Source: Candidatus Deferrimicrobiaceae bacterium
Lineage (GTDB): Bacteria > Desulfobacterota > Deferrimicrobia > Deferrimicrobiales > Deferrimicrobiaceae
Assembly: GCA_963792415.1 (NCBI GenBank)
Contig: CAWBVY010000004.1
Span: 480,001 to 544,000 of the forward strand
Reading direction: 5' to 3'
Length of the DNA: 64,000 nt
The translations under genes were made by a program, and so were the position numbers. This document shows, piece by piece, positions 1 through 64,000 of the stretch. A model generated the notes under the pieces. The model did not search any database. It was not told the DNA's origin and was given only the letters and a program-made list of their open reading frames with translations. Each line of letters opens with the position of its first letter. Position 1 is the stretch's first letter.

Positions 1-1197
<1,197 letters not shown>

Positions 1198-1224
1198 AGG
1201 GGTCCTCCCAAAGAGGTTTTCAGG

Positions 1225-1237
1225 CAAATGATTTGTA
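1225..1237. promoter_or_regulatory. candidate operator CAAATGATTTGTA (copy 1)
   Basis: Dyad CAAAT-g-ATTTG upstream of glgE; the identical 13-mer recurs at 8543-8555. Confidence 0.45.
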
Positions 1238-1295
1238 TGCAAACTATCTTACTATTTCATCCGATCGAACGCAACCATGACCGCCCCGGTTCCGG

Positions 1296-2606
1296 GTGCT
1301 GGCTTTTTCGTGTCAGGCATGCTTAACTACTCCCGTTTGTTACGCACCAATACCCAGGGCGGGTACCAATAACCTGAAGATCCTCCAGACCGGCAACCCT
1401 CCCATCCCCCGCCAGGCACTCCGCGAATCGATCCTTCTTCTGGAACGGAACCTCACCCCGCGGGGGATCGCCGCGGCTTCCGCCTCGCCGGAATCCGCCG
1501 CCCGGAACTACACGCGCGTGTTCTGCAGGGACGCGTCCATCTCCGCGATGGGAATGGCGGTATCCGGAGATCCGTCGCTCCGGGAAGGTGCGATGGCCGG
1601 ACTGGATTTCCTGGCTTGCCACCAGGCGGAGAACGGGCAGATCCCGAATTTCGTCGCCCCGGAAACCGGCGAGACCGACTTCTGGTACCTGGGGTGCATC
1701 GACGCGACCCTCTGGTGGCTTGCGGCCGTCGCGTTCTGGTCGCGGCACTTCCCAGAGGATTGCGTCGAGGAGAGGTTCCGCGGGCGGATCGACACCGCCC
1801 TCCGGTGGCTTCTGTGCCAGGAGCACCAGAAGATCCGCCTGCTGCAGCAGAACGAGGCGAGCGACTGGGCCGACATCATGCCCCGGTCGGGGTTCGTTCT
1901 CTATACCAACGCCTTGTGGTACCACGTGAAGCGCGTGTACTCGATCCCCGGCGCGGAGGAGACCCGGCGCAATTTCAACACGCTCTTCTCGCCGTCCGCC
2001 GGGGAGTTGCCGGAATACCGCCGCATGCGCCTCTTGACGCGCTACGTCCGCAACGGGGGAAAACGCGGGGACCTGTACCTGAGCTACGTGAACTTTTCCA
2101 CCTGGGGCGGGGAGGGGGACGTCTTCGGGAACCTGCTTGCGGTTCTCTTCGGCCTTGCGGACGAGAAAAGGGCGAACCGGATCCTCGACGAACTCCTGGC
2201 GGCGGGGGTCGATGTCCCGAACCCCGTTCGGGCCGTCTGCGATCCCATCCGCCCGTCCAGCCCGCAATGGCGCGCCTACATGGGGAGGCACCGGCAGAAC
2301 GCGGAGTACCAGTACCACAACGGGGGCGCGTGGCCTTTCCTCGGGGGATTCTGGGCGATGGCGCTTGCGTCCCTGGGGCGAATCCTTGAGGCCGCCGACG
2401 CGGTTTCCCGGGTGGCCCGGATGAACAGCGCCAACGGGTGGGCGTTCCACGAGTGGTTCCACGGCAGGACGGGGGAACCGCGCGGGATGCCGGGGCAGTC
2501 GTGGAACGCGGCGGCGTACATCCTCGCGGAACGCTCCCTCGAGCGGCCCCTGTTCGGCGGTCCGGATGCCACTTCTCCTTCCCTCGGGAGTCCCCGGGGA
2601 GCCTGA
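1296..2606 (+). CDS. (alpha/alpha)6-barrel glycoside hydrolase, GH100 invertase / amylo-alpha-1,6-glucosidase-like
   Basis: Motifs NYTRVFCRD, DATLWW, EASDWAD, YHNGGAWP, EWFHG and QSWNAA. The true start is uncertain and probably lies downstream of 1296. Confidence 0.8.
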   Translation: MLAFSCQACLTTPVCYAPIPRAGTNNLKILQTGNPPIPRQALRESILLLERNLTPRGIAAASASPESAARNYTRVFCRDASISAMGMAVSGDPSLREGAMAGLDFLACHQAENGQIPNFVAPETGETDFWYLGCIDATLWWLAAVAFWSRHFPEDCVEERFRGRIDTALRWLLCQEHQKIRLLQQNEASDWADIMPRSGFVLYTNALWYHVKRVYSIPGAEETRRNFNTLFSPSAGELPEYRRMRLLTRYVRNGGKRGDLYLSYVNFSTWGGEGDVFGNLLAVLFGLADEKRANRILDELLAAGVDVPNPVRAVCDPIRPSSPQWRAYMGRHRQNAEYQYHNGGAWPFLGGFWAMALASLGRILEAADAVSRVARMNSANGWAFHEWFHGRTGEPRGMPGQSWNAAAYILAERSLERPLFGGPDATSPSLGSPRGA

Positions 2607-2714
2607 AAAAGGCTCCTGATATCTGTTATATTCCCCTGGGAGCGGCGCGCGTCCCTGACACGTGCATGGTTCGACGACGGGTCGCCCGTTCCTTCGGGGA
2701 GGAGGGGAGAATCG

Positions 2715-3716
2715 GTGCGGCTCAATCCCGGAACACGGCTGCTCATCCTGCTGGCGGCGTCGGTCGCTGCGCTGATCACCCTGGGAATTTTCCTTCCCGA
2801 GCACCTTCCGTCCCTGTACGGCAGCCTGCGCGCCGACGTCCGCACCGCGCTGGTCCGCCCGTACTTCCAGATCGGCAAACTGCCGGTCACCCCGTTCTTC
2901 CTCGTCAAGGCGGTTCTTTTCCTTTTCCTCCTCAGCGTCGTCACCGGCGCGATCCGGCGGTTCCTGTTGCACCGTGCTTTGATCCGCACGTCGCTGGACG
3001 AGGGGCAGCGGTACGCTTTCGCCCATATCATGGGATACGTGGTCTACCTGCTCGGCCTTCTGATCGGACTGCAGTTGATCGGCCTGAACCTGAGCAACCT
3101 CGTTCTCCTGGGGAGCGCCATCGGGGTCGGGTTGGGGTTCGGTCTGCAGAACATCGCGAACAACTTCGTGTCGGGGCTCATCATCCTGACCGAACGGCCC
3201 ATCCGGGTAGGGGACCGGGTCGATGTTGGCGAGACAAACGGGGACGTGGTCCGGATCGGGTCGCGCAGCACCTGGGTCAAGACCAACGACAACGTGGTGA
3301 TCATCATCCCGAACTCCGAGTTCATCAACAACCGGGTCACCAACTGGACGGTGAACGACCGGAAGGTCCGTTTCAACATCCCCCTCGGCGTATCGTACGG
3401 GAGCGACCCGGAGCGCGTGCGGGAGGTGCTGCTCGAGGTGGCCGGCCGGCACCCCGACGTCCTGAAGGATCCCGGGCCGCAAATCCTCTTCAAGGGTTTC
3501 GGCGACAGCTCCCTGGATTTCGATCTGCGGGTGTGGACGACCACGCGGGTGCAGACGCCGCTGCCCCTGGCCAGCGAGCTCTACTTCTCCATTTTCCGCG
3601 CCTTCAAGGAGAACGGGATCGAGATCCCGTTCCCGCAGAGGGACCTGCACCTGAAGTCGGTCTCCCCCTCCATCGGCGTTGAGCGGGTCGCGGCGGATCC
3701 GCGGAAAGACGGTTGA
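2715..3716 (+). CDS. small-conductance mechanosensitive channel (MscS family)
   Basis: GVGLGFGLQNIANNFVSG, ERPIRVGD, IIPNS and IEIPFPQRDLH motifs; GGAGG before GTG. Confidence 0.92.
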   Translation: MRLNPGTRLLILLAASVAALITLGIFLPEHLPSLYGSLRADVRTALVRPYFQIGKLPVTPFFLVKAVLFLFLLSVVTGAIRRFLLHRALIRTSLDEGQRYAFAHIMGYVVYLLGLLIGLQLIGLNLSNLVLLGSAIGVGLGFGLQNIANNFVSGLIILTERPIRVGDRVDVGETNGDVVRIGSRSTWVKTNDNVVIIIPNSEFINNRVTNWTVNDRKVRFNIPLGVSYGSDPERVREVLLEVAGRHPDVLKDPGPQILFKGFGDSSLDFDLRVWTTTRVQTPLPLASELYFSIFRAFKENGIEIPFPQRDLHLKSVSPSIGVERVAADPRKDG

Positions 3717-4564
3717 ACCTCCGGGGCTACCTCCAGCGGCGGGTGGACCGGCCTCTCGTCGTCGTGGCCGCCGCCGTCTCCGTCGTCCTGATCGGCGCTC
3801 TGGACTACGCCACGGGCCCCGGGATCTCGTTGATTCTTTTCTACCTGGTCCCGATCGGGCTGGTCGCCTGGTTCGAGGGGCTGATCCCCGGGGTCGCGAT
3901 CTCCGTTTTCGCGTCCCTGCTCCTGTTCCTGACGCGTTCCCATGTAGCAGGGAGAGCGGATCCGGACCATTTCCACTACTGGAACGTCTTCATGCGGTTC
4001 GGCGTCTTCGTGGTCGTGGCCTACGTCGTGTCCATGCAGGCGGTCATCCGCAACCTCCTGCGGCGCGAGAAGGAGCTTTCCCGGCGGGACATCCTCACCG
4101 GCGCGGTGAACCGTCGGGAGTTCATCGAGCTGCTTTCCGCCGAGATTCTCCGGATGATGCGCTACGGAAGACACTTCTCGCTCGCGTACATCGACCTCGA
4201 CAATTTCAAGTCCGTCAACGACGCGCGGGGCCACGCTTCCGGAGACCGGCTCCTCCGCATCGTGGCGGAGGGGCTGCGGGATGCCGTACGGTCCTCCGAC
4301 GTGGTCGCCAGGCTCGGGGGGGACGAGTTCGCGATCCTGCTCCCGGAGACCGGCGCCGCGGCCGCGGAAGCCGTGATCCGGAAGGTTCAAGGGACGGTCG
4401 ACGCTCTCCTGCGGGAGGGCCTGTGGGACGTGACGATGAGCATCGGGCTCCTCAGCTGCGAGAGTGCGCCCGAATCCTCCGATCAGGCGTTACGCCTGGC
4501 GGATTCCCTGATGTATCGCGCGAAGAGCGAGGGGAAGAACCGGGTGTGCCACGAGGTGATCTGA
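3713..4564 (+). CDS. membrane-anchored diguanylate cyclase
   Basis: N-terminal TM helices; DLDNFKSVND; RSSD I-site followed by an intact GGDEF; TTGA overlap with the upstream stop. Confidence 0.9.
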   Translation: MNLRGYLQRRVDRPLVVVAAAVSVVLIGALDYATGPGISLILFYLVPIGLVAWFEGLIPGVAISVFASLLLFLTRSHVAGRADPDHFHYWNVFMRFGVFVVVAYVVSMQAVIRNLLRREKELSRRDILTGAVNRREFIELLSAEILRMMRYGRHFSLAYIDLDNFKSVNDARGHASGDRLLRIVAEGLRDAVRSSDVVARLGGDEFAILLPETGAAAAEAVIRKVQGTVDALLREGLWDVTMSIGLLSCESAPESSDQALRLADSLMYRAKSEGKNRVCHEVI

Positions 4565-4590
4565 AGCTTCGCGGGACGATCGCCGTTCCC

Positions 4591-5316
4591 CTACGGGTCC
4601 CCTTTTTCGGAATCGCCCGCCCTCCGGTTCTTTTTTGCGGTGGTAGGGAGATCTCCCTCCTCCACCTTCTCCACCTTGGAGATGCGCCGGATGATCTCCC
4701 GCGCCTTCTCCTGCCCCCCCAGGCCGAACGCCAGCCCGAGACCCCCGAGGACGATCAGGAACGCCCCGAAGAGGAAGCGCGTCGCCACGTTCAGCTGCTC
4801 CAGCGCCGTCCCGAGCGCAATGACGATCACCAGGTACTGGACCCCTTTCCCGATGAGATTCGCCTCCTTGACCTGGGCGGTCTTGGCGAAGGCCCGCGCG
4901 AATCTCCCGGCCAGCCCGCCCATCCACGCACCGAGCGCGACGATGACGACCGCGAGGAACAGGTTTGGCAGGAACGACACGAAGTGGTCGATGAGCCGTT
5001 CCACCGAGGAGAGGCCCAGGGAGTGCGCCGCCGTGCCGGTGAACACCAGGATCACCACCCAGAAGACGACCGCGCCGATGAGCTCGAAGAAGGGGTACCG
5101 TATGTCCCCCACCTCGAGGATCCGGAGGGCCGGGGTGTTCCTCGCCAGCTTCTCCCAGCCGATCGAGTTCAGGAGCTTGATGACGAGGAACCGGATCCCC
5201 AGGGCGATGGCGATGCCGATGACCAGCAGGACGACGGCGGCGAGGAAGTTCGGAAGGAAGTCGCCGATCCGGGTCCAGAGGTTCTCCAGCGGTGTGACGA
5301 TGGAACGGCCTGTCAT
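4591..5316 (-). CDS. TM-helix-repeat membrane protein (CmpX / MscS-associated)
   Basis: Two FLPNxxxAVV repeats and a C-terminal GLAFGLGG. Confidence 0.8.
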   Translation of the reverse strand: MTGRSIVTPLENLWTRIGDFLPNFLAAVVLLVIGIAIALGIRFLVIKLLNSIGWEKLARNTPALRILEVGDIRYPFFELIGAVVFWVVILVFTGTAAHSLGLSSVERLIDHFVSFLPNLFLAVVIVALGAWMGGLAGRFARAFAKTAQVKEANLIGKGVQYLVIVIALGTALEQLNVATRFLFGAFLIVLGGLGLAFGLGGQEKAREIIRRISKVEKVEEGDLPTTAKKNRRAGDSEKGDP

Positions 5317-5326
5317 GGTGCCCCCT

Positions 5327-7606
5327 TCATCGCCCGGTCAGGATGCCCGACAGCCGGGAGGATTTCCGCTCCTGGTACCTTTTGAGGAGAAGGATGGGAG
5401 CGTCGGTTCCCTCCATCACCCGCTCCTCCACCTCGGAGGTGAACAGGGAGGAGAGCTTTCCCGCGTAGCGGGAGGCTCCCATCAGCAGCAGGTCGGTTTC
5501 CCGGACCTCTGCGATGATGCTCCCGGCGACGTCCTCGGAGTGCAGCACACGCTTCTCCACCGGGGCGGCAAAAGGCAGGTCCTTCGTGATCTCCTCCATC
5601 CATTCGGCGGCCTGCTGCTCCTCCCCGCGGGAAGCGTGCGACGGGATCAGGTGCAGCAGGGTGACCGGCAGGCCAAGTTCCTTGGAAATCGCGGGCGCCA
5701 CGTTGACGGCCAGCCGGCAGGAGGGGGTGTCCTCGACGGCGAGCAGCAGCCGCTTGACCTGGACGAGGCTCTCCCCCCGGAAGATCCCCACGTTGCAGGG
5801 GGCGTGCTCCAGGACGTTGAGCAGGACGATCTCGCGGAACTGCCCGGTCCACCCCTCTTTCCGCAAGGGACCCACGAGGATGAAGTTCCCCTTCTCCTCC
5901 CGCGCGGTCTCGAGGATGCCGTAGGAGAGCCGGTGGGAGATCTTGATGAACCGGTGGAATTCGGCGTTGCGCTCGGAGGCGATCTTCTCCGCCAGCCGGA
6001 GAAACGTACGCGATTCGGTCAGGTCGCCCGAATATCGATTCAGGGCGACGTTCGGGGGGGCCTCGACGACCGACACGGCGGTCACCTCCCCCTCGTAGTT
6101 CTTCGCCAGGGCGCAGGCGAGCTTCATGAGGGGGCGCACCTGTTCCTGGCGGAACGGGACGGTGATCACCCGGTAATCCTTCCGCGCCATCTCCGCTTCG
6201 GCCAGGGCAAGCACCGAAAGGGCCTGCGCCTCGGTCTTGGAGGCGTAGAGCTTGTACACCGTGAGTCCGAGGAGGACCCACCCCACCACGGTCACCCAGG
6301 CCGCCGGGCTGTAGACGAACATGTAGACGGCGATGAACAGTTGCGTGAGGATCCCGACGGCGGGGACCAGGGGGACCAGCGGCACCCGGAACCCACGCTT
6401 GAGGTTCGGGTGGGTCTTGCGCATCCGGATCAGGGTCACGTTCACCTGGAGGAAGACGAGGAGGTACATGATATCCGCCGTGCTCGCCACGTCCTCGATC
6501 GGCAGGGAAAGCGCCATGAAGATGACGATCACCGCCGAGGCGCCGATGGCGAGATGGGGAGTCCTCTTCTCCGTGTGAATCTTTCCGAGAAAGGCGGGGA
6601 GGTTGTGATCCCGCGCCATGGCGAGGGCGACGCGGGAGGAGGAGAAGATGGTGGCCAGCAGCGCGCTCAAGGTGGAGAGAAGCCCCCCGACGAGCACGAT
6701 CACCCCGCCTCCGGGGGCGAACTGCCGCGCCGCCTCGACGATCGCAAGTTCCTTCATGTCCCCGAGGAACCGCCAGGAGGGCATTCCTTCCATGTGGGTG
6801 GCGCCGATCGCGACGAAAGCGACCAGGAGGTAGATCGGAATGACGATACCCAGGGCCAGGAAGATCGCCCGGGGGACGCTCCGTGCGGGATCCATCACCT
6901 CTTCGCTGCACTGGGCGATCACCTCGTACCCCTGGAAGGCGATGAAGGTAAGCCCCATGGCGCTGAAGATCGCCCCGAATCCCATCGGAAGGAAGGGGTC
7001 GAAGCTCCCCTTCCACTCCGGCATCCCCCGCATGGCCCAGAGACCGAAACCGATGAACAGGAGGATGACGACCACTTTGCACAGCGTGATGATGGTTCCC
7101 GCCAGTCCCGCCTCGGAAGCCCCACGGTAGTTGACGTAGGCCATCAGGAGGCACGCGCCCACGGCGAGGGTCTTCTCGATGGAGAAGTACGGGATGAGAG
7201 GAATGTGGATGCCGAACCCCTCGAGCACGTGTCCGAAGTAGGCGCCGAACCCCAGGGCGTAGAGACTGCAGGCCACCGAGGAGGCGAACCAGGTCATCCA
7301 CCCGGCCAGGAACCCGTTCGGGTGGGGGAGGGAGCTTTTCACCCACAGGTACCCGCCGCCCGCGGTGTGGAAGCAGGAACCCAGCTCCGCGTACGCCATC
7401 GCGGTGAAAAGCGTGACCATGCCGTTGAGCCCGAAGGCGATGATCAGGCCCGGCCCCGCCACTCCTGCGGCGATCCCGGTCAACACGAAGATCCCCGCGC
7501 CGATCATCGCCCCGACGCCGATCATCGCGACGCTGAAGGAGGTCATCTCGCGGCTCAGCCGGACTTCTTCGGTGCCTTTGCGGTACCCGGGCACGGAGGT
7601 GCTCAT
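5327..7606 (-). CDS. amino acid permease (APC) fused to universal stress protein domains
   Basis: GAMIGAGIF, FIAFQGYE and SSSRVALAMARD motifs; C-terminal USP-like repeats (LEHAPCNV, DLLLMGAS). Confidence 0.88.
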   Translation of the reverse strand: MSTSVPGYRKGTEEVRLSREMTSFSVAMIGVGAMIGAGIFVLTGIAAGVAGPGLIIAFGLNGMVTLFTAMAYAELGSCFHTAGGGYLWVKSSLPHPNGFLAGWMTWFASSVACSLYALGFGAYFGHVLEGFGIHIPLIPYFSIEKTLAVGACLLMAYVNYRGASEAGLAGTIITLCKVVVILLFIGFGLWAMRGMPEWKGSFDPFLPMGFGAIFSAMGLTFIAFQGYEVIAQCSEEVMDPARSVPRAIFLALGIVIPIYLLVAFVAIGATHMEGMPSWRFLGDMKELAIVEAARQFAPGGGVIVLVGGLLSTLSALLATIFSSSRVALAMARDHNLPAFLGKIHTEKRTPHLAIGASAVIVIFMALSLPIEDVASTADIMYLLVFLQVNVTLIRMRKTHPNLKRGFRVPLVPLVPAVGILTQLFIAVYMFVYSPAAWVTVVGWVLLGLTVYKLYASKTEAQALSVLALAEAEMARKDYRVITVPFRQEQVRPLMKLACALAKNYEGEVTAVSVVEAPPNVALNRYSGDLTESRTFLRLAEKIASERNAEFHRFIKISHRLSYGILETAREEKGNFILVGPLRKEGWTGQFREIVLLNVLEHAPCNVGIFRGESLVQVKRLLLAVEDTPSCRLAVNVAPAISKELGLPVTLLHLIPSHASRGEEQQAAEWMEEITKDLPFAAPVEKRVLHSEDVAGSIIAEVRETDLLLMGASRYAGKLSSLFTSEVEERVMEGTDAPILLLKRYQERKSSRLSGILTGR

Positions 7607-7704
7607 TCGCTCCTTCAGGAAACGGGAAATTTTTCGGTGTCAGGATACCGCAAGAAAAGCTGGATAGCGCGGATTATTGCCGTGAACGGGACGGTTTCTC
7701 CGGA

Positions 7705-8496
7705 TCAGGCGTTCTCCTTGCCCGGGTGCAGGCGGATTCCCGCGAGGTCCGCGACCGCCCGCGCGAGGGCGACAGGACTTTCCACGACCCTCGCCCCGGG
7801 GACGCGGGCGGCGTTGCCGACGGAGAAGGCGATCCCCTTCTTGCGGAGCACCCACCGCATCGCGACCGCGTCGTTCGCGTCGTCACCGGCGTACAGGATC
7901 CGGTCTTTCGAGGGATCGAACCCGACGATCTGGCAGATCGTACGGACGCCGAACGATTTGCTCACGTTGCGGAGCAGCTGCACCTCGGCCACGGAGGGCC
8001 CCCGGAACACCCGGATGTCCTGAATCCCCTCGAGCTCGTCGAGGAGGGGGGCCAGCAGGGGTACGACACCCGGGAGGACGTGCCGGTGGTGGACCGCGAC
8101 CGACCACCCCTTGTCCTCCACATCCACCCCGGGGATATGGGAGAGCCTGGTGAGGAGGGGGTCGAGGGTCGCCCGGACCTTCTCCTTGCGCGCTTCGAAC
8201 GGGTCCCCGGGGCGGATCCGATGTCCTCCGGGAAGACGCCACTCGAGCCCGCTGGCGCCCCCGAGGATGACGCGTGGCAGCGGGACGCGCTTCGCGAGGT
8301 CTTCGATCTCCCGGCTGGAGAGGATGACCACGAAGTGCGAGGGCATCCGGGCGAGTCCTTTCAGGAGTTCCCTGGATACCGGGTGGATCCGGGCCGCGTG
8401 GCGGTCCTCCACGATGGGGGAGAGGGTACCGTCGAAGTCGAAGACCCAGAGGAACCGGGTACCGGCTCCGATCGTTCCCGTTTGCCTCCCCTTCAT
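7705..8496 (-). CDS. otsB: trehalose-6-phosphate phosphatase (HAD IIB)
   Basis: FDFDGTLSPIV, VEDKGWSVAVH and YAGDDAND motifs; start placed at ATG 8496 (GGAAGGAG upstream). Confidence 0.85.
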   Translation of the reverse strand: MKGRQTGTIGAGTRFLWVFDFDGTLSPIVEDRHAARIHPVSRELLKGLARMPSHFVVILSSREIEDLAKRVPLPRVILGGASGLEWRLPGGHRIRPGDPFEARKEKVRATLDPLLTRLSHIPGVDVEDKGWSVAVHHRHVLPGVVPLLAPLLDELEGIQDIRVFRGPSVAEVQLLRNVSKSFGVRTICQIVGFDPSKDRILYAGDDANDAVAMRWVLRKKGIAFSVGNAARVPGARVVESPVALARAVADLAGIRLHPGKENA

Positions 8497-8542
8497 GCGG
8501 CAACTCCTTCCGGCGCGATATTTTGATGTAGTATATGTAACA

Positions 8543-8555
8543 CAAATGATTTGTA
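8543..8555. promoter_or_regulatory. candidate operator CAAATGATTTGTA (copy 2)
   Basis: ACAAAT-g-ATTTGT dyad in the AT-rich otsB/M23 intergenic region; identical 13-mer at 1225-1237. Confidence 0.45.
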
Positions 8556-8629
8556 CGATACACGGATCCATGCGGAGGCAGTGAACAACCATCATGGCGG
8601 AGCGGGGCCTGACCGGAGGATATCGGGGG

Positions 8630-9865
8630 ATGCGAAAGACGTGGATCGCCGTGGCCGCGATTTCCGGCGCCGGGATCCTCGCCTTTTTCCTCGGTGCCCC
8701 CTCCCCGGGGCCGGCCCCGGGTTCCGTCGATCCCGGGAAAGATCCGCCGAGGGAGATCGTCGACACGGTCCGCAAGGGGGAAACCGTGGCGGGGATCTTC
8801 GAAAAGCACCACCTGGACATCGGCGAACTGTTCCGGATGCGGCAGGCCTCCGCGGGCATCCACCGGCTGAGGGATATTTCCGTCGGAAGGCCGTACACGA
8901 TCACCCTCGACCCGGACAACAACGTCCTCTCCCTCGCCTATCACATCAACGACGAGGAGATCCTGCGGATCTTCCGCTCGGATCCCGGCTTCCGGGCCGA
9001 CAAGGTGGCCATCGAATACGAGCGGCGGGTCGGCACGCTGGGCGGCGTCATCGAGTCGAATCTCGTCTCCTCTTTTCCCGAGGGCGGTCCGTCCGTGCTT
9101 CTGGCGATCGAGCTCTCCGACATCTTCTCCTGGGACGTGGACTTCAACACGGATTTCCGGAAAGGGGACACGTTCCGGATCCTGGTCGAGGAGCGATGGC
9201 TGGACGGCGCGTTCCGGAAATACGGCGACATCCTCGCGGCGGAACTCTCCGTGGACGGCCGCGTGTACCGGGCGTACCGCTTCGACGCGGGGGGGCGGCC
9301 GGACTACTTCGACGACGAGGGGAAGTCGCTGAGGAAGGCGTTCCTGAAGGCGCCGTTGAGCTACCGGAGGATCTCCTCGGGTTTCACGAAACGAAGGATG
9401 CACCCGATCCTGAAGATCGCGCGGCCTCATCTCGGCGTCGACTACGCTGCGCCGGCGGGCACCCCGGTTTCCACCGTCGGGGACGGCACCGTGACCTTCG
9501 CCGGGCGCAAGGGCCCGAACGGTAACCTCGTGGTCGTCCGGCACCCGAACGGGTACACGACGTCCTACGGACACCTCGCGCGGATCACGAAGGGGGTCCG
9601 GCGGGGCGCGGAGGTCCGGCAGGGGGACGTCATCGGGACGGTCGGCTCCACGGGGCGCGCGACCGGGCCCCACCTGGATTACCGTATCCGCCGGAACGGC
9701 ACGTTCCTGAACCCGTTGACCTTGAATCTCCCCAAAGGCGGGGCCGTCCCGCCGGACCGCATGGCGGACTTCCGGGGTGTTGCGGAGGCGTTCTCGCGGT
9801 CCCTGACCGCGATCTCCCCGACCTTGCACGCCAAGGCGGATCCTTCGGGGACCTCCGCGAAATAA
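8630..9865 (+). CDS. M23 family peptidoglycan DD-endopeptidase (MepM-like)
   Basis: N-terminal anchor; HLGVDYAAP (HxxxD) and TGPHLD zinc motifs. Confidence 0.9.
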   Translation: MRKTWIAVAAISGAGILAFFLGAPSPGPAPGSVDPGKDPPREIVDTVRKGETVAGIFEKHHLDIGELFRMRQASAGIHRLRDISVGRPYTITLDPDNNVLSLAYHINDEEILRIFRSDPGFRADKVAIEYERRVGTLGGVIESNLVSSFPEGGPSVLLAIELSDIFSWDVDFNTDFRKGDTFRILVEERWLDGAFRKYGDILAAELSVDGRVYRAYRFDAGGRPDYFDDEGKSLRKAFLKAPLSYRRISSGFTKRRMHPILKIARPHLGVDYAAPAGTPVSTVGDGTVTFAGRKGPNGNLVVVRHPNGYTTSYGHLARITKGVRRGAEVRQGDVIGTVGSTGRATGPHLDYRIRRNGTFLNPLTLNLPKGGAVPPDRMADFRGVAEAFSRSLTAISPTLHAKADPSGTSAK

Positions 9866-9982
9866 TCCGGCCTCGCTGCGCAAGGAATGGTGCGGATCCG
9901 TCCTTGAAATGGGCCCCGGGTTCCCGTAGAATCATCCTCTTTGCGACACGCGATCGACCGGCCGGATGCCCTCCGCGGGTGC

Positions 9983-10091
9983 GCCGGCGGCCAGGCCCGC
10001 CGCAACGGAAGTCGGCGAACCCCGTCAGGTCCGGAAGGAAGCAGCGGCAGCCGCACATCTCCGTGTGCCGGCGGCACACCTGGCCGCCGGC
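9983..10091 (+). ncRNA. ffs: SRP RNA (4.5S)
   Basis: Helix-8 motif TCAGGTCCGGAAGGAAGCAGC; terminal stem GCCGGCGGCCAGG/CCTGGCCGCCGGC; position upstream of dnaX. Confidence 0.95.
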
Positions 10092-10097
10092 GGACCC

Positions 10098-10342
10098 GCG
10101 CCCCACCACGAGCTTCGCGCTGGCGGGGTACCCCCGCTGCAGGAAGGAAGAACGAGGGGGCAGGAGCGAAAGCGCTGAACCTGCGGGGCGCGAATGCGAG
10201 ACCGGCGGAGCCCCCGCTCCGAGGCGCCGCCCCACCCCACCTCGAGCTTCGCGCCGGCGGGGTACCCCCGACGGGAGTAGGCAAGGGGGCAATACGAGCT
10301 TCGCGCTGCTGGGGTACCCCCGCAGTAGGGAGAACGGGGGGC
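10098..10342 (+). repeat. three copies of a dispersed palindromic repeat, core CGAGCTTCGCGCyGGCGGGGTACCCCCG
   Basis: Copies at about 10098-10161, 10229-10290 and 10295-10342; further copies at 19735-19793 (minus) and 22520-22566. Confidence 0.85.
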
Positions 10343-10405
10343 ACAGACGGTAAAGGTGCTGCGGAAGCGCTCGTTCAATTCGCAGGGGGGGGGGACACGG
10401 TACCG

Positions 10406-12247
10406 ATGGCCTACGAGGCGCTCGCGCGGAAGTGGCGCCCGAAGACGTTCGAGGAGATCGTCGGGCAGGGGCACGTCACCCGCGCCCTCGCCAACGCCAT
10501 CTCCTCGGGGAAAATCCACCACGCCTACCTGTTCTCCGGAACCCGCGGCGTCGGCAAGACCACCTTCGCCCGGATCCTCGCCCGGGCGCTCAACTGCGAT
10601 AAGGGGCCCACCCCCGCGCCGTGCCTCACCTGCCCCTCGTGTTCGGAGGTCGGCTCGGGGACCGACGTCCAGGAGATCGACGGGGCCTCCAACACCGGCA
10701 TCGACGACATCCGCAGCCTGCGCGAGAACGCCGCCTACGCCCCCTCCCGCCTCCGGTACAAGGTCTACATCATCGACGAGGTCCACATGCTGTCGAAGCA
10801 GGCCTTCAACGGGCTGCTGAAGACGCTCGAGGAGCCGCCTCCCCACGTGGTGTTCATCCTCGCCACCACCGAGCCCAACCGGATCCCCGACACGATCCTC
10901 TCCCGCGTGCAGCGGTTCGATTTCCGCATGCTGACCGACGCCGAAGTCCGTGGGCGGCTGTCGGAGATGGCGCGCGCGGAAGGGATCACCGCCGAGGAGG
11001 ACGCCCTCGCCCTCATGGCGCGGTACGCCTTCGGTTCGATGCGCGACGGGCAATCCCTCTTCGAACAGGCGGCGGTTTCCGGCGGAGGGAGCGTCACCGC
11101 CGCGCTGGTCGAAGGGATGCTCGGGCTGGTCGGGGTCGAGGCGGCGATCGACCTCGTCTCCGCGGCCGTCCTCGACGGCGCGGGGGCGGCCCTGACCAGG
11201 TTCGCTGCCCTGCTCTCCCGTGGCGCGGATCTCAAGTACCTGTTCCTTTCCCTGATCGACGTCCTGCGCGACACGGCGGTCCTCTCCTTCACCGGGCAGG
11301 AATCGCTCCTCTTCCGGCACTCCCCCGCGTCCCTCGACCGGATGCGGGAGCTGACGGCGCGCCGCAACAGGGAGGAGTGGATGCTCCTCCTCGACATCGC
11401 GTTCCGGTCCGAGCGGGACGTGCTGGCGACCGAATTCCCGCACCTCGGGTTCGAGCTGCTCCTGCTGCGCCTCGCCAACGCCCAGGGGCTGCTCTCCGTC
11501 CAGGCGCTCGACCTGTCCGCAGACTTGTCCTCCGGCTTGTCCTCCGGCTTGTCCTCCGGCTTGTCCTCCGTAGCGGCGCGAGCCGCGAAGGAGGAAGCGG
11601 CGCGAGCCGCGAAGGAGGAAGCGGCGCGAGCCGCGAAGGAGGAAGCGGCGCGAGCCGCGAAGTCGGAGGCGGTCGCGCAAAAGGCATCCGCTCCGCCGCC
11701 CGCGACGTTCTCCCGCAAGCCGGCCCCCCGTGTCGACCCCCAGGTTTCCGCCACCCCCGAAGCCGGAGGCGGCCTCACAAAGGACATCGGCGAAGGCGCC
11801 GGGCTCTGGGACGCCGTGCGGCGCAATCTCGAGAAGAGGAAAAAGACCGTCCTGCTCGGCCTCCTTTCGCAGATGCGGGGAGAGCTTCGGGAGGGCGAAT
11901 TCGTCATCACCTGCGACCACGAGATGATGCTCGACCGGTTGAAGGAGAAGGACAAGTGGGAGCCGCTCCTCGCCGCCCTCGAGGAAGCGGCCGGGCGCCC
12001 CGTGCCGGTGCGGTTGTCGGTTTCCACGGAAAAAAAAAGCCCGGAGCCTGACGCCGTAGCCCCGGGGGACGCAGGCCTCGAGCGAAAAGCGCTCGAGGAG
12101 CCGACCGTCCTGGAGATATTGCGGATCTTCGAGGGATCGATGCTGGTCAAGGTGCAGCCCGCGCCCGCGGCCCCGCGGAACGAAGCAGCGGCGGACGAGG
12201 ATGCGGGGGAGCCGGAGATCCCGGAAGCGGCGGAGGAGGCGGAATGA
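10406..12247 (+). CDS. dnaX: DNA polymerase III subunit gamma/tau
   Basis: MAYEALARKWRPKTF, Walker A GTRGVGKT, IIDEVHML, LLKTLEEPP. Confidence 0.97.
   Translation: MAYEALARKWRPKTFEEIVGQGHVTRALANAISSGKIHHAYLFSGTRGVGKTTFARILARALNCDKGPTPAPCLTCPSCSEVGSGTDVQEIDGASNTGIDDIRSLRENAAYAPSRLRYKVYIIDEVHMLSKQAFNGLLKTLEEPPPHVVFILATTEPNRIPDTILSRVQRFDFRMLTDAEVRGRLSEMARAEGITAEEDALALMARYAFGSMRDGQSLFEQAAVSGGGSVTAALVEGMLGLVGVEAAIDLVSAAVLDGAGAALTRFAALLSRGADLKYLFLSLIDVLRDTAVLSFTGQESLLFRHSPASLDRMRELTARRNREEWMLLLDIAFRSERDVLATEFPHLGFELLLLRLANAQGLLSVQALDLSADLSSGLSSGLSSGLSSVAARAAKEEAARAAKEEAARAAKEEAARAAKSEAVAQKASAPPPATFSRKPAPRVDPQVSATPEAGGGLTKDIGEGAGLWDAVRRNLEKRKKTVLLGLLSQMRGELREGEFVITCDHEMMLDRLKEKDKWEPLLAALEEAAGRPVPVRLSVSTEKKSPEPDAVAPGDAGLERKALEEPTVLEILRIFEGSMLVKVQPAPAAPRNEAAADEDAGEPEIPEAAEEAE
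11524..11662 (+). repeat. adjacent coding tandem repeats in the dnaX linker
   Basis: CTTGTCCTCCGG x~4 (LSSG) then AGCGGCGCGAGCCGCGAAGGAGGA x~3.8 (AARAAKEE). Confidence 0.95.
12029..12059 (+). other. candidate slippage/frameshift site in dnaX (A9)
   Basis: GAA AAA AAA AGC; the -1 frame stops at TGA 12049-12051 and the +1 frame at TAG 12057-12059. Confidence 0.65.
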
Positions 12248-12555
12248 CGGACTTCAAGGACCTGATGCGGCAGGCGCAGGAGGTGCGCGACCGGTTCCAG
12301 CGCCTCCAGGAGGAGTTGGGCGGGCGCACCGTCGAGGGGTCGGCGGGAGGCGGGATGGTGGTGGCCGTCATGAACGGCCGCCAGGAACTCCTCTACGTGC
12401 GGATCGAGAAGGAAGTGGTTTCCCCCGACGACGTCGGGATGCTGCAGGACCTGGTCCGCGCGGCGGTGAACGACGCCCTCGCCCGCTCCCGGGAGGTGGC
12501 TGCCGCCGAGATGGCGAAGGTCACGGGCGGGATGCTGCCGCCGGGGATCCTGTGA
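12244..12555 (+). CDS. ybaB: YbaB/EbfC nucleoid-associated protein
   Basis: VEGSAGGGMV and LQDLVRAAVNDA; lies between dnaX and recR. Confidence 0.95.
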   Translation: MTDFKDLMRQAQEVRDRFQRLQEELGGRTVEGSAGGGMVVAVMNGRQELLYVRIEKEVVSPDDVGMLQDLVRAAVNDALARSREVAAAEMAKVTGGMLPPGIL

Positions 12556-13154
12556 CCGCCGTCTATCCGAAACCGCTGCGCCGCCTCGTCCTCCTCCTCT
12601 CCCGCCTCCCCGGGATCGGGGAGAAGACGGCCACGCGCCTGGCGATGTTCCTCCTGAAGATGCCGCCCGAGTTCGTCCGCGAGCTGGGGGCGGCCATCGC
12701 CGGGATTCCGGAATCCGTGACAAAATGCTCGAAATGTTTTAACATTGCGGACGAGGACCCTTGTGCTTTCTGCGCGGACCCCGCGCGCCGGGATGACCTG
12801 ATCTGCGTCGTTGAAGGTCCCACCGATATCGTCCCGATCGAAAAAAGCGGGGAGTTCAAGGGGAGGTACCACGTCCTCGGCGGGGCGATCTCGCCGATCG
12901 ACGGCGTCATGCCGGACGACCTCCGGGTGCGGGAGCTCCTGGAGCGGACGGTTCGCGGCGGTGTTTCCGAGGTGATCCTGGCGACAAACCTCACGGCGGA
13001 GGGGGAGACCACGGCGTCCTACCTCGCCGAGGTCCTCAAGGCACGGAACATCCGCGTGAGCCGGATCGCCTACGGGCTCCCCATGGGAGCGGACCTCGAA
13101 TACGCCGACGAGATCACCGTCGGCCGGGCGATGAAGGGGCGACGCGAACTGTGA
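12552..13154 (+). CDS. recR: recombination mediator RecR
   Basis: LPGIGEKTA HhH motif, C4 zinc finger, YHVLGG and EVILATN Toprim; GTG at 12552. Confidence 0.96.
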   Translation: MTAVYPKPLRRLVLLLSRLPGIGEKTATRLAMFLLKMPPEFVRELGAAIAGIPESVTKCSKCFNIADEDPCAFCADPARRDDLICVVEGPTDIVPIEKSGEFKGRYHVLGGAISPIDGVMPDDLRVRELLERTVRGGVSEVILATNLTAEGETTASYLAEVLKARNIRVSRIAYGLPMGADLEYADEITVGRAMKGRREL

Positions 13155-13200
13155 ATCGACCGATACGCACCGGAATATTCAAACGAGAGGGGCAGGGAAG

Positions 13201-14220
13201 ATGACCCAGAGCGGCAAGGCGGTGAAACTACCGGTGAAGAACGATCTCGGGTTCTTCGAGATCCGGATGGAGAGCATCGGCGGGTTGGGCGCGAACGTGG
13301 CCGGGAAGATCCTCACCGAGGCGGCGATCATCGGGATGGGGATGAACGGCGCCGGGTTCGCCTCGTACGGTTCGGAGAAGAAGGGGACGCCGGTCAAGGG
13401 GTTCGTGCGGATCTGCGAGGGCGACCAGAAGGTCCGGATCAACAGCCCGGTCGAGGAACCGCACGTCCTCGCGATCTTCCACGAGGCGCTGGCGAAATCG
13501 GTCCCCGTGACCGCGGGCGCGGTCCCCGGCAAGACGGTCGTGATCCTGAACACCCGGAGGACGCCGGCGGAGGCGCGGGACTTCCTGAAGCTCGAGGGCG
13601 GGAAGGTCGGCGTGGTCGACGCGATGGAGATCGCCATGGCGACCGGCTCCCGCGTGAACATGGTGATGATGGGCGCCATCATGAAGGCCGCCGGCTTCTA
13701 CGAATGGAAGGCGGTCGAGGAGACGGTCCTGGCCCAGTTCGGGAAGAAGTACGCCTCCCTGATGAAATCGAACATGGAGGCGTTGAAGCGCGGGTTCGAC
13801 GAGGTCGCGTTCGGGGAGTTCCCGGCCGACGGCAAGTACCCGGCGACGCCGTTCACGCGCGAAGAGCCGAAACTCGGCTACGAGACGGCGCCGATCGGCG
13901 GGACGATCTACTCGGTCGGGAACATGCGCTTCAAGGACCTCTCCACCAGCCGCACGGGAACGATCCCCCTCTTCACTCTCGACAAGTGTGTCCGGTGCGG
14001 GGAGTGCGACATCACCTGCCCCGACTACTGCTTCGTGTGGGAGAAGGGGAAGGACCCGAAGACCGGCAAGGACGGGATGGTCCTGCTCGGGATCGACTAC
14101 CAGTACTGCAAGGGGTGCCTGCGGTGCACCCACATCTGCAAGTTTGACGCCCTGGTTCCCGCCAAGGAAGCCGAGCAGGACATGGACAGGATCACCGTCA
14201 AGCACAAGTTCCTGAAGTAA
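13201..14220 (+). CDS. 2-oxoacid:ferredoxin oxidoreductase gamma-delta fusion subunit
   Basis: SYGSEKKGTPV gamma motif; CVRCGECDITCP and CKGCLRCTHIC 2x[4Fe-4S]. Confidence 0.9.
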   Translation: MTQSGKAVKLPVKNDLGFFEIRMESIGGLGANVAGKILTEAAIIGMGMNGAGFASYGSEKKGTPVKGFVRICEGDQKVRINSPVEEPHVLAIFHEALAKSVPVTAGAVPGKTVVILNTRRTPAEARDFLKLEGGKVGVVDAMEIAMATGSRVNMVMMGAIMKAAGFYEWKAVEETVLAQFGKKYASLMKSNMEALKRGFDEVAFGEFPADGKYPATPFTREEPKLGYETAPIGGTIYSVGNMRFKDLSTSRTGTIPLFTLDKCVRCGECDITCPDYCFVWEKGKDPKTGKDGMVLLGIDYQYCKGCLRCTHICKFDALVPAKEAEQDMDRITVKHKFLK

Positions 14221-14251
14221 CGATTTTCTCGAAACCATAAGGAGAAGGCGA

Positions 14252-16528
14252 ATGGCGCAGACGGCGAAGAAGCAGAGCGGACGCCCCGCCCAGACGATGG
14301 TCGTCCAGAGCGGCAACGAGATCGCGGCGACGGCGGCCAAGCAGATCAACTACCACATCATGGGGTACTACCCCATCACCCCCTCGACCGAGGTCGCCGA
14401 GACCCTCGACGCGATGAAGGCGGAGGGGGAGCACACCATACGGATGATCCCGGGCGACGGGGAGCACGGCGCCGCGGGGATCTGCTTCGGCGCGAGCACG
14501 GCGGGGGGGCGCGTCTTCAACGCCACCTCGGCGAACGGGCTCCTGTTCGCTTTCGAGCAGCTCCCGGTCCAGTCCGGGGAGCGGTTCCCGATGGTGTTCA
14601 ACATCGTCACCCGCGCGGTGTCCGGCCCCCTCGACATCCGGGGCGACCACAGCGACATCATGCTGGCGATGAACACCGGCTGGATCGCCCTGATGGCCGC
14701 GGACGCCCAGGCGGTCTACGACATGAACGTGATGGCCCCGAAGATCGGCGAGGAGATGTCGGTCCGCCTCCCGGTGTTCGTCGCCTTCGACGGCTTCTTC
14801 ACCTCCCACCAGAAGCGCCGCGTGGAGATCTTCGCCGACGACCAGGTGGTGCGCGACTTCCTCGGGCCGTTCGTCCCCACGGTCTCTTCGGTCGACATGA
14901 AGAATCCGGTCACCATCGGGCCGTACATGAACGACCCGGACCAGATCAACAACAAGAAGCAGCAGTCCGACGCGATCGTCCGCTCCTACGACGTGATCCG
15001 GAAGGTCTTCGCCGAATACGAGGCCCTCTCCGGCCGCCGCTACGACCTGGTCGAAGGGTACCGGATGGAGGACGCCGAGGCGGCGCTCTTCATCCTGAAC
15101 TCCGCCGCCGAGACCGCGAAGGAGGCGGTCGACGCGCTGCGGAAGGAGGGGCGGAAGGTCGGCCTGGTCCGGCCCAATGTCATCCGGCCGTTCCCGATCG
15201 AGGAGGTGCGCGCGCTCCTGAAAAACGTGAAGGGGCTGGTGGTCGCCGACCGCCAGGACAACTTCGGCGGGTGGGGCGGCGCGATGGCGATCGAGGTGAA
15301 GGCGGCGCTGCAGGGATTGAAGGGGAACGCGACCCAGGTCGCCGCCCGCGTGTACGGCACCGGAGGGAAGGAGTTCTTCGTCGAGGACGCGGCGGCGATG
15401 CTGCGCGAGGCGCTGGAGATCGCGAAGACCGGCGCGGTGGAGGTCCCGTACGCCTACTTCGGGGCCAACCCGGGGGACCCGTCCCACAAGCCCGCCAAGG
15501 CGTTCGACCCCATCACCGAGGCGGAGGCCTCGGGCCTGATCCGGGTCGAGACGACGCCGGAAGGGAAGATGGAGGTCAAGGGGAACGTCCTGCGGAACCT
15601 CACGGAGCGGCCCAAGCGGATCAGCCCGGGCCACGGCGCCTGCCCCGGCTGCGGCATCTTCGTCAACTTGAACACCTTCATGAAGGGGATCGAGGGGCAC
15701 GCGGTGGTCCTCTTCCACACCGGCTGCGGGATGGTGGTCACCACCGGCTACCCGTACACCGCGCACAAGATCACCTACATCCACAACCTGTTCCAGAACG
15801 GGGCGGCGACCCTCTCCGGCGTGGTGGAGATGTTCGCGGAGCGCAAGGTCCGCGGCGAGATCCCGAAGGACGAGAAGATCACCTTCATCATGGTCACCGG
15901 CGACGGCGGGCACGACATCGGGATGGGGCCGTCCATCGGCGCCGCGATGCGGAACCACCGGATGATCATCTGCGAATATGACAACCAGGGGTACCAGAAC
16001 ACGGGCTCGCAGCTCTCCTTCACCGTCCCATTGGCGCAGTCCACCTCGACCTCCAACTACGGTCCGCACCAGCACGGCAAGGCCACGCACCACAAGGATA
16101 CGGCCCAGATCTTCGCGGCGTGCCACGTCCCGTACGTCTGCACGGTGGCCGAGAGCAACCCGCGCGACATGATCCGCAAGGCGGCAAAGGCCCAGAAGTA
16201 CGCGGACGAGGGGCTGGTCTTCGTGAAGATGATCTCCATGTGCCCGCTGGCGTGGAAGACGGAGGAGCGGATGTCCGTTCCGATCATCCAGGCGTCGGTC
16301 GACAGCTGCTTCTTCCCGCTCTACGAGGTCGAGCACGGGATCACGACGCTCAGCTACGACCCGGAGGAGAAGGGGAAGAAGGTCCCCGTCACCGAATGGC
16401 TGAAGCACATGGGGAAGACGAAGCACATGCTGAAGCCGGACTGCAAGCCCGAGCTCGACCGGTTCCAGGCCGAGGTCGACCGGCGCTGGGTCCGCCTCAA
16501 GGAGATGCACAAGAACCCGCTGCTGTAA
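14252..16528 (+). CDS. pyruvate/2-oxoacid:ferredoxin oxidoreductase alpha-beta fusion subunit
   Basis: YPITP, GEHGA and DHSD (alpha); ACPGCG and GDGG...YDNQGYQNTG TPP-binding motif (beta). Confidence 0.9.
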   Translation: MAQTAKKQSGRPAQTMVVQSGNEIAATAAKQINYHIMGYYPITPSTEVAETLDAMKAEGEHTIRMIPGDGEHGAAGICFGASTAGGRVFNATSANGLLFAFEQLPVQSGERFPMVFNIVTRAVSGPLDIRGDHSDIMLAMNTGWIALMAADAQAVYDMNVMAPKIGEEMSVRLPVFVAFDGFFTSHQKRRVEIFADDQVVRDFLGPFVPTVSSVDMKNPVTIGPYMNDPDQINNKKQQSDAIVRSYDVIRKVFAEYEALSGRRYDLVEGYRMEDAEAALFILNSAAETAKEAVDALRKEGRKVGLVRPNVIRPFPIEEVRALLKNVKGLVVADRQDNFGGWGGAMAIEVKAALQGLKGNATQVAARVYGTGGKEFFVEDAAAMLREALEIAKTGAVEVPYAYFGANPGDPSHKPAKAFDPITEAEASGLIRVETTPEGKMEVKGNVLRNLTERPKRISPGHGACPGCGIFVNLNTFMKGIEGHAVVLFHTGCGMVVTTGYPYTAHKITYIHNLFQNGAATLSGVVEMFAERKVRGEIPKDEKITFIMVTGDGGHDIGMGPSIGAAMRNHRMIICEYDNQGYQNTGSQLSFTVPLAQSTSTSNYGPHQHGKATHHKDTAQIFAACHVPYVCTVAESNPRDMIRKAAKAQKYADEGLVFVKMISMCPLAWKTEERMSVPIIQASVDSCFFPLYEVEHGITTLSYDPEEKGKKVPVTEWLKHMGKTKHMLKPDCKPELDRFQAEVDRRWVRLKEMHKNPLL

Positions 16529-16612
16529 TCGCGGGATCGGGACACCGAATCCACACGCGCGGGGGAGGGGGGCGGCTTTTTCTTTCGGGGGCCGTGTGAT
16601 ATCTTTTCGCCT

Positions 16613-17086
16613 ATGAGCCACGTAAATTTTTCCCTCCGGGAGCCGGAATACGAGGCGCTTCTTTCGGTCCTTCGGAAACTGCTGGTGGACGCCTCCGCGA
16701 AGGTCGTCTTCCTGGTCGACAAGGACGGCACCCTCCTCGCTTCCGCCGGGGATGCCGCCGGGTTCGACACGACGTCCCTGGCCTCCCTCGCCGCGGGGAA
16801 CATCGCCGCCACCGGGGGGCTCGCCAACCTCATTGGCGAAAAGGAATTCTCGATCCTCTTCCACGAGGGGGAGCGGGACAACATGCACCTCTCCGTCGTG
16901 GCGGACCGCCTCATCCTCGTGGTCGTCTTCGACCGGCGCTCCTCGGTCGGCCTGGTCCGCCTGCGCGTCCGACAGGCCTCGGAGCGCTTCAAGGACGTCA
17001 TGGTGGAGGCGCTTGCCGCCAGCGACGCGGAGGCCGAGGGAGTCGAGGAGTTGACCGAAGCCGACATCGAGAGTCTTTTCAAGTGA
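16613..17086 (+). CDS. mglB: roadblock/LC7 GTPase-activating protein MglB
   Basis: DTTSLASLAAGNIAATGGLA, EFSILFHEGERDN, EELTEADIESLF. Confidence 0.95.
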   Translation: MSHVNFSLREPEYEALLSVLRKLLVDASAKVVFLVDKDGTLLASAGDAAGFDTTSLASLAAGNIAATGGLANLIGEKEFSILFHEGERDNMHLSVVADRLILVVVFDRRSSVGLVRLRVRQASERFKDVMVEALAASDAEAEGVEELTEADIESLFK

Positions 17087-17117
17087 GATCGCGCAATTTG
17101 TTCCCGGACAGGGCCTG

Positions 17118-17711
17118 ATGTCGTTCATCAACTACGCGTCTCGCGAGATCAACTGCAAGATCGTCTATTACGGGCCCGGCCTGTGCGGGAAAACGACCAA
17201 TCTGCAATTCATCCACCAGCGGATGAACCCCGAGTCGCGCGGGAAGATGATCTCCCTCGCCACCGAGACGGAGCGGACCCTCTTTTTCGACTTCCTCCCC
17301 CTGTCGATGGGCGAGATCCGCGGCTTCAAGACGCGCTTCCACCTGTACACCGTTCCCGGCCAGATTTTCTACGACGCCAGCCGGAGGCTCATCCTGCGCG
17401 GCGTCGACGGTGTCGTCTTCTGCGCCGACTCGCAGCTCACCCGCGTGGACTCGAACGAGGAGTCGATGGAGAACCTCCGGATGAACCTCCGGGAGCAAGG
17501 GTACGACCCGGACAGGCTCCCCCAGGTGATCCAGTACAACAAGCGCGACCTGCCGAACATCGCCTCGCTGGCCGAGCTCCACGCGCTCCTCAACCGGCGC
17601 AACGTCCCCGAGATCGAGGCGGCGGCCTCCTCGGGGATCGGGGTCTTCGAGACGCTCAAGACGGTCATCAAGCAGGTCCTGATCGACCTGAAACGGGGCC
17701 GACGGCAATAA
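17118..17711 (+). CDS. mglA: Ras-like GTPase MglA
   Basis: MSFINYASREINCKIVYYGPGLCGKTTN, ERTLFFDF, TVPGQ, NKRD. Confidence 0.97.
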   Translation: MSFINYASREINCKIVYYGPGLCGKTTNLQFIHQRMNPESRGKMISLATETERTLFFDFLPLSMGEIRGFKTRFHLYTVPGQIFYDASRRLILRGVDGVVFCADSQLTRVDSNEESMENLRMNLREQGYDPDRLPQVIQYNKRDLPNIASLAELHALLNRRNVPEIEAAASSGIGVFETLKTVIKQVLIDLKRGRRQ

Positions 17712-18640
17712 GGTTCGAACTCATCGTCAGCGTTGCCTCCCCCGGGGAGCTCGAGGGGACCGACCTCTCTCCCTACGACGCCGTGTGCCTCGGGAGCCCG
17801 TACTGCCGGCGCGTCGAGGGAAACTACGCCGAAGCGCTCGACCTTCTCCCCGGTGTCGTCTCCCGGCTTCACGCGGCCGGGAAGCGCGCGTACGTCGCCA
17901 CGCCCGCCGTTCCGCGCGAGGCGGACCTCCCCCACGTCATCCGGCTCGTCGACGCCGCCGCGTCCGCCGGGGTGGATGCCCTCGAGATCCACAACATGGG
18001 GGTCCTCCGGATCGTGCGCGAAAAGGGGGGGCCGGTCCCGGCCCACATGGGCGCCTACGCGAACGTCTATACCCACCTTGCGGCCGGGGTCATGCGCGAC
18101 GCGGGGGCGGTCCGGGTGCGTCCCAACGCCGAGGTGTCCCTCGAGGAGATGGCGATCCTCGCCCGCGAGGCGGCGGTCGAGGTCGAGGTGCTCGTCCACG
18201 GGAAGATCCCCCTCGGGGTCACCGACCGCTGCTTCCTGCTCACGGAGCCCGAGGAGTCCGACCCGAAGTGCCCGTCCGCCTGCGGGGAGGTCCACTGGCT
18301 CACCTCCCGCGAGTGGGTCCTGAAGACGGTCGGGAAGGGGGTCCTCTCGGGCCGGGACATGTGCCTGCTGGAGCACCTTCCGCGGCTGGTCGCGGACGGC
18401 TTCCGCGTCTTCCGGGTCGAGGGGCTCTACGAGACCGGGGCCTACCGGTCGGAGATCGGCGCCGCCTACCGGGAGGCGCTGACCCGGGCCATCGCCGGCG
18501 GTTCGTTCGCGCTGGAGGATCGGTGGGTCGACGCCGCGAGGCGCCACGCCCCCCGGGGCCTGTGCAACGGGTATTATTTCGGGACGGCCGGCCGAACGTA
18601 CGTCGGGACGGTTTTACAAGACCCCAACCCTGAGGTATAA
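17708..18640 (+). CDS. U32 family protein (UbiV/TrhP-like Fe-S hydroxylation factor); start apparently ATA
   Basis: DAVCLGSPYC, EVLVHG, RC...C...C and FRVEG motifs. The N-terminus (I/M)RFELIVSV begins at the ATAA overlap with the mglA stop. Confidence 0.8.
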   Translation: MRFELIVSVASPGELEGTDLSPYDAVCLGSPYCRRVEGNYAEALDLLPGVVSRLHAAGKRAYVATPAVPREADLPHVIRLVDAAASAGVDALEIHNMGVLRIVREKGGPVPAHMGAYANVYTHLAAGVMRDAGAVRVRPNAEVSLEEMAILAREAAVEVEVLVHGKIPLGVTDRCFLLTEPEESDPKCPSACGEVHWLTSREWVLKTVGKGVLSGRDMCLLEHLPRLVADGFRVFRVEGLYETGAYRSEIGAAYREALTRAIAGGSFALEDRWVDAARRHAPRGLCNGYYFGTAGRTYVGTVLQDPNPEV

Positions 18641-18641
18641 T
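18613..18641 (+). promoter_or_regulatory. sigma70-type promoter
   Basis: TTTACA-17 bp-TATAAT upstream of the second U32 gene. Confidence 0.6.
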
Positions 18642-18685
18642 TCACGTTTGCGTATTCCCTGCGAACGGGATCCGCGTACGGAGGA

Positions 18686-19648
18686 GTGACGTCGATGGCC
18701 GAGTTGCTGGCATCCGGCGGTTCCATGGAGATGGTGCGGGCCGCCTTCGACAACGGGGCGGACGCTGTTTATGTGGGCGCCACGGGGTGGAGCCGCCGCC
18801 GGGCGGAGTTCGAGATGGACGACGCCGCGATCGTCGAGGCGCAGCGGTACGCCCGTTCCGCCGGGAAGATCCTCCGGGTGGCGTTCAACACCCTCCCGGC
18901 GTCCACCGAGGTCCCGCTCTTCCTGGCGCGGGCCGACGCGCTCTACGCCGCCGGCGTGCGCGACTTCATCCTCACCGACCCAGGGCTGATGATGGCCCTG
19001 AAGAACCGCCATCCCGACACGATCCTCCACGCGAGCGTGGGGTGCACCATCATCAACATCCAGGACGCCCTCTTCTACAAGGAGGCGGGCGCTTCCCAGG
19101 TGGTCGCCGAGTGTCGCATGGGGAAGGCGACGATGCGCAGGATCAAGGCGGAAGCGGGGGTCGGGCTCGAGGTCCTCGTCCACGCCACCACCTGCTACAC
19201 GCTCCTCGGCCGCTGCACGATGAGCAGCTACACGAAGCTCGGGCACAGGGTGGACGCCTCGGGAAAGGACCATTTCCCCGGCAGCCCGAACCGCGGCGGC
19301 CTCTGCTACCGGATCTGTCTCACCGACTGGGATCGGGTGGGCGCGACCGGGGAGATCGAGGCGTCCGGCGTGGAGCTGCCGAACCGGGCCTACTTCCTCG
19401 CCGACGATATTCCCTACCTGATCGACCACGGGGTCGACACGATCAAGATCCAGGGGCGGGAGTATTCCGTGCCGCTGGTGGGACGGATGGTCCGGTTCTA
19501 CCGCGAGCTGATCGACGCCTGCGTGCGCGACCGCGCCGGGTTCCGGATGGATCCGTGGAGGGAGCGGATGGCCGGCATCGTCGCCGACCGCGACGCCGAG
19601 CGCCGGGAAAAGACCACGGGGCTGCTCTCCGAATCCCTCGACCGGTAA
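18686..19648 (+). CDS. U32 family protein (UbiU/RlhA-like)
   Basis: ELLASGG, GADAVYVG, HASV, CYTLLGRC, NRGGLCYRIC, IKIQGR. The start may be ATG 18695. Confidence 0.88.
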   Translation: MTSMAELLASGGSMEMVRAAFDNGADAVYVGATGWSRRRAEFEMDDAAIVEAQRYARSAGKILRVAFNTLPASTEVPLFLARADALYAAGVRDFILTDPGLMMALKNRHPDTILHASVGCTIINIQDALFYKEAGASQVVAECRMGKATMRRIKAEAGVGLEVLVHATTCYTLLGRCTMSSYTKLGHRVDASGKDHFPGSPNRGGLCYRICLTDWDRVGATGEIEASGVELPNRAYFLADDIPYLIDHGVDTIKIQGREYSVPLVGRMVRFYRELIDACVRDRAGFRMDPWRERMAGIVADRDAERREKTTGLLSESLDR

Positions 19649-19651
19649 CTC

Positions 19652-19875
19652 ATCACAAATACGGCCTTCGGCTGCGTCGCCTCGGAGGGCGGGGCTCCGT
19701 TCGTGGCTCGCCGTGCGATGAACCTGCACGGCTGCGCCCCCCGTTCTTCCTACAGCAGGGGTACCCCACCGGCGCGAAGCTCGTAGTGGGGCGCCCCCCC
19801 CTGCGGCGACTCCGCCGGACCGTCCCGTTGCACGTCTTCAGATCTATCTTCCCGGTACGTTGCCGTATTTGTGAT
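19652..19875. mobile_element. MITE-like element with 14-bp perfect terminal inverted repeats and a nested palindromic repeat
   Basis: ATCACAAATACGGC (19652-19665) / GCCGTATTTGTGAT (19862-19875); no transposase; lies between convergent genes. Confidence 0.65.
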
Positions 19876-19884
19876 CCGCTCTGG

Positions 19885-20070
19885 TTAATGGGACATGTCG
19901 CCCTCGCGGAAATACTCGATGAGGGCGCGCTCCACCACGATGTCCCGCGTCACGCGGCAGTTCCGGCAGAACTCCTTCAGCTGATCGGCCAGCGGTGCCG
20001 GCAGCGTCACCGTCACCAATACCGGATCCCTCTCCCCGGTTCCCTTTCCCCCGCCCGTCTTCCCGTTCAT
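19885..20070 (-). CDS. small ribbon-helix-helix-like protein
   Basis: VTVTLPAPLADQLKEFC...RDIVVERALIEYF pattern; ATGA overlap with the livF stop; GAAAGGA upstream. Confidence 0.65.
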   Translation of the reverse strand: MNGKTGGGKGTGERDPVLVTVTLPAPLADQLKEFCRNCRVTRDIVVERALIEYFREGDMSH

Positions 20071-20849
20071 GGTTTTTCCTTTCTGTCGATTCCCTCGCCG
20101 ATCGTCTCTCCCGGGGTCTCCCCCGGGCGGAAATGCCGGTAGAGCAGAGAAACCAGTTCCTTCGCGTCGGCGACGTCCGACCGCGTTCCCTCGTGGACCA
20201 GGGAGCCGTTCCGGAAAATGACGTGCCGGTCGAGGAGCCGGAACGCCCCTTCCGCGTCGTGCTCGGCGAAGACGGTCGTCGCCCGTCCCTTCAACGTACC
20301 TTCGATCACGGAGAGCAGCCGGTCGCGGACTTCGCGGGAGAGACCGAGGAACGGCTCGTCCATCAGGAGAAGCGTCGGCTCCGCCACCAGCGCCCGCCCG
20401 AGGATCAGCATCTGACGCTCTCCGCCCGAGAGCACCCCCGCGGGGGAGTGCGCCATCGAAGCCAGCGCGGGGAAGAGGGAGAATACGCGCTCGCGCGCCG
20501 CGCTCCATCGGGAGGGGGGAAGGAGCCACGCGCCGGCCTCGAGGTTCTCGAGGACGGTCATCCGCGTCGCCACACGCGACCGGTCGGAGACGTACCGTAT
20601 CCCTCGCGCGGCCCGCTCGTGGGCCGGAAGCGACGTCACGTCCTCGCCCCGCCACGCGATCCTTCCCCGCGTGGCCGGGATCAGCCCCGCCACCGCCTTG
20701 AGGAAGGTCGTCTTTCCGGAGCCGTTCGCGCCGAAGATCGCCACCGTCTCCCCCTCCCGCGCCGTGAGGGAGACGTCGCGCACCGCCACCACCTGCCCGA
20801 AGGCGACAGTGAGATTGCGCACCTTCAGGATGGACGTCCCGCCGGACAC
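20067..20849 (-). CDS. livF: branched-chain amino acid ABC ATPase
   Basis: GANGSGKTT, LSGGERQM, LMDEP. Confidence 0.85.
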   Translation of the reverse strand: MSGGTSILKVRNLTVAFGQVVAVRDVSLTAREGETVAIFGANGSGKTTFLKAVAGLIPATRGRIAWRGEDVTSLPAHERAARGIRYVSDRSRVATRMTVLENLEAGAWLLPPSRWSAARERVFSLFPALASMAHSPAGVLSGGERQMLILGRALVAEPTLLLMDEPFLGLSREVRDRLLSVIEGTLKGRATTVFAEHDAEGAFRLLDRHVIFRNGSLVHEGTRSDVADAKELVSLLYRHFRPGETPGETIGEGIDRKEKP

Positions 20850-21538
20850 TATACGATCCTCTCCCGCACGATCCGCCCCTCTTCGAGCACGAGGATGCGC
20901 CTGCAGAGGCTTTTCAGCAGCGGCGGGTTATGGGAGACCAGCAGGAACGCCGTCCCCTCGTCGCGGTTCGCCGCGCGCAGAAGCGCCGTCAGGTCCCCCT
21001 CGTCCGCGGCCGAGAGGGCGGAGAAGATCTCGTCGAGGATCAGCAGCTTCGGCCGGCACGCCAGCCCCCGCGCGAACTCGAGGCGGCGGAGGCACCCCTG
21101 GGACAGTTGGGCGCACGGCACGAACCGCTGGTTGAACAGTCCCGTCCGGGCGAGGAGGTCCTCGGCCGGTCCCTCTTCCTCCTCCCGCGTCCCGCCCTCT
21201 TCCTTCCGTTTCCCCGCGTTGACCGCGAAGGCGACCCGCACCGCCTCGCGCACCGATAAAGCGGGGTACGGGTGCGGGATCTGGAAGGTCCGCGCGATCC
21301 CGAGCCGGTATCGGGCGTCGAGCGGCATCCGCGTGATCTCCTTCCCGTCGAACCGGACCGTGCCCGCGTCGGGGCGAAGAAGGCCCGAGAGGATGTTGAC
21401 GAGCGTGGTTTTCCCCGAACCGTTCGGGCCGAAGAGCCCCACGGGTTCCCCCGGGGCGACCGACAGGGTGATCCCGGAGAGGACCCGCGTGGGACCGAAC
21501 GATTTCGCGATCCCGTCCGCCGACAGCAGCGCGTTCAC
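20849..21538 (-). CDS. livG: branched-chain amino acid ABC ATPase
   Basis: GPNGSGKTT, GIARTFQ, LILDE; GTG at 21538. Confidence 0.85.
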   Translation of the reverse strand: MNALLSADGIAKSFGPTRVLSGITLSVAPGEPVGLFGPNGSGKTTLVNILSGLLRPDAGTVRFDGKEITRMPLDARYRLGIARTFQIPHPYPALSVREAVRVAFAVNAGKRKEEGGTREEEEGPAEDLLARTGLFNQRFVPCAQLSQGCLRRLEFARGLACRPKLLILDEIFSALSAADEGDLTALLRAANRDEGTAFLLVSHNPPLLKSLCRRILVLEEGRIVRERIV

Positions 21539-22605
21539 GGCGCTTCCTCCCCGTTCCGGTTCCGGCCGCGGCTTCGCCGGGACCGCCCCCCTTCCTTCCC
21601 GCCGAGCCGCGAGGCCAGGTCCCGCGCGGTCCCGACGACTCCCCCGGGGAAGAACCGCAGGGCGAGCAGCAGGGTCAGCGCGTAGAGCAGGACCCGCGCC
21701 GAAGGGGGCAGGGAAAGCCCCTGGAAGAGGAGATGGAGGACCAGCGCCGCGACGACGGGACCCACGATCGTCCCGCGCCCCCCCACGGCGGCGAACGTGG
21801 CCGCCTGGAAGGAGAGCTCGAGGGAGAGATCGGTCGCCGTGGCGCGACCGACGTGGAGGGCGAAGCCGGCTCCCGCCGCTCCCGCGAAGGCGGACCCGAC
21901 GGCGAACGCGAGCCGCTTGAACCGGGCGATCGGGACCCCCGAGGCCTGGGCCGTGATCGGGGACCCGGCGACCGCGCGCAGGACGAGCCCCGCCTCCGAG
22001 CGCAGGAAGCGCAGCATGCCGAAGGAGGCGAGGCACAGGAAGGCGAGGGCGGCGTAATACGACGAGAACGGGGAGGCGTCCCGCCACGGAAGCGCCACCG
22101 GGATCCCGCCCTCGCCGCCCCACGCGTACCCTCCCGGCCCGGAGAAGAAGGTATGGCCGACGGCCACCTCGTGCGCGATCTCGCCCAGCGCAAGGGTGAG
22201 CAGCGCCACGAACGGCCCGGCCAGCGGCGCCGAGAGCGCTCCGATCCCCGCGCCCACCGCGGCGGCCAGGAGGACCGCCGCCCCCACCGCCAGGGGAAGC
22301 GGCCATCCGGCGAAGCTCGTGAGCAGCGCGCAGGCGTACGCCGCCGTCCCGAAGGGGAGGGCGTGACCGAGCGTGGTCTGCCCCGAGACGCCGCCGACCA
22401 CGTCCCACGACGCCGCGAACGCGGCCAGCAGGAACCCGGTCGTGAAAACGTCGAGGAAGAAGACGTCCGGGGAGGATAGCGGGAAGAGCAGGAGCAGCCC
22501 GATCCCGGCCGCCAGCCAGCCCCCCCCCCGCCACGGGCTTCGCGCCGGCGGGGTACCCCCGCGGAGAGAGACCCTGGAGGCACGGAATGGGGCCGCGTTC
22601 CTCAA
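21535..22605 (-). CDS. livM: branched-chain amino acid ABC permease
   Basis: SWDVVGGVSGQTTLGHA, ALLTLALGE and VGGRGTIVGP motifs; TTG 22605 overlaps the livH stop. Confidence 0.85.
   Translation of the reverse strand: MRNAAPFRASRVSLRGGTPPARSPWRGGGWLAAGIGLLLLFPLSSPDVFFLDVFTTGFLLAAFAASWDVVGGVSGQTTLGHALPFGTAAYACALLTSFAGWPLPLAVGAAVLLAAAVGAGIGALSAPLAGPFVALLTLALGEIAHEVAVGHTFFSGPGGYAWGGEGGIPVALPWRDASPFSSYYAALAFLCLASFGMLRFLRSEAGLVLRAVAGSPITAQASGVPIARFKRLAFAVGSAFAGAAGAGFALHVGRATATDLSLELSFQAATFAAVGGRGTIVGPVVAALVLHLLFQGLSLPPSARVLLYALTLLLALRFFPGGVVGTARDLASRLGGKEGGRSRRSRGRNRNGEEAP
22520..22566 (+). repeat. dispersed palindromic repeat copy inside the 5' end of livM
   Basis: CCACGGGCTTCGCGCCGGCGGGGTACCCCCGC matches the 10098-10342 copies. 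Confidence 0.8.
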
Positions 22606-23465
22606 TCCCGCCGCCCGGCCAGTGCAACGATTCCCGCCGGGCGCGCCGAAAGGAGCAGGCAGACGGCGACGAGCAGGGCGACGTACGACCACTGGGGGGA
22701 GAGGAACCAGGCGCACGCGTTCCCGAGGATGCCCAGCCCGATCGAGAGGAGGAAGATCGCCGCCACGGAGTCCATCCCGGCGACGATCACGACGACGAGG
22801 GAGAGCAGGAGCGGCGCGCGCCCCATCGTCGGCGTCACCGCTCCCGAAGGGGAGAGGAGGGCTCCCGCCGCCGCCGCCATCGCGCAGGCCCCGCCGAACG
22901 TCAGGTACCGGATCGCCTCGACGTCCATCCCGAGCGAGCAGGCGATCTCCTCGTCCTCGGCGATCAGGCGAAGCGGCAGCCCGGGGCGGGCGGAGAGAAC
23001 CCATTTCAGTCCCCCCAGCAGCGCGGCGGACGAGAGGAACGCGATCACCCCCCACCGCCGGAGGACGAGTCCCCCCGGACCGATCCACGGCGCCCCCGCC
23101 CCGATCGAGAGGGGGTGCGGGCCCCAGACGATCTGCGCCGCCTGCTCGAACAGGAGGGCGAACGCGAGGGTCCCTACCGTGAGGGCGAACGGGTGGCTCC
23201 GGACCGGGTTGACGAAACTTTTCCCGAGGAAGACGCCGAAGGCGAAGGCGATACCGGCGGCGAGCGGCGCCGCGGCGATCGGGCTTCCGATCCCTCTCTC
23301 GGCGAGCGCGCAGGCGACGTAGGCCCCCAGCGTGAAGAAGGCCCCGTGGGAAAGGTTGACCACCTTGACCACTCCAAGGATCAGCGCCATCCCCGCCGCC
23401 ATCAATGCGTACGCCGCCCCGGCGAAGAGGCCGTCGAGGAGCACCTGGAGAAGGGGAGGCGCCAC
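22602..23465 (-). CDS. livH: branched-chain amino acid ABC permease
   Basis: YALMAAGMALILGVVKVVNLSHG, AEDEEIACSLGMD. Confidence 0.85.
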   Translation of the reverse strand: MAPPLLQVLLDGLFAGAAYALMAAGMALILGVVKVVNLSHGAFFTLGAYVACALAERGIGSPIAAAPLAAGIAFAFGVFLGKSFVNPVRSHPFALTVGTLAFALLFEQAAQIVWGPHPLSIGAGAPWIGPGGLVLRRWGVIAFLSSAALLGGLKWVLSARPGLPLRLIAEDEEIACSLGMDVEAIRYLTFGGACAMAAAAGALLSPSGAVTPTMGRAPLLLSLVVVIVAGMDSVAAIFLLSIGLGILGNACAWFLSPQWSYVALLVAVCLLLSARPAGIVALAGRRD

Positions 23466-24733
23466 TAGGGCACCGTCAGCGGGGAGGGGAAGACGATCCG
23501 GGCGCCGCCGCGTTCCCAGCGCACGAAGGTCCCCTGCAGCGCCCCGGGGCCGGATCCCCAAAGGGCCTGGTGGGCGGCGTCGAAACGGTACGTTCCGGCG
23601 ACGCCGGGGAACGCCCCGCGCTCGAGAACGGGAACGACGACGGCGGACTCCACGCTGCCCGCCGTGCGCCAGGCGGCCACGAGCACCGTGACGGCGTCGA
23701 AGGGAAGCGTGTCGCTGTACCCTACGGGCGGCGCCCCGTACCGGTGTTCATAGAGCTCCACGTACGCCGTGGCGGCGGGGGAGACGCCCCGCCACGCGGC
23801 GGCCTGCACGTAGACCGGCGCGGAGAGCGGAACGGAGGCGGCCAGTCGGGCGTCCCCCAGCGCCCCCCCGATGGAAAGGGCCGGGAGCGCGGGCGCCGAC
23901 TCGCGCAGCCGCTTCAGGAAGGAGACGGAGTTCCGTCCCGGATCGGCGAGAATCACGATGTCGGGAGAGGCGGCCGCAGCGGCGACCGCTACGGTGTCGA
24001 ACGCCGGGTTCCCCGGGCTGTAGAAGGCGGTGTAGGCCGGCGTGATCCCCCGCGGGGCGGCGATCCGCTCGAGCGTCTCCCCCAGCTCCAGGTTCCAGCG
24101 GATTCCGGCGCCGACGAACGCGTACCGGGCGACGTTCCTGTCGGACAGGAAGGCGGCGATCCTCTCCGCCCATTGCGGGAGCGAGTATCCCACACGGAAG
24201 ACGTAGCGGTACCGGTCGTACTCCTGCCGCACCTTGTCGGTGATCTCGGCGGTGGCGGCCACGGGGACGATGAGCACCATCCGCTCCGCGGCGGCGACTT
24301 CCATCACTCCCACGGTTTCCTCGGACAGGTACGCGCCGACCAGTGCGGAGACCTTCTCCCTGGAAACCAGGCGCAGCGCCTCCGACTTCGCCACGTCCAC
24401 GCGCCCCTGCGTATCTCCGACAACGATCGTCACCCGTTGGCCGGAGACCCCCCCTTCGGCGTTGGCCTGCTCGACGGCGAGGGTCGCGGCCTGCACGAAC
24501 GACGTCCCGCCGGCGGCGTACGGGCCGGAGAGCGGGGCCAGCACCCCGATCTTCAGGGTGTCCGAACTCCCGGCGGCGACGCAGGGAGCCGCGAAAAAAG
24601 CGGGGGATGAAAGAGAAAGGAACAGCGCCGCGGATCCGATGAGAATACGGGAAAGGCGAAGAAGGGGTCCGGAGTCAACCGTCACGTTCCGCCCTCCCGA
24701 AGCGGTGGGTTCGTCGGAGGAATGCGGCTTCAA
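23465..24733 (-). CDS. ABC substrate-binding protein (LivJ/LivK-like)
   Basis: LKIGVLAPLSGPYA, LAVEQANAEGG; start uncertain. Confidence 0.85.
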   Translation of the reverse strand: MKPHSSDEPTASGGRNVTVDSGPLLRLSRILIGSAALFLSLSSPAFFAAPCVAAGSSDTLKIGVLAPLSGPYAAGGTSFVQAATLAVEQANAEGGVSGQRVTIVVGDTQGRVDVAKSEALRLVSREKVSALVGAYLSEETVGVMEVAAAERMVLIVPVAATAEITDKVRQEYDRYRYVFRVGYSLPQWAERIAAFLSDRNVARYAFVGAGIRWNLELGETLERIAAPRGITPAYTAFYSPGNPAFDTVAVAAAAASPDIVILADPGRNSVSFLKRLRESAPALPALSIGGALGDARLAASVPLSAPVYVQAAAWRGVSPAATAYVELYEHRYGAPPVGYSDTLPFDAVTVLVAAWRTAGSVESAVVVPVLERGAFPGVAGTYRFDAAHQALWGSGPGALQGTFVRWERGGARIVFPSPLTVP

Positions 24734-24832
24734 CTATACCATAAATCAGGAGAATTTTATGTTTTCCCGCGGAGTGCCCTGTGGTATACTCCTTCGATCC
24801 CGAAAGGCGCTTGAAAGAGAGAGACCCCTGAG

Positions 24833-25717
24833 ATGAACCGGCTGATGACAGCCATCGTCGCGCTTGTCGTGCTCGCGGCGATCCCCTCCGTCTCGCCTGC
24901 CGCCGCCACGCACGTGGTCCGGAAAGGGGACACGCTGGGGAAGATCGCGCGCGCCCACCATGTCTCCGTGGCGAAGATCCAGGAGGCGAACGGTCTCGAG
25001 GGGACGCGTCTCTCGGTGGGCACGAAGCTCGTCCTTCCCGGCGGCAAGACGCCTCCGAAGCGCCGCAAAGCCCGCGCCGTAAAAAGCCGGGGGGTGACCG
25101 TGGGGGTGTCGACTCCCGCGGAAGAGCCGCAGTCCGGGGCGCAGCCCTCCCCCGTCGACCCGCGGGAATCCACGCCGTCCATGAACGCGTGGAAGCCTCC
25201 CACGGAAGCCGAGCTTGCCGAACTTGCCCGTGCATCGAGGGAGGCGGACACCGCACCCCCGGCCGTGGCGGTTTCTCCGGTCGCGGCGGCCGCGGACGAC
25301 CCGGAGGCACTGCAGGCGGGCGATTCGACCAAGGACCGCCTCCTGCGCGTCGCCCGGGGGATGCTCGAGGTTCCGTACCGTTACGGCGGCACCACCCTCT
25401 GGGGGCTGGACTGCTCCGGCTTCGTGAAGAAGGCGTTCGCCTTTTTCGGCCTCGACCTGCCGCACTCCGCCCGGGCGCAGTTCCGGGAGGGGATAAAGGT
25501 CTCGAAGGAGGAACTCTCGGCGGGCGACCTGGTCTTCTTCCGCACCCGCGCGAAATACGCGTCCCACGTCGGGATCTACCTCGGGGACAACCGGTTCATC
25601 CACGCATCGGGGCACGACCGGAAGGTCACGATCGACAGCCTCGACAAGCCGTACTACGTGAAGCATTACCTCGGCGCCAAGCGCCTGCTCACTGAAGAGG
25701 ATCGGATCGAGAACTGA
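24833..25717 (+). CDS. LysM + NlpC/P60 cell-wall peptidase
   Basis: Signal peptide; HVVRKGDTL LysM; LDCSG, HVGIY and FIHAS; TGgTATACT extended -10 at 24782-24790. Confidence 0.92.
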   Translation: MNRLMTAIVALVVLAAIPSVSPAAATHVVRKGDTLGKIARAHHVSVAKIQEANGLEGTRLSVGTKLVLPGGKTPPKRRKARAVKSRGVTVGVSTPAEEPQSGAQPSPVDPRESTPSMNAWKPPTEAELAELARASREADTAPPAVAVSPVAAAADDPEALQAGDSTKDRLLRVARGMLEVPYRYGGTTLWGLDCSGFVKKAFAFFGLDLPHSARAQFREGIKVSKEELSAGDLVFFRTRAKYASHVGIYLGDNRFIHASGHDRKVTIDSLDKPYYVKHYLGAKRLLTEEDRIEN

Positions 25718-25736
25718 CGCCCGCCCCGGCCGGGCG

Positions 25737-26837
25737 TTACTTCCACAGGCGGGACAAGGTTTCGCGGCGCGCGGCGGCGTCGGGCTCTCCCGCCAGGAAC
25801 TCCTCCGACAGCTTGCGCAGAAGCGCCTCCGCCTTCCCGGACGGGTCGGGCTCCGGGATCCCCGGGTGGCGCAGGGTGACCGACGGGGTGCGGAACCGGA
25901 GGATGTCGCCCGTCTCCGGGTCGAGCTTCGCCTGGAGCGCGTACCCGAGCCCGCTCGGCCCCTTGATGTTGAACATGCTGTAGACGGCGAAGTTCCCAAG
26001 GCTGTAGGCGATCAGCTTTCCGCGGTACACCTCGATCGCGCGCGGGACGTGGGGTCCGTGACCCAGCACGAGGTCGGCGCCCGCGTCCACGACGGCCCGC
26101 GCGAACCGTACGACGTTCCCCCGATCCTCCCCCAGGAACTCCTCCCCGACGTCCGCGACGCGCATCGCCGGCGCCCCTTCGGCGCCGCCGTGGAACGACA
26201 CGACGACCAGGTCGTATTTTCCCTTGAGCTTCGCCACGATCGTCCGCGCCTCCTCGATGTCCAGAAGCGGGTGGACATACCGCGTCCGCAGCGAGTAGGA
26301 GAAGCCGGCCACCGCCACGCTCTTTCCGGAGACGGTGAACACCGCAACCCGCTCCCCGCCGACCGGCCGGACCCCCGCGTTGTCGAGCGCGGCGAGGGTG
26401 TTGTCCAGCCCCTCCATCCCGAAGTCGAGGGAGTGGTTGTTCGCGACGTTCATCGCGGTGAAGCCCGCCTCCGCGAGGCGGGCGGCGTACCGCGGGGGGG
26501 TGCGGAAGGCGAAGCAGGGGGGCCCGCCGGGGACCGGCTTCGGGCACTTCGGCGATTTCTCCACGTCGGTGAGCGGCCCCTCGAGGTTGCCGAGGACGAC
26601 GTCGTTCCCGGCGAGCAGCGGCGCCACGGAGAGGAAGAGCGTCGCGCCGTCCTCCGGCGGCAGGATCGGCTCGGGGAACGTGGTCCCCATCATGACGTCG
26701 CCCACCGCCGCGACGCGGATCGCCCGGGCCGGTTCCGCCGGGACGACCGCGCCGTTGTCCTCCGCCCGCGCCGGGAGGTCGAGCGCCAGCAGCAGGACCA
26801 TTGCGAGGGCGAGATGCCGGTACATGAAGACCATCAT
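25737..26837 (-). CDS. CapA family metallophosphatase-like protein
   Basis: AVGDVM, GNLEG, ANNHSLD, FHGGAE, GHGPHV, YSLGNF. Confidence 0.9.
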   Translation of the reverse strand: MMVFMYRHLALAMVLLLALDLPARAEDNGAVVPAEPARAIRVAAVGDVMMGTTFPEPILPPEDGATLFLSVAPLLAGNDVVLGNLEGPLTDVEKSPKCPKPVPGGPPCFAFRTPPRYAARLAEAGFTAMNVANNHSLDFGMEGLDNTLAALDNAGVRPVGGERVAVFTVSGKSVAVAGFSYSLRTRYVHPLLDIEEARTIVAKLKGKYDLVVVSFHGGAEGAPAMRVADVGEEFLGEDRGNVVRFARAVVDAGADLVLGHGPHVPRAIEVYRGKLIAYSLGNFAVYSMFNIKGPSGLGYALQAKLDPETGDILRFRTPSVTLRHPGIPEPDPSGKAEALLRKLSEEFLAGEPDAAARRETLSRLWK

Positions 26838-26851
26838 ATAATGAACCCACG

Positions 26852-28717
26852 ATGGAATACGGGACGCAGGCGACCGGGGGGCGCGTCGATCCCCTGCCGG
26901 AGGGCGACATCCTCGAGGGGTTCGACCGGCTGATCGCCGCGGGCCGGCTCTTCGGCGCGGAACTCAACCCGACGGTCATCAAGAAGAGCGGGAAAGGGGC
27001 GCCGTTCCTCGTCTGCCCGCATCCGTCCCGCTCCCGCATGCTCGACCTGTGGCGCGACCTCTTCACGAACCGCATCCTGCCGCAGGGGCTCCTCGACGCG
27101 TTGGCCCCGGAGCTCCTGGGGCTCGCCCACGGCGACGGGCTCCTCCTGTTCGGGAAGGACCGGATCCTTTACGACTGCCACATCGCGCGAGGGGGCGAGG
27201 CGGTCGGCCACCTCACCCTCTCCTTCTACCGGGAGACCGAACCGGTGTTCCGCTTCCTCCCGTTCCCGCGCCGACCCGGCCACCGCATCGTCTACATCGA
27301 GGGGATCTCCCTCTCGGCGCAGAGCACCGGATACGCCTCCTCCCTGTTCCGCCTCTACGAACGGCTCTTCCACAACCTCGGTTTCCACCGGTTCCGCCTG
27401 AAGGCGTCCCTCTCGGTGGGAAAATATTACTGGGCGAAGGAAGGGTTCGACTGCGAGGACCGGAAGCAGTTCGCCGAAATGCGGGAGAACCTCCACGCCC
27501 TCGTCCTGCGGCTGGGTCTGCCGGTGGAGGAGCAGGAGATCCGCCGGCTGAACCACGCGAGCATGATCGCCGCATTCCGCCGCGATCTCGCGATCCCGGT
27601 CTTCCGGAACGCGGAGGGGTACTACGCCGTCGCCCGGGACGACTCGCACTCCGAGGAGTTCCGATTCCCGCTCGGGAAGGCGTTCCTCCTCTGTTCCGCC
27701 CCGTGGGACGGCTGCAAGGTGATCTACACCGACACGCCGCGGCGCACGGGGTTCGTCTGGGCGGAGAGATTCCTCGATCACGGGACCCGGGCGGGCCACG
27801 TGGAGAGCCCGAGGCGCCTGAAGGCGCTCCTCGCCGCGATCCGCGAGGGGGGGATGAGGGAAAGCCTCATCTTTCTCGAGCCGTATCTCCCCACGATGCC
27901 GTCGCTCCACGCGGTGCACGACCCGGCCTATCTCGACGCATTCCGGGAGGCGGTCGCCCGGGGGAACCGGAAATTCCTCGTGCGCGACTGCTCGATCTCG
28001 GAGGGGAGCTACGAGGTCGCGCTGCTCGCGGCGGGCGGGGTGATGGCCGGGATCGACGCGGTCTTTTCGGACCGGGCGGACAACGTTTTCTGCGCCGTGC
28101 GTCCCCCGGGGCACCATGCGGGGCGCGCCTCCGCGATGGGGTTCTGCTTCCTGAACAACGTCGCCGCCGGTGCCCGGTACGCCCGGTCCGCCTACGGCGT
28201 CGGGCGCGTCTACATCCTCGACTGGGACGTGCACCACGGCAACGGCACCCAGGCGCTGTTCGACGAGGATCCGCTCACCTTCTTCTGCAGCCTGCACGAG
28301 CACCCGTCCTTCTGCTACCCGGGGACGGGGCGCCGGCTGGAGAGGGGTGCGGGTGCGGGGCGGGGAGCCACCCTGAACATCCCGCTGCAGCCCCACGCGG
28401 GCGACCGGGAGATGATCGAGGCGTTCGAGCGGGAAGTCGTCCCGTCGATCGAGAGGTTCCGCCCGGAATTGATCCTTCTGTCCGCCGGGTTCGACGCCCA
28501 CCGGGACGACCCGATCGCGGAGCTCGAGTGCACGGAGGACGCCTACGTCCACATGACCCGACGGGTCCTCGAACTGGCGGACCGCCACTGCCAAGGGCGC
28601 GTCGTGTCGGTGCTGGAAGGCGGGTATCGCATCGAGTCGCTGGTCTCCTCGGCGATCGCACACATCCGAACGTTGCAGGGAAGGGAGGTACCGCCATGTT
28701 CGTCGGCCGGAGGATGA
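26852..28717 (+). CDS. N-terminal GNAT-like domain fused to a histone deacetylase-family (AcuC-like) domain
   Basis: C-terminal HVESPRR, RPPGHHA, GFCFLNN, DWDVHHGNGT, SAGFDAH and LEGGY; N-terminal AQSTGYA...VGKYYWAKEGF. Confidence 0.85.
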   Translation: MEYGTQATGGRVDPLPEGDILEGFDRLIAAGRLFGAELNPTVIKKSGKGAPFLVCPHPSRSRMLDLWRDLFTNRILPQGLLDALAPELLGLAHGDGLLLFGKDRILYDCHIARGGEAVGHLTLSFYRETEPVFRFLPFPRRPGHRIVYIEGISLSAQSTGYASSLFRLYERLFHNLGFHRFRLKASLSVGKYYWAKEGFDCEDRKQFAEMRENLHALVLRLGLPVEEQEIRRLNHASMIAAFRRDLAIPVFRNAEGYYAVARDDSHSEEFRFPLGKAFLLCSAPWDGCKVIYTDTPRRTGFVWAERFLDHGTRAGHVESPRRLKALLAAIREGGMRESLIFLEPYLPTMPSLHAVHDPAYLDAFREAVARGNRKFLVRDCSISEGSYEVALLAAGGVMAGIDAVFSDRADNVFCAVRPPGHHAGRASAMGFCFLNNVAAGARYARSAYGVGRVYILDWDVHHGNGTQALFDEDPLTFFCSLHEHPSFCYPGTGRRLERGAGAGRGATLNIPLQPHAGDREMIEAFEREVVPSIERFRPELILLSAGFDAHRDDPIAELECTEDAYVHMTRRVLELADRHCQGRVVSVLEGGYRIESLVSSAIAHIRTLQGREVPPCSSAGG

Positions 28718-29337
28718 AACGGGAGATGGTGACCGTCACGCCCGGGGCGACCCTCGAGGAAGCGGCCCGGCTCCTCAAGGCCCACCGGATCCATCACCTC
28801 CCGGTGGTGGAGGAGGGGGACCGCCTCGCGGGGATCGTCTCCGACACGGATTTGAGGAACGCGACCCTCGACGGGATGTCCGGCGGCGCTGACCATGGCG
28901 ATTCCGGCCGCCCCGCGACCGTGGTGGAGATCATGACGCGGGACGTGGTGACCCTCTCCCCGGGGGACACGCTGGACGACGCGATGCTGGTTCTGACCCA
29001 CGAGAGGATCGGCGCCCTGCCGGTGGTCGAGGGGGAGCGCCTGGTGGGGATCGTCACGAAGGCGGACATACTCACGGCCCTGTTGTCCACACTCGACGTC
29101 GAAGGGCTGGGGGTCCGGATCGAGGTCGTCCTGCCGCGGGATGTAAGGGAGGTGGCCCGCCTGGTCGGCGTGCTCGGGGACCTGCAGGCGGAAGTGCGCA
29201 GTCTCGTGCTGGCCCCCCACGGGGCCGAGGGGTACGCCGCGTTCGTCCGGGTGGCGACGATCGACGTCGGTTCCCTGAAGGGGCGACTGCGGGGGGCGGG
29301 GTTCAAGGTCCCGGAGGTCTCGGAATTCCTGGAGTGA
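28696..29337 (+). CDS. acuB: CBS-pair + ACT protein (AcuB-like)
   Basis: MFVGRRM, IHHLPVV, GIVSDTD, IGALPVV and a C-terminal ACT-like region; GGGAGG RBS. Confidence 0.8.
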   Translation: MFVGRRMKREMVTVTPGATLEEAARLLKAHRIHHLPVVEEGDRLAGIVSDTDLRNATLDGMSGGADHGDSGRPATVVEIMTRDVVTLSPGDTLDDAMLVLTHERIGALPVVEGERLVGIVTKADILTALLSTLDVEGLGVRIEVVLPRDVREVARLVGVLGDLQAEVRSLVLAPHGAEGYAAFVRVATIDVGSLKGRLRGAGFKVPEVSEFLE

Positions 29338-29388
29338 CCCGGGGATCGCACCGGCGGACTTTACGCGGTTCTTTGGCGGTTCTTTGGC

Positions 29389-29417
29389 TTGACACCACCG
29401 ACGGCGCATCATTTAAT
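29389..29417 (+). promoter_or_regulatory. sigma70-type promoter of DAB cluster 1
   Basis: TTGACA-17 bp-TTTAAT. Confidence 0.7.
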
Positions 29418-29533
29418 GTCTGGAATTTTCCCGGCGCCGCTGGGGCCGTCGGCATGTGGCGCCATTCGCCTAAAATAGTCCCATCAACAGCCGGCTCATG
29501 GCATGTTGGCCGCTCTTACGGGGGGAACCGCGA

Positions 29534-32500
29534 GTGACCTACGTACTCGTTCCGCAGCCGGATCCTGTCACCGACGCAGATCGCCAGCGGCTGCTGGCCG
29601 CGGTCGCCCTCGCAAGCGAGGCCGTCGCGCCGTTTTATCCGATGCGGACGTTCATCCACCACAATCCCCTCCACGGCCTCGAGCATCTGCCGTTCGACGA
29701 GGCGATCCGGAAAGGCCGGAAATTGACCGGTGGCAACGGTTACCTGTCCAACGAGGAGTATCGCGGCCTTCTCGCGGATGGGCGCATCGGCAAGGGCGAT
29801 TTGAGGAACGCGATACGGCGGCTCGCTCCCGGGTTGGACGAGCACGGCGGAGTTGCCGTGGGGAGGCACCGGATCGACCCGCTCGACGTGCTTGAAATCC
29901 ACCTGGTCTACGGGATCGACCCGATCGAGCCGGAAGCCTTCCGCGACATGGTTCGCAAGAAAGGGGTACATCGGCGGTTTTGCCCGGATCTGCCGTCCAA
30001 CCTCCGTGGCAGGCTGCAGGCCGCCGCCGGGGGCATGCGGGCCGCCGATCCGCCCCGCGTGCCGGATAGGACGTCGGACCCGGAGACCCGGATCGCATCG
30101 GAGCTCTGGTCGGCCGTTCTGTACGCTCTTGATCTCGACCGGACGGCGCCGGACGGGCTGAACGGGCAAGGCGGGGTCGTTGAGGAGGAAGCCGTCGAGC
30201 GAGAGGCCCGGATCCTGGCAGCCGCCGGGACGGATGCCGTCGAGGCCGCAGCCGCGTCGGCGGGCCTGGAGATGCTGGCCGGCGACCTGAGGGGCATCGG
30301 CGAGGGGATGACCGTGGGAGAGTGGTGCGGCCGGCTGGCGGGCGTGGACATCGTCGGCGTGATCAACCGGGAAATGATCAAGTGGTGTTCGGCCTTTCTG
30401 GATCAGGGGATGGCGATGTGGGAGGCCCCCGGCAGGGAGAAGGGGTACTACGCCTTCTGGCGGGACCTCGCCGCGCGCGATTTCTCGGGGCGGTTCCTCG
30501 GGATCAGGGGATTTCGCGGCCTTGTGGAGCGCCTGCCGGATACGCCCGAGGATGCGCTCATCGGGAGCTTGCGTGCGCTGGGAAATACCGACAAGAGCTG
30601 GATCGAATACCTCGAGCGTCACCTTGCCCAGCTGCCCGGATGGGCCGGGTTCGTGAAGTGGCGATCCGAGTCGCACGATTACCGGTGGCAGCGGCGGTAC
30701 CCGATCGAGCTGGTCGATTATCTCGCGGTGCGGATGTTCTACGAACGTCAGCTTGTGGATGCGTGCTGCCGGGATACCTGGGAAGTCGAGGGGACGGTGC
30801 AGGCGCTGGCGGGTTATTTCCGTCGCCGTCCCGCCGAGTATTTTGCGCGCCGGCGATCCGCCGAGGCGAGCGTCCCGGCCGTCGCAACTCCGCATCAACC
30901 GGTCCGCGGGCGGGTACCTGCGTCGGACGGGGCCTGGGACCGGTTCGGCCGGATCCTGCGTCTCTGCGACGAAACCTCCAGGCGCGATCCGTGGTCGGCG
31001 CTCGGCCGGAACGCCTGGCGCCTGTTCCGCCTCGCGCAGTTCCTGGGGCTCTCGCCGGCGGGGGTCCGGCGCATGCCCATGGAGGATGCACGGGCGTTGC
31101 TGGCGATCCTCGACCGCGTGCCGCCCGACGCGCACGGCCCGATATGGCTTGAGGCCCACGAAGCGAATTACAGGGACACGCTGCTTTCCCGGCTGGCCGC
31201 AAACAGGAGCGGCGATCCCGGTGTCTCCTCCCGGTCCGGGCGGCGTCCCCTGGCGCAGGCGATCTTCTGCATCGACGTGCGCTCCGAGGGCTTCCGCAGG
31301 CACCTCGAAGCCGTGGGCGATACTGAAACGCTAGGTTTTGCCGGCTTTTTCGGTGTTCCCATCGGGTTCCGCGGGTTCGGGCAGCAGGAGGATGCGGCGC
31401 TCTGCCCTGTCCTGATCAAGCCGAAGTGCGTGGTGGTCGAGTTTCCGCGCGGGGGGGCGGAGCGGGAGGGGGAACGGGCGCTGAGGGGTCTTGCGTGGGA
31501 CGGCGTCGTCCACGGCGTCGTGCAACGGCTCGAGCGCCATTTTGCGGCCTCCTACGCGCTGGTCGACCTGCTCGGAGGCTTTTTCGGCCTCTCGCTCGTC
31601 GGCCGCACTCTGTTCCCGGGCGCGTCGCGCCGCCTGGCCTCCCGCCTCCATCACGCCGTGGTTCCGCCGGCGGCGACGGGGCTTACCGTGGGGAAGATCG
31701 ACCAGAAGAAAGCCGAGGAACTCGTCGCCGGCCTCGACCCGCCTGAACGCGCCGCCCGCCTCGAGCGGTTGGGGACGCAGGGTTTCGGCAGGGAGGAACA
31801 GGCCCTCTACATCGAAACCGGGCTTCGCACCATGGGCCTGACCGGCGCGTTCGCGCATCTTGTCCTCGTCTGCGGCCACGGGAGCGAGTCGACCAACAAC
31901 CCCTACGCTGCAGCGCTGGATTGCGGCGCCTGCGGGGGGAGCCATGGCGGGCCGAACGCCCGCGTGTTCGCCATGCTGGCGAACAACCCTTCGGTCCGGG
32001 CGATGCTGCGACAGCGCGGCATCGACATCCCGGAGGACACCTGGTTCGTGGCTGCCCAGCACAATACGACCACCGATGAAGTGGAAATCCTGGACGAGCG
32101 CGACTGCCCGGAGACGCACGCGGAGGATCTCCGGTGGCTTCGCCGGGACCTTGCCGAGGCGGGCGCCCGCCAGGCGCAGGAGCGTTGCGGGCGGCTGCCG
32201 GGGTCGCCGGCCGGCCTCTCGCCGCGCGCCGCGCTTCGGCACGTGGAGCGCCGCAGCGCCGACCTCGCCCAGGTGCGCCCGGAGTGGGGCCTGTCGAGCA
32301 ACGCCGCGTTCATCGTCGCCCACCGGTCGCTCACCCGGGAGCTCAACCTCGGCGGTCGGGTGTTCCTGCACTCCTACGACTGGGAGCGGGACACGATAGG
32401 GAGCGTGCTTGACGTGATCATGACCGCCCCCCTCATCGTCGGTGAGTGGATCAACATGGAGCACTACTTCTCCACCGTGGACAACAAGGTGTACGGAAGC

Positions 32501-32839
32501 GACAGCAAGGTGATCCACAACGTCGTGGGAGGGTTCGGGGTCGTGCTGGGCAGTGGAGGCGACCTGCAGACGGGGTTGCCGCGCCAGACGGTGATGGCGG
32601 GGGAGGCGCGTTACCACGATCCCCTGCGCCTGTTGGCGGTGATCGAGGCGCCGACGGACCGGATCGGGGAGATCATCCGGCGCCACCGCATCCTGCAGCA
32701 CCTGTTCGACAATGGATGGGTCAACCTGGTCGCGCTCGACCCGCGGACCGGTACCTTCCATCGCTACCTGCCAGGTTTCGCCTGGGAACGCCTCGCCGTC
32801 GAACCGGGCCGCGAGCGCCGCGACGGGATACGAAAATGA
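29534..32839 (+). CDS. dabA: inorganic carbon transporter subunit DabA (DUF2309), copy 1
   Basis: FIHHNPLHGLE, LPGWAG, CIDVRSE, CGHGS, LDCGACGG, VRPEWGL, WINMEHYFS. Confidence 0.93.
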   Translation: MTYVLVPQPDPVTDADRQRLLAAVALASEAVAPFYPMRTFIHHNPLHGLEHLPFDEAIRKGRKLTGGNGYLSNEEYRGLLADGRIGKGDLRNAIRRLAPGLDEHGGVAVGRHRIDPLDVLEIHLVYGIDPIEPEAFRDMVRKKGVHRRFCPDLPSNLRGRLQAAAGGMRAADPPRVPDRTSDPETRIASELWSAVLYALDLDRTAPDGLNGQGGVVEEEAVEREARILAAAGTDAVEAAAASAGLEMLAGDLRGIGEGMTVGEWCGRLAGVDIVGVINREMIKWCSAFLDQGMAMWEAPGREKGYYAFWRDLAARDFSGRFLGIRGFRGLVERLPDTPEDALIGSLRALGNTDKSWIEYLERHLAQLPGWAGFVKWRSESHDYRWQRRYPIELVDYLAVRMFYERQLVDACCRDTWEVEGTVQALAGYFRRRPAEYFARRRSAEASVPAVATPHQPVRGRVPASDGAWDRFGRILRLCDETSRRDPWSALGRNAWRLFRLAQFLGLSPAGVRRMPMEDARALLAILDRVPPDAHGPIWLEAHEANYRDTLLSRLAANRSGDPGVSSRSGRRPLAQAIFCIDVRSEGFRRHLEAVGDTETLGFAGFFGVPIGFRGFGQQEDAALCPVLIKPKCVVVEFPRGGAEREGERALRGLAWDGVVHGVVQRLERHFAASYALVDLLGGFFGLSLVGRTLFPGASRRLASRLHHAVVPPAATGLTVGKIDQKKAEELVAGLDPPERAARLERLGTQGFGREEQALYIETGLRTMGLTGAFAHLVLVCGHGSESTNNPYAAALDCGACGGSHGGPNARVFAMLANNPSVRAMLRQRGIDIPEDTWFVAAQHNTTTDEVEILDERDCPETHAEDLRWLRRDLAEAGARQAQERCGRLPGSPAGLSPRAALRHVERRSADLAQVRPEWGLSSNAAFIVAHRSLTRELNLGGRVFLHSYDWERDTIGSVLDVIMTAPLIVGEWINMEHYFSTVDNKVYGSDSKVIHNVVGGFGVVLGSGGDLQTGLPRQTVMAGEARYHDPLRLLAVIEAPTDRIGEIIRRHRILQHLFDNGWVNLVALDPRTGTFHRYLPGFAWERLAVEPGRERRDGIRK

Positions 32840-34413
32840 CGTGGATGCCTGCGTACCTGTCGTCGAACCTGCTGACGGTCCTGATCTTCTTCCCGCTGGC
32901 CGGGGCGCTGCTGCTCTTCTTCCTGCCGAAGGGAAACGTGCGCCTGATCCGGAACGCGACCCTGCTTGTCACCCTGGCGGAGTTCCTCCTCTCGCTGGTC
33001 ATCGTCTTCCGGTTCGACGACGCAACCGCGTCGATGCAGTTCGTCGAGCGGGCTTCCTGGATCCCCGGCTACGGGATCGAGTACCACGTGGGCGTCGACG
33101 GGATCTCGCTCTGGCTCGTCATGCTCACGACGTTCCTCATGCCCATCGTGGTCCTCTCCACCTACCAGGCGGTTGAGAAGCACGTGAAGGAGTTCCTGAT
33201 CTTCACACTGGTTCTGGAGGTCGGGATGGTGGGGGTGTTCCTTGCGATCGACCTCTTCCTCTTCTACATCTTCTGGGAACTGGTGCTCGTCCCGATGTAC
33301 TTCCTGATCGGGGTGTGGGGTAGCGACCGGCGCATCTACTCGGCGATCAAGTTCTTCCTGTACACGTTCGCGGGCTCGGTGCTGATGCTCGTCGCGATCA
33401 TCGCGCTCTATTTCCACCACCACGAGGTCACGGGGGTCTACACGACGAACCTGCTCCGCCTGTATGAGCTGTCGATTCCGGTGCAGCTGCAGTTCTGGAT
33501 GTTCGCCGCCTTCGCGCTGGCGTTCGCGGTCAAGGTCCCGATGTTCCCGTTCCACACGTGGCTCCCCGACGCCCACGTGGACGCACCCACGTCGGGCTCG
33601 GTGATCCTCGCGGCGTTATTGCTCAAGATGGGGACCTACGGGTTCCTCCGGTTCGCGATGCCTCTGTTTCCGGTCGCCGCTTTCGATCTGATGCCGTTGA
33701 TCGGTGCGCTTGCGGTCGTCGGGATCATCTACGGGGCGCTGGTCGCGATGGCCCAGAAGGACATGAAGAAGCTCGTCGCCTACTCCTCGGTCTCCCACCT
33801 CGGGTTCGTCATGCTGGGGCTGTTCGCCTTCAACATCCAGGGGATACAGGGCGGAATCCTCCAGATGGTCAACCACGGCATCTCGACGGGGGCCCTCTTC
33901 CTCCTCGTCGGCATCCTCTACGAGAGGCGCCACACCCGCCTCGTTTCGGAGTACGGAGGGCTGTTCAAGGTCATCCCCGTGTACGCGACGGTCTTCATGA
34001 TCGTGGCGCTCTCCTCGCTGGGTCTGCCCGGCCTGAACAACTTCGCCGGCGAGTTCCTGATCCTCATGGGCGCGTTCCAGTCGATGAGGGGGCTCACGGT
34101 CGCGGCCACCGTCGGGATCTTCTTCGCGGCCGTATACATGCTCTGGATGTTCCAGCGCGTGATGTTCGGCGCGGTGGGCAACGAGAAGAACCGGCATCTT
34201 CCGGACATGAATGCGCGCGAGGTGGCCTGCATGCTTCCTCTCCTTCTGTTCGTCTTCTGGATCGGGGTATACCCCCAGACGTTCCTCCGGAAGATGGAAG
34301 CCTCGGTGTCGGCTGCCGTGACGCGGATGGAGGGGAAGCGACAGGCGTTGCTCATGGGACGGCCGCCCGGGGAGACCCTGCTCGCACGCTATTTCGATCG
34401 TGCCCGTGATTGA
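32836..34413 (+). CDS. NuoM/ND4-like antiporter subunit, copy 1
   Basis: GVDGISL, FYIFWE, KVPMFPFHTWLPDAHVDAP, LLKMG, AYSSVSH; ATGA overlap with dabA. Confidence 0.92.
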   Translation: MTWMPAYLSSNLLTVLIFFPLAGALLLFFLPKGNVRLIRNATLLVTLAEFLLSLVIVFRFDDATASMQFVERASWIPGYGIEYHVGVDGISLWLVMLTTFLMPIVVLSTYQAVEKHVKEFLIFTLVLEVGMVGVFLAIDLFLFYIFWELVLVPMYFLIGVWGSDRRIYSAIKFFLYTFAGSVLMLVAIIALYFHHHEVTGVYTTNLLRLYELSIPVQLQFWMFAAFALAFAVKVPMFPFHTWLPDAHVDAPTSGSVILAALLLKMGTYGFLRFAMPLFPVAAFDLMPLIGALAVVGIIYGALVAMAQKDMKKLVAYSSVSHLGFVMLGLFAFNIQGIQGGILQMVNHGISTGALFLLVGILYERRHTRLVSEYGGLFKVIPVYATVFMIVALSSLGLPGLNNFAGEFLILMGAFQSMRGLTVAATVGIFFAAVYMLWMFQRVMFGAVGNEKNRHLPDMNAREVACMLPLLLFVFWIGVYPQTFLRKMEASVSAAVTRMEGKRQALLMGRPPGETLLARYFDRARD

Positions 34414-34491
34414 AACGGGCCGGCCGTTCGGGTATATGGCTTTTTCCATGTTCCTTCGCCGTGACTCCAGACGTCGATCGGGGGTGATGAG

Positions 34492-34836
34492 ATGAGCGAC
34501 ACAAGCCTGGTATTGATGAAGAGGGTCCAGATCATCGTCAAGGGCGAGGACCTGCACCTTGTCGAGGAGCTTCTCGTGAAAGCGCGCGTTTCCGGATTCA
34601 CCATCGTGCCGAACGTATCGGGCAGGGGGCATCACGGCACCCATGAAGGGCACCTTCTCTTCAACGACATGCACACGCTGGACGTCCTGTTCACCATCGT
34701 CCCGGAGGACCGGGTCGATCCGATCCTCGCCGGCCTCGGGACGCTGTTCGAGCGGCATTCGGGCGTCGTGTTCGTCTCGGATGTCTGGGTCACCCGCAAG
34801 CACTACTTCGAGACGTATGCCAACCCCTCCCGCTGA
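34492..34836 (+). CDS. P-II superfamily regulator (SbtB/DUF190-like)
   Basis: MKRVQIIV, VSGFTI..VSGRGHHG, SGVVFVSDV. Confidence 0.85.
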   Translation: MSDTSLVLMKRVQIIVKGEDLHLVEELLVKARVSGFTIVPNVSGRGHHGTHEGHLLFNDMHTLDVLFTIVPEDRVDPILAGLGTLFERHSGVVFVSDVWVTRKHYFETYANPSR

Positions 34837-34859
34837 CGGCGCACGGGACCGGTAGCGGG

Positions 34860-36782
34860 ATGCCACTCGCCTGCCTCGCCGTTCCCGCACTGCCCCTGCT
34901 CGCCTTCCTGGCGATCCTCCTGGGCGGTCACTGGCTTCGCGGCCGCAGTCATGTGGTCGCGCTCGCCGCCGCCGGCGTTTCGTTCGCCCTGTCGGTGGCG
35001 GTGGCAGTCGAGGTCGTCTCGTCGGGTCCGGTCCAGGTGGTTCTGTACACGTGGATCGGGTCCGGATCGTTAGTGGTGCGCCTCGGACTGTACGTGGACC
35101 GCCTGACCGTCGTCATGCTGGTGATGGTGACGACGATCTCGGGAATCGTGCAGGCTTACAGCGTGCGTTACATGGACGGCGACGGCGGCTACTCGAGGTA
35201 CTTCGCCTTCGTCTGCCTGTTCACCGGCTCCATGCTGATGCTGGTGATGAGCGACAACCTCCTGATGATGTTCGTGTTCTGGGAAGCGGTGGGACTGTGC
35301 TCCTACCTCCTGATCGGGTTCACGTACGAGCGGAAGCCGGCGTGCGACGCCGCGGTGAAGGCGTTCTGGGTGAACCGGGTCGGCGACATGGGGTTCCTGC
35401 TGGGGATCCTTCTCGCGTGGACGACGTTCGGGACGCTCGACTCCCTCGCGATCATGCGCGAGGCGGGCCGGCACGCGGGCGCCACCGTCGCGCTCTTCGG
35501 TCAGTACGGGTCGGTGAGCACGCTGACCCTCATCACCATGCTGTTCCTCTGCGGGGCGCTCGCAAAGTCGGCCCAGCTTCCTTTCCACGTGTGGCTGCCT
35601 GACGCGATGGAGGCGCCGACTCCCGTCTCCGCCCTGATCCACGCGGCGACGATGGTGACGGCCGGCGTGTTCCTCATCGCCCGCTTCGCCCCCCTGTTCG
35701 AACTCGCTCCCGTGACGCTCTCCGTCCTCGCGTTCGTCGGCGCGGCGTCGGCGTTCTTCGCGGCCGCGGTCTCGACGGTCCAGACCGACATCAAGCGGGT
35801 CCTGGCGTATTCCACGATGTGCCAGCTGGGGTACATGATGCTGGCCTGCGGTCTCGGGGCCTACGGGCTGGCGATCTTCCACCTGGTCGCCCACGCGGCG
35901 TTCAAGGCCCTGCTGTTCCTGACCGCGGGGATGGCGATCGAGGAGGTCGCCGCGCACGAAGCGCTCATCGAATCCGGGCGATCCGGGCGCTGGCTCCCCG
36001 CCCGCTTCTGGCTCCTGTGGATATCGGGGGTCGCCCTGGCGGCGATGCCGCCCCTGGTTCTTATCGCGGGCGGGAAAGGTCTTTTTCAACTGGTGTCCCC
36101 ATCGGATCACGGCCATCCGGTATTCTGGATCCTGGCATGGGGCACCGCGCTGATGACGGTCGTTTACCTGCTCCGGCTGGTCGGAACCGCCGAGCTCCGG
36201 TCCGGGGTGGACGCCACGCCGATTCGGCTCCTGTCGCCGCGGGCGCTCGGATTCGTGGCCGGGACGGCAGGGGTGGTGGTCCTTGCCTCGGTCTGGTCGC
36301 CTCTCGCCGGATGGGCCTGGTTCGAGCGGTTCATGGCTTCGGCGCTGCCGACCCCGCACCACGGATCCCCGCCTTCCGCGGCGGAAGGGACGCTTGCGCT
36401 GGCCGCCGTGACGGTCGCCGGCCTGACCCTCCTGGCGGCGGCATGGGGGGGGCTGCGCGCGGTGCTGCGGCTGCGGACGGCCGCCGGCCCCGGGTTGTGG
36501 GACAGGTGGAGCGCAACGTTGTACGTGGTCGTGCTGAACCGCGGGTATGTGGACGAGATCTACCGGGCGACGCTGGTGCGACCCGCGCTTTCGCTCGCGA
36601 TGTGGCTGTCCGACTCGTTCGACGCCGGAGTCATCGACCGCGCTGTCGACGGCTTCGGGGCGGCCGTCGCGGGCATGGGGGAGCGGATGCGGGAGATCCA
36701 GAGCGGGCAGTTCCACCATTACGCCATCGCCATGCTTCTCGGGGTCATCCTGCTCCTGGGGTTCTGCCTGGTGGCGGGCTAA
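34860..36782 (+). CDS. dabB: NuoL/ND5-like membrane subunit DabB, copy 1
   Basis: FWEAVG, NRVGD, KSAQLPFHVWLPDAMEAPTPVSALIHAATMV, HLVAHAAFKA. Confidence 0.85.
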   Translation: MPLACLAVPALPLLAFLAILLGGHWLRGRSHVVALAAAGVSFALSVAVAVEVVSSGPVQVVLYTWIGSGSLVVRLGLYVDRLTVVMLVMVTTISGIVQAYSVRYMDGDGGYSRYFAFVCLFTGSMLMLVMSDNLLMMFVFWEAVGLCSYLLIGFTYERKPACDAAVKAFWVNRVGDMGFLLGILLAWTTFGTLDSLAIMREAGRHAGATVALFGQYGSVSTLTLITMLFLCGALAKSAQLPFHVWLPDAMEAPTPVSALIHAATMVTAGVFLIARFAPLFELAPVTLSVLAFVGAASAFFAAAVSTVQTDIKRVLAYSTMCQLGYMMLACGLGAYGLAIFHLVAHAAFKALLFLTAGMAIEEVAAHEALIESGRSGRWLPARFWLLWISGVALAAMPPLVLIAGGKGLFQLVSPSDHGHPVFWILAWGTALMTVVYLLRLVGTAELRSGVDATPIRLLSPRALGFVAGTAGVVVLASVWSPLAGWAWFERFMASALPTPHHGSPPSAAEGTLALAAVTVAGLTLLAAAWGGLRAVLRLRTAAGPGLWDRWSATLYVVVLNRGYVDEIYRATLVRPALSLAMWLSDSFDAGVIDRAVDGFGAAVAGMGERMREIQSGQFHHYAIAMLLGVILLLGFCLVAG

Positions 36783-36800
36783 GGGGAGGATCTTCCCCTT
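36781..36800 (+). terminator. hairpin after cluster 1
   Basis: AAGGGGAG-gat-CTTCCCCTT; weak U tail. Confidence 0.4.
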
Positions 36801-36873
36801 GACTCGAAGGTTTGCATGTTAAAAGATGTTCGCTGATCGGGTCATGCCGGCTGCTCTTTTCGGGGGAACCACG

Positions 36874-39800
36874 GTGTCCACCAAACGCGTCGAGCAGACA
36901 GGTCCGATCACCGAAGTCGACCGGCAGCGGGTGCTGTCCGCGGTCGCCCTGGCGAGCGAGTCCGTTTCGTCGTTCTGGCCGATGCGGATGTTCGTCCACC
37001 ACAATCCCCTTCACGGCCTCGAACATCTGCCCTTCGACACGGCGGTCCGCAAGTCGAATAGCCTTACCGGCGGACGTGGTTACCTGACAAACGAAGAGTA
37101 CCGCCGCATGTTGGCGAGCGGGCACATAAAAGCCGATGACCTCGCTCGTGCGATCGAACGGCTTGAATTTGCCGGAATCGACGTGCGCAAGGAAGTGGTC
37201 TTCGGTGGGCGCCGGGTCCGGACCCTCGATGTCGTTGCCAGCCATGTCGCCTTCGGGATCGGCGCGCTGGAGCCGGCCGCATTCCGGGCCCGGGTCCGCG
37301 AGCGGGCGCTTCTGCGGCTGTTTCCCGATCTCCCGCCGGACCGCCGCGCCCGGCTGCTTGCCGCCTCGGCATGGAAGACCCCGGAAGAGATCGCATCGGA
37401 GCTTTGGTCGGCCGTTCTTCGCGTCCTGGGAATCAGCGGCCCGGATCCGTTCGCCTTCGACGAACTCGAGGAGGCGGAACTGGAGGTGCGTTTCGAGCGC
37501 GAAGTGCTCGCGGCGACCTCGGGCGAAACAGAGGCCGTGGATGCCGCCGTCGCGTCGGACGGCCTGGAGCTGCTGGCAGCCGACCTCGACCGCGTCGGGG
37601 AGGATATGACCGCGGGGGAGTGGTGCGGCCGGCTGGCGGGCGCCGACATCGTCGGCGTGATCAACAGGGAAATGATCAAATGGTGCTCGGTTTTCCTCGA
37701 TCAGGGGGTGGCGACGTGGGAGGCCCCCGGCAGGGAGAAGGGATTCTACTCCTTCTGGCGGAGCCTTGCAGCGTGGGATTTCTCGGGAAGATTCCTGGGG
37801 ATTCGAGGGTTTCGCCGCATGGTACATCGCCTGCCGGATACGTCCGAGGATGCGCTCATCGGGAGCTTGCGTGCGCTGGGAAATACCGACAAGAGCTGGA
37901 TCGAAACCCTGGGGCGTCACCTTGCCCAGCTGCCCGGTTGGGCGGGATTCGTGAAATGGCGGTCGGAGGCGCACGACTACCATTGGCAACGGCGGCACCC
38001 CATCGATCTGGTCGATTATCTCGCGGTGCGGATGTTCTACGAACGTCACCTTGTGGATGCGTGCTGCCGGGATATCTGGGAAGTCGAAGGGACGGTGCAC
38101 GCGCTGGCGGAGTATTTCCGTCGCCGTCCCGCCGAGTATTTTGCGCGCCGGCGATCCGCCGAGGAACCGTTCCCGGATTTTACACGCCGGCATCGTCCTG
38201 CCGCGGAGCGAAAACCAGGGAGTGACGACGCCTGGGTCCGGTTCGGCCGCATCCTTTTCCTGGTCCGGGAACACTCTGAACGCGATCCGTGGTCGGCGCA
38301 TGGTCGCGACGCATGGCGGCTGTTCCGTCTGGCCCAGTTCCTGGCGCTCTCGCCTGCGGAGGTCCGGGCGATGTCCGGGGATGACGCACGGGCGTTGCTG
38401 GCGATCCTCGACCGCGTGCCGCCGGACGCGCACGGCCGGATCTGGCTGGAGGCCCACGAGGCGAATTACAGGGACACGCTGCTTTCCCGGCTGGCTGCGA
38501 GACATCGAGACCTCCTCTCGGGGAGCCCCCGGCGTGACTCCCGTCCCGCGTCGCAGTCGGTGTACTGCATCGATGTCCGATCGGAGGGGTTCCGACGGCA
38601 TCTCGAAGCCGTGGGCGACCATGAAACGTTCGGCTTCGCGGGCTTTTTCGGTCGTTCCCATCGGGTTCCGCGGTTTCGGGAAGAAGGAGGATTCGGCGCT
38701 CTGCCCCGTCCTGATCAAGCCGAAGTGCGTGATCGTGGAGCAGCCGGGTGTCGGCGCCGGCCCGGCCGGGAAGCGGGCGTTGCGGGGCATGGCGTGGGAC
38801 GGCATCGTTCATGGAGTCGTCCAGCGGCTCGAGCGTCATTTCGCGGCTTCGTACGCGATGGTCGATCTGCTCGGCGGGGTTTTCGGCCTCTCGCTCGCAG
38901 GCCGTACCTTGGCCCCGGCGGCTACGCGCCGCCTCGCTGCGAAGGTCCACCATCGGGCCGTGCCGAAGGCGGCCACGAGTCTCACGGTGGGCAAGATGAC
39001 CCGGAAGGAAGCCGAGGAACTCGTCGCCGGCCTCGACCCGCCTGAACGCGCCGCCCGCCTCGAGCGGTTGGGGACGCAGGGGTTCACCGGGGAGGAACAG
39101 GCCCTCTACATCGAAACCGGGCTTCGCACGATGGGCCTTACCGGCCCCTTCGCGCGCATGGTGCTCGTCTGCGGCCACCGGAGCACATCGACCAACAATC
39201 CTTATGTGGCCGCCCTGGATTGCGGCGCGTGCGGGGGGAGCCCCAGCGGGCCGAACGCCCGTGTGTTCGCCATGCTGGCGAACAAACCCACGGTCCGGGC
39301 GATGCTGCGACAGCGCGGCATCGACATCCCGGAGGACACCTGGTTCGTGGCTGCCCAGCACAATACGACCACCGATGAAGTGGAAATCCTGGACGAGTGC
39401 GACTGCCCGGAGACGCACGGGGAGGATCTTCAGTGGCTTCGCAGGGACCTCGCCGAGGCGGGCGCCCGCCAGGCGCAGGAGCGTTGCGGGCGGCTGCCGG
39501 GATCGCCGGCCGGCCTCTCGCCGCGCGCCGCGCTTCGGCACGTGGAGCGCCGCAGCGCCGATCTCGCCCAGGTGCTCCCGGAGTGGGGGCTGTCGAGCAA
39601 CGCCGCGTTCATCGTCGCGCACCGGTCTCTCACCCGGGAGCTCAACCTCGGCGGCCGGGTGTTCCTTCAATCCTACGACTGGCGGCGGGACGCCGAGGGT
39701 ACGTCCCTTGAGATCATCATGACCGCCCCCCTCATCGTCGGTGAGTGGATCAACATGGAGCACTACTTCTCCGCCGTGGACAACAAGGTGTACGGAAGCG

Positions 39801-40114
39801 ACAGCAAGGTGGTCCACAACGTCGTGGGAGGGTTCGGGGTCATGCTGGGCAGCGGCGGCGACCTGCGGACGGGGTTGCCGCGGCAGACGGTGATGGCGGG
39901 GGAGGCGCGTTACCACGATCCCCTGCGCCTGTTGGCGGTGATCGAGGCGCCGACGGACCGGATCGGGGAGATCATCAGGCGCCATCACGCGCTTCAGCAC
40001 CTGTTCGACAACGGGTGGGTCAACCTGGTTGCGCTCGATCCGCGGACCGGTTCGTTCCTCCGCTATCGCGAGGGGGGCGGCTGGGAGCCTTCCGAGGTCC
40101 GCGCGGCCTGCTGA
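36874..40114 (+). CDS. dabA: DabA (DUF2309), copy 2; +1 frameshift near 38653
   Basis: Same motifs as copy 1. TTCGGTcGTTCCC here versus TTCGGTGTTCCC in copy 1 shows one extra C. Confidence 0.88.
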
Positions 40115-40203
40115 GTCGCGTCCGTTCCGGGGCGGCCTTTGCGAAAAGGGGCGGCAGCGGTTACTATGCCGGCAATGAGCGAAAACTGGCGGAGTGCATC
40201 GAC

Positions 40204-41824
40204 ATGACGGTCCCCGCATTCCTGTCGTCGAACCTGTTGACCGTGGTGATCTTCTCCCCGCTTGCCGGCGCCCTGCTGCTCGTTCTTCCTGCCGAAGGGA
40301 AACCTCCGCCTGATCCGGAACGCGGCTTTCCTGACGGCTCTCGCGGAATTCCTCCTCTCGCTGGTCATCGTCTTCCGGTTCGACGACGCGACCGCGTCGA
40401 TGCAGTTCGTCGAGCGGGCTTCCTGGATTCCCGGCTACGGGATCGAGTATCACGTGGGCGTGGACGGGATCTCCCTGTGGCTGGTGATGCTGACCACATT
40501 CCTCCTGCCGATCACGATTCTCTCCACCTACAGGGCGGTCAACAGCCACGTGAAGGAGTTCATGATCTTCCTGCTGCTCATCGAGGTCGGTATGGTGGGA
40601 GTCTTCCTGTCGATCGACCTCTTCCTCTTCTACGTTTTCTGGGAACTGGTGCTCGTCCCCATGTACCTTCTCATCGGCGTGTGGGGGAGCGACCGTTGCG
40701 TCTACTCCGCGATCAAGTTCTTCCTCTACACGTTCGCCGGCTCCGTGCTGATGCTCGTGGCCATCATCGCCCTCTATTTCCACCATTACGATGTCACCGG
40801 GGTCAAAACGACGAGCCTGCTCAGCATGTACGATCTCACCATCCCGGTGAAACTGCAGTTCTGGCTGTTCGCCGCCTTCGCGCTCGCGTTCGCCGTCAAG
40901 GTCCCGATGTTCCCGTTCCACACGTGGCTTCCCGACGCCCACGTGGACGCCCCGACTTCGGGATCCGTGATCCTTGCCGCCTTGCTGCTCAAGATGGGGA
41001 CCTACGGGTTCCTCCGTTTCGCAATGCCGCTTTTCCCCGTGGCCGCTTCGGCCCTGATGCCTGTTGTTGCGGTTCTTGCCGTCATCGGGATCATCTACGG
41101 GGCGCTCGTTGCGACGGTCCAGAAGGACATGAAGAAGCTGGTCGCCTACTCCTCCGTTTCCCACCTCGGATTCGTGATGCTCGGCCTTTTCGCCTTCAAC
41201 AGTCAGGGGATCGAGGGAGGGATCCTCCAGATGGTCAACCACGGCATCTCGACCGGGGCCCTCTTTCTCCTCGTCGGGATCCTCTACGAAAGGCGGCATA
41301 CCCGCCTGATATTGGAATACGGGGGGCTTTTCAAGATCCAGCCGGTGTTCGCCATCGTCTTCCTGATCATAACGCTTTCCTCTCTCGGCCTCCCGGGGCT
41401 CAACAACTTCGTCGGAGAGTTTCTCATCCTGATGGGAGTATTCCGGGTGTCACCGGCATTCGCGCTGCTCGCCTCCTTCGGCGTTGTTCTGTCGGCGGTC
41501 TACATGCTCTGGATGTTCCAGCGGGTGATGTTCGGCCCGGTCACGAACGAGAAGAACCGGAACTTGCCGGACCTGAGCGCGCGGGAGGCGGCCTGCGTGC
41601 TGCCTTTCCTGGTGTTCGTCTTCTGGATCGGATTTTATCCGCAGACGTTCCTCCGGAAGATGACCGCCTCGGTTTCGGCGGTCGTGTCCAGGATCGAAAC
41701 GAAGCGGCAGGCGGCGCTCGGGGATCGCCCTTCGGACGAAACCGTGCTGGCCCGCTACCTCGATTGGAAACCGCAGGGACATCGAGGGGACCACGTGTCC
41801 GTGGCGGCTCCGGGCGGGAGATGA
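40204..41824 (+). CDS. NuoM-like subunit, copy 2; +1 frameshift near 40282
   Basis: Paralog of 32836-34413. CTGCTCgTTCTTC here versus CTGCTCTTCTTC in copy 1. Confidence 0.88.
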
Positions 41825-41889
41825 AGACGGTTCGGGGTGCGAAACGGGGGGACCCTGACATTCTCCGGATATGCGGGACAGCACAATGA
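41821..41889 (+). CDS. putative 22-aa bridging mini-ORF
   Basis: ATGA overlap at both ends; MKTVRGAKRGDPDILRICGTAQ. Confidence 0.35.
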   Translation: MKTVRGAKRGDPDILRICGTAQ

Positions 41890-43976
41890 CGCTTGCCTGC
41901 ATCGCGATCCCGCTCCTTCCGTTGCTCGCCTCCGTTGCGATCGTGCTCGGCGGCCCGTGGCTGAAAGGCCGCAGCCACTTCGTGGCGCTTCCCGCCGTGT
42001 GCGGCGCGTTCGCGCTTTCCGTCGCGGCCCTCGTCCACGTGGTCTCCTCGGGGCCGGTGCGGGCGCCGCTTTACGAGTGGATCGACGCCGGGTCGTTTTC
42101 CGTGCGTATCGGCCTGTTGGTCGACCGCCTGACCGTCGTCATGCTCGTGATGGTTACGGCAGTCGCGGGCCTGGTCCAGGCGTACAGCGTGCGCTACATG
42201 CGGGGAGACGACGGGTACGCAAGGTTCTTCGCGTGCGTCTCGCTGTTCACCGGCTCGATGCTGATGCTGGTGATGAGCGACAACCTCCTGACGATGTTCG
42301 TGTTCTGGGAAGCGGTGGGACTGTGCTCCTACCTCCTGATCGGGTTCACGTACGAGCGGAAGCCGGCGTGCGACGCCGCGGTGAAGGCGTTCTGGGTGAA
42401 CCGGATCGGGGACGCGGGGTTCCTGATGGGGATCCTTCTCGCGTGGACGACGTTCGGGACGCTCGACTCCCTCGCGATCATGCGCGATGCGGGCCGGCAC
42501 GCGGGCGACACCGTCGCGCTCTTCGGTCGGTACGGGTCGGTGAACACGCTGACCCTCATCACCATGCTGTTCCTCTGCGGGGCGCTCGCAAAGTCGGCCC
42601 AGCTTCCCTTCCACGTGTGGCTGCCCAACGCGATGGAGGCGCCGACTCCCGTCTCCGCCCTGATCCACGCGGCGACGATGGTGACGGCCGGCGTGTTCCT
42701 CGTCGCCCGCTTCGCCCCCCTGTTCGACCAGGCGCCGGTTACGCGGAATGTCCTTGTCGTCGCAGGTGCGTCTTCTGCGGTGTTCGGTGCCGCTGTTTCC
42801 ATGGTGCAGGCCGACATCAAGCGGGTCCTGGCGTATTCCACGATGAGCCAGCTGGGGTACATGATGCTGGCCTGCGGCCTCGGAGCCTACGGGCTGGCGA
42901 TCTTCCACATGGTCGCCCACGCTGCGTTCAAGTCCCTGCTGTTCCTGACCGCGGGAACCGCGATCGAGGAGGTGGCCGCCCGGCACGATTTCCCGGCGCC
43001 CGTTCGCTCCGCCGGCTGGTTGCCCGCCCGCTTCTGGCTCCTCTGGGGTTCGGCCGTCGCACTGGCGTCGATGCCCCCCCTTGTACTGATCGCGGGCGGG
43101 AAAGGTCTTTTCCAACGGGTGTCCCCATCGGAACACGGGCATCCGGTATTCTGGGCGCTGACCTGGGTCGCGGCGCTGATGACGGTGGTGTACCTGCTTC
43201 GACTGGTAAGGGCCGCAGAGCAGCGATCCGGGCCGGACGCCACGCCGCTTCGTCTCCTGACGCCGAGGGCGTTCGGATATGTCGCGGGGACCGTGGCGGT
43301 GGTGACCATGGTTTCCGTGTGGTCCCCCCTCGCCGGCTGGGCGTGGTTCGAACGCTTCATGGCTTCGGCGCTCCCCTCCCCGTCGCCAGGCGCTCCGGTC
43401 GCCTCCGCGGAAGGGGCGCTGTCCCTCGCGATCATGACGGCCATGGGCGTGACGCTTTCGGCCGCGGTGTTCGGATTCCTTCATGCGGCCTTGCGAAGGC
43501 GCGCGCCTGCGGCGCCCGGCCCGTGGGATCGATGGAGTGCCATGCTCTATGTCGTTGTGCTGAACCGCGGATACGTGGACGAGGTCTATCAGGCGGCCAT
43601 TGTCCGCCCCGTGCTGGGGATCGCGAAATGGCTTTCGGAGTCGGTCGACGTCGAAATCATCGACCGTTCCGTCGAAGGCATCGGCGCGGTTTTGGAAAAC
43701 GTCGGGAGGTGGCTGTCGACGTGCATCGAGGGAGGCATCGACCGTGGTTTCGAAGGCTTCAGCGCGGTTTTTGAAGGCGTCGGGAAGTGGCTGTCGACGT
43801 GTATAGAGGGAGGAGTCATCGACCGGGCCGTCGACGGATTCGGGGCGGCCGTCGCGGGCATGGGAGAGCGGATGCGGCGGATGCAGAGCGGGCAGTTCCA
43901 CCATTACGCCATCGTCGCGCTCCTCGGCGTCATCCTGCTGCTGGGGGTGTGCCTCGCGGCGGTAGTCGCCGGTTGA
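41886..43976 (+). CDS. dabB: NuoL-like DabB, copy 2
   Basis: Paralog of 34860-36782 with a C-terminal repeat expansion. Confidence 0.85.
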   Translation: MTLACIAIPLLPLLASVAIVLGGPWLKGRSHFVALPAVCGAFALSVAALVHVVSSGPVRAPLYEWIDAGSFSVRIGLLVDRLTVVMLVMVTAVAGLVQAYSVRYMRGDDGYARFFACVSLFTGSMLMLVMSDNLLTMFVFWEAVGLCSYLLIGFTYERKPACDAAVKAFWVNRIGDAGFLMGILLAWTTFGTLDSLAIMRDAGRHAGDTVALFGRYGSVNTLTLITMLFLCGALAKSAQLPFHVWLPNAMEAPTPVSALIHAATMVTAGVFLVARFAPLFDQAPVTRNVLVVAGASSAVFGAAVSMVQADIKRVLAYSTMSQLGYMMLACGLGAYGLAIFHMVAHAAFKSLLFLTAGTAIEEVAARHDFPAPVRSAGWLPARFWLLWGSAVALASMPPLVLIAGGKGLFQRVSPSEHGHPVFWALTWVAALMTVVYLLRLVRAAEQRSGPDATPLRLLTPRAFGYVAGTVAVVTMVSVWSPLAGWAWFERFMASALPSPSPGAPVASAEGALSLAIMTAMGVTLSAAVFGFLHAALRRRAPAAPGPWDRWSAMLYVVVLNRGYVDEVYQAAIVRPVLGIAKWLSESVDVEIIDRSVEGIGAVLENVGRWLSTCIEGGIDRGFEGFSAVFEGVGKWLSTCIEGGVIDRAVDGFGAAVAGMGERMRRMQSGQFHHYAIVALLGVILLLGVCLAAVVAG
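43659..43826 (+). repeat. ~78-bp coding tandem repeat in dabB copy 2
   Basis: IDRxxEGxxAVxExVGxWLSTCIEGG twice; ATCGACCG at 43659, 43737 and 43818. Confidence 0.85.
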
Positions 43977-44144
43977 CCCCCCCAAAAAATCCTCAGGGCC
44001 TGATCCGCAAGGCAATAAAAGAGAACCTCCTGTCGCCGGGGGGACCGGCGCGACTCCCGCCATCCCCAACGCTGCGAAAACGTAACCGTAGTTTCGTCCA
44101 GGGGACTTCGTCCCGAGGTGGTCGGCCGTGATCGGCCGGGAGGG

Positions 44145-44178
44145 AAAAAAAGCCGCCGGGGATTTCCCCCGGCGGCCT
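44145..44178 (-). terminator. rho-independent terminator of the MFS gene
   Basis: On the minus strand GCCGCCGGGG-gaaat-CCCCGGCGGC followed by T7. Confidence 0.85.
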
Positions 44179-44210
44179 TGAAGCGGTTGTACCCCTCTGA
44201 AGACGGTCGA

Positions 44211-45480
44211 CTAGGCGTCGTGCGACGGCTTCTTGAGGATGAGCACCAGGATGATCCCGAGGACGCACATGCCCGACAGGGTGAAGTAGGTCTGGTTGTA
44301 CCCGGCGGCGATGTCTCCCGCCTTCTTCGCCGCGTCGACGATGCCGGCGAAGTACCCCGGGACGACGAACCCGCAGATTCCCCACGCCGTGAAGACGGTG
44401 CCGTAGTTGGCGCCCACGTTCTTCGGGCCGTAGAAGTCGGCCGTGAACGACGGCATCATCGCCAGGTAGCCGCCGTACGAGAAGCCGACCAGGCACAGGC
44501 CGGCAAGGGCCTGCACGAAGTTGGTGGTGTTCCGGAGCAGGAAGAGGCAGGCGACGATGTAGACGACGAACATGGCGACCGTCGTCGGCTTTCCGCCCGA
44601 TCTTGTCGGAGGTCGCGCCCCACGCGAGGCGGCCGACCCCGTTGAACGCGCTCATCAACCCGAGGGCCGCGGCCGCGGACATGATGGCGGTGCCCGCCGC
44701 CATGCCCTTCATCACCGGGACTGCCTGGCCGATGGAGACGATCCCGACGCTGGTGCCGAGGAAGTAGATGAACCACAGGCAGTAGAACTGCCACGTCTTG
44801 ACCATCTCGCCCGTGGTGAACTCCGCCTTCTGCACCACGCCGGCGGCGCTGGTGGCCGCGGCGGGAGGAGTCCACCCTTCCGGCTTGTAGCCGGCGGGCG
44901 GGACGTCGTAGATCCGGGCGGCGCCGACGACGCAGACCAGCATGATGACGCCGAGGATGCCGAAGGTCCGGGGAACGGTGGTCGACCACATCGCCGCATC
45001 GGGACCGAGGAGGGCCGAGATCAACGGCGCGAAGATCATCGAGCCCGCCCCGAAGCCGAGGACCGCGAGGCCGACGATCGTCCCGCGCTTGTCGGGGAAC
45101 CACTTCACGCAGGTGGCGATCGGGGTGACGTAGGCGAACCCGACGCCGAGGCCCCCGATGATCCCGTAGGCGAAATTGAGGCCCATCGGGTTCTGCCACA
45201 TGAGGGCCGAAAGGAAGCAGCCGGCGGCCAGCAGGCCGCCGCCGACCGAGCCGACGAGTTTCGGCCCCTTCTTGTCCTGCCAGAACCCGGCGATGATCAT
45301 CGCGACGGTGAAGAAGAGCAGCGAGTAGCGGTACGGCGCGATCGAGGTCTTCCCGTCCCAACCGTTCGTTTTCTCCAGAACCGGCCGGAACACCGACCAG
45401 GAGTACAACGCACCCAAGCACAGCTGCATTACCAAGGCGGCGTAGACGAACTTCCAACGATTCACCTTCTCAGCCATCAT
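44211..45480 (-). CDS. OFA-family (oxalate/formate antiporter-like) MFS transporter; +1 frameshift near 44591
   Basis: LGALYSWSVF, KWFPDKRG, NGVGRLAWG, ADFYGPKNVGANYG. Removing one A restores IGRKPTTVAMFVVY. Confidence 0.88.
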
Positions 45481-45872
45481 TCCCCTCCTTCTTGATATGA
45501 TCCCTCATTGAATCCAATCGAACTCGCGAACTCGGTCCCCTCAATCACGGTCGATACGTCCCGGGTCCACCTCCTTTCGGGGAGAAGCGGTTTTACCCTG
45601 TAAAATAAGATTTCCCTATCTTCTACCTCAAACGAAAAACCGGTGTCAAGGGAATTGTAAACGCGGTTTTATTGTCGTTTACCGGTTCGCCTGCGGGATC
45701 GGGCCGGCGATCGATCGGGGCGTCCCGCCGGAGTGGCATCGGAGGGGCGCAGGACGTGAATCGCCGGGCGATCGGAGGCGCGCCGGGAAATCGATCCGGG
45801 GAGGGAATCCGGGTCGTGGGGATGGGGCATCTAATCATGAAAGAGCGATGGCACGCGAGAGGAGAACCCGAC

Positions 45873-46352
45873 ATGAGCCCCTTCCAGGAGATCAAGACCG
45901 TCCCCCCCGTCCAGGCGATCGGCATGCGCGGGGAGATGTCGCTGTGGAGCGTCGACACCGCCTTCGGGCGGCTCTACGACAAGGCGTTGGAAGGTCGGCT
46001 GATGTTCCGCCAGCCGGCCATCGGGGTGCGCCACGGGGAGGTCCGGATCCCCGACCCCTTCCGGTCCGAGTACCACGTCCTCTTCCCCCTGAACCAGAAT
46101 CCCGGGATGGAGATCCCCGGCGCCGAGATCGTCGACCTGCCCGGCGCGGAGGTCGCCTCCTTCGTCCACCGGGGTCCCTACGAGTGGATCCAGTGCACCT
46201 ATGAAAAGGTGCTAGACTGGCTCCGGGAGAACCGGTACGAAGCCGCGGGGGAGGCACGAGAGGTGTTCTTCGTGGCCCCGGAGCCGCACTCGGGGGGAAC
46301 CCAGGACGACATGCTGACCGAGATCCAGGTCCCCATCCGTCCGGCGGCGTGA
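45873..46352 (+). CDS. GyrI-like small-molecule-binding protein
   Basis: LPGAEVASFVHRGPYE, YEKVLDWL, LTEIQVPI; GAGGAG RBS. Confidence 0.85.
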   Translation: MSPFQEIKTVPPVQAIGMRGEMSLWSVDTAFGRLYDKALEGRLMFRQPAIGVRHGEVRIPDPFRSEYHVLFPLNQNPGMEIPGAEIVDLPGAEVASFVHRGPYEWIQCTYEKVLDWLRENRYEAAGEAREVFFVAPEPHSGGTQDDMLTEIQVPIRPAA

Positions 46353-46380
46353 ACCGGCTCCCCGGAGGGACGGGGAAGGC

Positions 46381-47508
46381 TTGAGCGATCGGGAGAAGAT
46401 CTTCCTGACCCACCTGTCGTCCTGCGCCGGTTGAGCGTCCAAGCTGGGGCAGGGGGTCCTTGCCCGCGTGCTGTCCGCCTTGCCGCCGCCCGACGATCCG
46501 CGCGTGCTCGTAGGCACCTCCCACGCCGACGACGCGGGGGTCTTTCGCCTTTCCGCGGAGGAGGCCCTCATCGGCACCCTCGACTTCTTCACGCCGATCG
46601 TCGACGACCCGTACCTGTACGGTTCGATCGCCGCCGCCAACTCCCTGAGCGACGTGTACGCGATGGGGGGGGAGCCGCTCTTCGCGCTCGCCATCGCCGC
46701 CTTCCCCGAGGACGAGAAGATCCTGCCGTACCTCGCGGACGTCATGGCCGGCGCCGCCGGCAAGGCGAAGGAGGCCGGCGTCTGCATCATCGGGGGGCAC
46801 ACGGTGAAGGACAAGGAGCCGAAGTTCGGCCTCTCGGTCACCGGCCGGGTCCACCCCGACCGGATGTGGCACAACCGGGGGGCGAAGCCCGGCGACGCGA
46901 TCGTCCTGACGAAGCCCCTGGGGACCGGCATTGCCACCTCGGCGATCAAGTGGGGGATCTGCCCGAAAGGGACGGAAGAGGCGGTGATCGCCTCGATGGC
47001 CCGGCTGAACGCGTATGCTTCGAAAGCGGGGCGCGAGGTCGGGATCTCCACGGCCACCGACGTGACCGGGTTCGGGTTGATCGGGCACCTGCTGGAGGTG
47101 GTCGAGGGGAGCGGGATCGCCGCGGAGATCCGCCTTGCGGACGTCCCGGTCTTCCACGGGGTGCGGGAACTCATGCGGAGGAAGCGCGTGGACGCCCTGA
47201 CCGGCAGGTGGCGGTTTCCGGGATCGGAATGGATCCACGCGACGTTCGGCGGGCACCCGATCCCCGGGGGGACGCACCAGAATATAACGCACCAGCTCGG
47301 GCGCGTCCGCTTCCCGCCCATGCTGCCGCCGGAGGAGGCGTTTCTCCTGTCCGACCCGCAGACCTCCGGCGGGCTCCTGATGTTCGTCCCCGAGGCTTCG
47401 GCCGAGGCGCTCTGCGACGCCTTGCGCTCCGCGGGCGAGGGCGCGTGGCGGATCGGCCGGACGCTCGAGGCGGGCGACCTCCCGATGCAGCGGATCACGG
47501 TAATCTAG
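46381..47508 (+). CDS. selD: selenophosphate synthetase, Sec-containing (UGA at 46432-46434)
   Basis: MSDREKIFLTHLSSCAG-U-ASKLG is in frame with DDAG, DFFTPIVDDP, GGHT, TDVTGFGL and DPQTSGGLL. Confidence 0.93.
46447..46465 (+). promoter_or_regulatory. candidate bacterial SECIS hairpin
   Basis: GGGCAGGG-ggt-CCTTGCCC starting 12 nt after the in-frame UGA, with G at the start of the loop. Confidence 0.6.
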
Positions 47509-47587
47509 CTTCCGGTCTTCCCCCCCCCCCCCACCCGGAGATTCTTTGAGGTACTATGGCAGGGACACCGCGAGGGGGGGTGGGACG

Positions 47588-48490
47588 ATGCGGAAGATGG
47601 CGTTGGGGACCGTCCGATCGCTTTCGGTGAAGTGTCTCTCCGAGCTGTCGTGGCACGACAACGCGCGGATGCGGCTGGACGTACGGGAGGCGGGCGGGCT
47701 GCAGACCGCCGACCAGTTCGACGTGAAGTGGACGCCGGGGAACGCCGCCGGCGTCTCCGCCCTCCTGTCGATGGTCGATGCCGAAGGGGTCTCCAGGACG
47801 ATCCTGATGGACGTGGGCTGGGACGTCGAGTACATGGACGGCGTCTTCCGCCGCGAGGGGGTCGACCGGCTCCTCGCCGACGGGAAGATCGACCTCGTCT
47901 ACATCACCCACGAGCACGTGGACCATTTCTGGGGGATGCCCGCCGTCGTGAAGTACCGCCCCGACGTGAAGGTCGTCCTCCCCGCCGGTTTCTCCCCCCG
48001 CAGCAAGGAGCTGCTGGCATCGTCCGGCCACAAGGGGGAGGTCGTCGAGATGCCGCCCGGCCCGCACCTGCTCTTTCCCGGATGCGCCTCCGTCACCTTC
48101 GACCAGCCGATCTTCCTCAAGACCCACGGGGAGCAGGTCCTCTACGTGAACATCGAGGGGAAGGGGATCGTCACCGTCACCGGCTGCTGCCACCCCGGGG
48201 TGATCGGGCTGCTCGAATACGCGAAGGAGCACTTCAAGGAGTTCCCCGCCTTCCACGGCGTGTACGGCGGCCTGCACATCGCCCCGTTCGAGGAGTGGGG
48301 CCCCCCGCAGGAGGAGCTGCTCGACAAGATGGAGGCGTTCCGCGTCCGGAAGTTCGCCTGCAACCATTGCACGGGGGAAATTGCGGCGCGGAAGATGCGG
48401 GAGCGCGGCATGCCCGTCGTCGGCGGCACGGCGCGCCACGGCAGCAAGAGCGTCCTCTACCCCGGGAACGGCGACACGGTCGACTTCTGA
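47588..48490 (+). CDS. MBL-fold metallo-hydrolase (COG1237-like)
   Basis: LMDVG, THEHVDH, GCCHPG, GGLH, NHCTG. Confidence 0.85.
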   Translation: MRKMALGTVRSLSVKCLSELSWHDNARMRLDVREAGGLQTADQFDVKWTPGNAAGVSALLSMVDAEGVSRTILMDVGWDVEYMDGVFRREGVDRLLADGKIDLVYITHEHVDHFWGMPAVVKYRPDVKVVLPAGFSPRSKELLASSGHKGEVVEMPPGPHLLFPGCASVTFDQPIFLKTHGEQVLYVNIEGKGIVTVTGCCHPGVIGLLEYAKEHFKEFPAFHGVYGGLHIAPFEEWGPPQEELLDKMEAFRVRKFACNHCTGEIAARKMRERGMPVVGGTARHGSKSVLYPGNGDTVDF

Positions 48491-48524
48491 CGTTGCCCGC
48501 GAGCCCGACCGCTCCCGTCGGCGC

Positions 48525-49814
48525 TTACCCGTTCCACCGCTCGATGAGCCGATAGACGATCTCCGTCATCTCCGCGATCCCGGCCAACGGGATCCGCTCG
48601 TCCACCCCGTGGATCTTCCCGTGCTCGGCGCGCGGAAGCAGCGCCGGCATCAGCCCGTACGTGGGGATCCCGATCGACCGGAAGAAGCGCGAGTCGGTGA
48701 AGCCGGTGGACATGTACGGCACGACGACCGCGTCGGGGTGCACGGCGAGGACCGCCGCCTCCATCGCCCCGTAGAGCGGCCCCATCGGCGACCCGTTCGG
48801 CACCTCCGCGAAGAGGATCTCGACCGACACGTGGAGGTCGGCCACCAGGGCCCGCAGCCGCGCCGCCACCTCCTCCGGCTCCTCGCCCGGGACGATCCGC
48901 GCGTCGACCGTCCCCTCCGCCGAGGACGGGATCACGTTCGGCTTGAACCCCGCCGAAAGCGTCGTCACCGCGAACGTGTTCCGCAGCAGCGGGTCGATCT
49001 CGGGGAACTTCGCCGCGAGAGCGTCCAGCGCCCGGGACTCTTCGGCACCCCCCCGCAGCGCGTCCACGTCGAGGTCCGAGAATCCCTTCGCGCGCAGCAC
49101 CCGCAGCATGTCCCGCACCGGTTCGGTGAGGCGCGCCGGGTCCCGGTGCTCGGCCACCCGCGCCATCGCCCGCGCCAGCCGCGCCGGGGCGTCCTTCGCC
49201 GACGGGCGGCTGCCGTGCCCCGCCCTCCCCGCCGCGGACAGCTTCATCCACACGGGCCCCTTCTCCCACATGTTCAGCAGGAAGAACTTCCCGCCATCGC
49301 CGAAGACGTCGGTCACCCCCACGCCGCCCTCGTTCATCCCGAACGCCGCGCCGATCGGGAACGGCAGGTTCCGCACGAAATATTCCGCCCCCTCGCCCCC
49401 GCCGACCTCCTCGTCCGCGTTCGCCACGAGGAACAGCTTTCTCCGCAGGACCCCGGCCTTCGCGGCGCGCAGCGCGGCGCACCAGTGCGCGACCCCCAGG
49501 CCCTTCGTGTCCAGCGTCCCGCGCCCGTACAGGAAGCCGTCCCGCACCTCCGCCGAAAACGGCGGCACGCTCCACTCCTCCGCCCTTGCCGGCACCACGT
49601 CCATGTGGTGGATGAGGACCAGTCCCGGTTCCTCCGTCCCCCCGACGTGGCAGAGGACGTTCGGTTTCTCGGGCACCGCCCCGAACGTGACCGGCGACAG
49701 GCCGCTCTCCCGCAGCGTCCCGCAGAGCAGTTCCGCCGCCGCCCGGCAATCCCCCGGCGGATTCGACGTGTCGATCCTCACGTATTCGGAAAGCAGCGCA
49801 ACCGGGTCCGTCAT
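48525..49814 (-). CDS. M20/M25/M40 metallopeptidase
   Basis: HMDVVP, GRGTLDTKG, DEEVGG, GFTDSRF, HGVDERI. Confidence 0.9.
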   Translation of the reverse strand: MTDPVALLSEYVRIDTSNPPGDCRAAAELLCGTLRESGLSPVTFGAVPEKPNVLCHVGGTEEPGLVLIHHMDVVPARAEEWSVPPFSAEVRDGFLYGRGTLDTKGLGVAHWCAALRAAKAGVLRRKLFLVANADEEVGGGEGAEYFVRNLPFPIGAAFGMNEGGVGVTDVFGDGGKFFLLNMWEKGPVWMKLSAAGRAGHGSRPSAKDAPARLARAMARVAEHRDPARLTEPVRDMLRVLRAKGFSDLDVDALRGGAEESRALDALAAKFPEIDPLLRNTFAVTTLSAGFKPNVIPSSAEGTVDARIVPGEEPEEVAARLRALVADLHVSVEILFAEVPNGSPMGPLYGAMEAAVLAVHPDAVVVPYMSTGFTDSRFFRSIGIPTYGLMPALLPRAEHGKIHGVDERIPLAGIAEMTEIVYRLIERWNG

Positions 49815-49891
49815 TGAAGTTCCCCCTGTTTCGGGATACATTTTCCTGACCGCGCAAGAGCGGCCCACATCGCGCGCGAGGGGACACCCGC

Positions 49892-50932
49892 ATGCCCAAG
49901 GCACTGATCACCGGCATTACCGGACAGGACGGATCCTACCTCGCCGAGTTCCTGCTCTCGAAGGGGTACGAGGTCCACGGCATCATCCGCCGCGCCTCCA
50001 CCTTCAACACCGGCCGCCTCGACCACATCTACCTCGACCCGCACGCCGCCGGCGCCCGCATGTTCCTCCACTACGGCGACCTGTCGGACGGCGGGCAGCT
50101 CACCAACCTCATCTACAACGTCCAGCCCGACGAGATCTACCATTTGGGTGCGCAAAGTCACGTTCGCGTTTCCTTCGACATCCCCGAATACACCGGCGAC
50201 ATCACCGCCCTCGGCACGATCCGCATCCTCGAGTCGCTGCGCCGCGCGGGCGGCAAGGCCCGCTACTACCAGGCCTCCTCCAGCGAGATGTTCGGCGCGA
50301 CGAAGCCGCCGCAGGGGGAGAATGCGCCCTTCTATCCCCGCTCCCCGTACGGGGCGGCGAAGGTCTACTCCTACTGGATGGCGGTCAACTACCGGGAAGC
50401 GTACAACATGTTCGCCAGCAACGGGATCCTCTTCAACCACGAATCCCCGCGCCGCGGCGAGACGTTCGTCACCCGCAAGATCACCCGCGCGATCGCGAGG
50501 ATCAAGGCGGGGGAGCAGAAGGAGCTGTTCCTCGGCAACCTCGACGCCCGGCGCGACTGGGGGTTCGCCTACGAATACGTCCAGGCGATGTGGCGCATCC
50601 TGCAGCACGACCGGGGGGACGATTTCGTCGTCGGCACCGGCCAGTCGAACTCGGTGAAGGAGTTCCTCGAGGAGGCGTTCGCCTACGCCGGCCTCGACTG
50701 GAAGGAGTACGTGAGGATCGACCCGAAATATTTCCGGCCCACCGAGGTCGAGAACCTGGTCGCCGACGCCTCGAAGGCGAGGAGGCTGCTCGGCTGGGAG
50801 CCGAAGGTAACGTTCAAGGAGCTTGTGCGGATCATGGTCGACGCCGACCTGGAGGACGCGGGGCTTCCGACCCCCGGCGAGGGCCGCAGGATCCTCGCCG
50901 CCAAGGGCTTCCCCGTCGCCTCGAAACTCTGA
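49892..50932 (+). CDS. gmd: GDP-mannose 4,6-dehydratase
   Basis: [37 protein letters not shown]. Confidence 0.97.
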
Positions 50933-50980
50933 CCCGTTGAACAGGGACACTCCTGTGGTTCGGGAGATCATGGAGCCGGG

Positions 50981-51949
50981 ATGAGCGCGTTCGCGGGAAA
51001 GAGGATCCTGGTCACCGGCGGCGCGGGGTTCCTGGGGGGCCCGCTGATCCGGATCCTCGTGGAGCGGGGCGCGCGGCCGGAGGACGTCTCCGTTCCGGAG
51101 TACCCCCGCTTCGACCTTCGCCGCCCGGCGGATTGCGCGGACGTCGTGGCCGGCAGGGACCTCGTCCTCCACCTCGCCGCCAACGCCGGCGGGATCGGCT
51201 GGAACCGGGCGCACCCGGGGGCTCTCTTCTACGACAACGCCGCGATGGGAATCCACCTGATGGAGGAGTCCCGCAAGGCGGGCGTGAAGAAATTCGTCCA
51301 GATCGGCACCGTCTGCGCCTACCCGTTCCAGCCGCCGCGCATCCCGTTCCGCGAGGACGACCTCTGGGCCGGGTATCCCGAGCCGACCAACGCGCCGTAC
51401 GGGATCGCCAAGAAGGCGATGATGGTGATGGGGCAGGCGTACCGGGAGGAGTACGGCTTCAACGTGATCTACCTGCTCCCCGTGAACCTGTACGGCCCCC
51501 GCGACCATTTCTTCGAGCCGGAGAAGTCCCACGTCATTCCGGCGCTGATTCAGAAGTTCGTGGACGCCCGGGAATCCGGCGCGCCCGAGGTCGTGGTGTG
51601 GGGAAGCGGCCTCCATGAGGGCACCCCCGTCACCCGCGAATTCCTTTATGTGGACGACGCCGCGGAGGCGATCGCCCTCGCGGCGGAGCGGTACGATGAG
51701 CCGGCCCCCGTGAACATCGGCGCCGGGAGGGAGGTCCCCATCAACGACCTGATCGCGATGGTGTGCGGGATGACCGGCTACCGGGGGAAGATCGTCCGCG
51801 ACCTCACGAAGCCCGACGGCCAGCCCCGCCGCTGCCTCGATACTACCCGGGCGAAGGAGAAGTTCGGCTTCGTCGCCCGCACGCCGTTCGAGGAAGGGTT
51901 GCGCAGGACCATCGCGTGGTACGAGGAGGCGCGGCGGGGGCGTTCCTGA
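50981..51949 (+). CDS. fcl: GDP-L-fucose synthase
   Basis: GGAGFLG, GTVCAYP, EPTNAPYGIAK, SHVIPALI, KPDGQPRR; follows gmd. Confidence 0.92.
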   Translation: MSAFAGKRILVTGGAGFLGGPLIRILVERGARPEDVSVPEYPRFDLRRPADCADVVAGRDLVLHLAANAGGIGWNRAHPGALFYDNAAMGIHLMEESRKAGVKKFVQIGTVCAYPFQPPRIPFREDDLWAGYPEPTNAPYGIAKKAMMVMGQAYREEYGFNVIYLLPVNLYGPRDHFFEPEKSHVIPALIQKFVDARESGAPEVVVWGSGLHEGTPVTREFLYVDDAAEAIALAAERYDEPAPVNIGAGREVPINDLIAMVCGMTGYRGKIVRDLTKPDGQPRRCLDTTRAKEKFGFVARTPFEEGLRRTIAWYEEARRGRS

Positions 51950-52176
51950 GGTCGATCCGACCGGTTCCCGGACACAAGGTTCTATAACCGGCCCGGCGCC
52001 GCGGGCTCCTCCGGTCTCCGCACGCTCCTTCCGTCCGGGATTCCTCCCGCAACTTCTTCCAGTACGGATGCTTTCCGGACCCGGCCCGCCGCCGCCCCCA
52101 TCCGCGCGTCCCCGGCCCGTCCTTTGCTCCCCCCTCCCGGCAACATGCCGCGCTGCGGCCCAGGGAGGGAGCGACG

Positions 52177-53106
52177 ATGAGGAAAGCGCTGCTGGTCGGC
52201 ATCAACCGGTACCCGGATCCGGGCCACGAGCTGAAGGGGTGCGTCAACGACGTCCGCCGGATGGCGGAAACGCTGAAAAGCCGGTACGGCTTCCCCGGCG
52301 ACGGGAACATGCGCATCCTCACCGACGCCCGCGCCACCACGAAGGGGATCCTCGACGGGCTCGCCTGGCTTACCGCGGGCGCCTCCCCGGGCGACTCCCT
52401 CGTCTTCCACTACTCCGGCCACGGCTCCCAGGTCCCCGACAAGGACGGCGACGAGACGACCGACCGGCTCGACGAGATCCTCTGCCCGTACGACCTCGAC
52501 TGGGACCACCCGCTCACCGACGACGACCTCGCCGCCGCCTGCACCAACCTCCCGGAAGGGGTCCTCCTCACCGTCATCCTCGACTGCTGCCACTCCGGCA
52601 CCGGCCTGCGCGACTTCGCCTTCTCCGGCAACCGGCATTACCTGCCCAGCCTCACGCGGCCTGCGAATCTTGTGCGCCCGGGCTGCGCCCGTCCGCGCGG
52701 AAATTTCGTCCGCCCCCGCGGCGTCGCACCGTCCGACGCCCCCGACCGGCACCGCTTCCTCCCGCACCCGGAAACGCCGCATCCGGTTGCGCCGCGCCCG
52801 CGCCGCCCCGCCCGCCGGTTCGGCGTCGGCATCACCCGCACCAACGCCGTGCTGATCGCCGCCTGCCGGGACGACCAGACCTCGGCCGACGCATGGATCG
52901 ACGGCGGCTATCACGGCGCCCACACGTTTTATCTCTGCCGCGCTCTCGCGAACGGGGCCCGCGACCTCACCTGCCGCGCCCTCGTCTCCGCCACCGGAAC
53001 CGCCCTCTCCCGCGCCGGCTTCGACCAGGTCCCACAGCTCGAGGGGCCCGCCCGCCTGCTCGCGAGCCCGGTGTTCCTCCCCCTTGCCGGAATTTCCCGG
53101 GTTTGA
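52177..53106 (+). CDS. caspase-family (metacaspase, C14) protease
   Basis: KALLVGIN, LKGCVND, HYSGHG and LDCCHSG catalytic dyad, AACRDDQTSAD. Confidence 0.92.
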   Translation: MRKALLVGINRYPDPGHELKGCVNDVRRMAETLKSRYGFPGDGNMRILTDARATTKGILDGLAWLTAGASPGDSLVFHYSGHGSQVPDKDGDETTDRLDEILCPYDLDWDHPLTDDDLAAACTNLPEGVLLTVILDCCHSGTGLRDFAFSGNRHYLPSLTRPANLVRPGCARPRGNFVRPRGVAPSDAPDRHRFLPHPETPHPVAPRPRRPARRFGVGITRTNAVLIAACRDDQTSADAWIDGGYHGAHTFYLCRALANGARDLTCRALVSATGTALSRAGFDQVPQLEGPARLLASPVFLPLAGISRV

Positions 53107-53207
53107 TACTGTTTGCACATAATCCGGCGTACGCTCCATCCCAATGAAGCCTGCATTGCGTGCGCGCGCGGATGTCCCACATGGCGATGTCCGCGGGAGG
53201 ACTGTGC

Positions 53208-53702
53208 TTGGACCCGAAGTGGTACCTGGTCAAGACGAAAGCGCTCAATGAAACGCGGGTCCACACGCGCCTGACGGGCGCCGGCTACGAAGTCCTCTTC
53301 CCGAAAATCAGCAGGAAATCGAAACGCCACCGCGGCGTCTTCGAGATGCGCCCCCTCTTCCCGACGTACCTCTTCGTCCGGTTCCACGGCGACGAACTGA
53401 AAACGATCAAGTATACGCACGGCGTCGCCCGGGTGATCTGCTTCGGCCTGGAGCCCCACGAAGTGGACGAGGAGATCATCGCCGCCGTTCGCGCGCGGAT
53501 GAACGAGGAAGGGATCGTCAAGCTGGAGCCGAAACGGGTCATCCTGTCCCCCGGCCAGCGCGTGAAGATCGGGGAGGGCCCCTTCGCCGGCCTCGACGCG
53601 ATCTTCATCGAGGAGATGCCCGACCGCGAGCGGGTGGTCCTGCTCCTGGACGCCGTCTCCAGCTACCGGTTGACGGTCCAGAAGGATTCGCTCGAGCCTT
53701 AG
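53208..53702 (+). CDS. NusG-paralog antiterminator (RfaH/UpxY-like)
   Basis: WYLVKTK, PLFPTYLFV and KOW GQRVKIGEGPFAG; TTG after GGGAGG. Confidence 0.88.
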   Translation: MDPKWYLVKTKALNETRVHTRLTGAGYEVLFPKISRKSKRHRGVFEMRPLFPTYLFVRFHGDELKTIKYTHGVARVICFGLEPHEVDEEIIAAVRARMNEEGIVKLEPKRVILSPGQRVKIGEGPFAGLDAIFIEEMPDRERVVLLLDAVSSYRLTVQKDSLEP

Positions 53703-53868
53703 TGCTGCGTTTCATAAATACGGTTGCATTCGAGGGCCGCTGCATCCGCCCCGGCTGCGTTGCGCTCCCTCACCGTACTTGCGCAGTACGCCTCGGTCGC
53801 GACGCCTTGCCGGATGCGGCGCATCGGCCCTCTCGGTGCGACACCGTATTTATGAAACGCAACACTAG
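53700..53868. mobile_element. MITE-like element with 25-bp inverted repeats (24/25 match)
   Basis: TAGTGCTGCGTTTCATAAATACGGT / ACCGTATTTATGAAACGCAACACTA; TAG at both borders. Confidence 0.75.
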
Positions 53869-54003
53869 TTCTCAAGGGGTTGAGGAGGTCCCCGAATTTG
53901 CCGGCTGTCGGCTTGAACTCTGATAACATAAAACGCTGTGTTGTGGAAACGGACCGCAGGTGGCACCGCCCGGCGGGCTCTCCCTGTTCCCGGAGGCCGC
54001 ATG

Positions 54004-54015
54004 GGCGGTAGCCTT
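54004..54015 (+). promoter_or_regulatory. ops-like element
   Basis: GGCGGTAGCCTT in the leader of the polysaccharide operon, downstream of the RfaH-like gene. Confidence 0.6.
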
Positions 54016-54041
54016 CGCGTTTTCCGCCCCGGCGAATCGGG

Positions 54042-57000
54042 ATGACCATGCCTGAACGACACTTCCGGTTGCCCGCGCTCCTCTTCCTGCTCTTCGCGTT
54101 CCTCGGGGGGGTCGCCCTCGCCGCGGAAAACAGCGCGGGCGGGTCGCCGCAGGCGCTCCCCGCCGATCTCTCCCCGGAGCAGGCGGAGATGGCGAGGAAG
54201 TACCTCGAAGTCGAACCCGGAGACGCGCCAGGCACTCGAGGCCGCCCAGCAACGTAAAGAGCAGGAAGCCCAGGACGGGGTGAAACCGGGGGACGAGAGC
54301 GCCGACGGGGGGAAGAAGGACCTTGCCCCCGGGGCGGAAGGCGCCGCCTCGGCCGCGAAAGAGGACCGGTTCCCGTCCGGCTACGACTGGCGGAGATCCC
54401 CCTACGTCTCCCGCCTCTTCGGCTCCCGCCTCAAGGACGAGGAGAAGCGGCAGCTCGTCCACTTCGGCCACGAGCTGTTCGCCCCCCGGACCGACGTCGC
54501 CGTGGTTCTCGAAAACATGCCGGCGGTCCCCGGGTACGTCATCGGCCCCGGCGACGAAGTCGTCGTCCGGATGTGGGGCCGGATGGAGGGGACCCAGCGG
54601 CTGACGGTCGACCGCGACGGGAAGATCTTCTTCCCGAAGCTCGGCTCCTTCCGCGTCGCGGGGAAGACGTTCGAGGAGCTCAAAACCTTTCTCCAGGAGA
54701 AGGTCTCCGGCATCAAGGAGGTCCGCTCCGACGTCTCCCTCGGCCGGATGAAAGGCGTCCGCGTCTCCGTCATCGGGGAGGTCCGCGCCCCGGGGTGGTA
54801 CGACGTCTCCTCCCTCCACACCGCGCTCCAGGCGCTCTCCCTTGCCTCCGGGGTGAAGGACATCGGGTCCCTCCGCCGGATCGAGCTGCGCCGGGGAGGG
54901 AAGGCGGTCGAGACGATCGACCTCTACGATCTCCTGCTGAAGGGGGACGGGCGGTCCGATCTCCGTCTCCTCCAGGGGGACACGATCTTCGTCCCCGTGG
55001 TGGGGAAGCTGGTCGTCATCGCCGGCGAAGTGCGCCGGCCCGCCATCTACGAGCTTCGCGACGAGAAGCCGCTGCTGGACCTGGTCCGGGTCGCGGGCGG
55101 GTTCGCCCCCTCCGCCTGGAAGCAGCGCGTCCTGGTGGAGCGGCTCGAGGGGAACGCCTCCCGCGTCGTCCTCGACGCGAGCGTCGAGGACCTGGAGAAA
55201 GGGAAGGCGACGCTGGATCTCTCCGACGGCGACATCGTCCGCGTCTTCCCCATCCTCCCGGTGGACCTCAACGTGGTCACGCTGGAGGGGAACGTCTACC
55301 GCCCCGGGAAGTACGAGCTCAAGCCCGGGATGACCGTGGGCGCGCTCCTCAAGGACGCGATGGACTTCCGCCCCGAAACGTACTTCGACTACGCGCTCCT
55401 CACCCGCCTCGTTCCCCCGGACCTGCACAAGGAGGTCATCCCCGTAAACCTCCGGGAGATCGTGCTGGAGAAGAAGCCGGGGGCCGACGTCGCCCTTCAG
55501 GGGCGGGACAAGCTCACGGTCTACAACCGTTCGGCCTTCCGCGACCCGCCCAAGGCGACCATCTCCGGGGAGGTGCGGTTGACGCGCCAGCCGCCCGGAC
55601 AGCCGCCGAAGGCCGAGAGCCCGCTCCCGGGAGGACAAGGGCTGGAAAAACCTCCCGTGACGGAGAGTCCGTTCCCGGCCGGGTCGGGGCGGGAGAAACC
55701 GCTCAAGGCGGAGGAGTCGCTCGCGCCGGTGCCCGGGCTGGAACCGTGCGCCGAAGGCGGAGGGCCGGGTCGCGACCGGGAAAGTGGCCCTGGGGATGAA
55801 AAGCGAAAAGGACTTCCTCCTCTCCAAGCTGGCCGCGGAATCGAGGGTCGACAACAACGTCCTCACCGTCGAGATCCAGGCGGGGATGCGCGTGGCCGAC
55901 CTGGTCCGGATGGCGGGCGGCCTGACCCGCCTTGCGTACCTGGAGCGCGCCGAGGTCGTTCGCGTCGACGAGGACCGCACCTACCGGACGATCTACTTCC
56001 ACCTCGGAAGGGCGATCGCGGGCGACCCGGTCGAGAACCTCCTCCTTTCGAACGAGGACCACGTCCAGATCCACTCGATCCTGGAGACGCGCTTCAAGAA
56101 GACCGTGATGGCCGCGGGAGAGGTGAACAACGTCGGGGAATACGTCCTCACCGACGGGATGCGGCTTTCCGACCTTCTCTTCAAGGCCGGCGGGTTCAGG
56201 GAGGGCGCCTACACGAAAGAGGCGGAGGTCATCCGCAGGGAGGTCTCCCCGCAGGGGGACCTGGTCCGGACGCAGGCCCTGGTCGTCTTCCCGGAGAGGG
56301 CGCTTCGGAGGGAAGCGGACGCCGATATCCCCCTGAAAGAGCGCGACCTCCTGGTCGTCCGGCAGATCCCCGACTGGTCGGAGAAGATCCAGGTGGAGCT
56401 TGCGGGGGAGGTGCAGTTTCCCGGAATCTACGCCGCCCACAAAAGGGAGCGGCTGAGCTCGGTCGTCGAGCGCGCCGGGGGGTTCACGAACGGCGCGTAC
56501 CTGAAGGCCGCCCAGTTCACCCGCCGGTCCACACAGAAGGCCCAGCAGGAGGCGATCGACAAGCTGATCGACGACCTCGAGGTGGAGGTCGCGCAGAAGG
56601 GCCAGGCGGTGAGCGGCGCCATCGACAGGGAGGACGTGGAGGCGAACAAGCTGCTCCTCGAGGCCCGCCGCTCCCTCATCACCCAGCTGAAGAAAGCGAG
56701 GGCGAAGGGCCGGGTCGTCATCCAGCTGACCTCCGCCGACCAGCTGAAGGGGTCGACCGCCGACGTCCTCCTCGAGGACGGCGACCGGCTCGAGGTCCCC
56801 AAGAAGACGAACGTGGTCAACGTCGTCGGGCGCGTTTATAACCCGACGGGCGTCGTGTACGACCCCGCGAAAGATACCCTGGGCCACTACCTCAAGATGG
56901 TGGGAGGCCCCACGGAGAGCGCGGACCGGGACCACGTCTTCCTCCTCAAGGCGAACGGTTCGGTGGTCACCCGGGAGAACGCCGACGGCGGATTCTTCTC

Positions 57001-57163
57001 GACGGGCAAGCAGAGTCTCCTCTCGACCCGGGTGGACCCGGGGGACTCCATCGTCGTGCCCGAAAAGCTCCTTGATCCGCGCCTGATGAAGAACGCGAAG
57101 GACATCACCCAGATCCTGTTCCAGATCGCCGTGACGACCGGCGTCCTGATCGCGCTGTTCTGA
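54042..57163 (+). CDS. SLBB-domain polysaccharide export protein; frameshifts near 54208 and 55748
   Basis: Signal peptide, YVIGPGD, GEVRRPAIYE, GEVQFPGIY, PGDSIVVP; split over ORFs 54042, 54280 and 55784. Confidence 0.85.
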
Positions 57164-57210
57164 CCGTTGGGACGATTGCGGATCACGCGTTCCGGCATCG
57201 ATAAACGACC

Positions 57211-58140
57211 ATGGGAAAAGAAGATACGGAGATCCAGGGCGGCAAGAGCGTGACGGAGGAGCGACCACCAATCCGATACGAGGAAGACGAAATCAACCTC
57301 GGGGAATATTTCGCCATCCTGCGCAAGGTTTGGTGGAAGATCGTCCTCTTTTCCCTGGCCGTGGGGCTCGTGACGCTCCTCGTGATGTTCCTGTTGCCGA
57401 ACATCTACCAGGCGACCGCCGTCCTCACCCCCGCGGTGGATGAGAAGAGGCCGAATCCCGCCCTGGGTCTTCTCGCCTCGTTGGGTGTCGATGTCGGAAG
57501 CCCGACCAAGGTGGAAGACCTGGAGACCCTCTTCAAGAGCAACGACCTCACCGTGCGGGTCTTCAGTAAATACAATCTGTGGCCGGTCGTTCTTCCGGAC
57601 AGATTCGATTCCGCTACAGGAAAGATGAAGTTCTGTTGGACGGACCGCCTGTTGGGTCGAGAAAAGGGGCCGAGGGCACCGGGCGACTGGGATGCCATAC
57701 GCGCCGCGAAAGATCGCTTGAAGGTTTTCGTCAACAGGAAGGCGAACACCGTTTCCGTTTCCTTCGAATCCCCGTCCGCGGAAGGTTCCGCCAACATCGT
57801 GAAGTATTATCTCGAGGAAGGGAAAAGCCGCCTCCAGGAGGAGGCTTTTGATCGCGCGATGAAGAACAAGAAATTCATCGAGGAACAGATCGGGAAGACG
57901 GTCGATGCCTTGACGCGGGATCGCCTCTATTCGCTTTACGGCCAGGAAGTCGAAAAGGAGATGATGGCCCGGAACCGGGAACAGTTCGGTTTCCGGGTGA
58001 TCGATTCTCCCCGGGCGCCGGACCGGAAGTCGGGGCCTCAGCGGTTCTTGACCGCCCTGCTCGTCGCAGTTCTCTCTTTCGTAGTTTCAAGCTTCCTTCT
58101 AACCGCTTGGTGGAAAAGGCGTCCTGTCAAATACCTTTAG
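57211..58140 (+). CDS. wzz: polysaccharide chain-length determinant
   Basis: EDEINLGE, two TM segments, C-terminal VIDSPRAPDRKSGP. Confidence 0.85.
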   Translation: MGKEDTEIQGGKSVTEERPPIRYEEDEINLGEYFAILRKVWWKIVLFSLAVGLVTLLVMFLLPNIYQATAVLTPAVDEKRPNPALGLLASLGVDVGSPTKVEDLETLFKSNDLTVRVFSKYNLWPVVLPDRFDSATGKMKFCWTDRLLGREKGPRAPGDWDAIRAAKDRLKVFVNRKANTVSVSFESPSAEGSANIVKYYLEEGKSRLQEEAFDRAMKNKKFIEEQIGKTVDALTRDRLYSLYGQEVEKEMMARNREQFGFRVIDSPRAPDRKSGPQRFLTALLVAVLSFVVSSFLLTAWWKRRPVKYL

Positions 58141-58176
58141 TAACAATAATTTAGACTTTTAATTCAAATTTTACTT

Positions 58177-59065
58177 ATGGACAATAAAGTCAATGTTGTA
58201 CCATGGAGCGCTCATACTGCACATAATCATATCGTTTCTATTGTAAATTCATGCTTTGATAAATATGAAGAAGGAAAAATCATACGGATTCTTGATGTTA
58301 GATTTGGGAGTGGGAAGCTACTATGTCATCTTCTTGATTTTCTTAAATTCTCAAAACCTTGTTTACGATTGGAAGTATTTGGATTAGATGTGTTGGATTC
58401 TGGTGTTTCAGGATGTCGGCTTCATGGAAATAACAAGAGATTATCTTATTGAACGACATCCAGAACAGGATTGGCATAATAAACTTTTCATGATTTCAAC
58501 AAGAGATAAATGGCCATTTGAAAATAATAGTTTTGATTTTATACTTAGCAACATGGTTATGGAACACGTTTTTGACTTTGATTTGTTATTCAATGAAATT
58601 AGGCGTTGCTTAAGTCCAATAGGTTCCAGTATAAATTTGTTCCCAACACGTGAGGTGTTGTGGGAGGGGCATATACATATGCCGATAGTACATAAAGTGC
58701 GTAATGAAAAATTGCGCTCAAACATAATATATATCTTGGCGAATATCGGTTTCACAAAGTGCTATTATCTTGAGATGCAACGTCGTGGTTGGAAATCAAT
58801 AAAAGAATTCGCTTCTGTGTTTTCACACGTTTTGGAAAAAGACACTAATTATATTACACAAAAGCAACTTATAAATATTGCTCATCGTAATGGATTAGAT
58901 ATATCGTTTAAGAATACAAAAGATTTTTATATAATAAAAATTCTGTCTTTGTTTGGGAGGAAAAAATTAATTTGTAATGATTGGGGTCCGGCAGAAAATT
59001 TAATGTGTTTCTTTTTGAAATATCTTTCGGCTATTACTGTTAATCTTACAATAAAATATTCATGA
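58177..59065 (+). CDS. class I SAM methyltransferase, low GC; frameshift near 58407
   Basis: ILDVRFGSG and PFENNSFDFILSNMVMEHV; GGTGTTtCAG carries an extra T. Confidence 0.75.
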
Positions 59066-59175
59066 TTCTAAAAAATTATTCGGTTTGGCAAGGGTAAAAA
59101 AACGAGAGGGCGGTGATGCGGTAATAAATATTCGCAAATCGTCACATTTCTTTCCATTACCCTGAAGAGAATCTC

Positions 59176-60668
59176 TTGGCTCTCCCCACCGGAAAACGAA
59201 GCCCCCCGTTGACTAGCGGAGTAGTGCTCGCGAGGAATACCCTCTGGAATTTTGCCGGCTTGAGTGTGCCAATGTTTGTCGCCCTCGTTAGTATCCCGGT
59301 TATCGTCAGGCGGGTTGGGACGGAAAGGTTCGCGGGATGCTGAACCTCGCCTGGATGGTGATCGGCTACTTCACCCTGTTCGACCTCGGGCTGGGGAGGG
59401 CTCTCACGAAACTTGTGGCCGAGAAACTGGGACAAGAACGGCGGGACGATCTCCCCGCGCTAGTCTGGACCGCTTCGGTCCTGATGCTGGCTTTGGGGGG
59501 GGTGGGTGGTATCGTCCTCGGCTTGCTAGCCCCCTTCCTCGTGGCTCACACGTTTAAGGTGCCGGCCGGGATGCAGGAAGAATTACTGGGGACTTTCTAC
59601 CTCCTTGCCGCGGCGGTCCCGATGGTCATTAGCACCACTGGCCTACGGGGGATTCTCGAAGCCCACCAGCGATTCGATCTTTCCAATCGTCTCCGCGTTT
59701 TCATGGGAGTCGTTACGTTCCTAGGACCTTTGCTGGTCTTGCCCTTCTCCAGCGATCTGTTCTGGATAATCCTTGCCCTAGTTGCGGGACGTCTTGTTGC
59801 ATGGGGTGGTCATTTGTATTTCTGTCTCCAAATCATGCCAGGATTGAAATCGAGGATCTCTATGGAACGTTCCATGGTTCGTCCTCTACTGAAATTCGGC
59901 GGATGGATGACGGTGAGCAACGTCATCAGCCCGCTGATGGTATCCCTGGACCGCTTCCTGATCGGCGCCCTTATCTCCATGACTGCCGTGGCCTATTACT
60001 CGACGCCATGGGAAATTGTGACCAAGTTTCTGGTGATCCCAGGGGCGGTCGTCGGTGTTCTCTTCCCCGCCTTCAGCGCCGCCTTCGACCAGGATTCCCA
60101 ACGGGCCGGCCGGTTGTACCTACGGGGCCTGAAATATGTGTTCCTTTCCATGTTCCCGCTGGTGCTTCTGGTCGTTTCCTTCGCAAAAGAAGGGCTGTAC
60201 CTTTGGTTGGGCCCCGAGTTCGCCGAAAACGGGTTCCGGATCATGCAGTTACTGGCGGTCGGAATCCTCGTGATTGGCGTGGCAGGCATTCCCTTTGCGT
60301 TCATCCAGGGGATGGGGCGTCCCGATGTCACCGCGAAATTTCACATGGTGGAAGCGGTTATTTACATCCCGTGCGCTTGGTGGCTCGTCAAGGGATACGG
60401 CCCAACGGGGGCGGCTCTTGCCTGGACGCTCCGGGCAGGGGCGGATGCGCTTTTCCTGCTTCTGTTCGCCAAGAAGTTTCTGTTGGGAGAGCACGCGCGA
60501 TACAAGGTTCATGCGGTATGCGCGGTGTCATCAGTTGGGGTTTTGATCTTGGCGATGGTGTCTCTGCCATTTGCCGTAAAACTTCCCTTTGTCGGGTTGG
60601 CCTTAACTGCATTCTTTCTTACAGCGTGGCATTGGGGCGTAGAGGTGGAGGAGAAGTCGCTATATTAA
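59176..60668 (+). CDS. wzx: O-antigen flippase; frameshift near 59330
   Basis: LARNTLWN, FDLGLGRA, LKFGGW, DRFLIG; many TM segments. Confidence 0.88.
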
Positions 60669-60723
60669 CGACAAAGTGCGAAACTTACTGAAATATTTCT
60701 ACGCGGAGGAGTGAAGGTTCAGC

Positions 60724-61958
60724 ATGACATTGCTGGTCTATTTCCATCCTTCTCGCCCAAGCGATACTCATATACAGCGTCGCTGGCTCGGGACTCTTTC
60801 CCCCGGTTTTGTACGCATTCTACTGGGCCAGTGTCGTAGCGCTCTCGACGGTGATCCGATTCGGCGATTACTCGATTACCGTCGATGCGTTGATGGTGTT
60901 CTTGGTCGGTTCGATGGTGTTTTCGATCGGCGGTTTTGTCGCAATGAGGTGCATTGGGCGGGGGATTCGAGGGAGCCGATATCACCTTTACGGAAACGCT
61001 TCATCCAGAACTTCATCATCGCCTATAGTGTTGCACTCCTCGCACTCGTCCCGTTGTTTTTCAGTACCCTAAGAAATGTCGTTGACATGTTGGGGTTAGA
61101 TGGGTTGGCGGTAGCGGTGCGTTTTGCTTTCGGGGATAGAGACCGAGCAGGAATTCCACGGATCTTTCTAGCTTGACGTCGGTGGGTGGAATCCTGGCTT
61201 ATTGTGCTGCGTGGCTTTATGAAGACACACGCCGGGACAAGGTCGTGCTTTGGGTGGCAATCATTGCACCTCTGATAATGAACATATTGACCTTCGCACG
61301 GACTCCGATCTACATGCTGTTGAGCGGAGTCATGGCCATCATGTTGTTCCGGAATACCATACGGAAACGTCTCGTCCTTGCGTACGCATTGCTTGGGATC
61401 TCACTCGGTATATGCATTGGGGTGGTTTTGGGGAAGGGGCCGGAGTTCGATTCCGGAAAATCTTCCTTACATGCCGATCGTGCAGTACGTGGCAAGTCTA
61501 CTTCGTGGGGGCCCAGTTGGGTTCGGTCATGTCATGGAGTTTTCTGCCTGAGTAGGAGAATGGGGTTGTCTTTGAGATTCTTCACCCAGGCTGCGTCGTC
61601 CTTCGGCGCGGATATCACACTTCCCAATATCGTTCTGGGGTACTTCAGTGATGTCTTAGGGAACATCTACACGATTTATTTCGCTTATTGGCTCGATTGG
61701 GGATGGTGGGGGATCCTCATTATATCATTCATCATGGGGTCCCTCTGCACGGCAGTGTACAGGTTCGCGAGGATGGGGAACCCCGCAGCTGGCGTTGCCT
61801 TCGGCCTGGTAACGGGCTCCATACTGAATTCGGCAACCGGGGATGGAATCTTCGGGTCATCGGTGCCGTGGCTCCTCATTCTCTCGGTTGTAGGGTTTCT
61901 TTGGAATGTCCCTATCATCTCTTGCAGGTTTTCCCGGCAGCCGACCCTCGAGGTGTAG
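60724..61958 (+). CDS. wzy: O-antigen polymerase-like membrane protein; several frameshifts
   Basis: Hydrophobic segments spread over ORFs 60809, 60724 and 61173; GNIYTIYFAYWLDWGWWG motif; position in the locus. Confidence 0.6.
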
Positions 61959-62009
61959 GGATTCCCAGGGAATGGCATCGAGTTACTTGGTTGTCTGCAT
62001 GTCCGGGTT

Positions 62010-62981
62010 ATGAGCGGAACAGTTCTGGACATAGTGATCGTCGATTACGACGCAGGCGAACTTTTGCGGGAGTGTCTTGCGTCGATTCTATCGCATGTGC
62101 CGCAGTACACTTCGCTGGGTCGGATCGTGGTGGTGGACAATGCCTCTTGGGAGTCATCCCGGCGCTGGATTGATGGGCTAAACTTGTCGGTCACTCTGAT
62201 CCGGAACGGAGAGAACCGCGGGTTCGCTGCCGCGTGTAACCAGGGTGCGCAGGGAAGCGACGCGGATTACCTGTTGTTCCTCAACCCGGACGTACGCCTC
62301 ACGAAGAACTCTTTGGACGTCCCTGCACGCTTCCTTTCGACCCCCGAGAACCGTGACGTAGGGATCGTGGGGATCCAACTGGTGGATGGTCAGGGAGAGG
62401 TATCCCTCACATGTCGCCACTTCCCGAGACCATCCTACTATTGGACCCGGGCGCTGGGTCTCGAGCGAATTTCGCGGTCCCGATTTCCAACGGGCGAAAT
62501 GGAGGGGTGGGACCATGGGGATTCCCGCAAGGTAGACCAGTTGATGGGGGCTTTTCTTTTCGTTCGGCGAGAAGTCTTTGAGGCGCTGGGTGGGTTCGAC
62601 GAACGGTTCTTCGTCTACTTCGAGGAAGTGGATTTCAGTTTAAGAGCGATTCAGGCGGGCTGGCTAAGCGTATTCCTGTCCGAAGCCAAGGCGTTTCATA
62701 CGGGCTGCGGTACAACTGACAAGGTGAAGGCCAAGAGATTATATTATTCGCTGAGGAGCCGGATTTTGTATGGCTATAAGCATTTCGGATGGATTCCAGC
62801 TACCTCTGTACTTGTTCTTACGGTTCTTGTTGAGCCAATCACACGAATTGTTTGGGCGATATTGAGGGGTGCATGGAGTGAGGCTGGCGAATCTGTCAAG
62901 GCTTCCGCAATGTTGTGGCTTTCGTTGATCCAAACGTTGCGGACCGTAATTCGACTTAGAAGGCGAGTCTTAATACAATAA
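62010..62981 (+). CDS. glycosyltransferase family 2
   Basis: VVDNAS, NRGFAAACNQG, LNPD, GFDERFFVYFEEVD. Confidence 0.92.
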   Translation: MSGTVLDIVIVDYDAGELLRECLASILSHVPQYTSLGRIVVVDNASWESSRRWIDGLNLSVTLIRNGENRGFAAACNQGAQGSDADYLLFLNPDVRLTKNSLDVPARFLSTPENRDVGIVGIQLVDGQGEVSLTCRHFPRPSYYWTRALGLERISRSRFPTGEMEGWDHGDSRKVDQLMGAFLFVRREVFEALGGFDERFFVYFEEVDFSLRAIQAGWLSVFLSEAKAFHTGCGTTDKVKAKRLYYSLRSRILYGYKHFGWIPATSVLVLTVLVEPITRIVWAILRGAWSEAGESVKASAMLWLSLIQTLRTVIRLRRRVLIQ

Positions 62982-64000
62982 GAATTTTAATGCTTGGCAG
63001 GTACGATTGTCTTGGGGCAAGTAGCCGAATTCGCGCCTACCAATATTTTCCATATTTGAAACATTGCGGCATCGAGATGACTGTTTCATCTTTTTTATTG
63101 AATGATTATCTCAAATTACTCTACGAGAAAAGCACCATAAGTATTTTATCAATTTTCAGTGCGTATTTACGACGGTTGGGGGTGTTATTGCATGCAAGAA
63201 AATTTGACCTGATTTGGATAGAAAAAGAGCTGTTTCCCTGGCTCCCGTTTTTCATAGACAATGCTTTTCAACCAAGAATCCCGTATGTCGCCGATTATGA
63301 CGATGCAATCTTCCACAATTACGATATACACCACCGACAGATCGTATCTCGCCTGCTGGGAACAAAGATCGACAAGGTCATGGCAAATGCAGGCGTCGTC
63401 ACTGTGGGAAACGAATATCTTGCGAGCCGGGCCCGGCAGGCTGGGGCAAAGAGGGTGGAGGTACTTCCATCCGTGGTCGACATTGCGAAATATCCCGGGA
63501 TCATAAACAAAATCGAAGAAGGTTCCTTCACGATCGGTTGGATAGGGTCCCCGGGCACCGCAAAGCACTTATTGGAGGCGGAAACTGCCCTGAAGCAGGT
63601 ATGCAAGAATCGCGGAGGAAGGGTCGTCCTGGTCGGCGCAGGTGAAAATCCCTTCAGCGGATTGATGGCCACAATCCGGGATTGGGACGAAGCCACGGAA
63701 ACCATGGAGATCGGGAACTTCGATGTGGGGATCATGCCTCTTCCCGACAATCCGTGGGAACGGGGCAAGTGCGGCTTCAAGCTGATCCAGTACATGGCTT
63801 GCGGCAAGCCGGTGGTGGCGTCGCCCGTCGGAGTGAACCGGGAGATCGTCGTCGATGGGGTCAACGGATTCCTCGCCTCCACACCGAAGGAATGGGTTGA
63901 GGCGTTGTTGCGTCTCAAGGCGGATCCGGAGCTGCGGAGAGCGATGGGGGAAAAGGGCCGGCGCATGGTGGAAGAGAAATATTGCCTCCAGGTGACCGCT
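62978..64000 (+). CDS. glycosyltransferase family 4, 3' end outside window
   Basis: Manual translation (I/M)RILMLGRY..GASSRIR, DYDDAIF, IGWIGS, KCGFKLIQYMACGKPVV; first ATG at 62990. Confidence 0.9.
   Translation, partial: MRILMLGRYDCLGASSRIRAYQYFPYLKHCGIEMTVSSFLLNDYLKLLYEKSTISILSIFSAYLRRLGVLLHARKFDLIWIEKELFPWLPFFIDNAFQPRIPYVADYDDAIFHNYDIHHRQIVSRLLGTKIDKVMANAGVVTVGNEYLASRARQAGAKRVEVLPSVVDIAKYPGIINKIEEGSFTIGWIGSPGTAKHLLEAETALKQVCKNRGGRVVLVGAGENPFSGLMATIRDWDEATETMEIGNFDVGIMPLPDNPWERGKCGFKLIQYMACGKPVVASPVGVNREIVVDGVNGFLASTPKEWVEALLRLKADPELRRAMGEKGRRMVEEKYCLQVTA

What the first reader, a model, noticed from the sequence alone, without database searches (positions are those of the whole stretch)
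29389..43976. Duplicated, expanded DAB inorganic-carbon pump: dabA + extra NuoM-like subunit + P-II + dabB
Seen: two tandem units of dabA-nuoM-like-(P-II or mini-ORF)-nuoL-like. Both DabA copies keep the CxD, H and C zinc-ligand motifs. dabA1 is ATGA-coupled to the NuoM-like gene, and no other nuo genes are adjacent. Known: characterised DAB/MpsAB pumps use DabA plus one NuoL-like subunit. Inference: this is a larger complex with two antiporter-like subunits, possibly with different ion coupling, regulated by a His-rich P-II/SbtB-like protein. The two paralogs may differ in affinity or regulation. No RuBisCO or carboxysome genes are in this window, so it may feed other carboxylases such as pyruvate synthase.
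Basis: partly seen in the sequence, partly recalled or inferred. Interest (0 to 1): 0.75.

Follow-up and report, generated by a model that had tools for sequence, protein, structure and literature searches.

The report
Carbon pump with complex I arm
A bacterial CO2-capturing enzyme (DabA) is encoded twice beside two membrane proteins that look like the far end of respiratory complex I rather than its usual partner, so it may be a carbon pump that plugs onto the respiratory chain; such gene neighbourhoods were noted before, but none appears to have been tested.

Summary
Two tandem units are real: dabA-nuoM-PII-nuoL and dabA-nuoM-nuoL. Unit 2 has no P-II. Its dabA and nuoM each carry a +1 frameshift, probably an assembly error. 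The 'dabB' label is wrong. The L subunits fall outside the DabB clade and keep NuoL's Glu144, long lateral helix and TM16, which DabB lacks. The M subunits nest inside the host family's (Deferrimicrobiaceae) NuoM radiation, 66-82% identical. The lateral helix of L2 carries two extra 26-27-residue repeats; relatives have 0, 1 or 2, the step reported for one extra pumping subunit in 2M complex I. The sister DabA clade sits in sulP-dabA-mrpEFGBBCD-nuoL-nuoM operons (Mrp small subunits in 19 of 77 loci). Best reading: a DabA-tipped L+M arm that docks on a NuoN-type core encoded elsewhere, like cyanobacterial NdhF3/NdhD3/CupA but with DabA. The rival is a stand-alone multi-subunit proton-driven DAB. 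dabA+nuoL+nuoM co-occurrence was published in 2017 (PMC5700660), and the P-II is the known DAB1/CPII type, so those parts are not new. The complex-I-derived arm, the helix ruler and the docking model were not found in my ten searches. Nothing is shown experimentally.

The parts
29389..29417 (+). promoter-like TTGACA...TTTAAT upstream of unit 1
   Evidence: seen in the sequence; kept in L001, L004, L005; the consensus scan did not list it; function inferred
29534..32839 (+). dabA1, 1101 aa from GTG; Zn site C579, D581, R583, H782, C797; membrane finger with D678; L920
   Evidence: PF10070; PDB 9RD0_A 381 bits; motifs
32836..34413 (+). nuoM1, canonical NuoM with E144, K234, H248, K265, H322, H348, E407 (E. 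coli numbering)
   Evidence: TIGR01972 626 bits; residues and tree
34492..34836 (+). P-II of the DAB1-linked / CPII type, 114 aa
   Evidence: PF00543; only PDB hits 5D4N/5D4L, 89 bits; 42-53% to DAB1-linked P-II
34860..36782 (+). nuoL1, remodelled NuoL: intact charged axis, diverged after TM11, standard-length lateral helix and TM16 (36537-36782)
36799..36826 (+). second promoter-like site (TTGACT...) before unit 2
   Evidence: seen in the sequence, kept in L002; function inferred
36877..40114 (+). dabA2, +1 frameshift at about 38652 (probably an assembly error); VLPEWGL and GHRS variants
40204..41824 (+). nuoM2, +1 frameshift at 40281-40282 (probably an assembly error)
   Evidence: intact 99.8%-identical P0141
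41821..41889 (+). 22-aa mini-ORF overlapping nuoM2 and nuoL2; not conserved, not P-II
41886..43976 (+). nuoL2, 696 aa, lateral helix 53 residues longer than in L1
43629..43868 (+). three tandem units (27, 26, 27 codons) in the lateral helix of L2; L1 has one

Best explanation
Each unit encodes an exchangeable distal membrane arm for a complex-I-type core. DabA, a buried beta-CA-like zinc enzyme, sits on the tip of a remodelled NuoL through its membrane finger. NuoL is followed by a NuoM copied from the host's own NuoM family, and NuoL's lateral helix and TM16 strap the arm onto a NuoN-type subunit encoded elsewhere in the genome. Proton movement along the intact charged axis then makes CO2 hydration one-way and builds cytoplasmic bicarbonate, as NdhF3/NdhD3/CupA do on cyanobacterial NDH-1. 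L1 fits the standard L-M-N span; L2 would fit one or two more M-type subunits. The P-II tunes unit 1. Shown: gene content, residues, phylogeny, helix lengths. Inferred: DabA-L binding, docking on a core, subunit numbers, direction of proton flow, redox coupling, physiological use.
For: L groups with NuoL-type proteins, apart from DabB1+DabB2 (100/99, 38 rows); L1 scores 270-330 bits to bacterial, cyanobacterial and plant NuoL-type chains and 127 to DabB2. L keeps E144 (lost in all 12 DabB-type rows; putting it back halves DAB2 growth) and the long helix DabB2 lacks. The QxGQ motif before TM16 is in 42 of 42 window-clade L, 59 of 75 NuoL-like hits and 0 of 16 Mrp-linked L. M1+M2 (32 rows, 0.966) nest in a 123-row host-family NuoM radiation, 66-82% identical, against 44-49% to Mrp-linked M. 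6 of 26 M1/M2-type clusters but 0 of 89 others share a contig length with a clade DabA or L (p=8e-5, indirect). In the sister clade the same three genes come with an N-like core, MrpD plus small subunits (19 of 77 loci). Helix spans are 53 (16), 80 (12), 86 (1), 106-107 (14) of 43 rows, against 49-54 in 59 of 59 measured NuoL-like rows; period 25-27 in 44 of 44 long tails; 26 aa per extra subunit is reported for 2M complexes. An MBNT15 genome has two nuo clusters. DabA core + L1 prediction: weak support, 0.56 vs best control 0.00, runs agree in at least 67% of contacts, partner pLDDT at least 64; the mark was reached by 116 of 157 solved complexes and 2 of 215 mismatches, but at 0.60 or under by only 18 of 157 and by both mismatches, and a like complex is solved.
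Against: No core genes were seen: the rest of this genome was not available, and that the other NuoM are complex I subunits is inferred, not read from contigs. A standard-length helix is equally met by L-M-M with no core. Repeat number differs between close orthologues (L2-type 80 vs 107; Mrp-linked 80, 105-107, 130 with one nuoM gene each), and insertions without extra genes are reported elsewhere, so the ruler may be loose. Known DAB coupling residues are changed (DAB1 E704 to A/V, W to L, DabB R331 absent), so coupling may be altered or lost. The helix model is low confidence (pLDDT under 50 at 613-673). The exact sister of the window L in the tree is unstable (long branches). Characterised DABs need no redox input.
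Confidence: 0.45

Rival explanations
1. Stand-alone, proton-motive-force-driven DAB with a geared membrane arm: DabA-L-M-M (up to four M), no redox core. More protons per turnover allow steeper bicarbonate accumulation; M takes the place of DabC.
For: DabC overlays half of NuoM next to DabB. L030 has an L::M fusion, and L020/L022 have DabB fused to a degenerate half-M. Other DabA operons carry several M-like genes (L066, L075). 'More subunits, more ions' was proposed in 2017. Quantised helix lengths fit M polymers.
Against: TM16 and its NuoL-type motif are kept in 42 of 42. M comes from the host NuoM family and differs from it mainly near TM12-13 (identity 0.58-0.62 vs 0.76 background at E. 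coli 401-440; soft test). The sister clade brings its own N-like core. No M homo-oligomer is known to me (recalled).
Confidence: 0.3
2. The arm docks on an Mrp antiporter core encoded elsewhere, as in the sister operons, linking CO2 hydration to Na+/H+ exchange.
For: The nearest DabA clade has mrpE-F-G-B-B-C after dabA in 19 of 77 loci, with sulP upstream in 17 of those 19.
Against: Window M is not of the Mrp-linked M clade; the window TM16 region scores a median 81 to NuoL-like and 37 to Mrp-linked L.
Confidence: 0.08
3. It is not a carbon-uptake pump: it runs the other way or serves pH or energy balance (for example bicarbonate dehydration tied to proton movement).
For: DAB coupling residues are changed. 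The lineage is reported to lack complete carbon-fixation pathways. An exergonic, ion-exporting role was the 2017 guess.
Against: Zinc ligands, Asp-Arg dyad, gating Leu and finger are all kept; sulP and CPII-type P-II neighbours point to inorganic carbon; heterotrophs also use DABs.
Confidence: 0.1
4. Unit 2 is a decaying duplicate and the repeats are neutral slippage.
For: Two frameshifts in unit 2, an R-to-L change in RPEWGL, labile repeat number. The 'two wobble alleles' look of the insertions is not significant (null 51% each).
Against: P0141 is 99.8% identical to nuoM2 and intact. L002 and L006 lack the insertions. dN/dS after the breaks is 0.22-0.28, like unit 1. A third frameshift hits the unrelated MFS gene next door. 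L2-type proteins are many and full length.
Confidence: 0.07

Closest known systems
DAB1 (DabA-DabB-DabC; PMC13684180) and DAB2 (PDB 9RD0)
   Same: DabA with Cys2His zinc site, Asp-Arg dyad, gating Leu and membrane finger; NuoL-family partner altered after TM11; DAB1-type P-II neighbour.
   Different: Partner outside the DabB clade, with E144, long lateral helix and TM16; full NuoM instead of half-size DabC; finger Asp for Glu; E704, W816 and R331 equivalents changed.
ybcC/COG3002 'clade C' neighbourhoods (PMC5700660)
   Same: dabA upstream of a nuoL homologue, with an extra nuoM.
   Different: No sulP here; P-II inside the operon; tandem pair. The section I read does not discuss the lateral helix, the origin of M or docking on a core, and assigns no CO2 function.
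Cyanobacterial NDH-1MS / NDH-1(3,4) (NdhF3/4, NdhD3/4, CupA/B; PMC6981117)
   Same: CO2 hydrase plus its own L and M paralogues, in two sets, forming the far end of a complex I arm (inferred here).
   Different: DabA (beta-CA fold with a finger) instead of Cup; docking on a core is not shown; non-photosynthetic host.
2M complex I and Manganitrophaceae Complex_I_3 (PMC9040806)
   Same: About 26-residue insertion in the lateral helix.
   Different: Here 0, 1 or 2 units in a DabA-linked L with no redox subunits in the operon.
Nitrospira bicA-mrp-nuoL/nuoM locus (PMC7784846, PMC12342949)
   Same: Probably the sister operon type found.
   Different: Read there as extra mrpA/D genes for salt and pH tolerance; the main texts gave no hit for DUF2309 or DabA. 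That it is the same locus is my inference.

Membership tests
DAB/DAC (DabA subunit) | PF10070 with CxDxR, His and Cys zinc site | tested here: met
   in dabA2 only across the frameshift
DAB/DAC (DabA subunit) | membrane finger with acidic residue (DabA2 E444) and gating Leu | tested here: met
   D678 in place of Glu, L920
DAB1 | NNPYESALDCGACGG and DW(xxx)RPEWGL motifs | tested here: not met
   NNPY[A/V]AALDCGACGG and DLAQV[R/L]PEWGL
DAB1 | half-size, non-pumping DabC as third subunit | tested here: not met
   full NuoM with 7 of 7 checked charged or polar residues
DabB | member of the DabB clade | tested here: not met
   separated by a 100/99 branch; 127 bits to DabB2
DabB | loss of NuoL E144 and of the long lateral helix; conserved Arg after TM11 | tested here: not met
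DAB/DAC | energy-dependent carbon accumulation; rescue of carbonic-anhydrase-free E. coli | not testable with these tools
   needs experiment
DAB/DAC | DabA binds the NuoL-family subunit | tested here: inconclusive
   weak support, 0.56 vs best control 0.00; a like complex is solved
ybcC clade C (PMC5700660) | dabA upstream of nuoL with nuoM nearby | tested here: met
   sulP absent here
ybcC clade C (PMC5700660) | DabA falls in clade C of that paper's tree | not tested
   figure not held; supplement searched by terms only
NDH-1MS (Cup) | CupA/CupB hydrase | tested here: not met
   the hydrase is PF10070 DabA
NDH-1MS (Cup) | own L and M paralogues with no core genes beside them | tested here: met
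   (window only)
NDH-1MS (Cup) | assembly on the complex I core and redox coupling | not testable with these tools
   host nuo genes not in hand
2M complex I | about 26-aa insertion in the NuoL lateral helix | tested here: met
   two units in L2, none in L1
2M complex I | extra nuoM inside a full nuo operon | tested here: not met
   no nuoH/J/K in the window
CPII / DAB1-linked P-II | sequence clade | tested here: met
   that 5D4N is Thiomonas CPII is recalled
CPII / DAB1-linked P-II | bicarbonate-modulated nucleotide binding | not testable with these tools
   reported for TiCPII (passage)

The most novel reading that the evidence does not exclude
A second, independently evolved respiration-driven CO2 pump: DabA grafted onto the tip of complex I in a non-photosynthetic bacterium through swap-in L+M modules, with 27-residue lateral-helix repeats setting three, four or five pumping subunits, and a sister family doing the same on an Mrp antiporter core. 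It would also suggest that minimal DABs arose by trimming such an arm (full M, fused or half M as DabC, none).
Probability: 0.35. Interest if true: 0.9.

Novelty: new variant of a known kind. Interest (0 to 1): 0.66.

Why it matters
How DABs and Cup proteins make carbonic anhydrase one-way is stated as an open question (PMC13684180). DABs are held to be redox-independent and Cups redox-coupled. A DabA on a complex-I-type arm would bridge the two and let proton stoichiometry be tested directly, by adding or removing 27-residue repeats or swapping M. It also suggests re-reading the Mrp+nuoL/nuoM operons of marine nitrite oxidisers and Gammaproteobacteria as carbon-uptake systems.

Tried and rejected
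Wobble-allele explanation of the three insertions: fits all three, but random insertions fit it 51% of the time (1738 of 3425), so not used. Mini-ORF as a P-II remnant: no signal. Structured leader RNA before dabA1: 0 of 32 pairs with two-sided change in 4 sequences, no Rfam hit. FastTree of full-length L was distorted by long branches and replaced by IQ-TREE on the part up to TM11. The promoter scan found nothing above chance. AlphaFold of L2 gave a helical but low-confidence lateral helix; the 50 Foldseek hits shown were all complex I L-type chains. Cluster membership of the other NuoM could not be looked up, and their gene neighbourhoods were not read. No intact near-identical dabA2 was found (best 89%). 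Schmid 2021, Chadwick 2018 and a 2020 survey of carbon transporters could not be read; they or their supplements may describe this architecture. Metagenome and viral contigs stayed unchecked. Pyruvate-synthase link rejected as unsupported.

Full report
Observation. Unit 1 is dabA1 (GTG 29534-32839), nuoM1 (32836-34413, ATGA overlap), P-II (34492-34836) and nuoL1 (34860-36782). Unit 2 is dabA2 (36877-40114), nuoM2 (40204-41824) and nuoL2 (41886-43976). The units are 80-82% identical in DNA. tblastn with E. coli NuoH/J/K, Mrp small subunits and SulP found nothing in the window. Homologue names place the host in or near Candidatus Deferrimicrobiaceae (MBNT15); the contig is 706,571 bases.

Frameshifts. 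dabA2 has one extra base at about 38652 and nuoM2 one at 40281-40282. A codon-usage scan of bases 1-58000 pointed to one more in-gene frame change, in the neighbouring MFS gene at about 44582. Relatives L002 and L006 lack the dabA2 insertion and L006 the nuoM2 one. P0141 is 99.8% identical to nuoM2 and intact. dN/dS after the breaks is 0.22-0.28, against 0.25-0.49 for unit 1 genes. These are probably assembly errors. For dabA2 no near-identical intact copy was found (best 89%), and the wobble-allele argument failed its null. Unit 2 has no P-II; its 22-aa mini-ORF is missing in L006.

DabA. It keeps C579, D581, R583, H782, C797, L920 and the membrane finger, with D678 where DAB1 and DAB2 rows have Glu. 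The DAB1 contacts to DabB are changed: E704 becomes A or V and the Trp of DW(xxx)RPEWGL becomes Leu. Its clade has 29 clusters at 60% or more, then drops to 50% or less, apart from one partial match.

L is not DabB. In an IQ-TREE of 38 selected rows cut at TM11, all 13 DabB1/DabB2 rows are split from the window L by a 100/99 branch; the exact sister is uncertain because long branches meet. L1 passes the NuoL cut-off (528 vs 407.5 bits), whereas DabB-type controls L050 and L039 score 299 and 246. It keeps E144, R175, K229, H254, H334, H338, K342 and a Lys at or next to K399, and lacks the Arg after TM11 found in all 12 DabB-type rows, none of which has E144. The DAB2 preprint states that DabB2 lacks the long helix and that restoring the Glu halves growth (section 10). 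After TM11 the window L has lost the MGGL and GFFSKD motifs, where DabA's finger inserts in solved DABs. A prediction of DabA1 566-1082 with L1 78-560 gave weak support: 0.56 vs best control 0.00, contacts agreeing at least 67%, partner pLDDT at least 64. The mark was met by 116 of 157 solved and 2 of 215 mismatched pairs, but at this level by only 18 of 157 and by both mismatches, and a like complex is solved, so it may reflect likeness.

Lateral helix. The span is 53 in L1 and 106 in L2, from two added units of 26-27 codons at 43629-43868. Of 43 window-clade rows (L1 counted twice, one fragment unmeasured), 16 are 53, 12 are 80, 1 is 86 and 14 are 106-107. Of 76 NuoL-like rows, 59 could be measured and all are 49-54. 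Of 18 Mrp-linked-type rows, 13 were measured: 80, 105-107 (11) and 130. The period is 25-27 in 44 of 44 long tails, with different repeat sequences in different lineages. The L2 helix is amphipathic (peak at 96 degrees) and modelled as helix at low confidence. A 26-aa insertion per extra pumping subunit is reported for 2M complex I, but also in complexes without extra genes (PMC9040806, passages). So the ruler is suggestive, not proven.

M comes from the host's NuoM family. M1 and M2 form one clade of 32 rows inside a 123-row radiation (FastTree), 66-82% identical to 89 other members, against 44-49% to Mrp-linked M. Of the 120 hits, 5 were dropped (no contig length, or fragments); 6 of 26 M1/M2-type clusters and 0 of 89 others share a contig length with a clade DabA or L, though 38 of the 89 are on contigs of 15 kb or more. 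This suggests, indirectly, that the others are ordinary complex I subunits. An MBNT15 genome has two nuo clusters and no complete carbon-fixation pathway among those in the passage seen (PMC9386147). The motif before TM16 is NuoL-like in 42 of 42 window-clade L and 0 of 16 Mrp-linked L. That TM16 meets NuoN and that the standard helix spans M and N is recalled knowledge.

Relatives. The scan kept the best 80 of 411 matches, 77 loci. Six close loci from three assemblies repeat the window's order. In 19 loci (Nitrospirales, Acidobacteriota, Gammaproteobacteria) dabA is followed by mrpE, F, G, B, B, C; 16 of them continue to mrpD-nuoL-nuoM before the locus ends, 17 have sulP upstream, and none showed a P-II hit. 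L030 has an L::M fusion; L020 and L022 have DabB fused to a degenerate half-M; L066 and L075 carry several M-like genes.

Mechanism. Most likely (0.45) the operon supplies a DabA-tipped L+M arm that replaces NuoL/NuoM on a complex I core, as NdhF3/NdhD3/CupA do in cyanobacteria (PMC6981117 and PMC13684180, passages). Next (0.30) is a stand-alone proton-driven DabA-L-M(n). An Mrp core elsewhere (0.08), a non-uptake role (0.10) and a decaying unit 2 (0.07) are less likely. All functional steps are inferred.

Prior art. PMC5700660 (section 10 read whole, supplements searched by terms, figures not seen) already lists dabA upstream of nuoL with nuoM and sulP, P-II with another clade, and the idea that more subunits move more ions. 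PMC7784846 and PMC12342949 (passages) note a Nitrospira mrp locus with nuoL/nuoM and read it as extra antiporter genes. The P-II matches only PDB 5D4N/5D4L and DAB1-linked P-II; CPII binds bicarbonate (10.1101/762807, passages). Also seen as passages: 10.1101/476713, PMC8115632, PMC3578206; PMC13684180 part 2 of 7 and passages; the DAB2 preprint sections 3 and 10 and passages. Searches returned no paper linking DabA to a complex I core or to lateral-helix repeats. The library lacks most subscription papers, and Schmid 2021, Chadwick 2018 and bioRxiv supplements were not seen.

Verdict. A real feature and a new variant of a known kind. The extra NuoM is not itself new; the complex-I-derived arm with a quantised strap is the surprising, testable part. 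Interest 0.66.

Noticed in passing
L007-L016, L018, L019, L021, L023-L028: sulP-dabA-mrpE-F-G-B-B-C-D-nuoL-nuoM operons; their L has lost the TM12 Lys and carries 1-3 helix repeats. Possibly a DabA-Mrp hybrid pump misread as a salt-tolerance antiporter.
   Followed up: partly
L030:11987-15448; L020:7242-9983; L022:3476-6112: Natural L::M fusion, and DabB fused to a degenerate half-M: a possible series from full NuoM to DabC.
   Followed up: partly
L066:8353-17888; L075:8401-20580; L070, L074, L077: Other DabA operons with two to five antiporter-like genes, some lacking key charged residues.
   Followed up: no
window 44216-45480 (-): Lactate/oxalate-formate-type MFS transporter with a +1 frameshift at about 44582, convergent with the operon.
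   Followed up: partly
window 39176 and 39560: DabA2 has GHRS and VLPEWGL variants; the same variants occur in the first-position DabA of L001, and the C-halves of A1 and A2 are closer than the N-halves, hinting at gene conversion.
   Followed up: partly
L004: A third dabA-nuoM copy in the assembly that also holds L003 and L006, with the same promoter and leader but unrelated upstream genes.
   Followed up: no
window 29418-29533: Conserved leader of about 115 bases before dabA1; no covariation in 4 sequences, no Rfam match.
   Followed up: partly
window 26852-29337: Histone-deacetylase-family and CBS-domain genes just upstream (acuC/acuB-like, name recalled), syntenic in L001.
   Followed up: no
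L010-L014: About 2 kb inserted between dabA and mrpE; in L010 it encodes a trypsin-PDZ protease.
   Followed up: no
window 13201-16528: Fused 2-oxoacid:ferredoxin oxidoreductase genes (gamma-delta and alpha-beta), 13 kb from the operon.
   Followed up: partly
window 9989-10088: Small SRP RNA.
   Followed up: no
window 58000-64000: GC drops to 44-54% in a polysaccharide-type gene cluster, probably acquired.
   Followed up: no
window 16613-17711; 52177-53106: Roadblock-domain and small-GTPase pair (mglB/mglA-like, recalled) and a caspase-domain protein.
   Followed up: no
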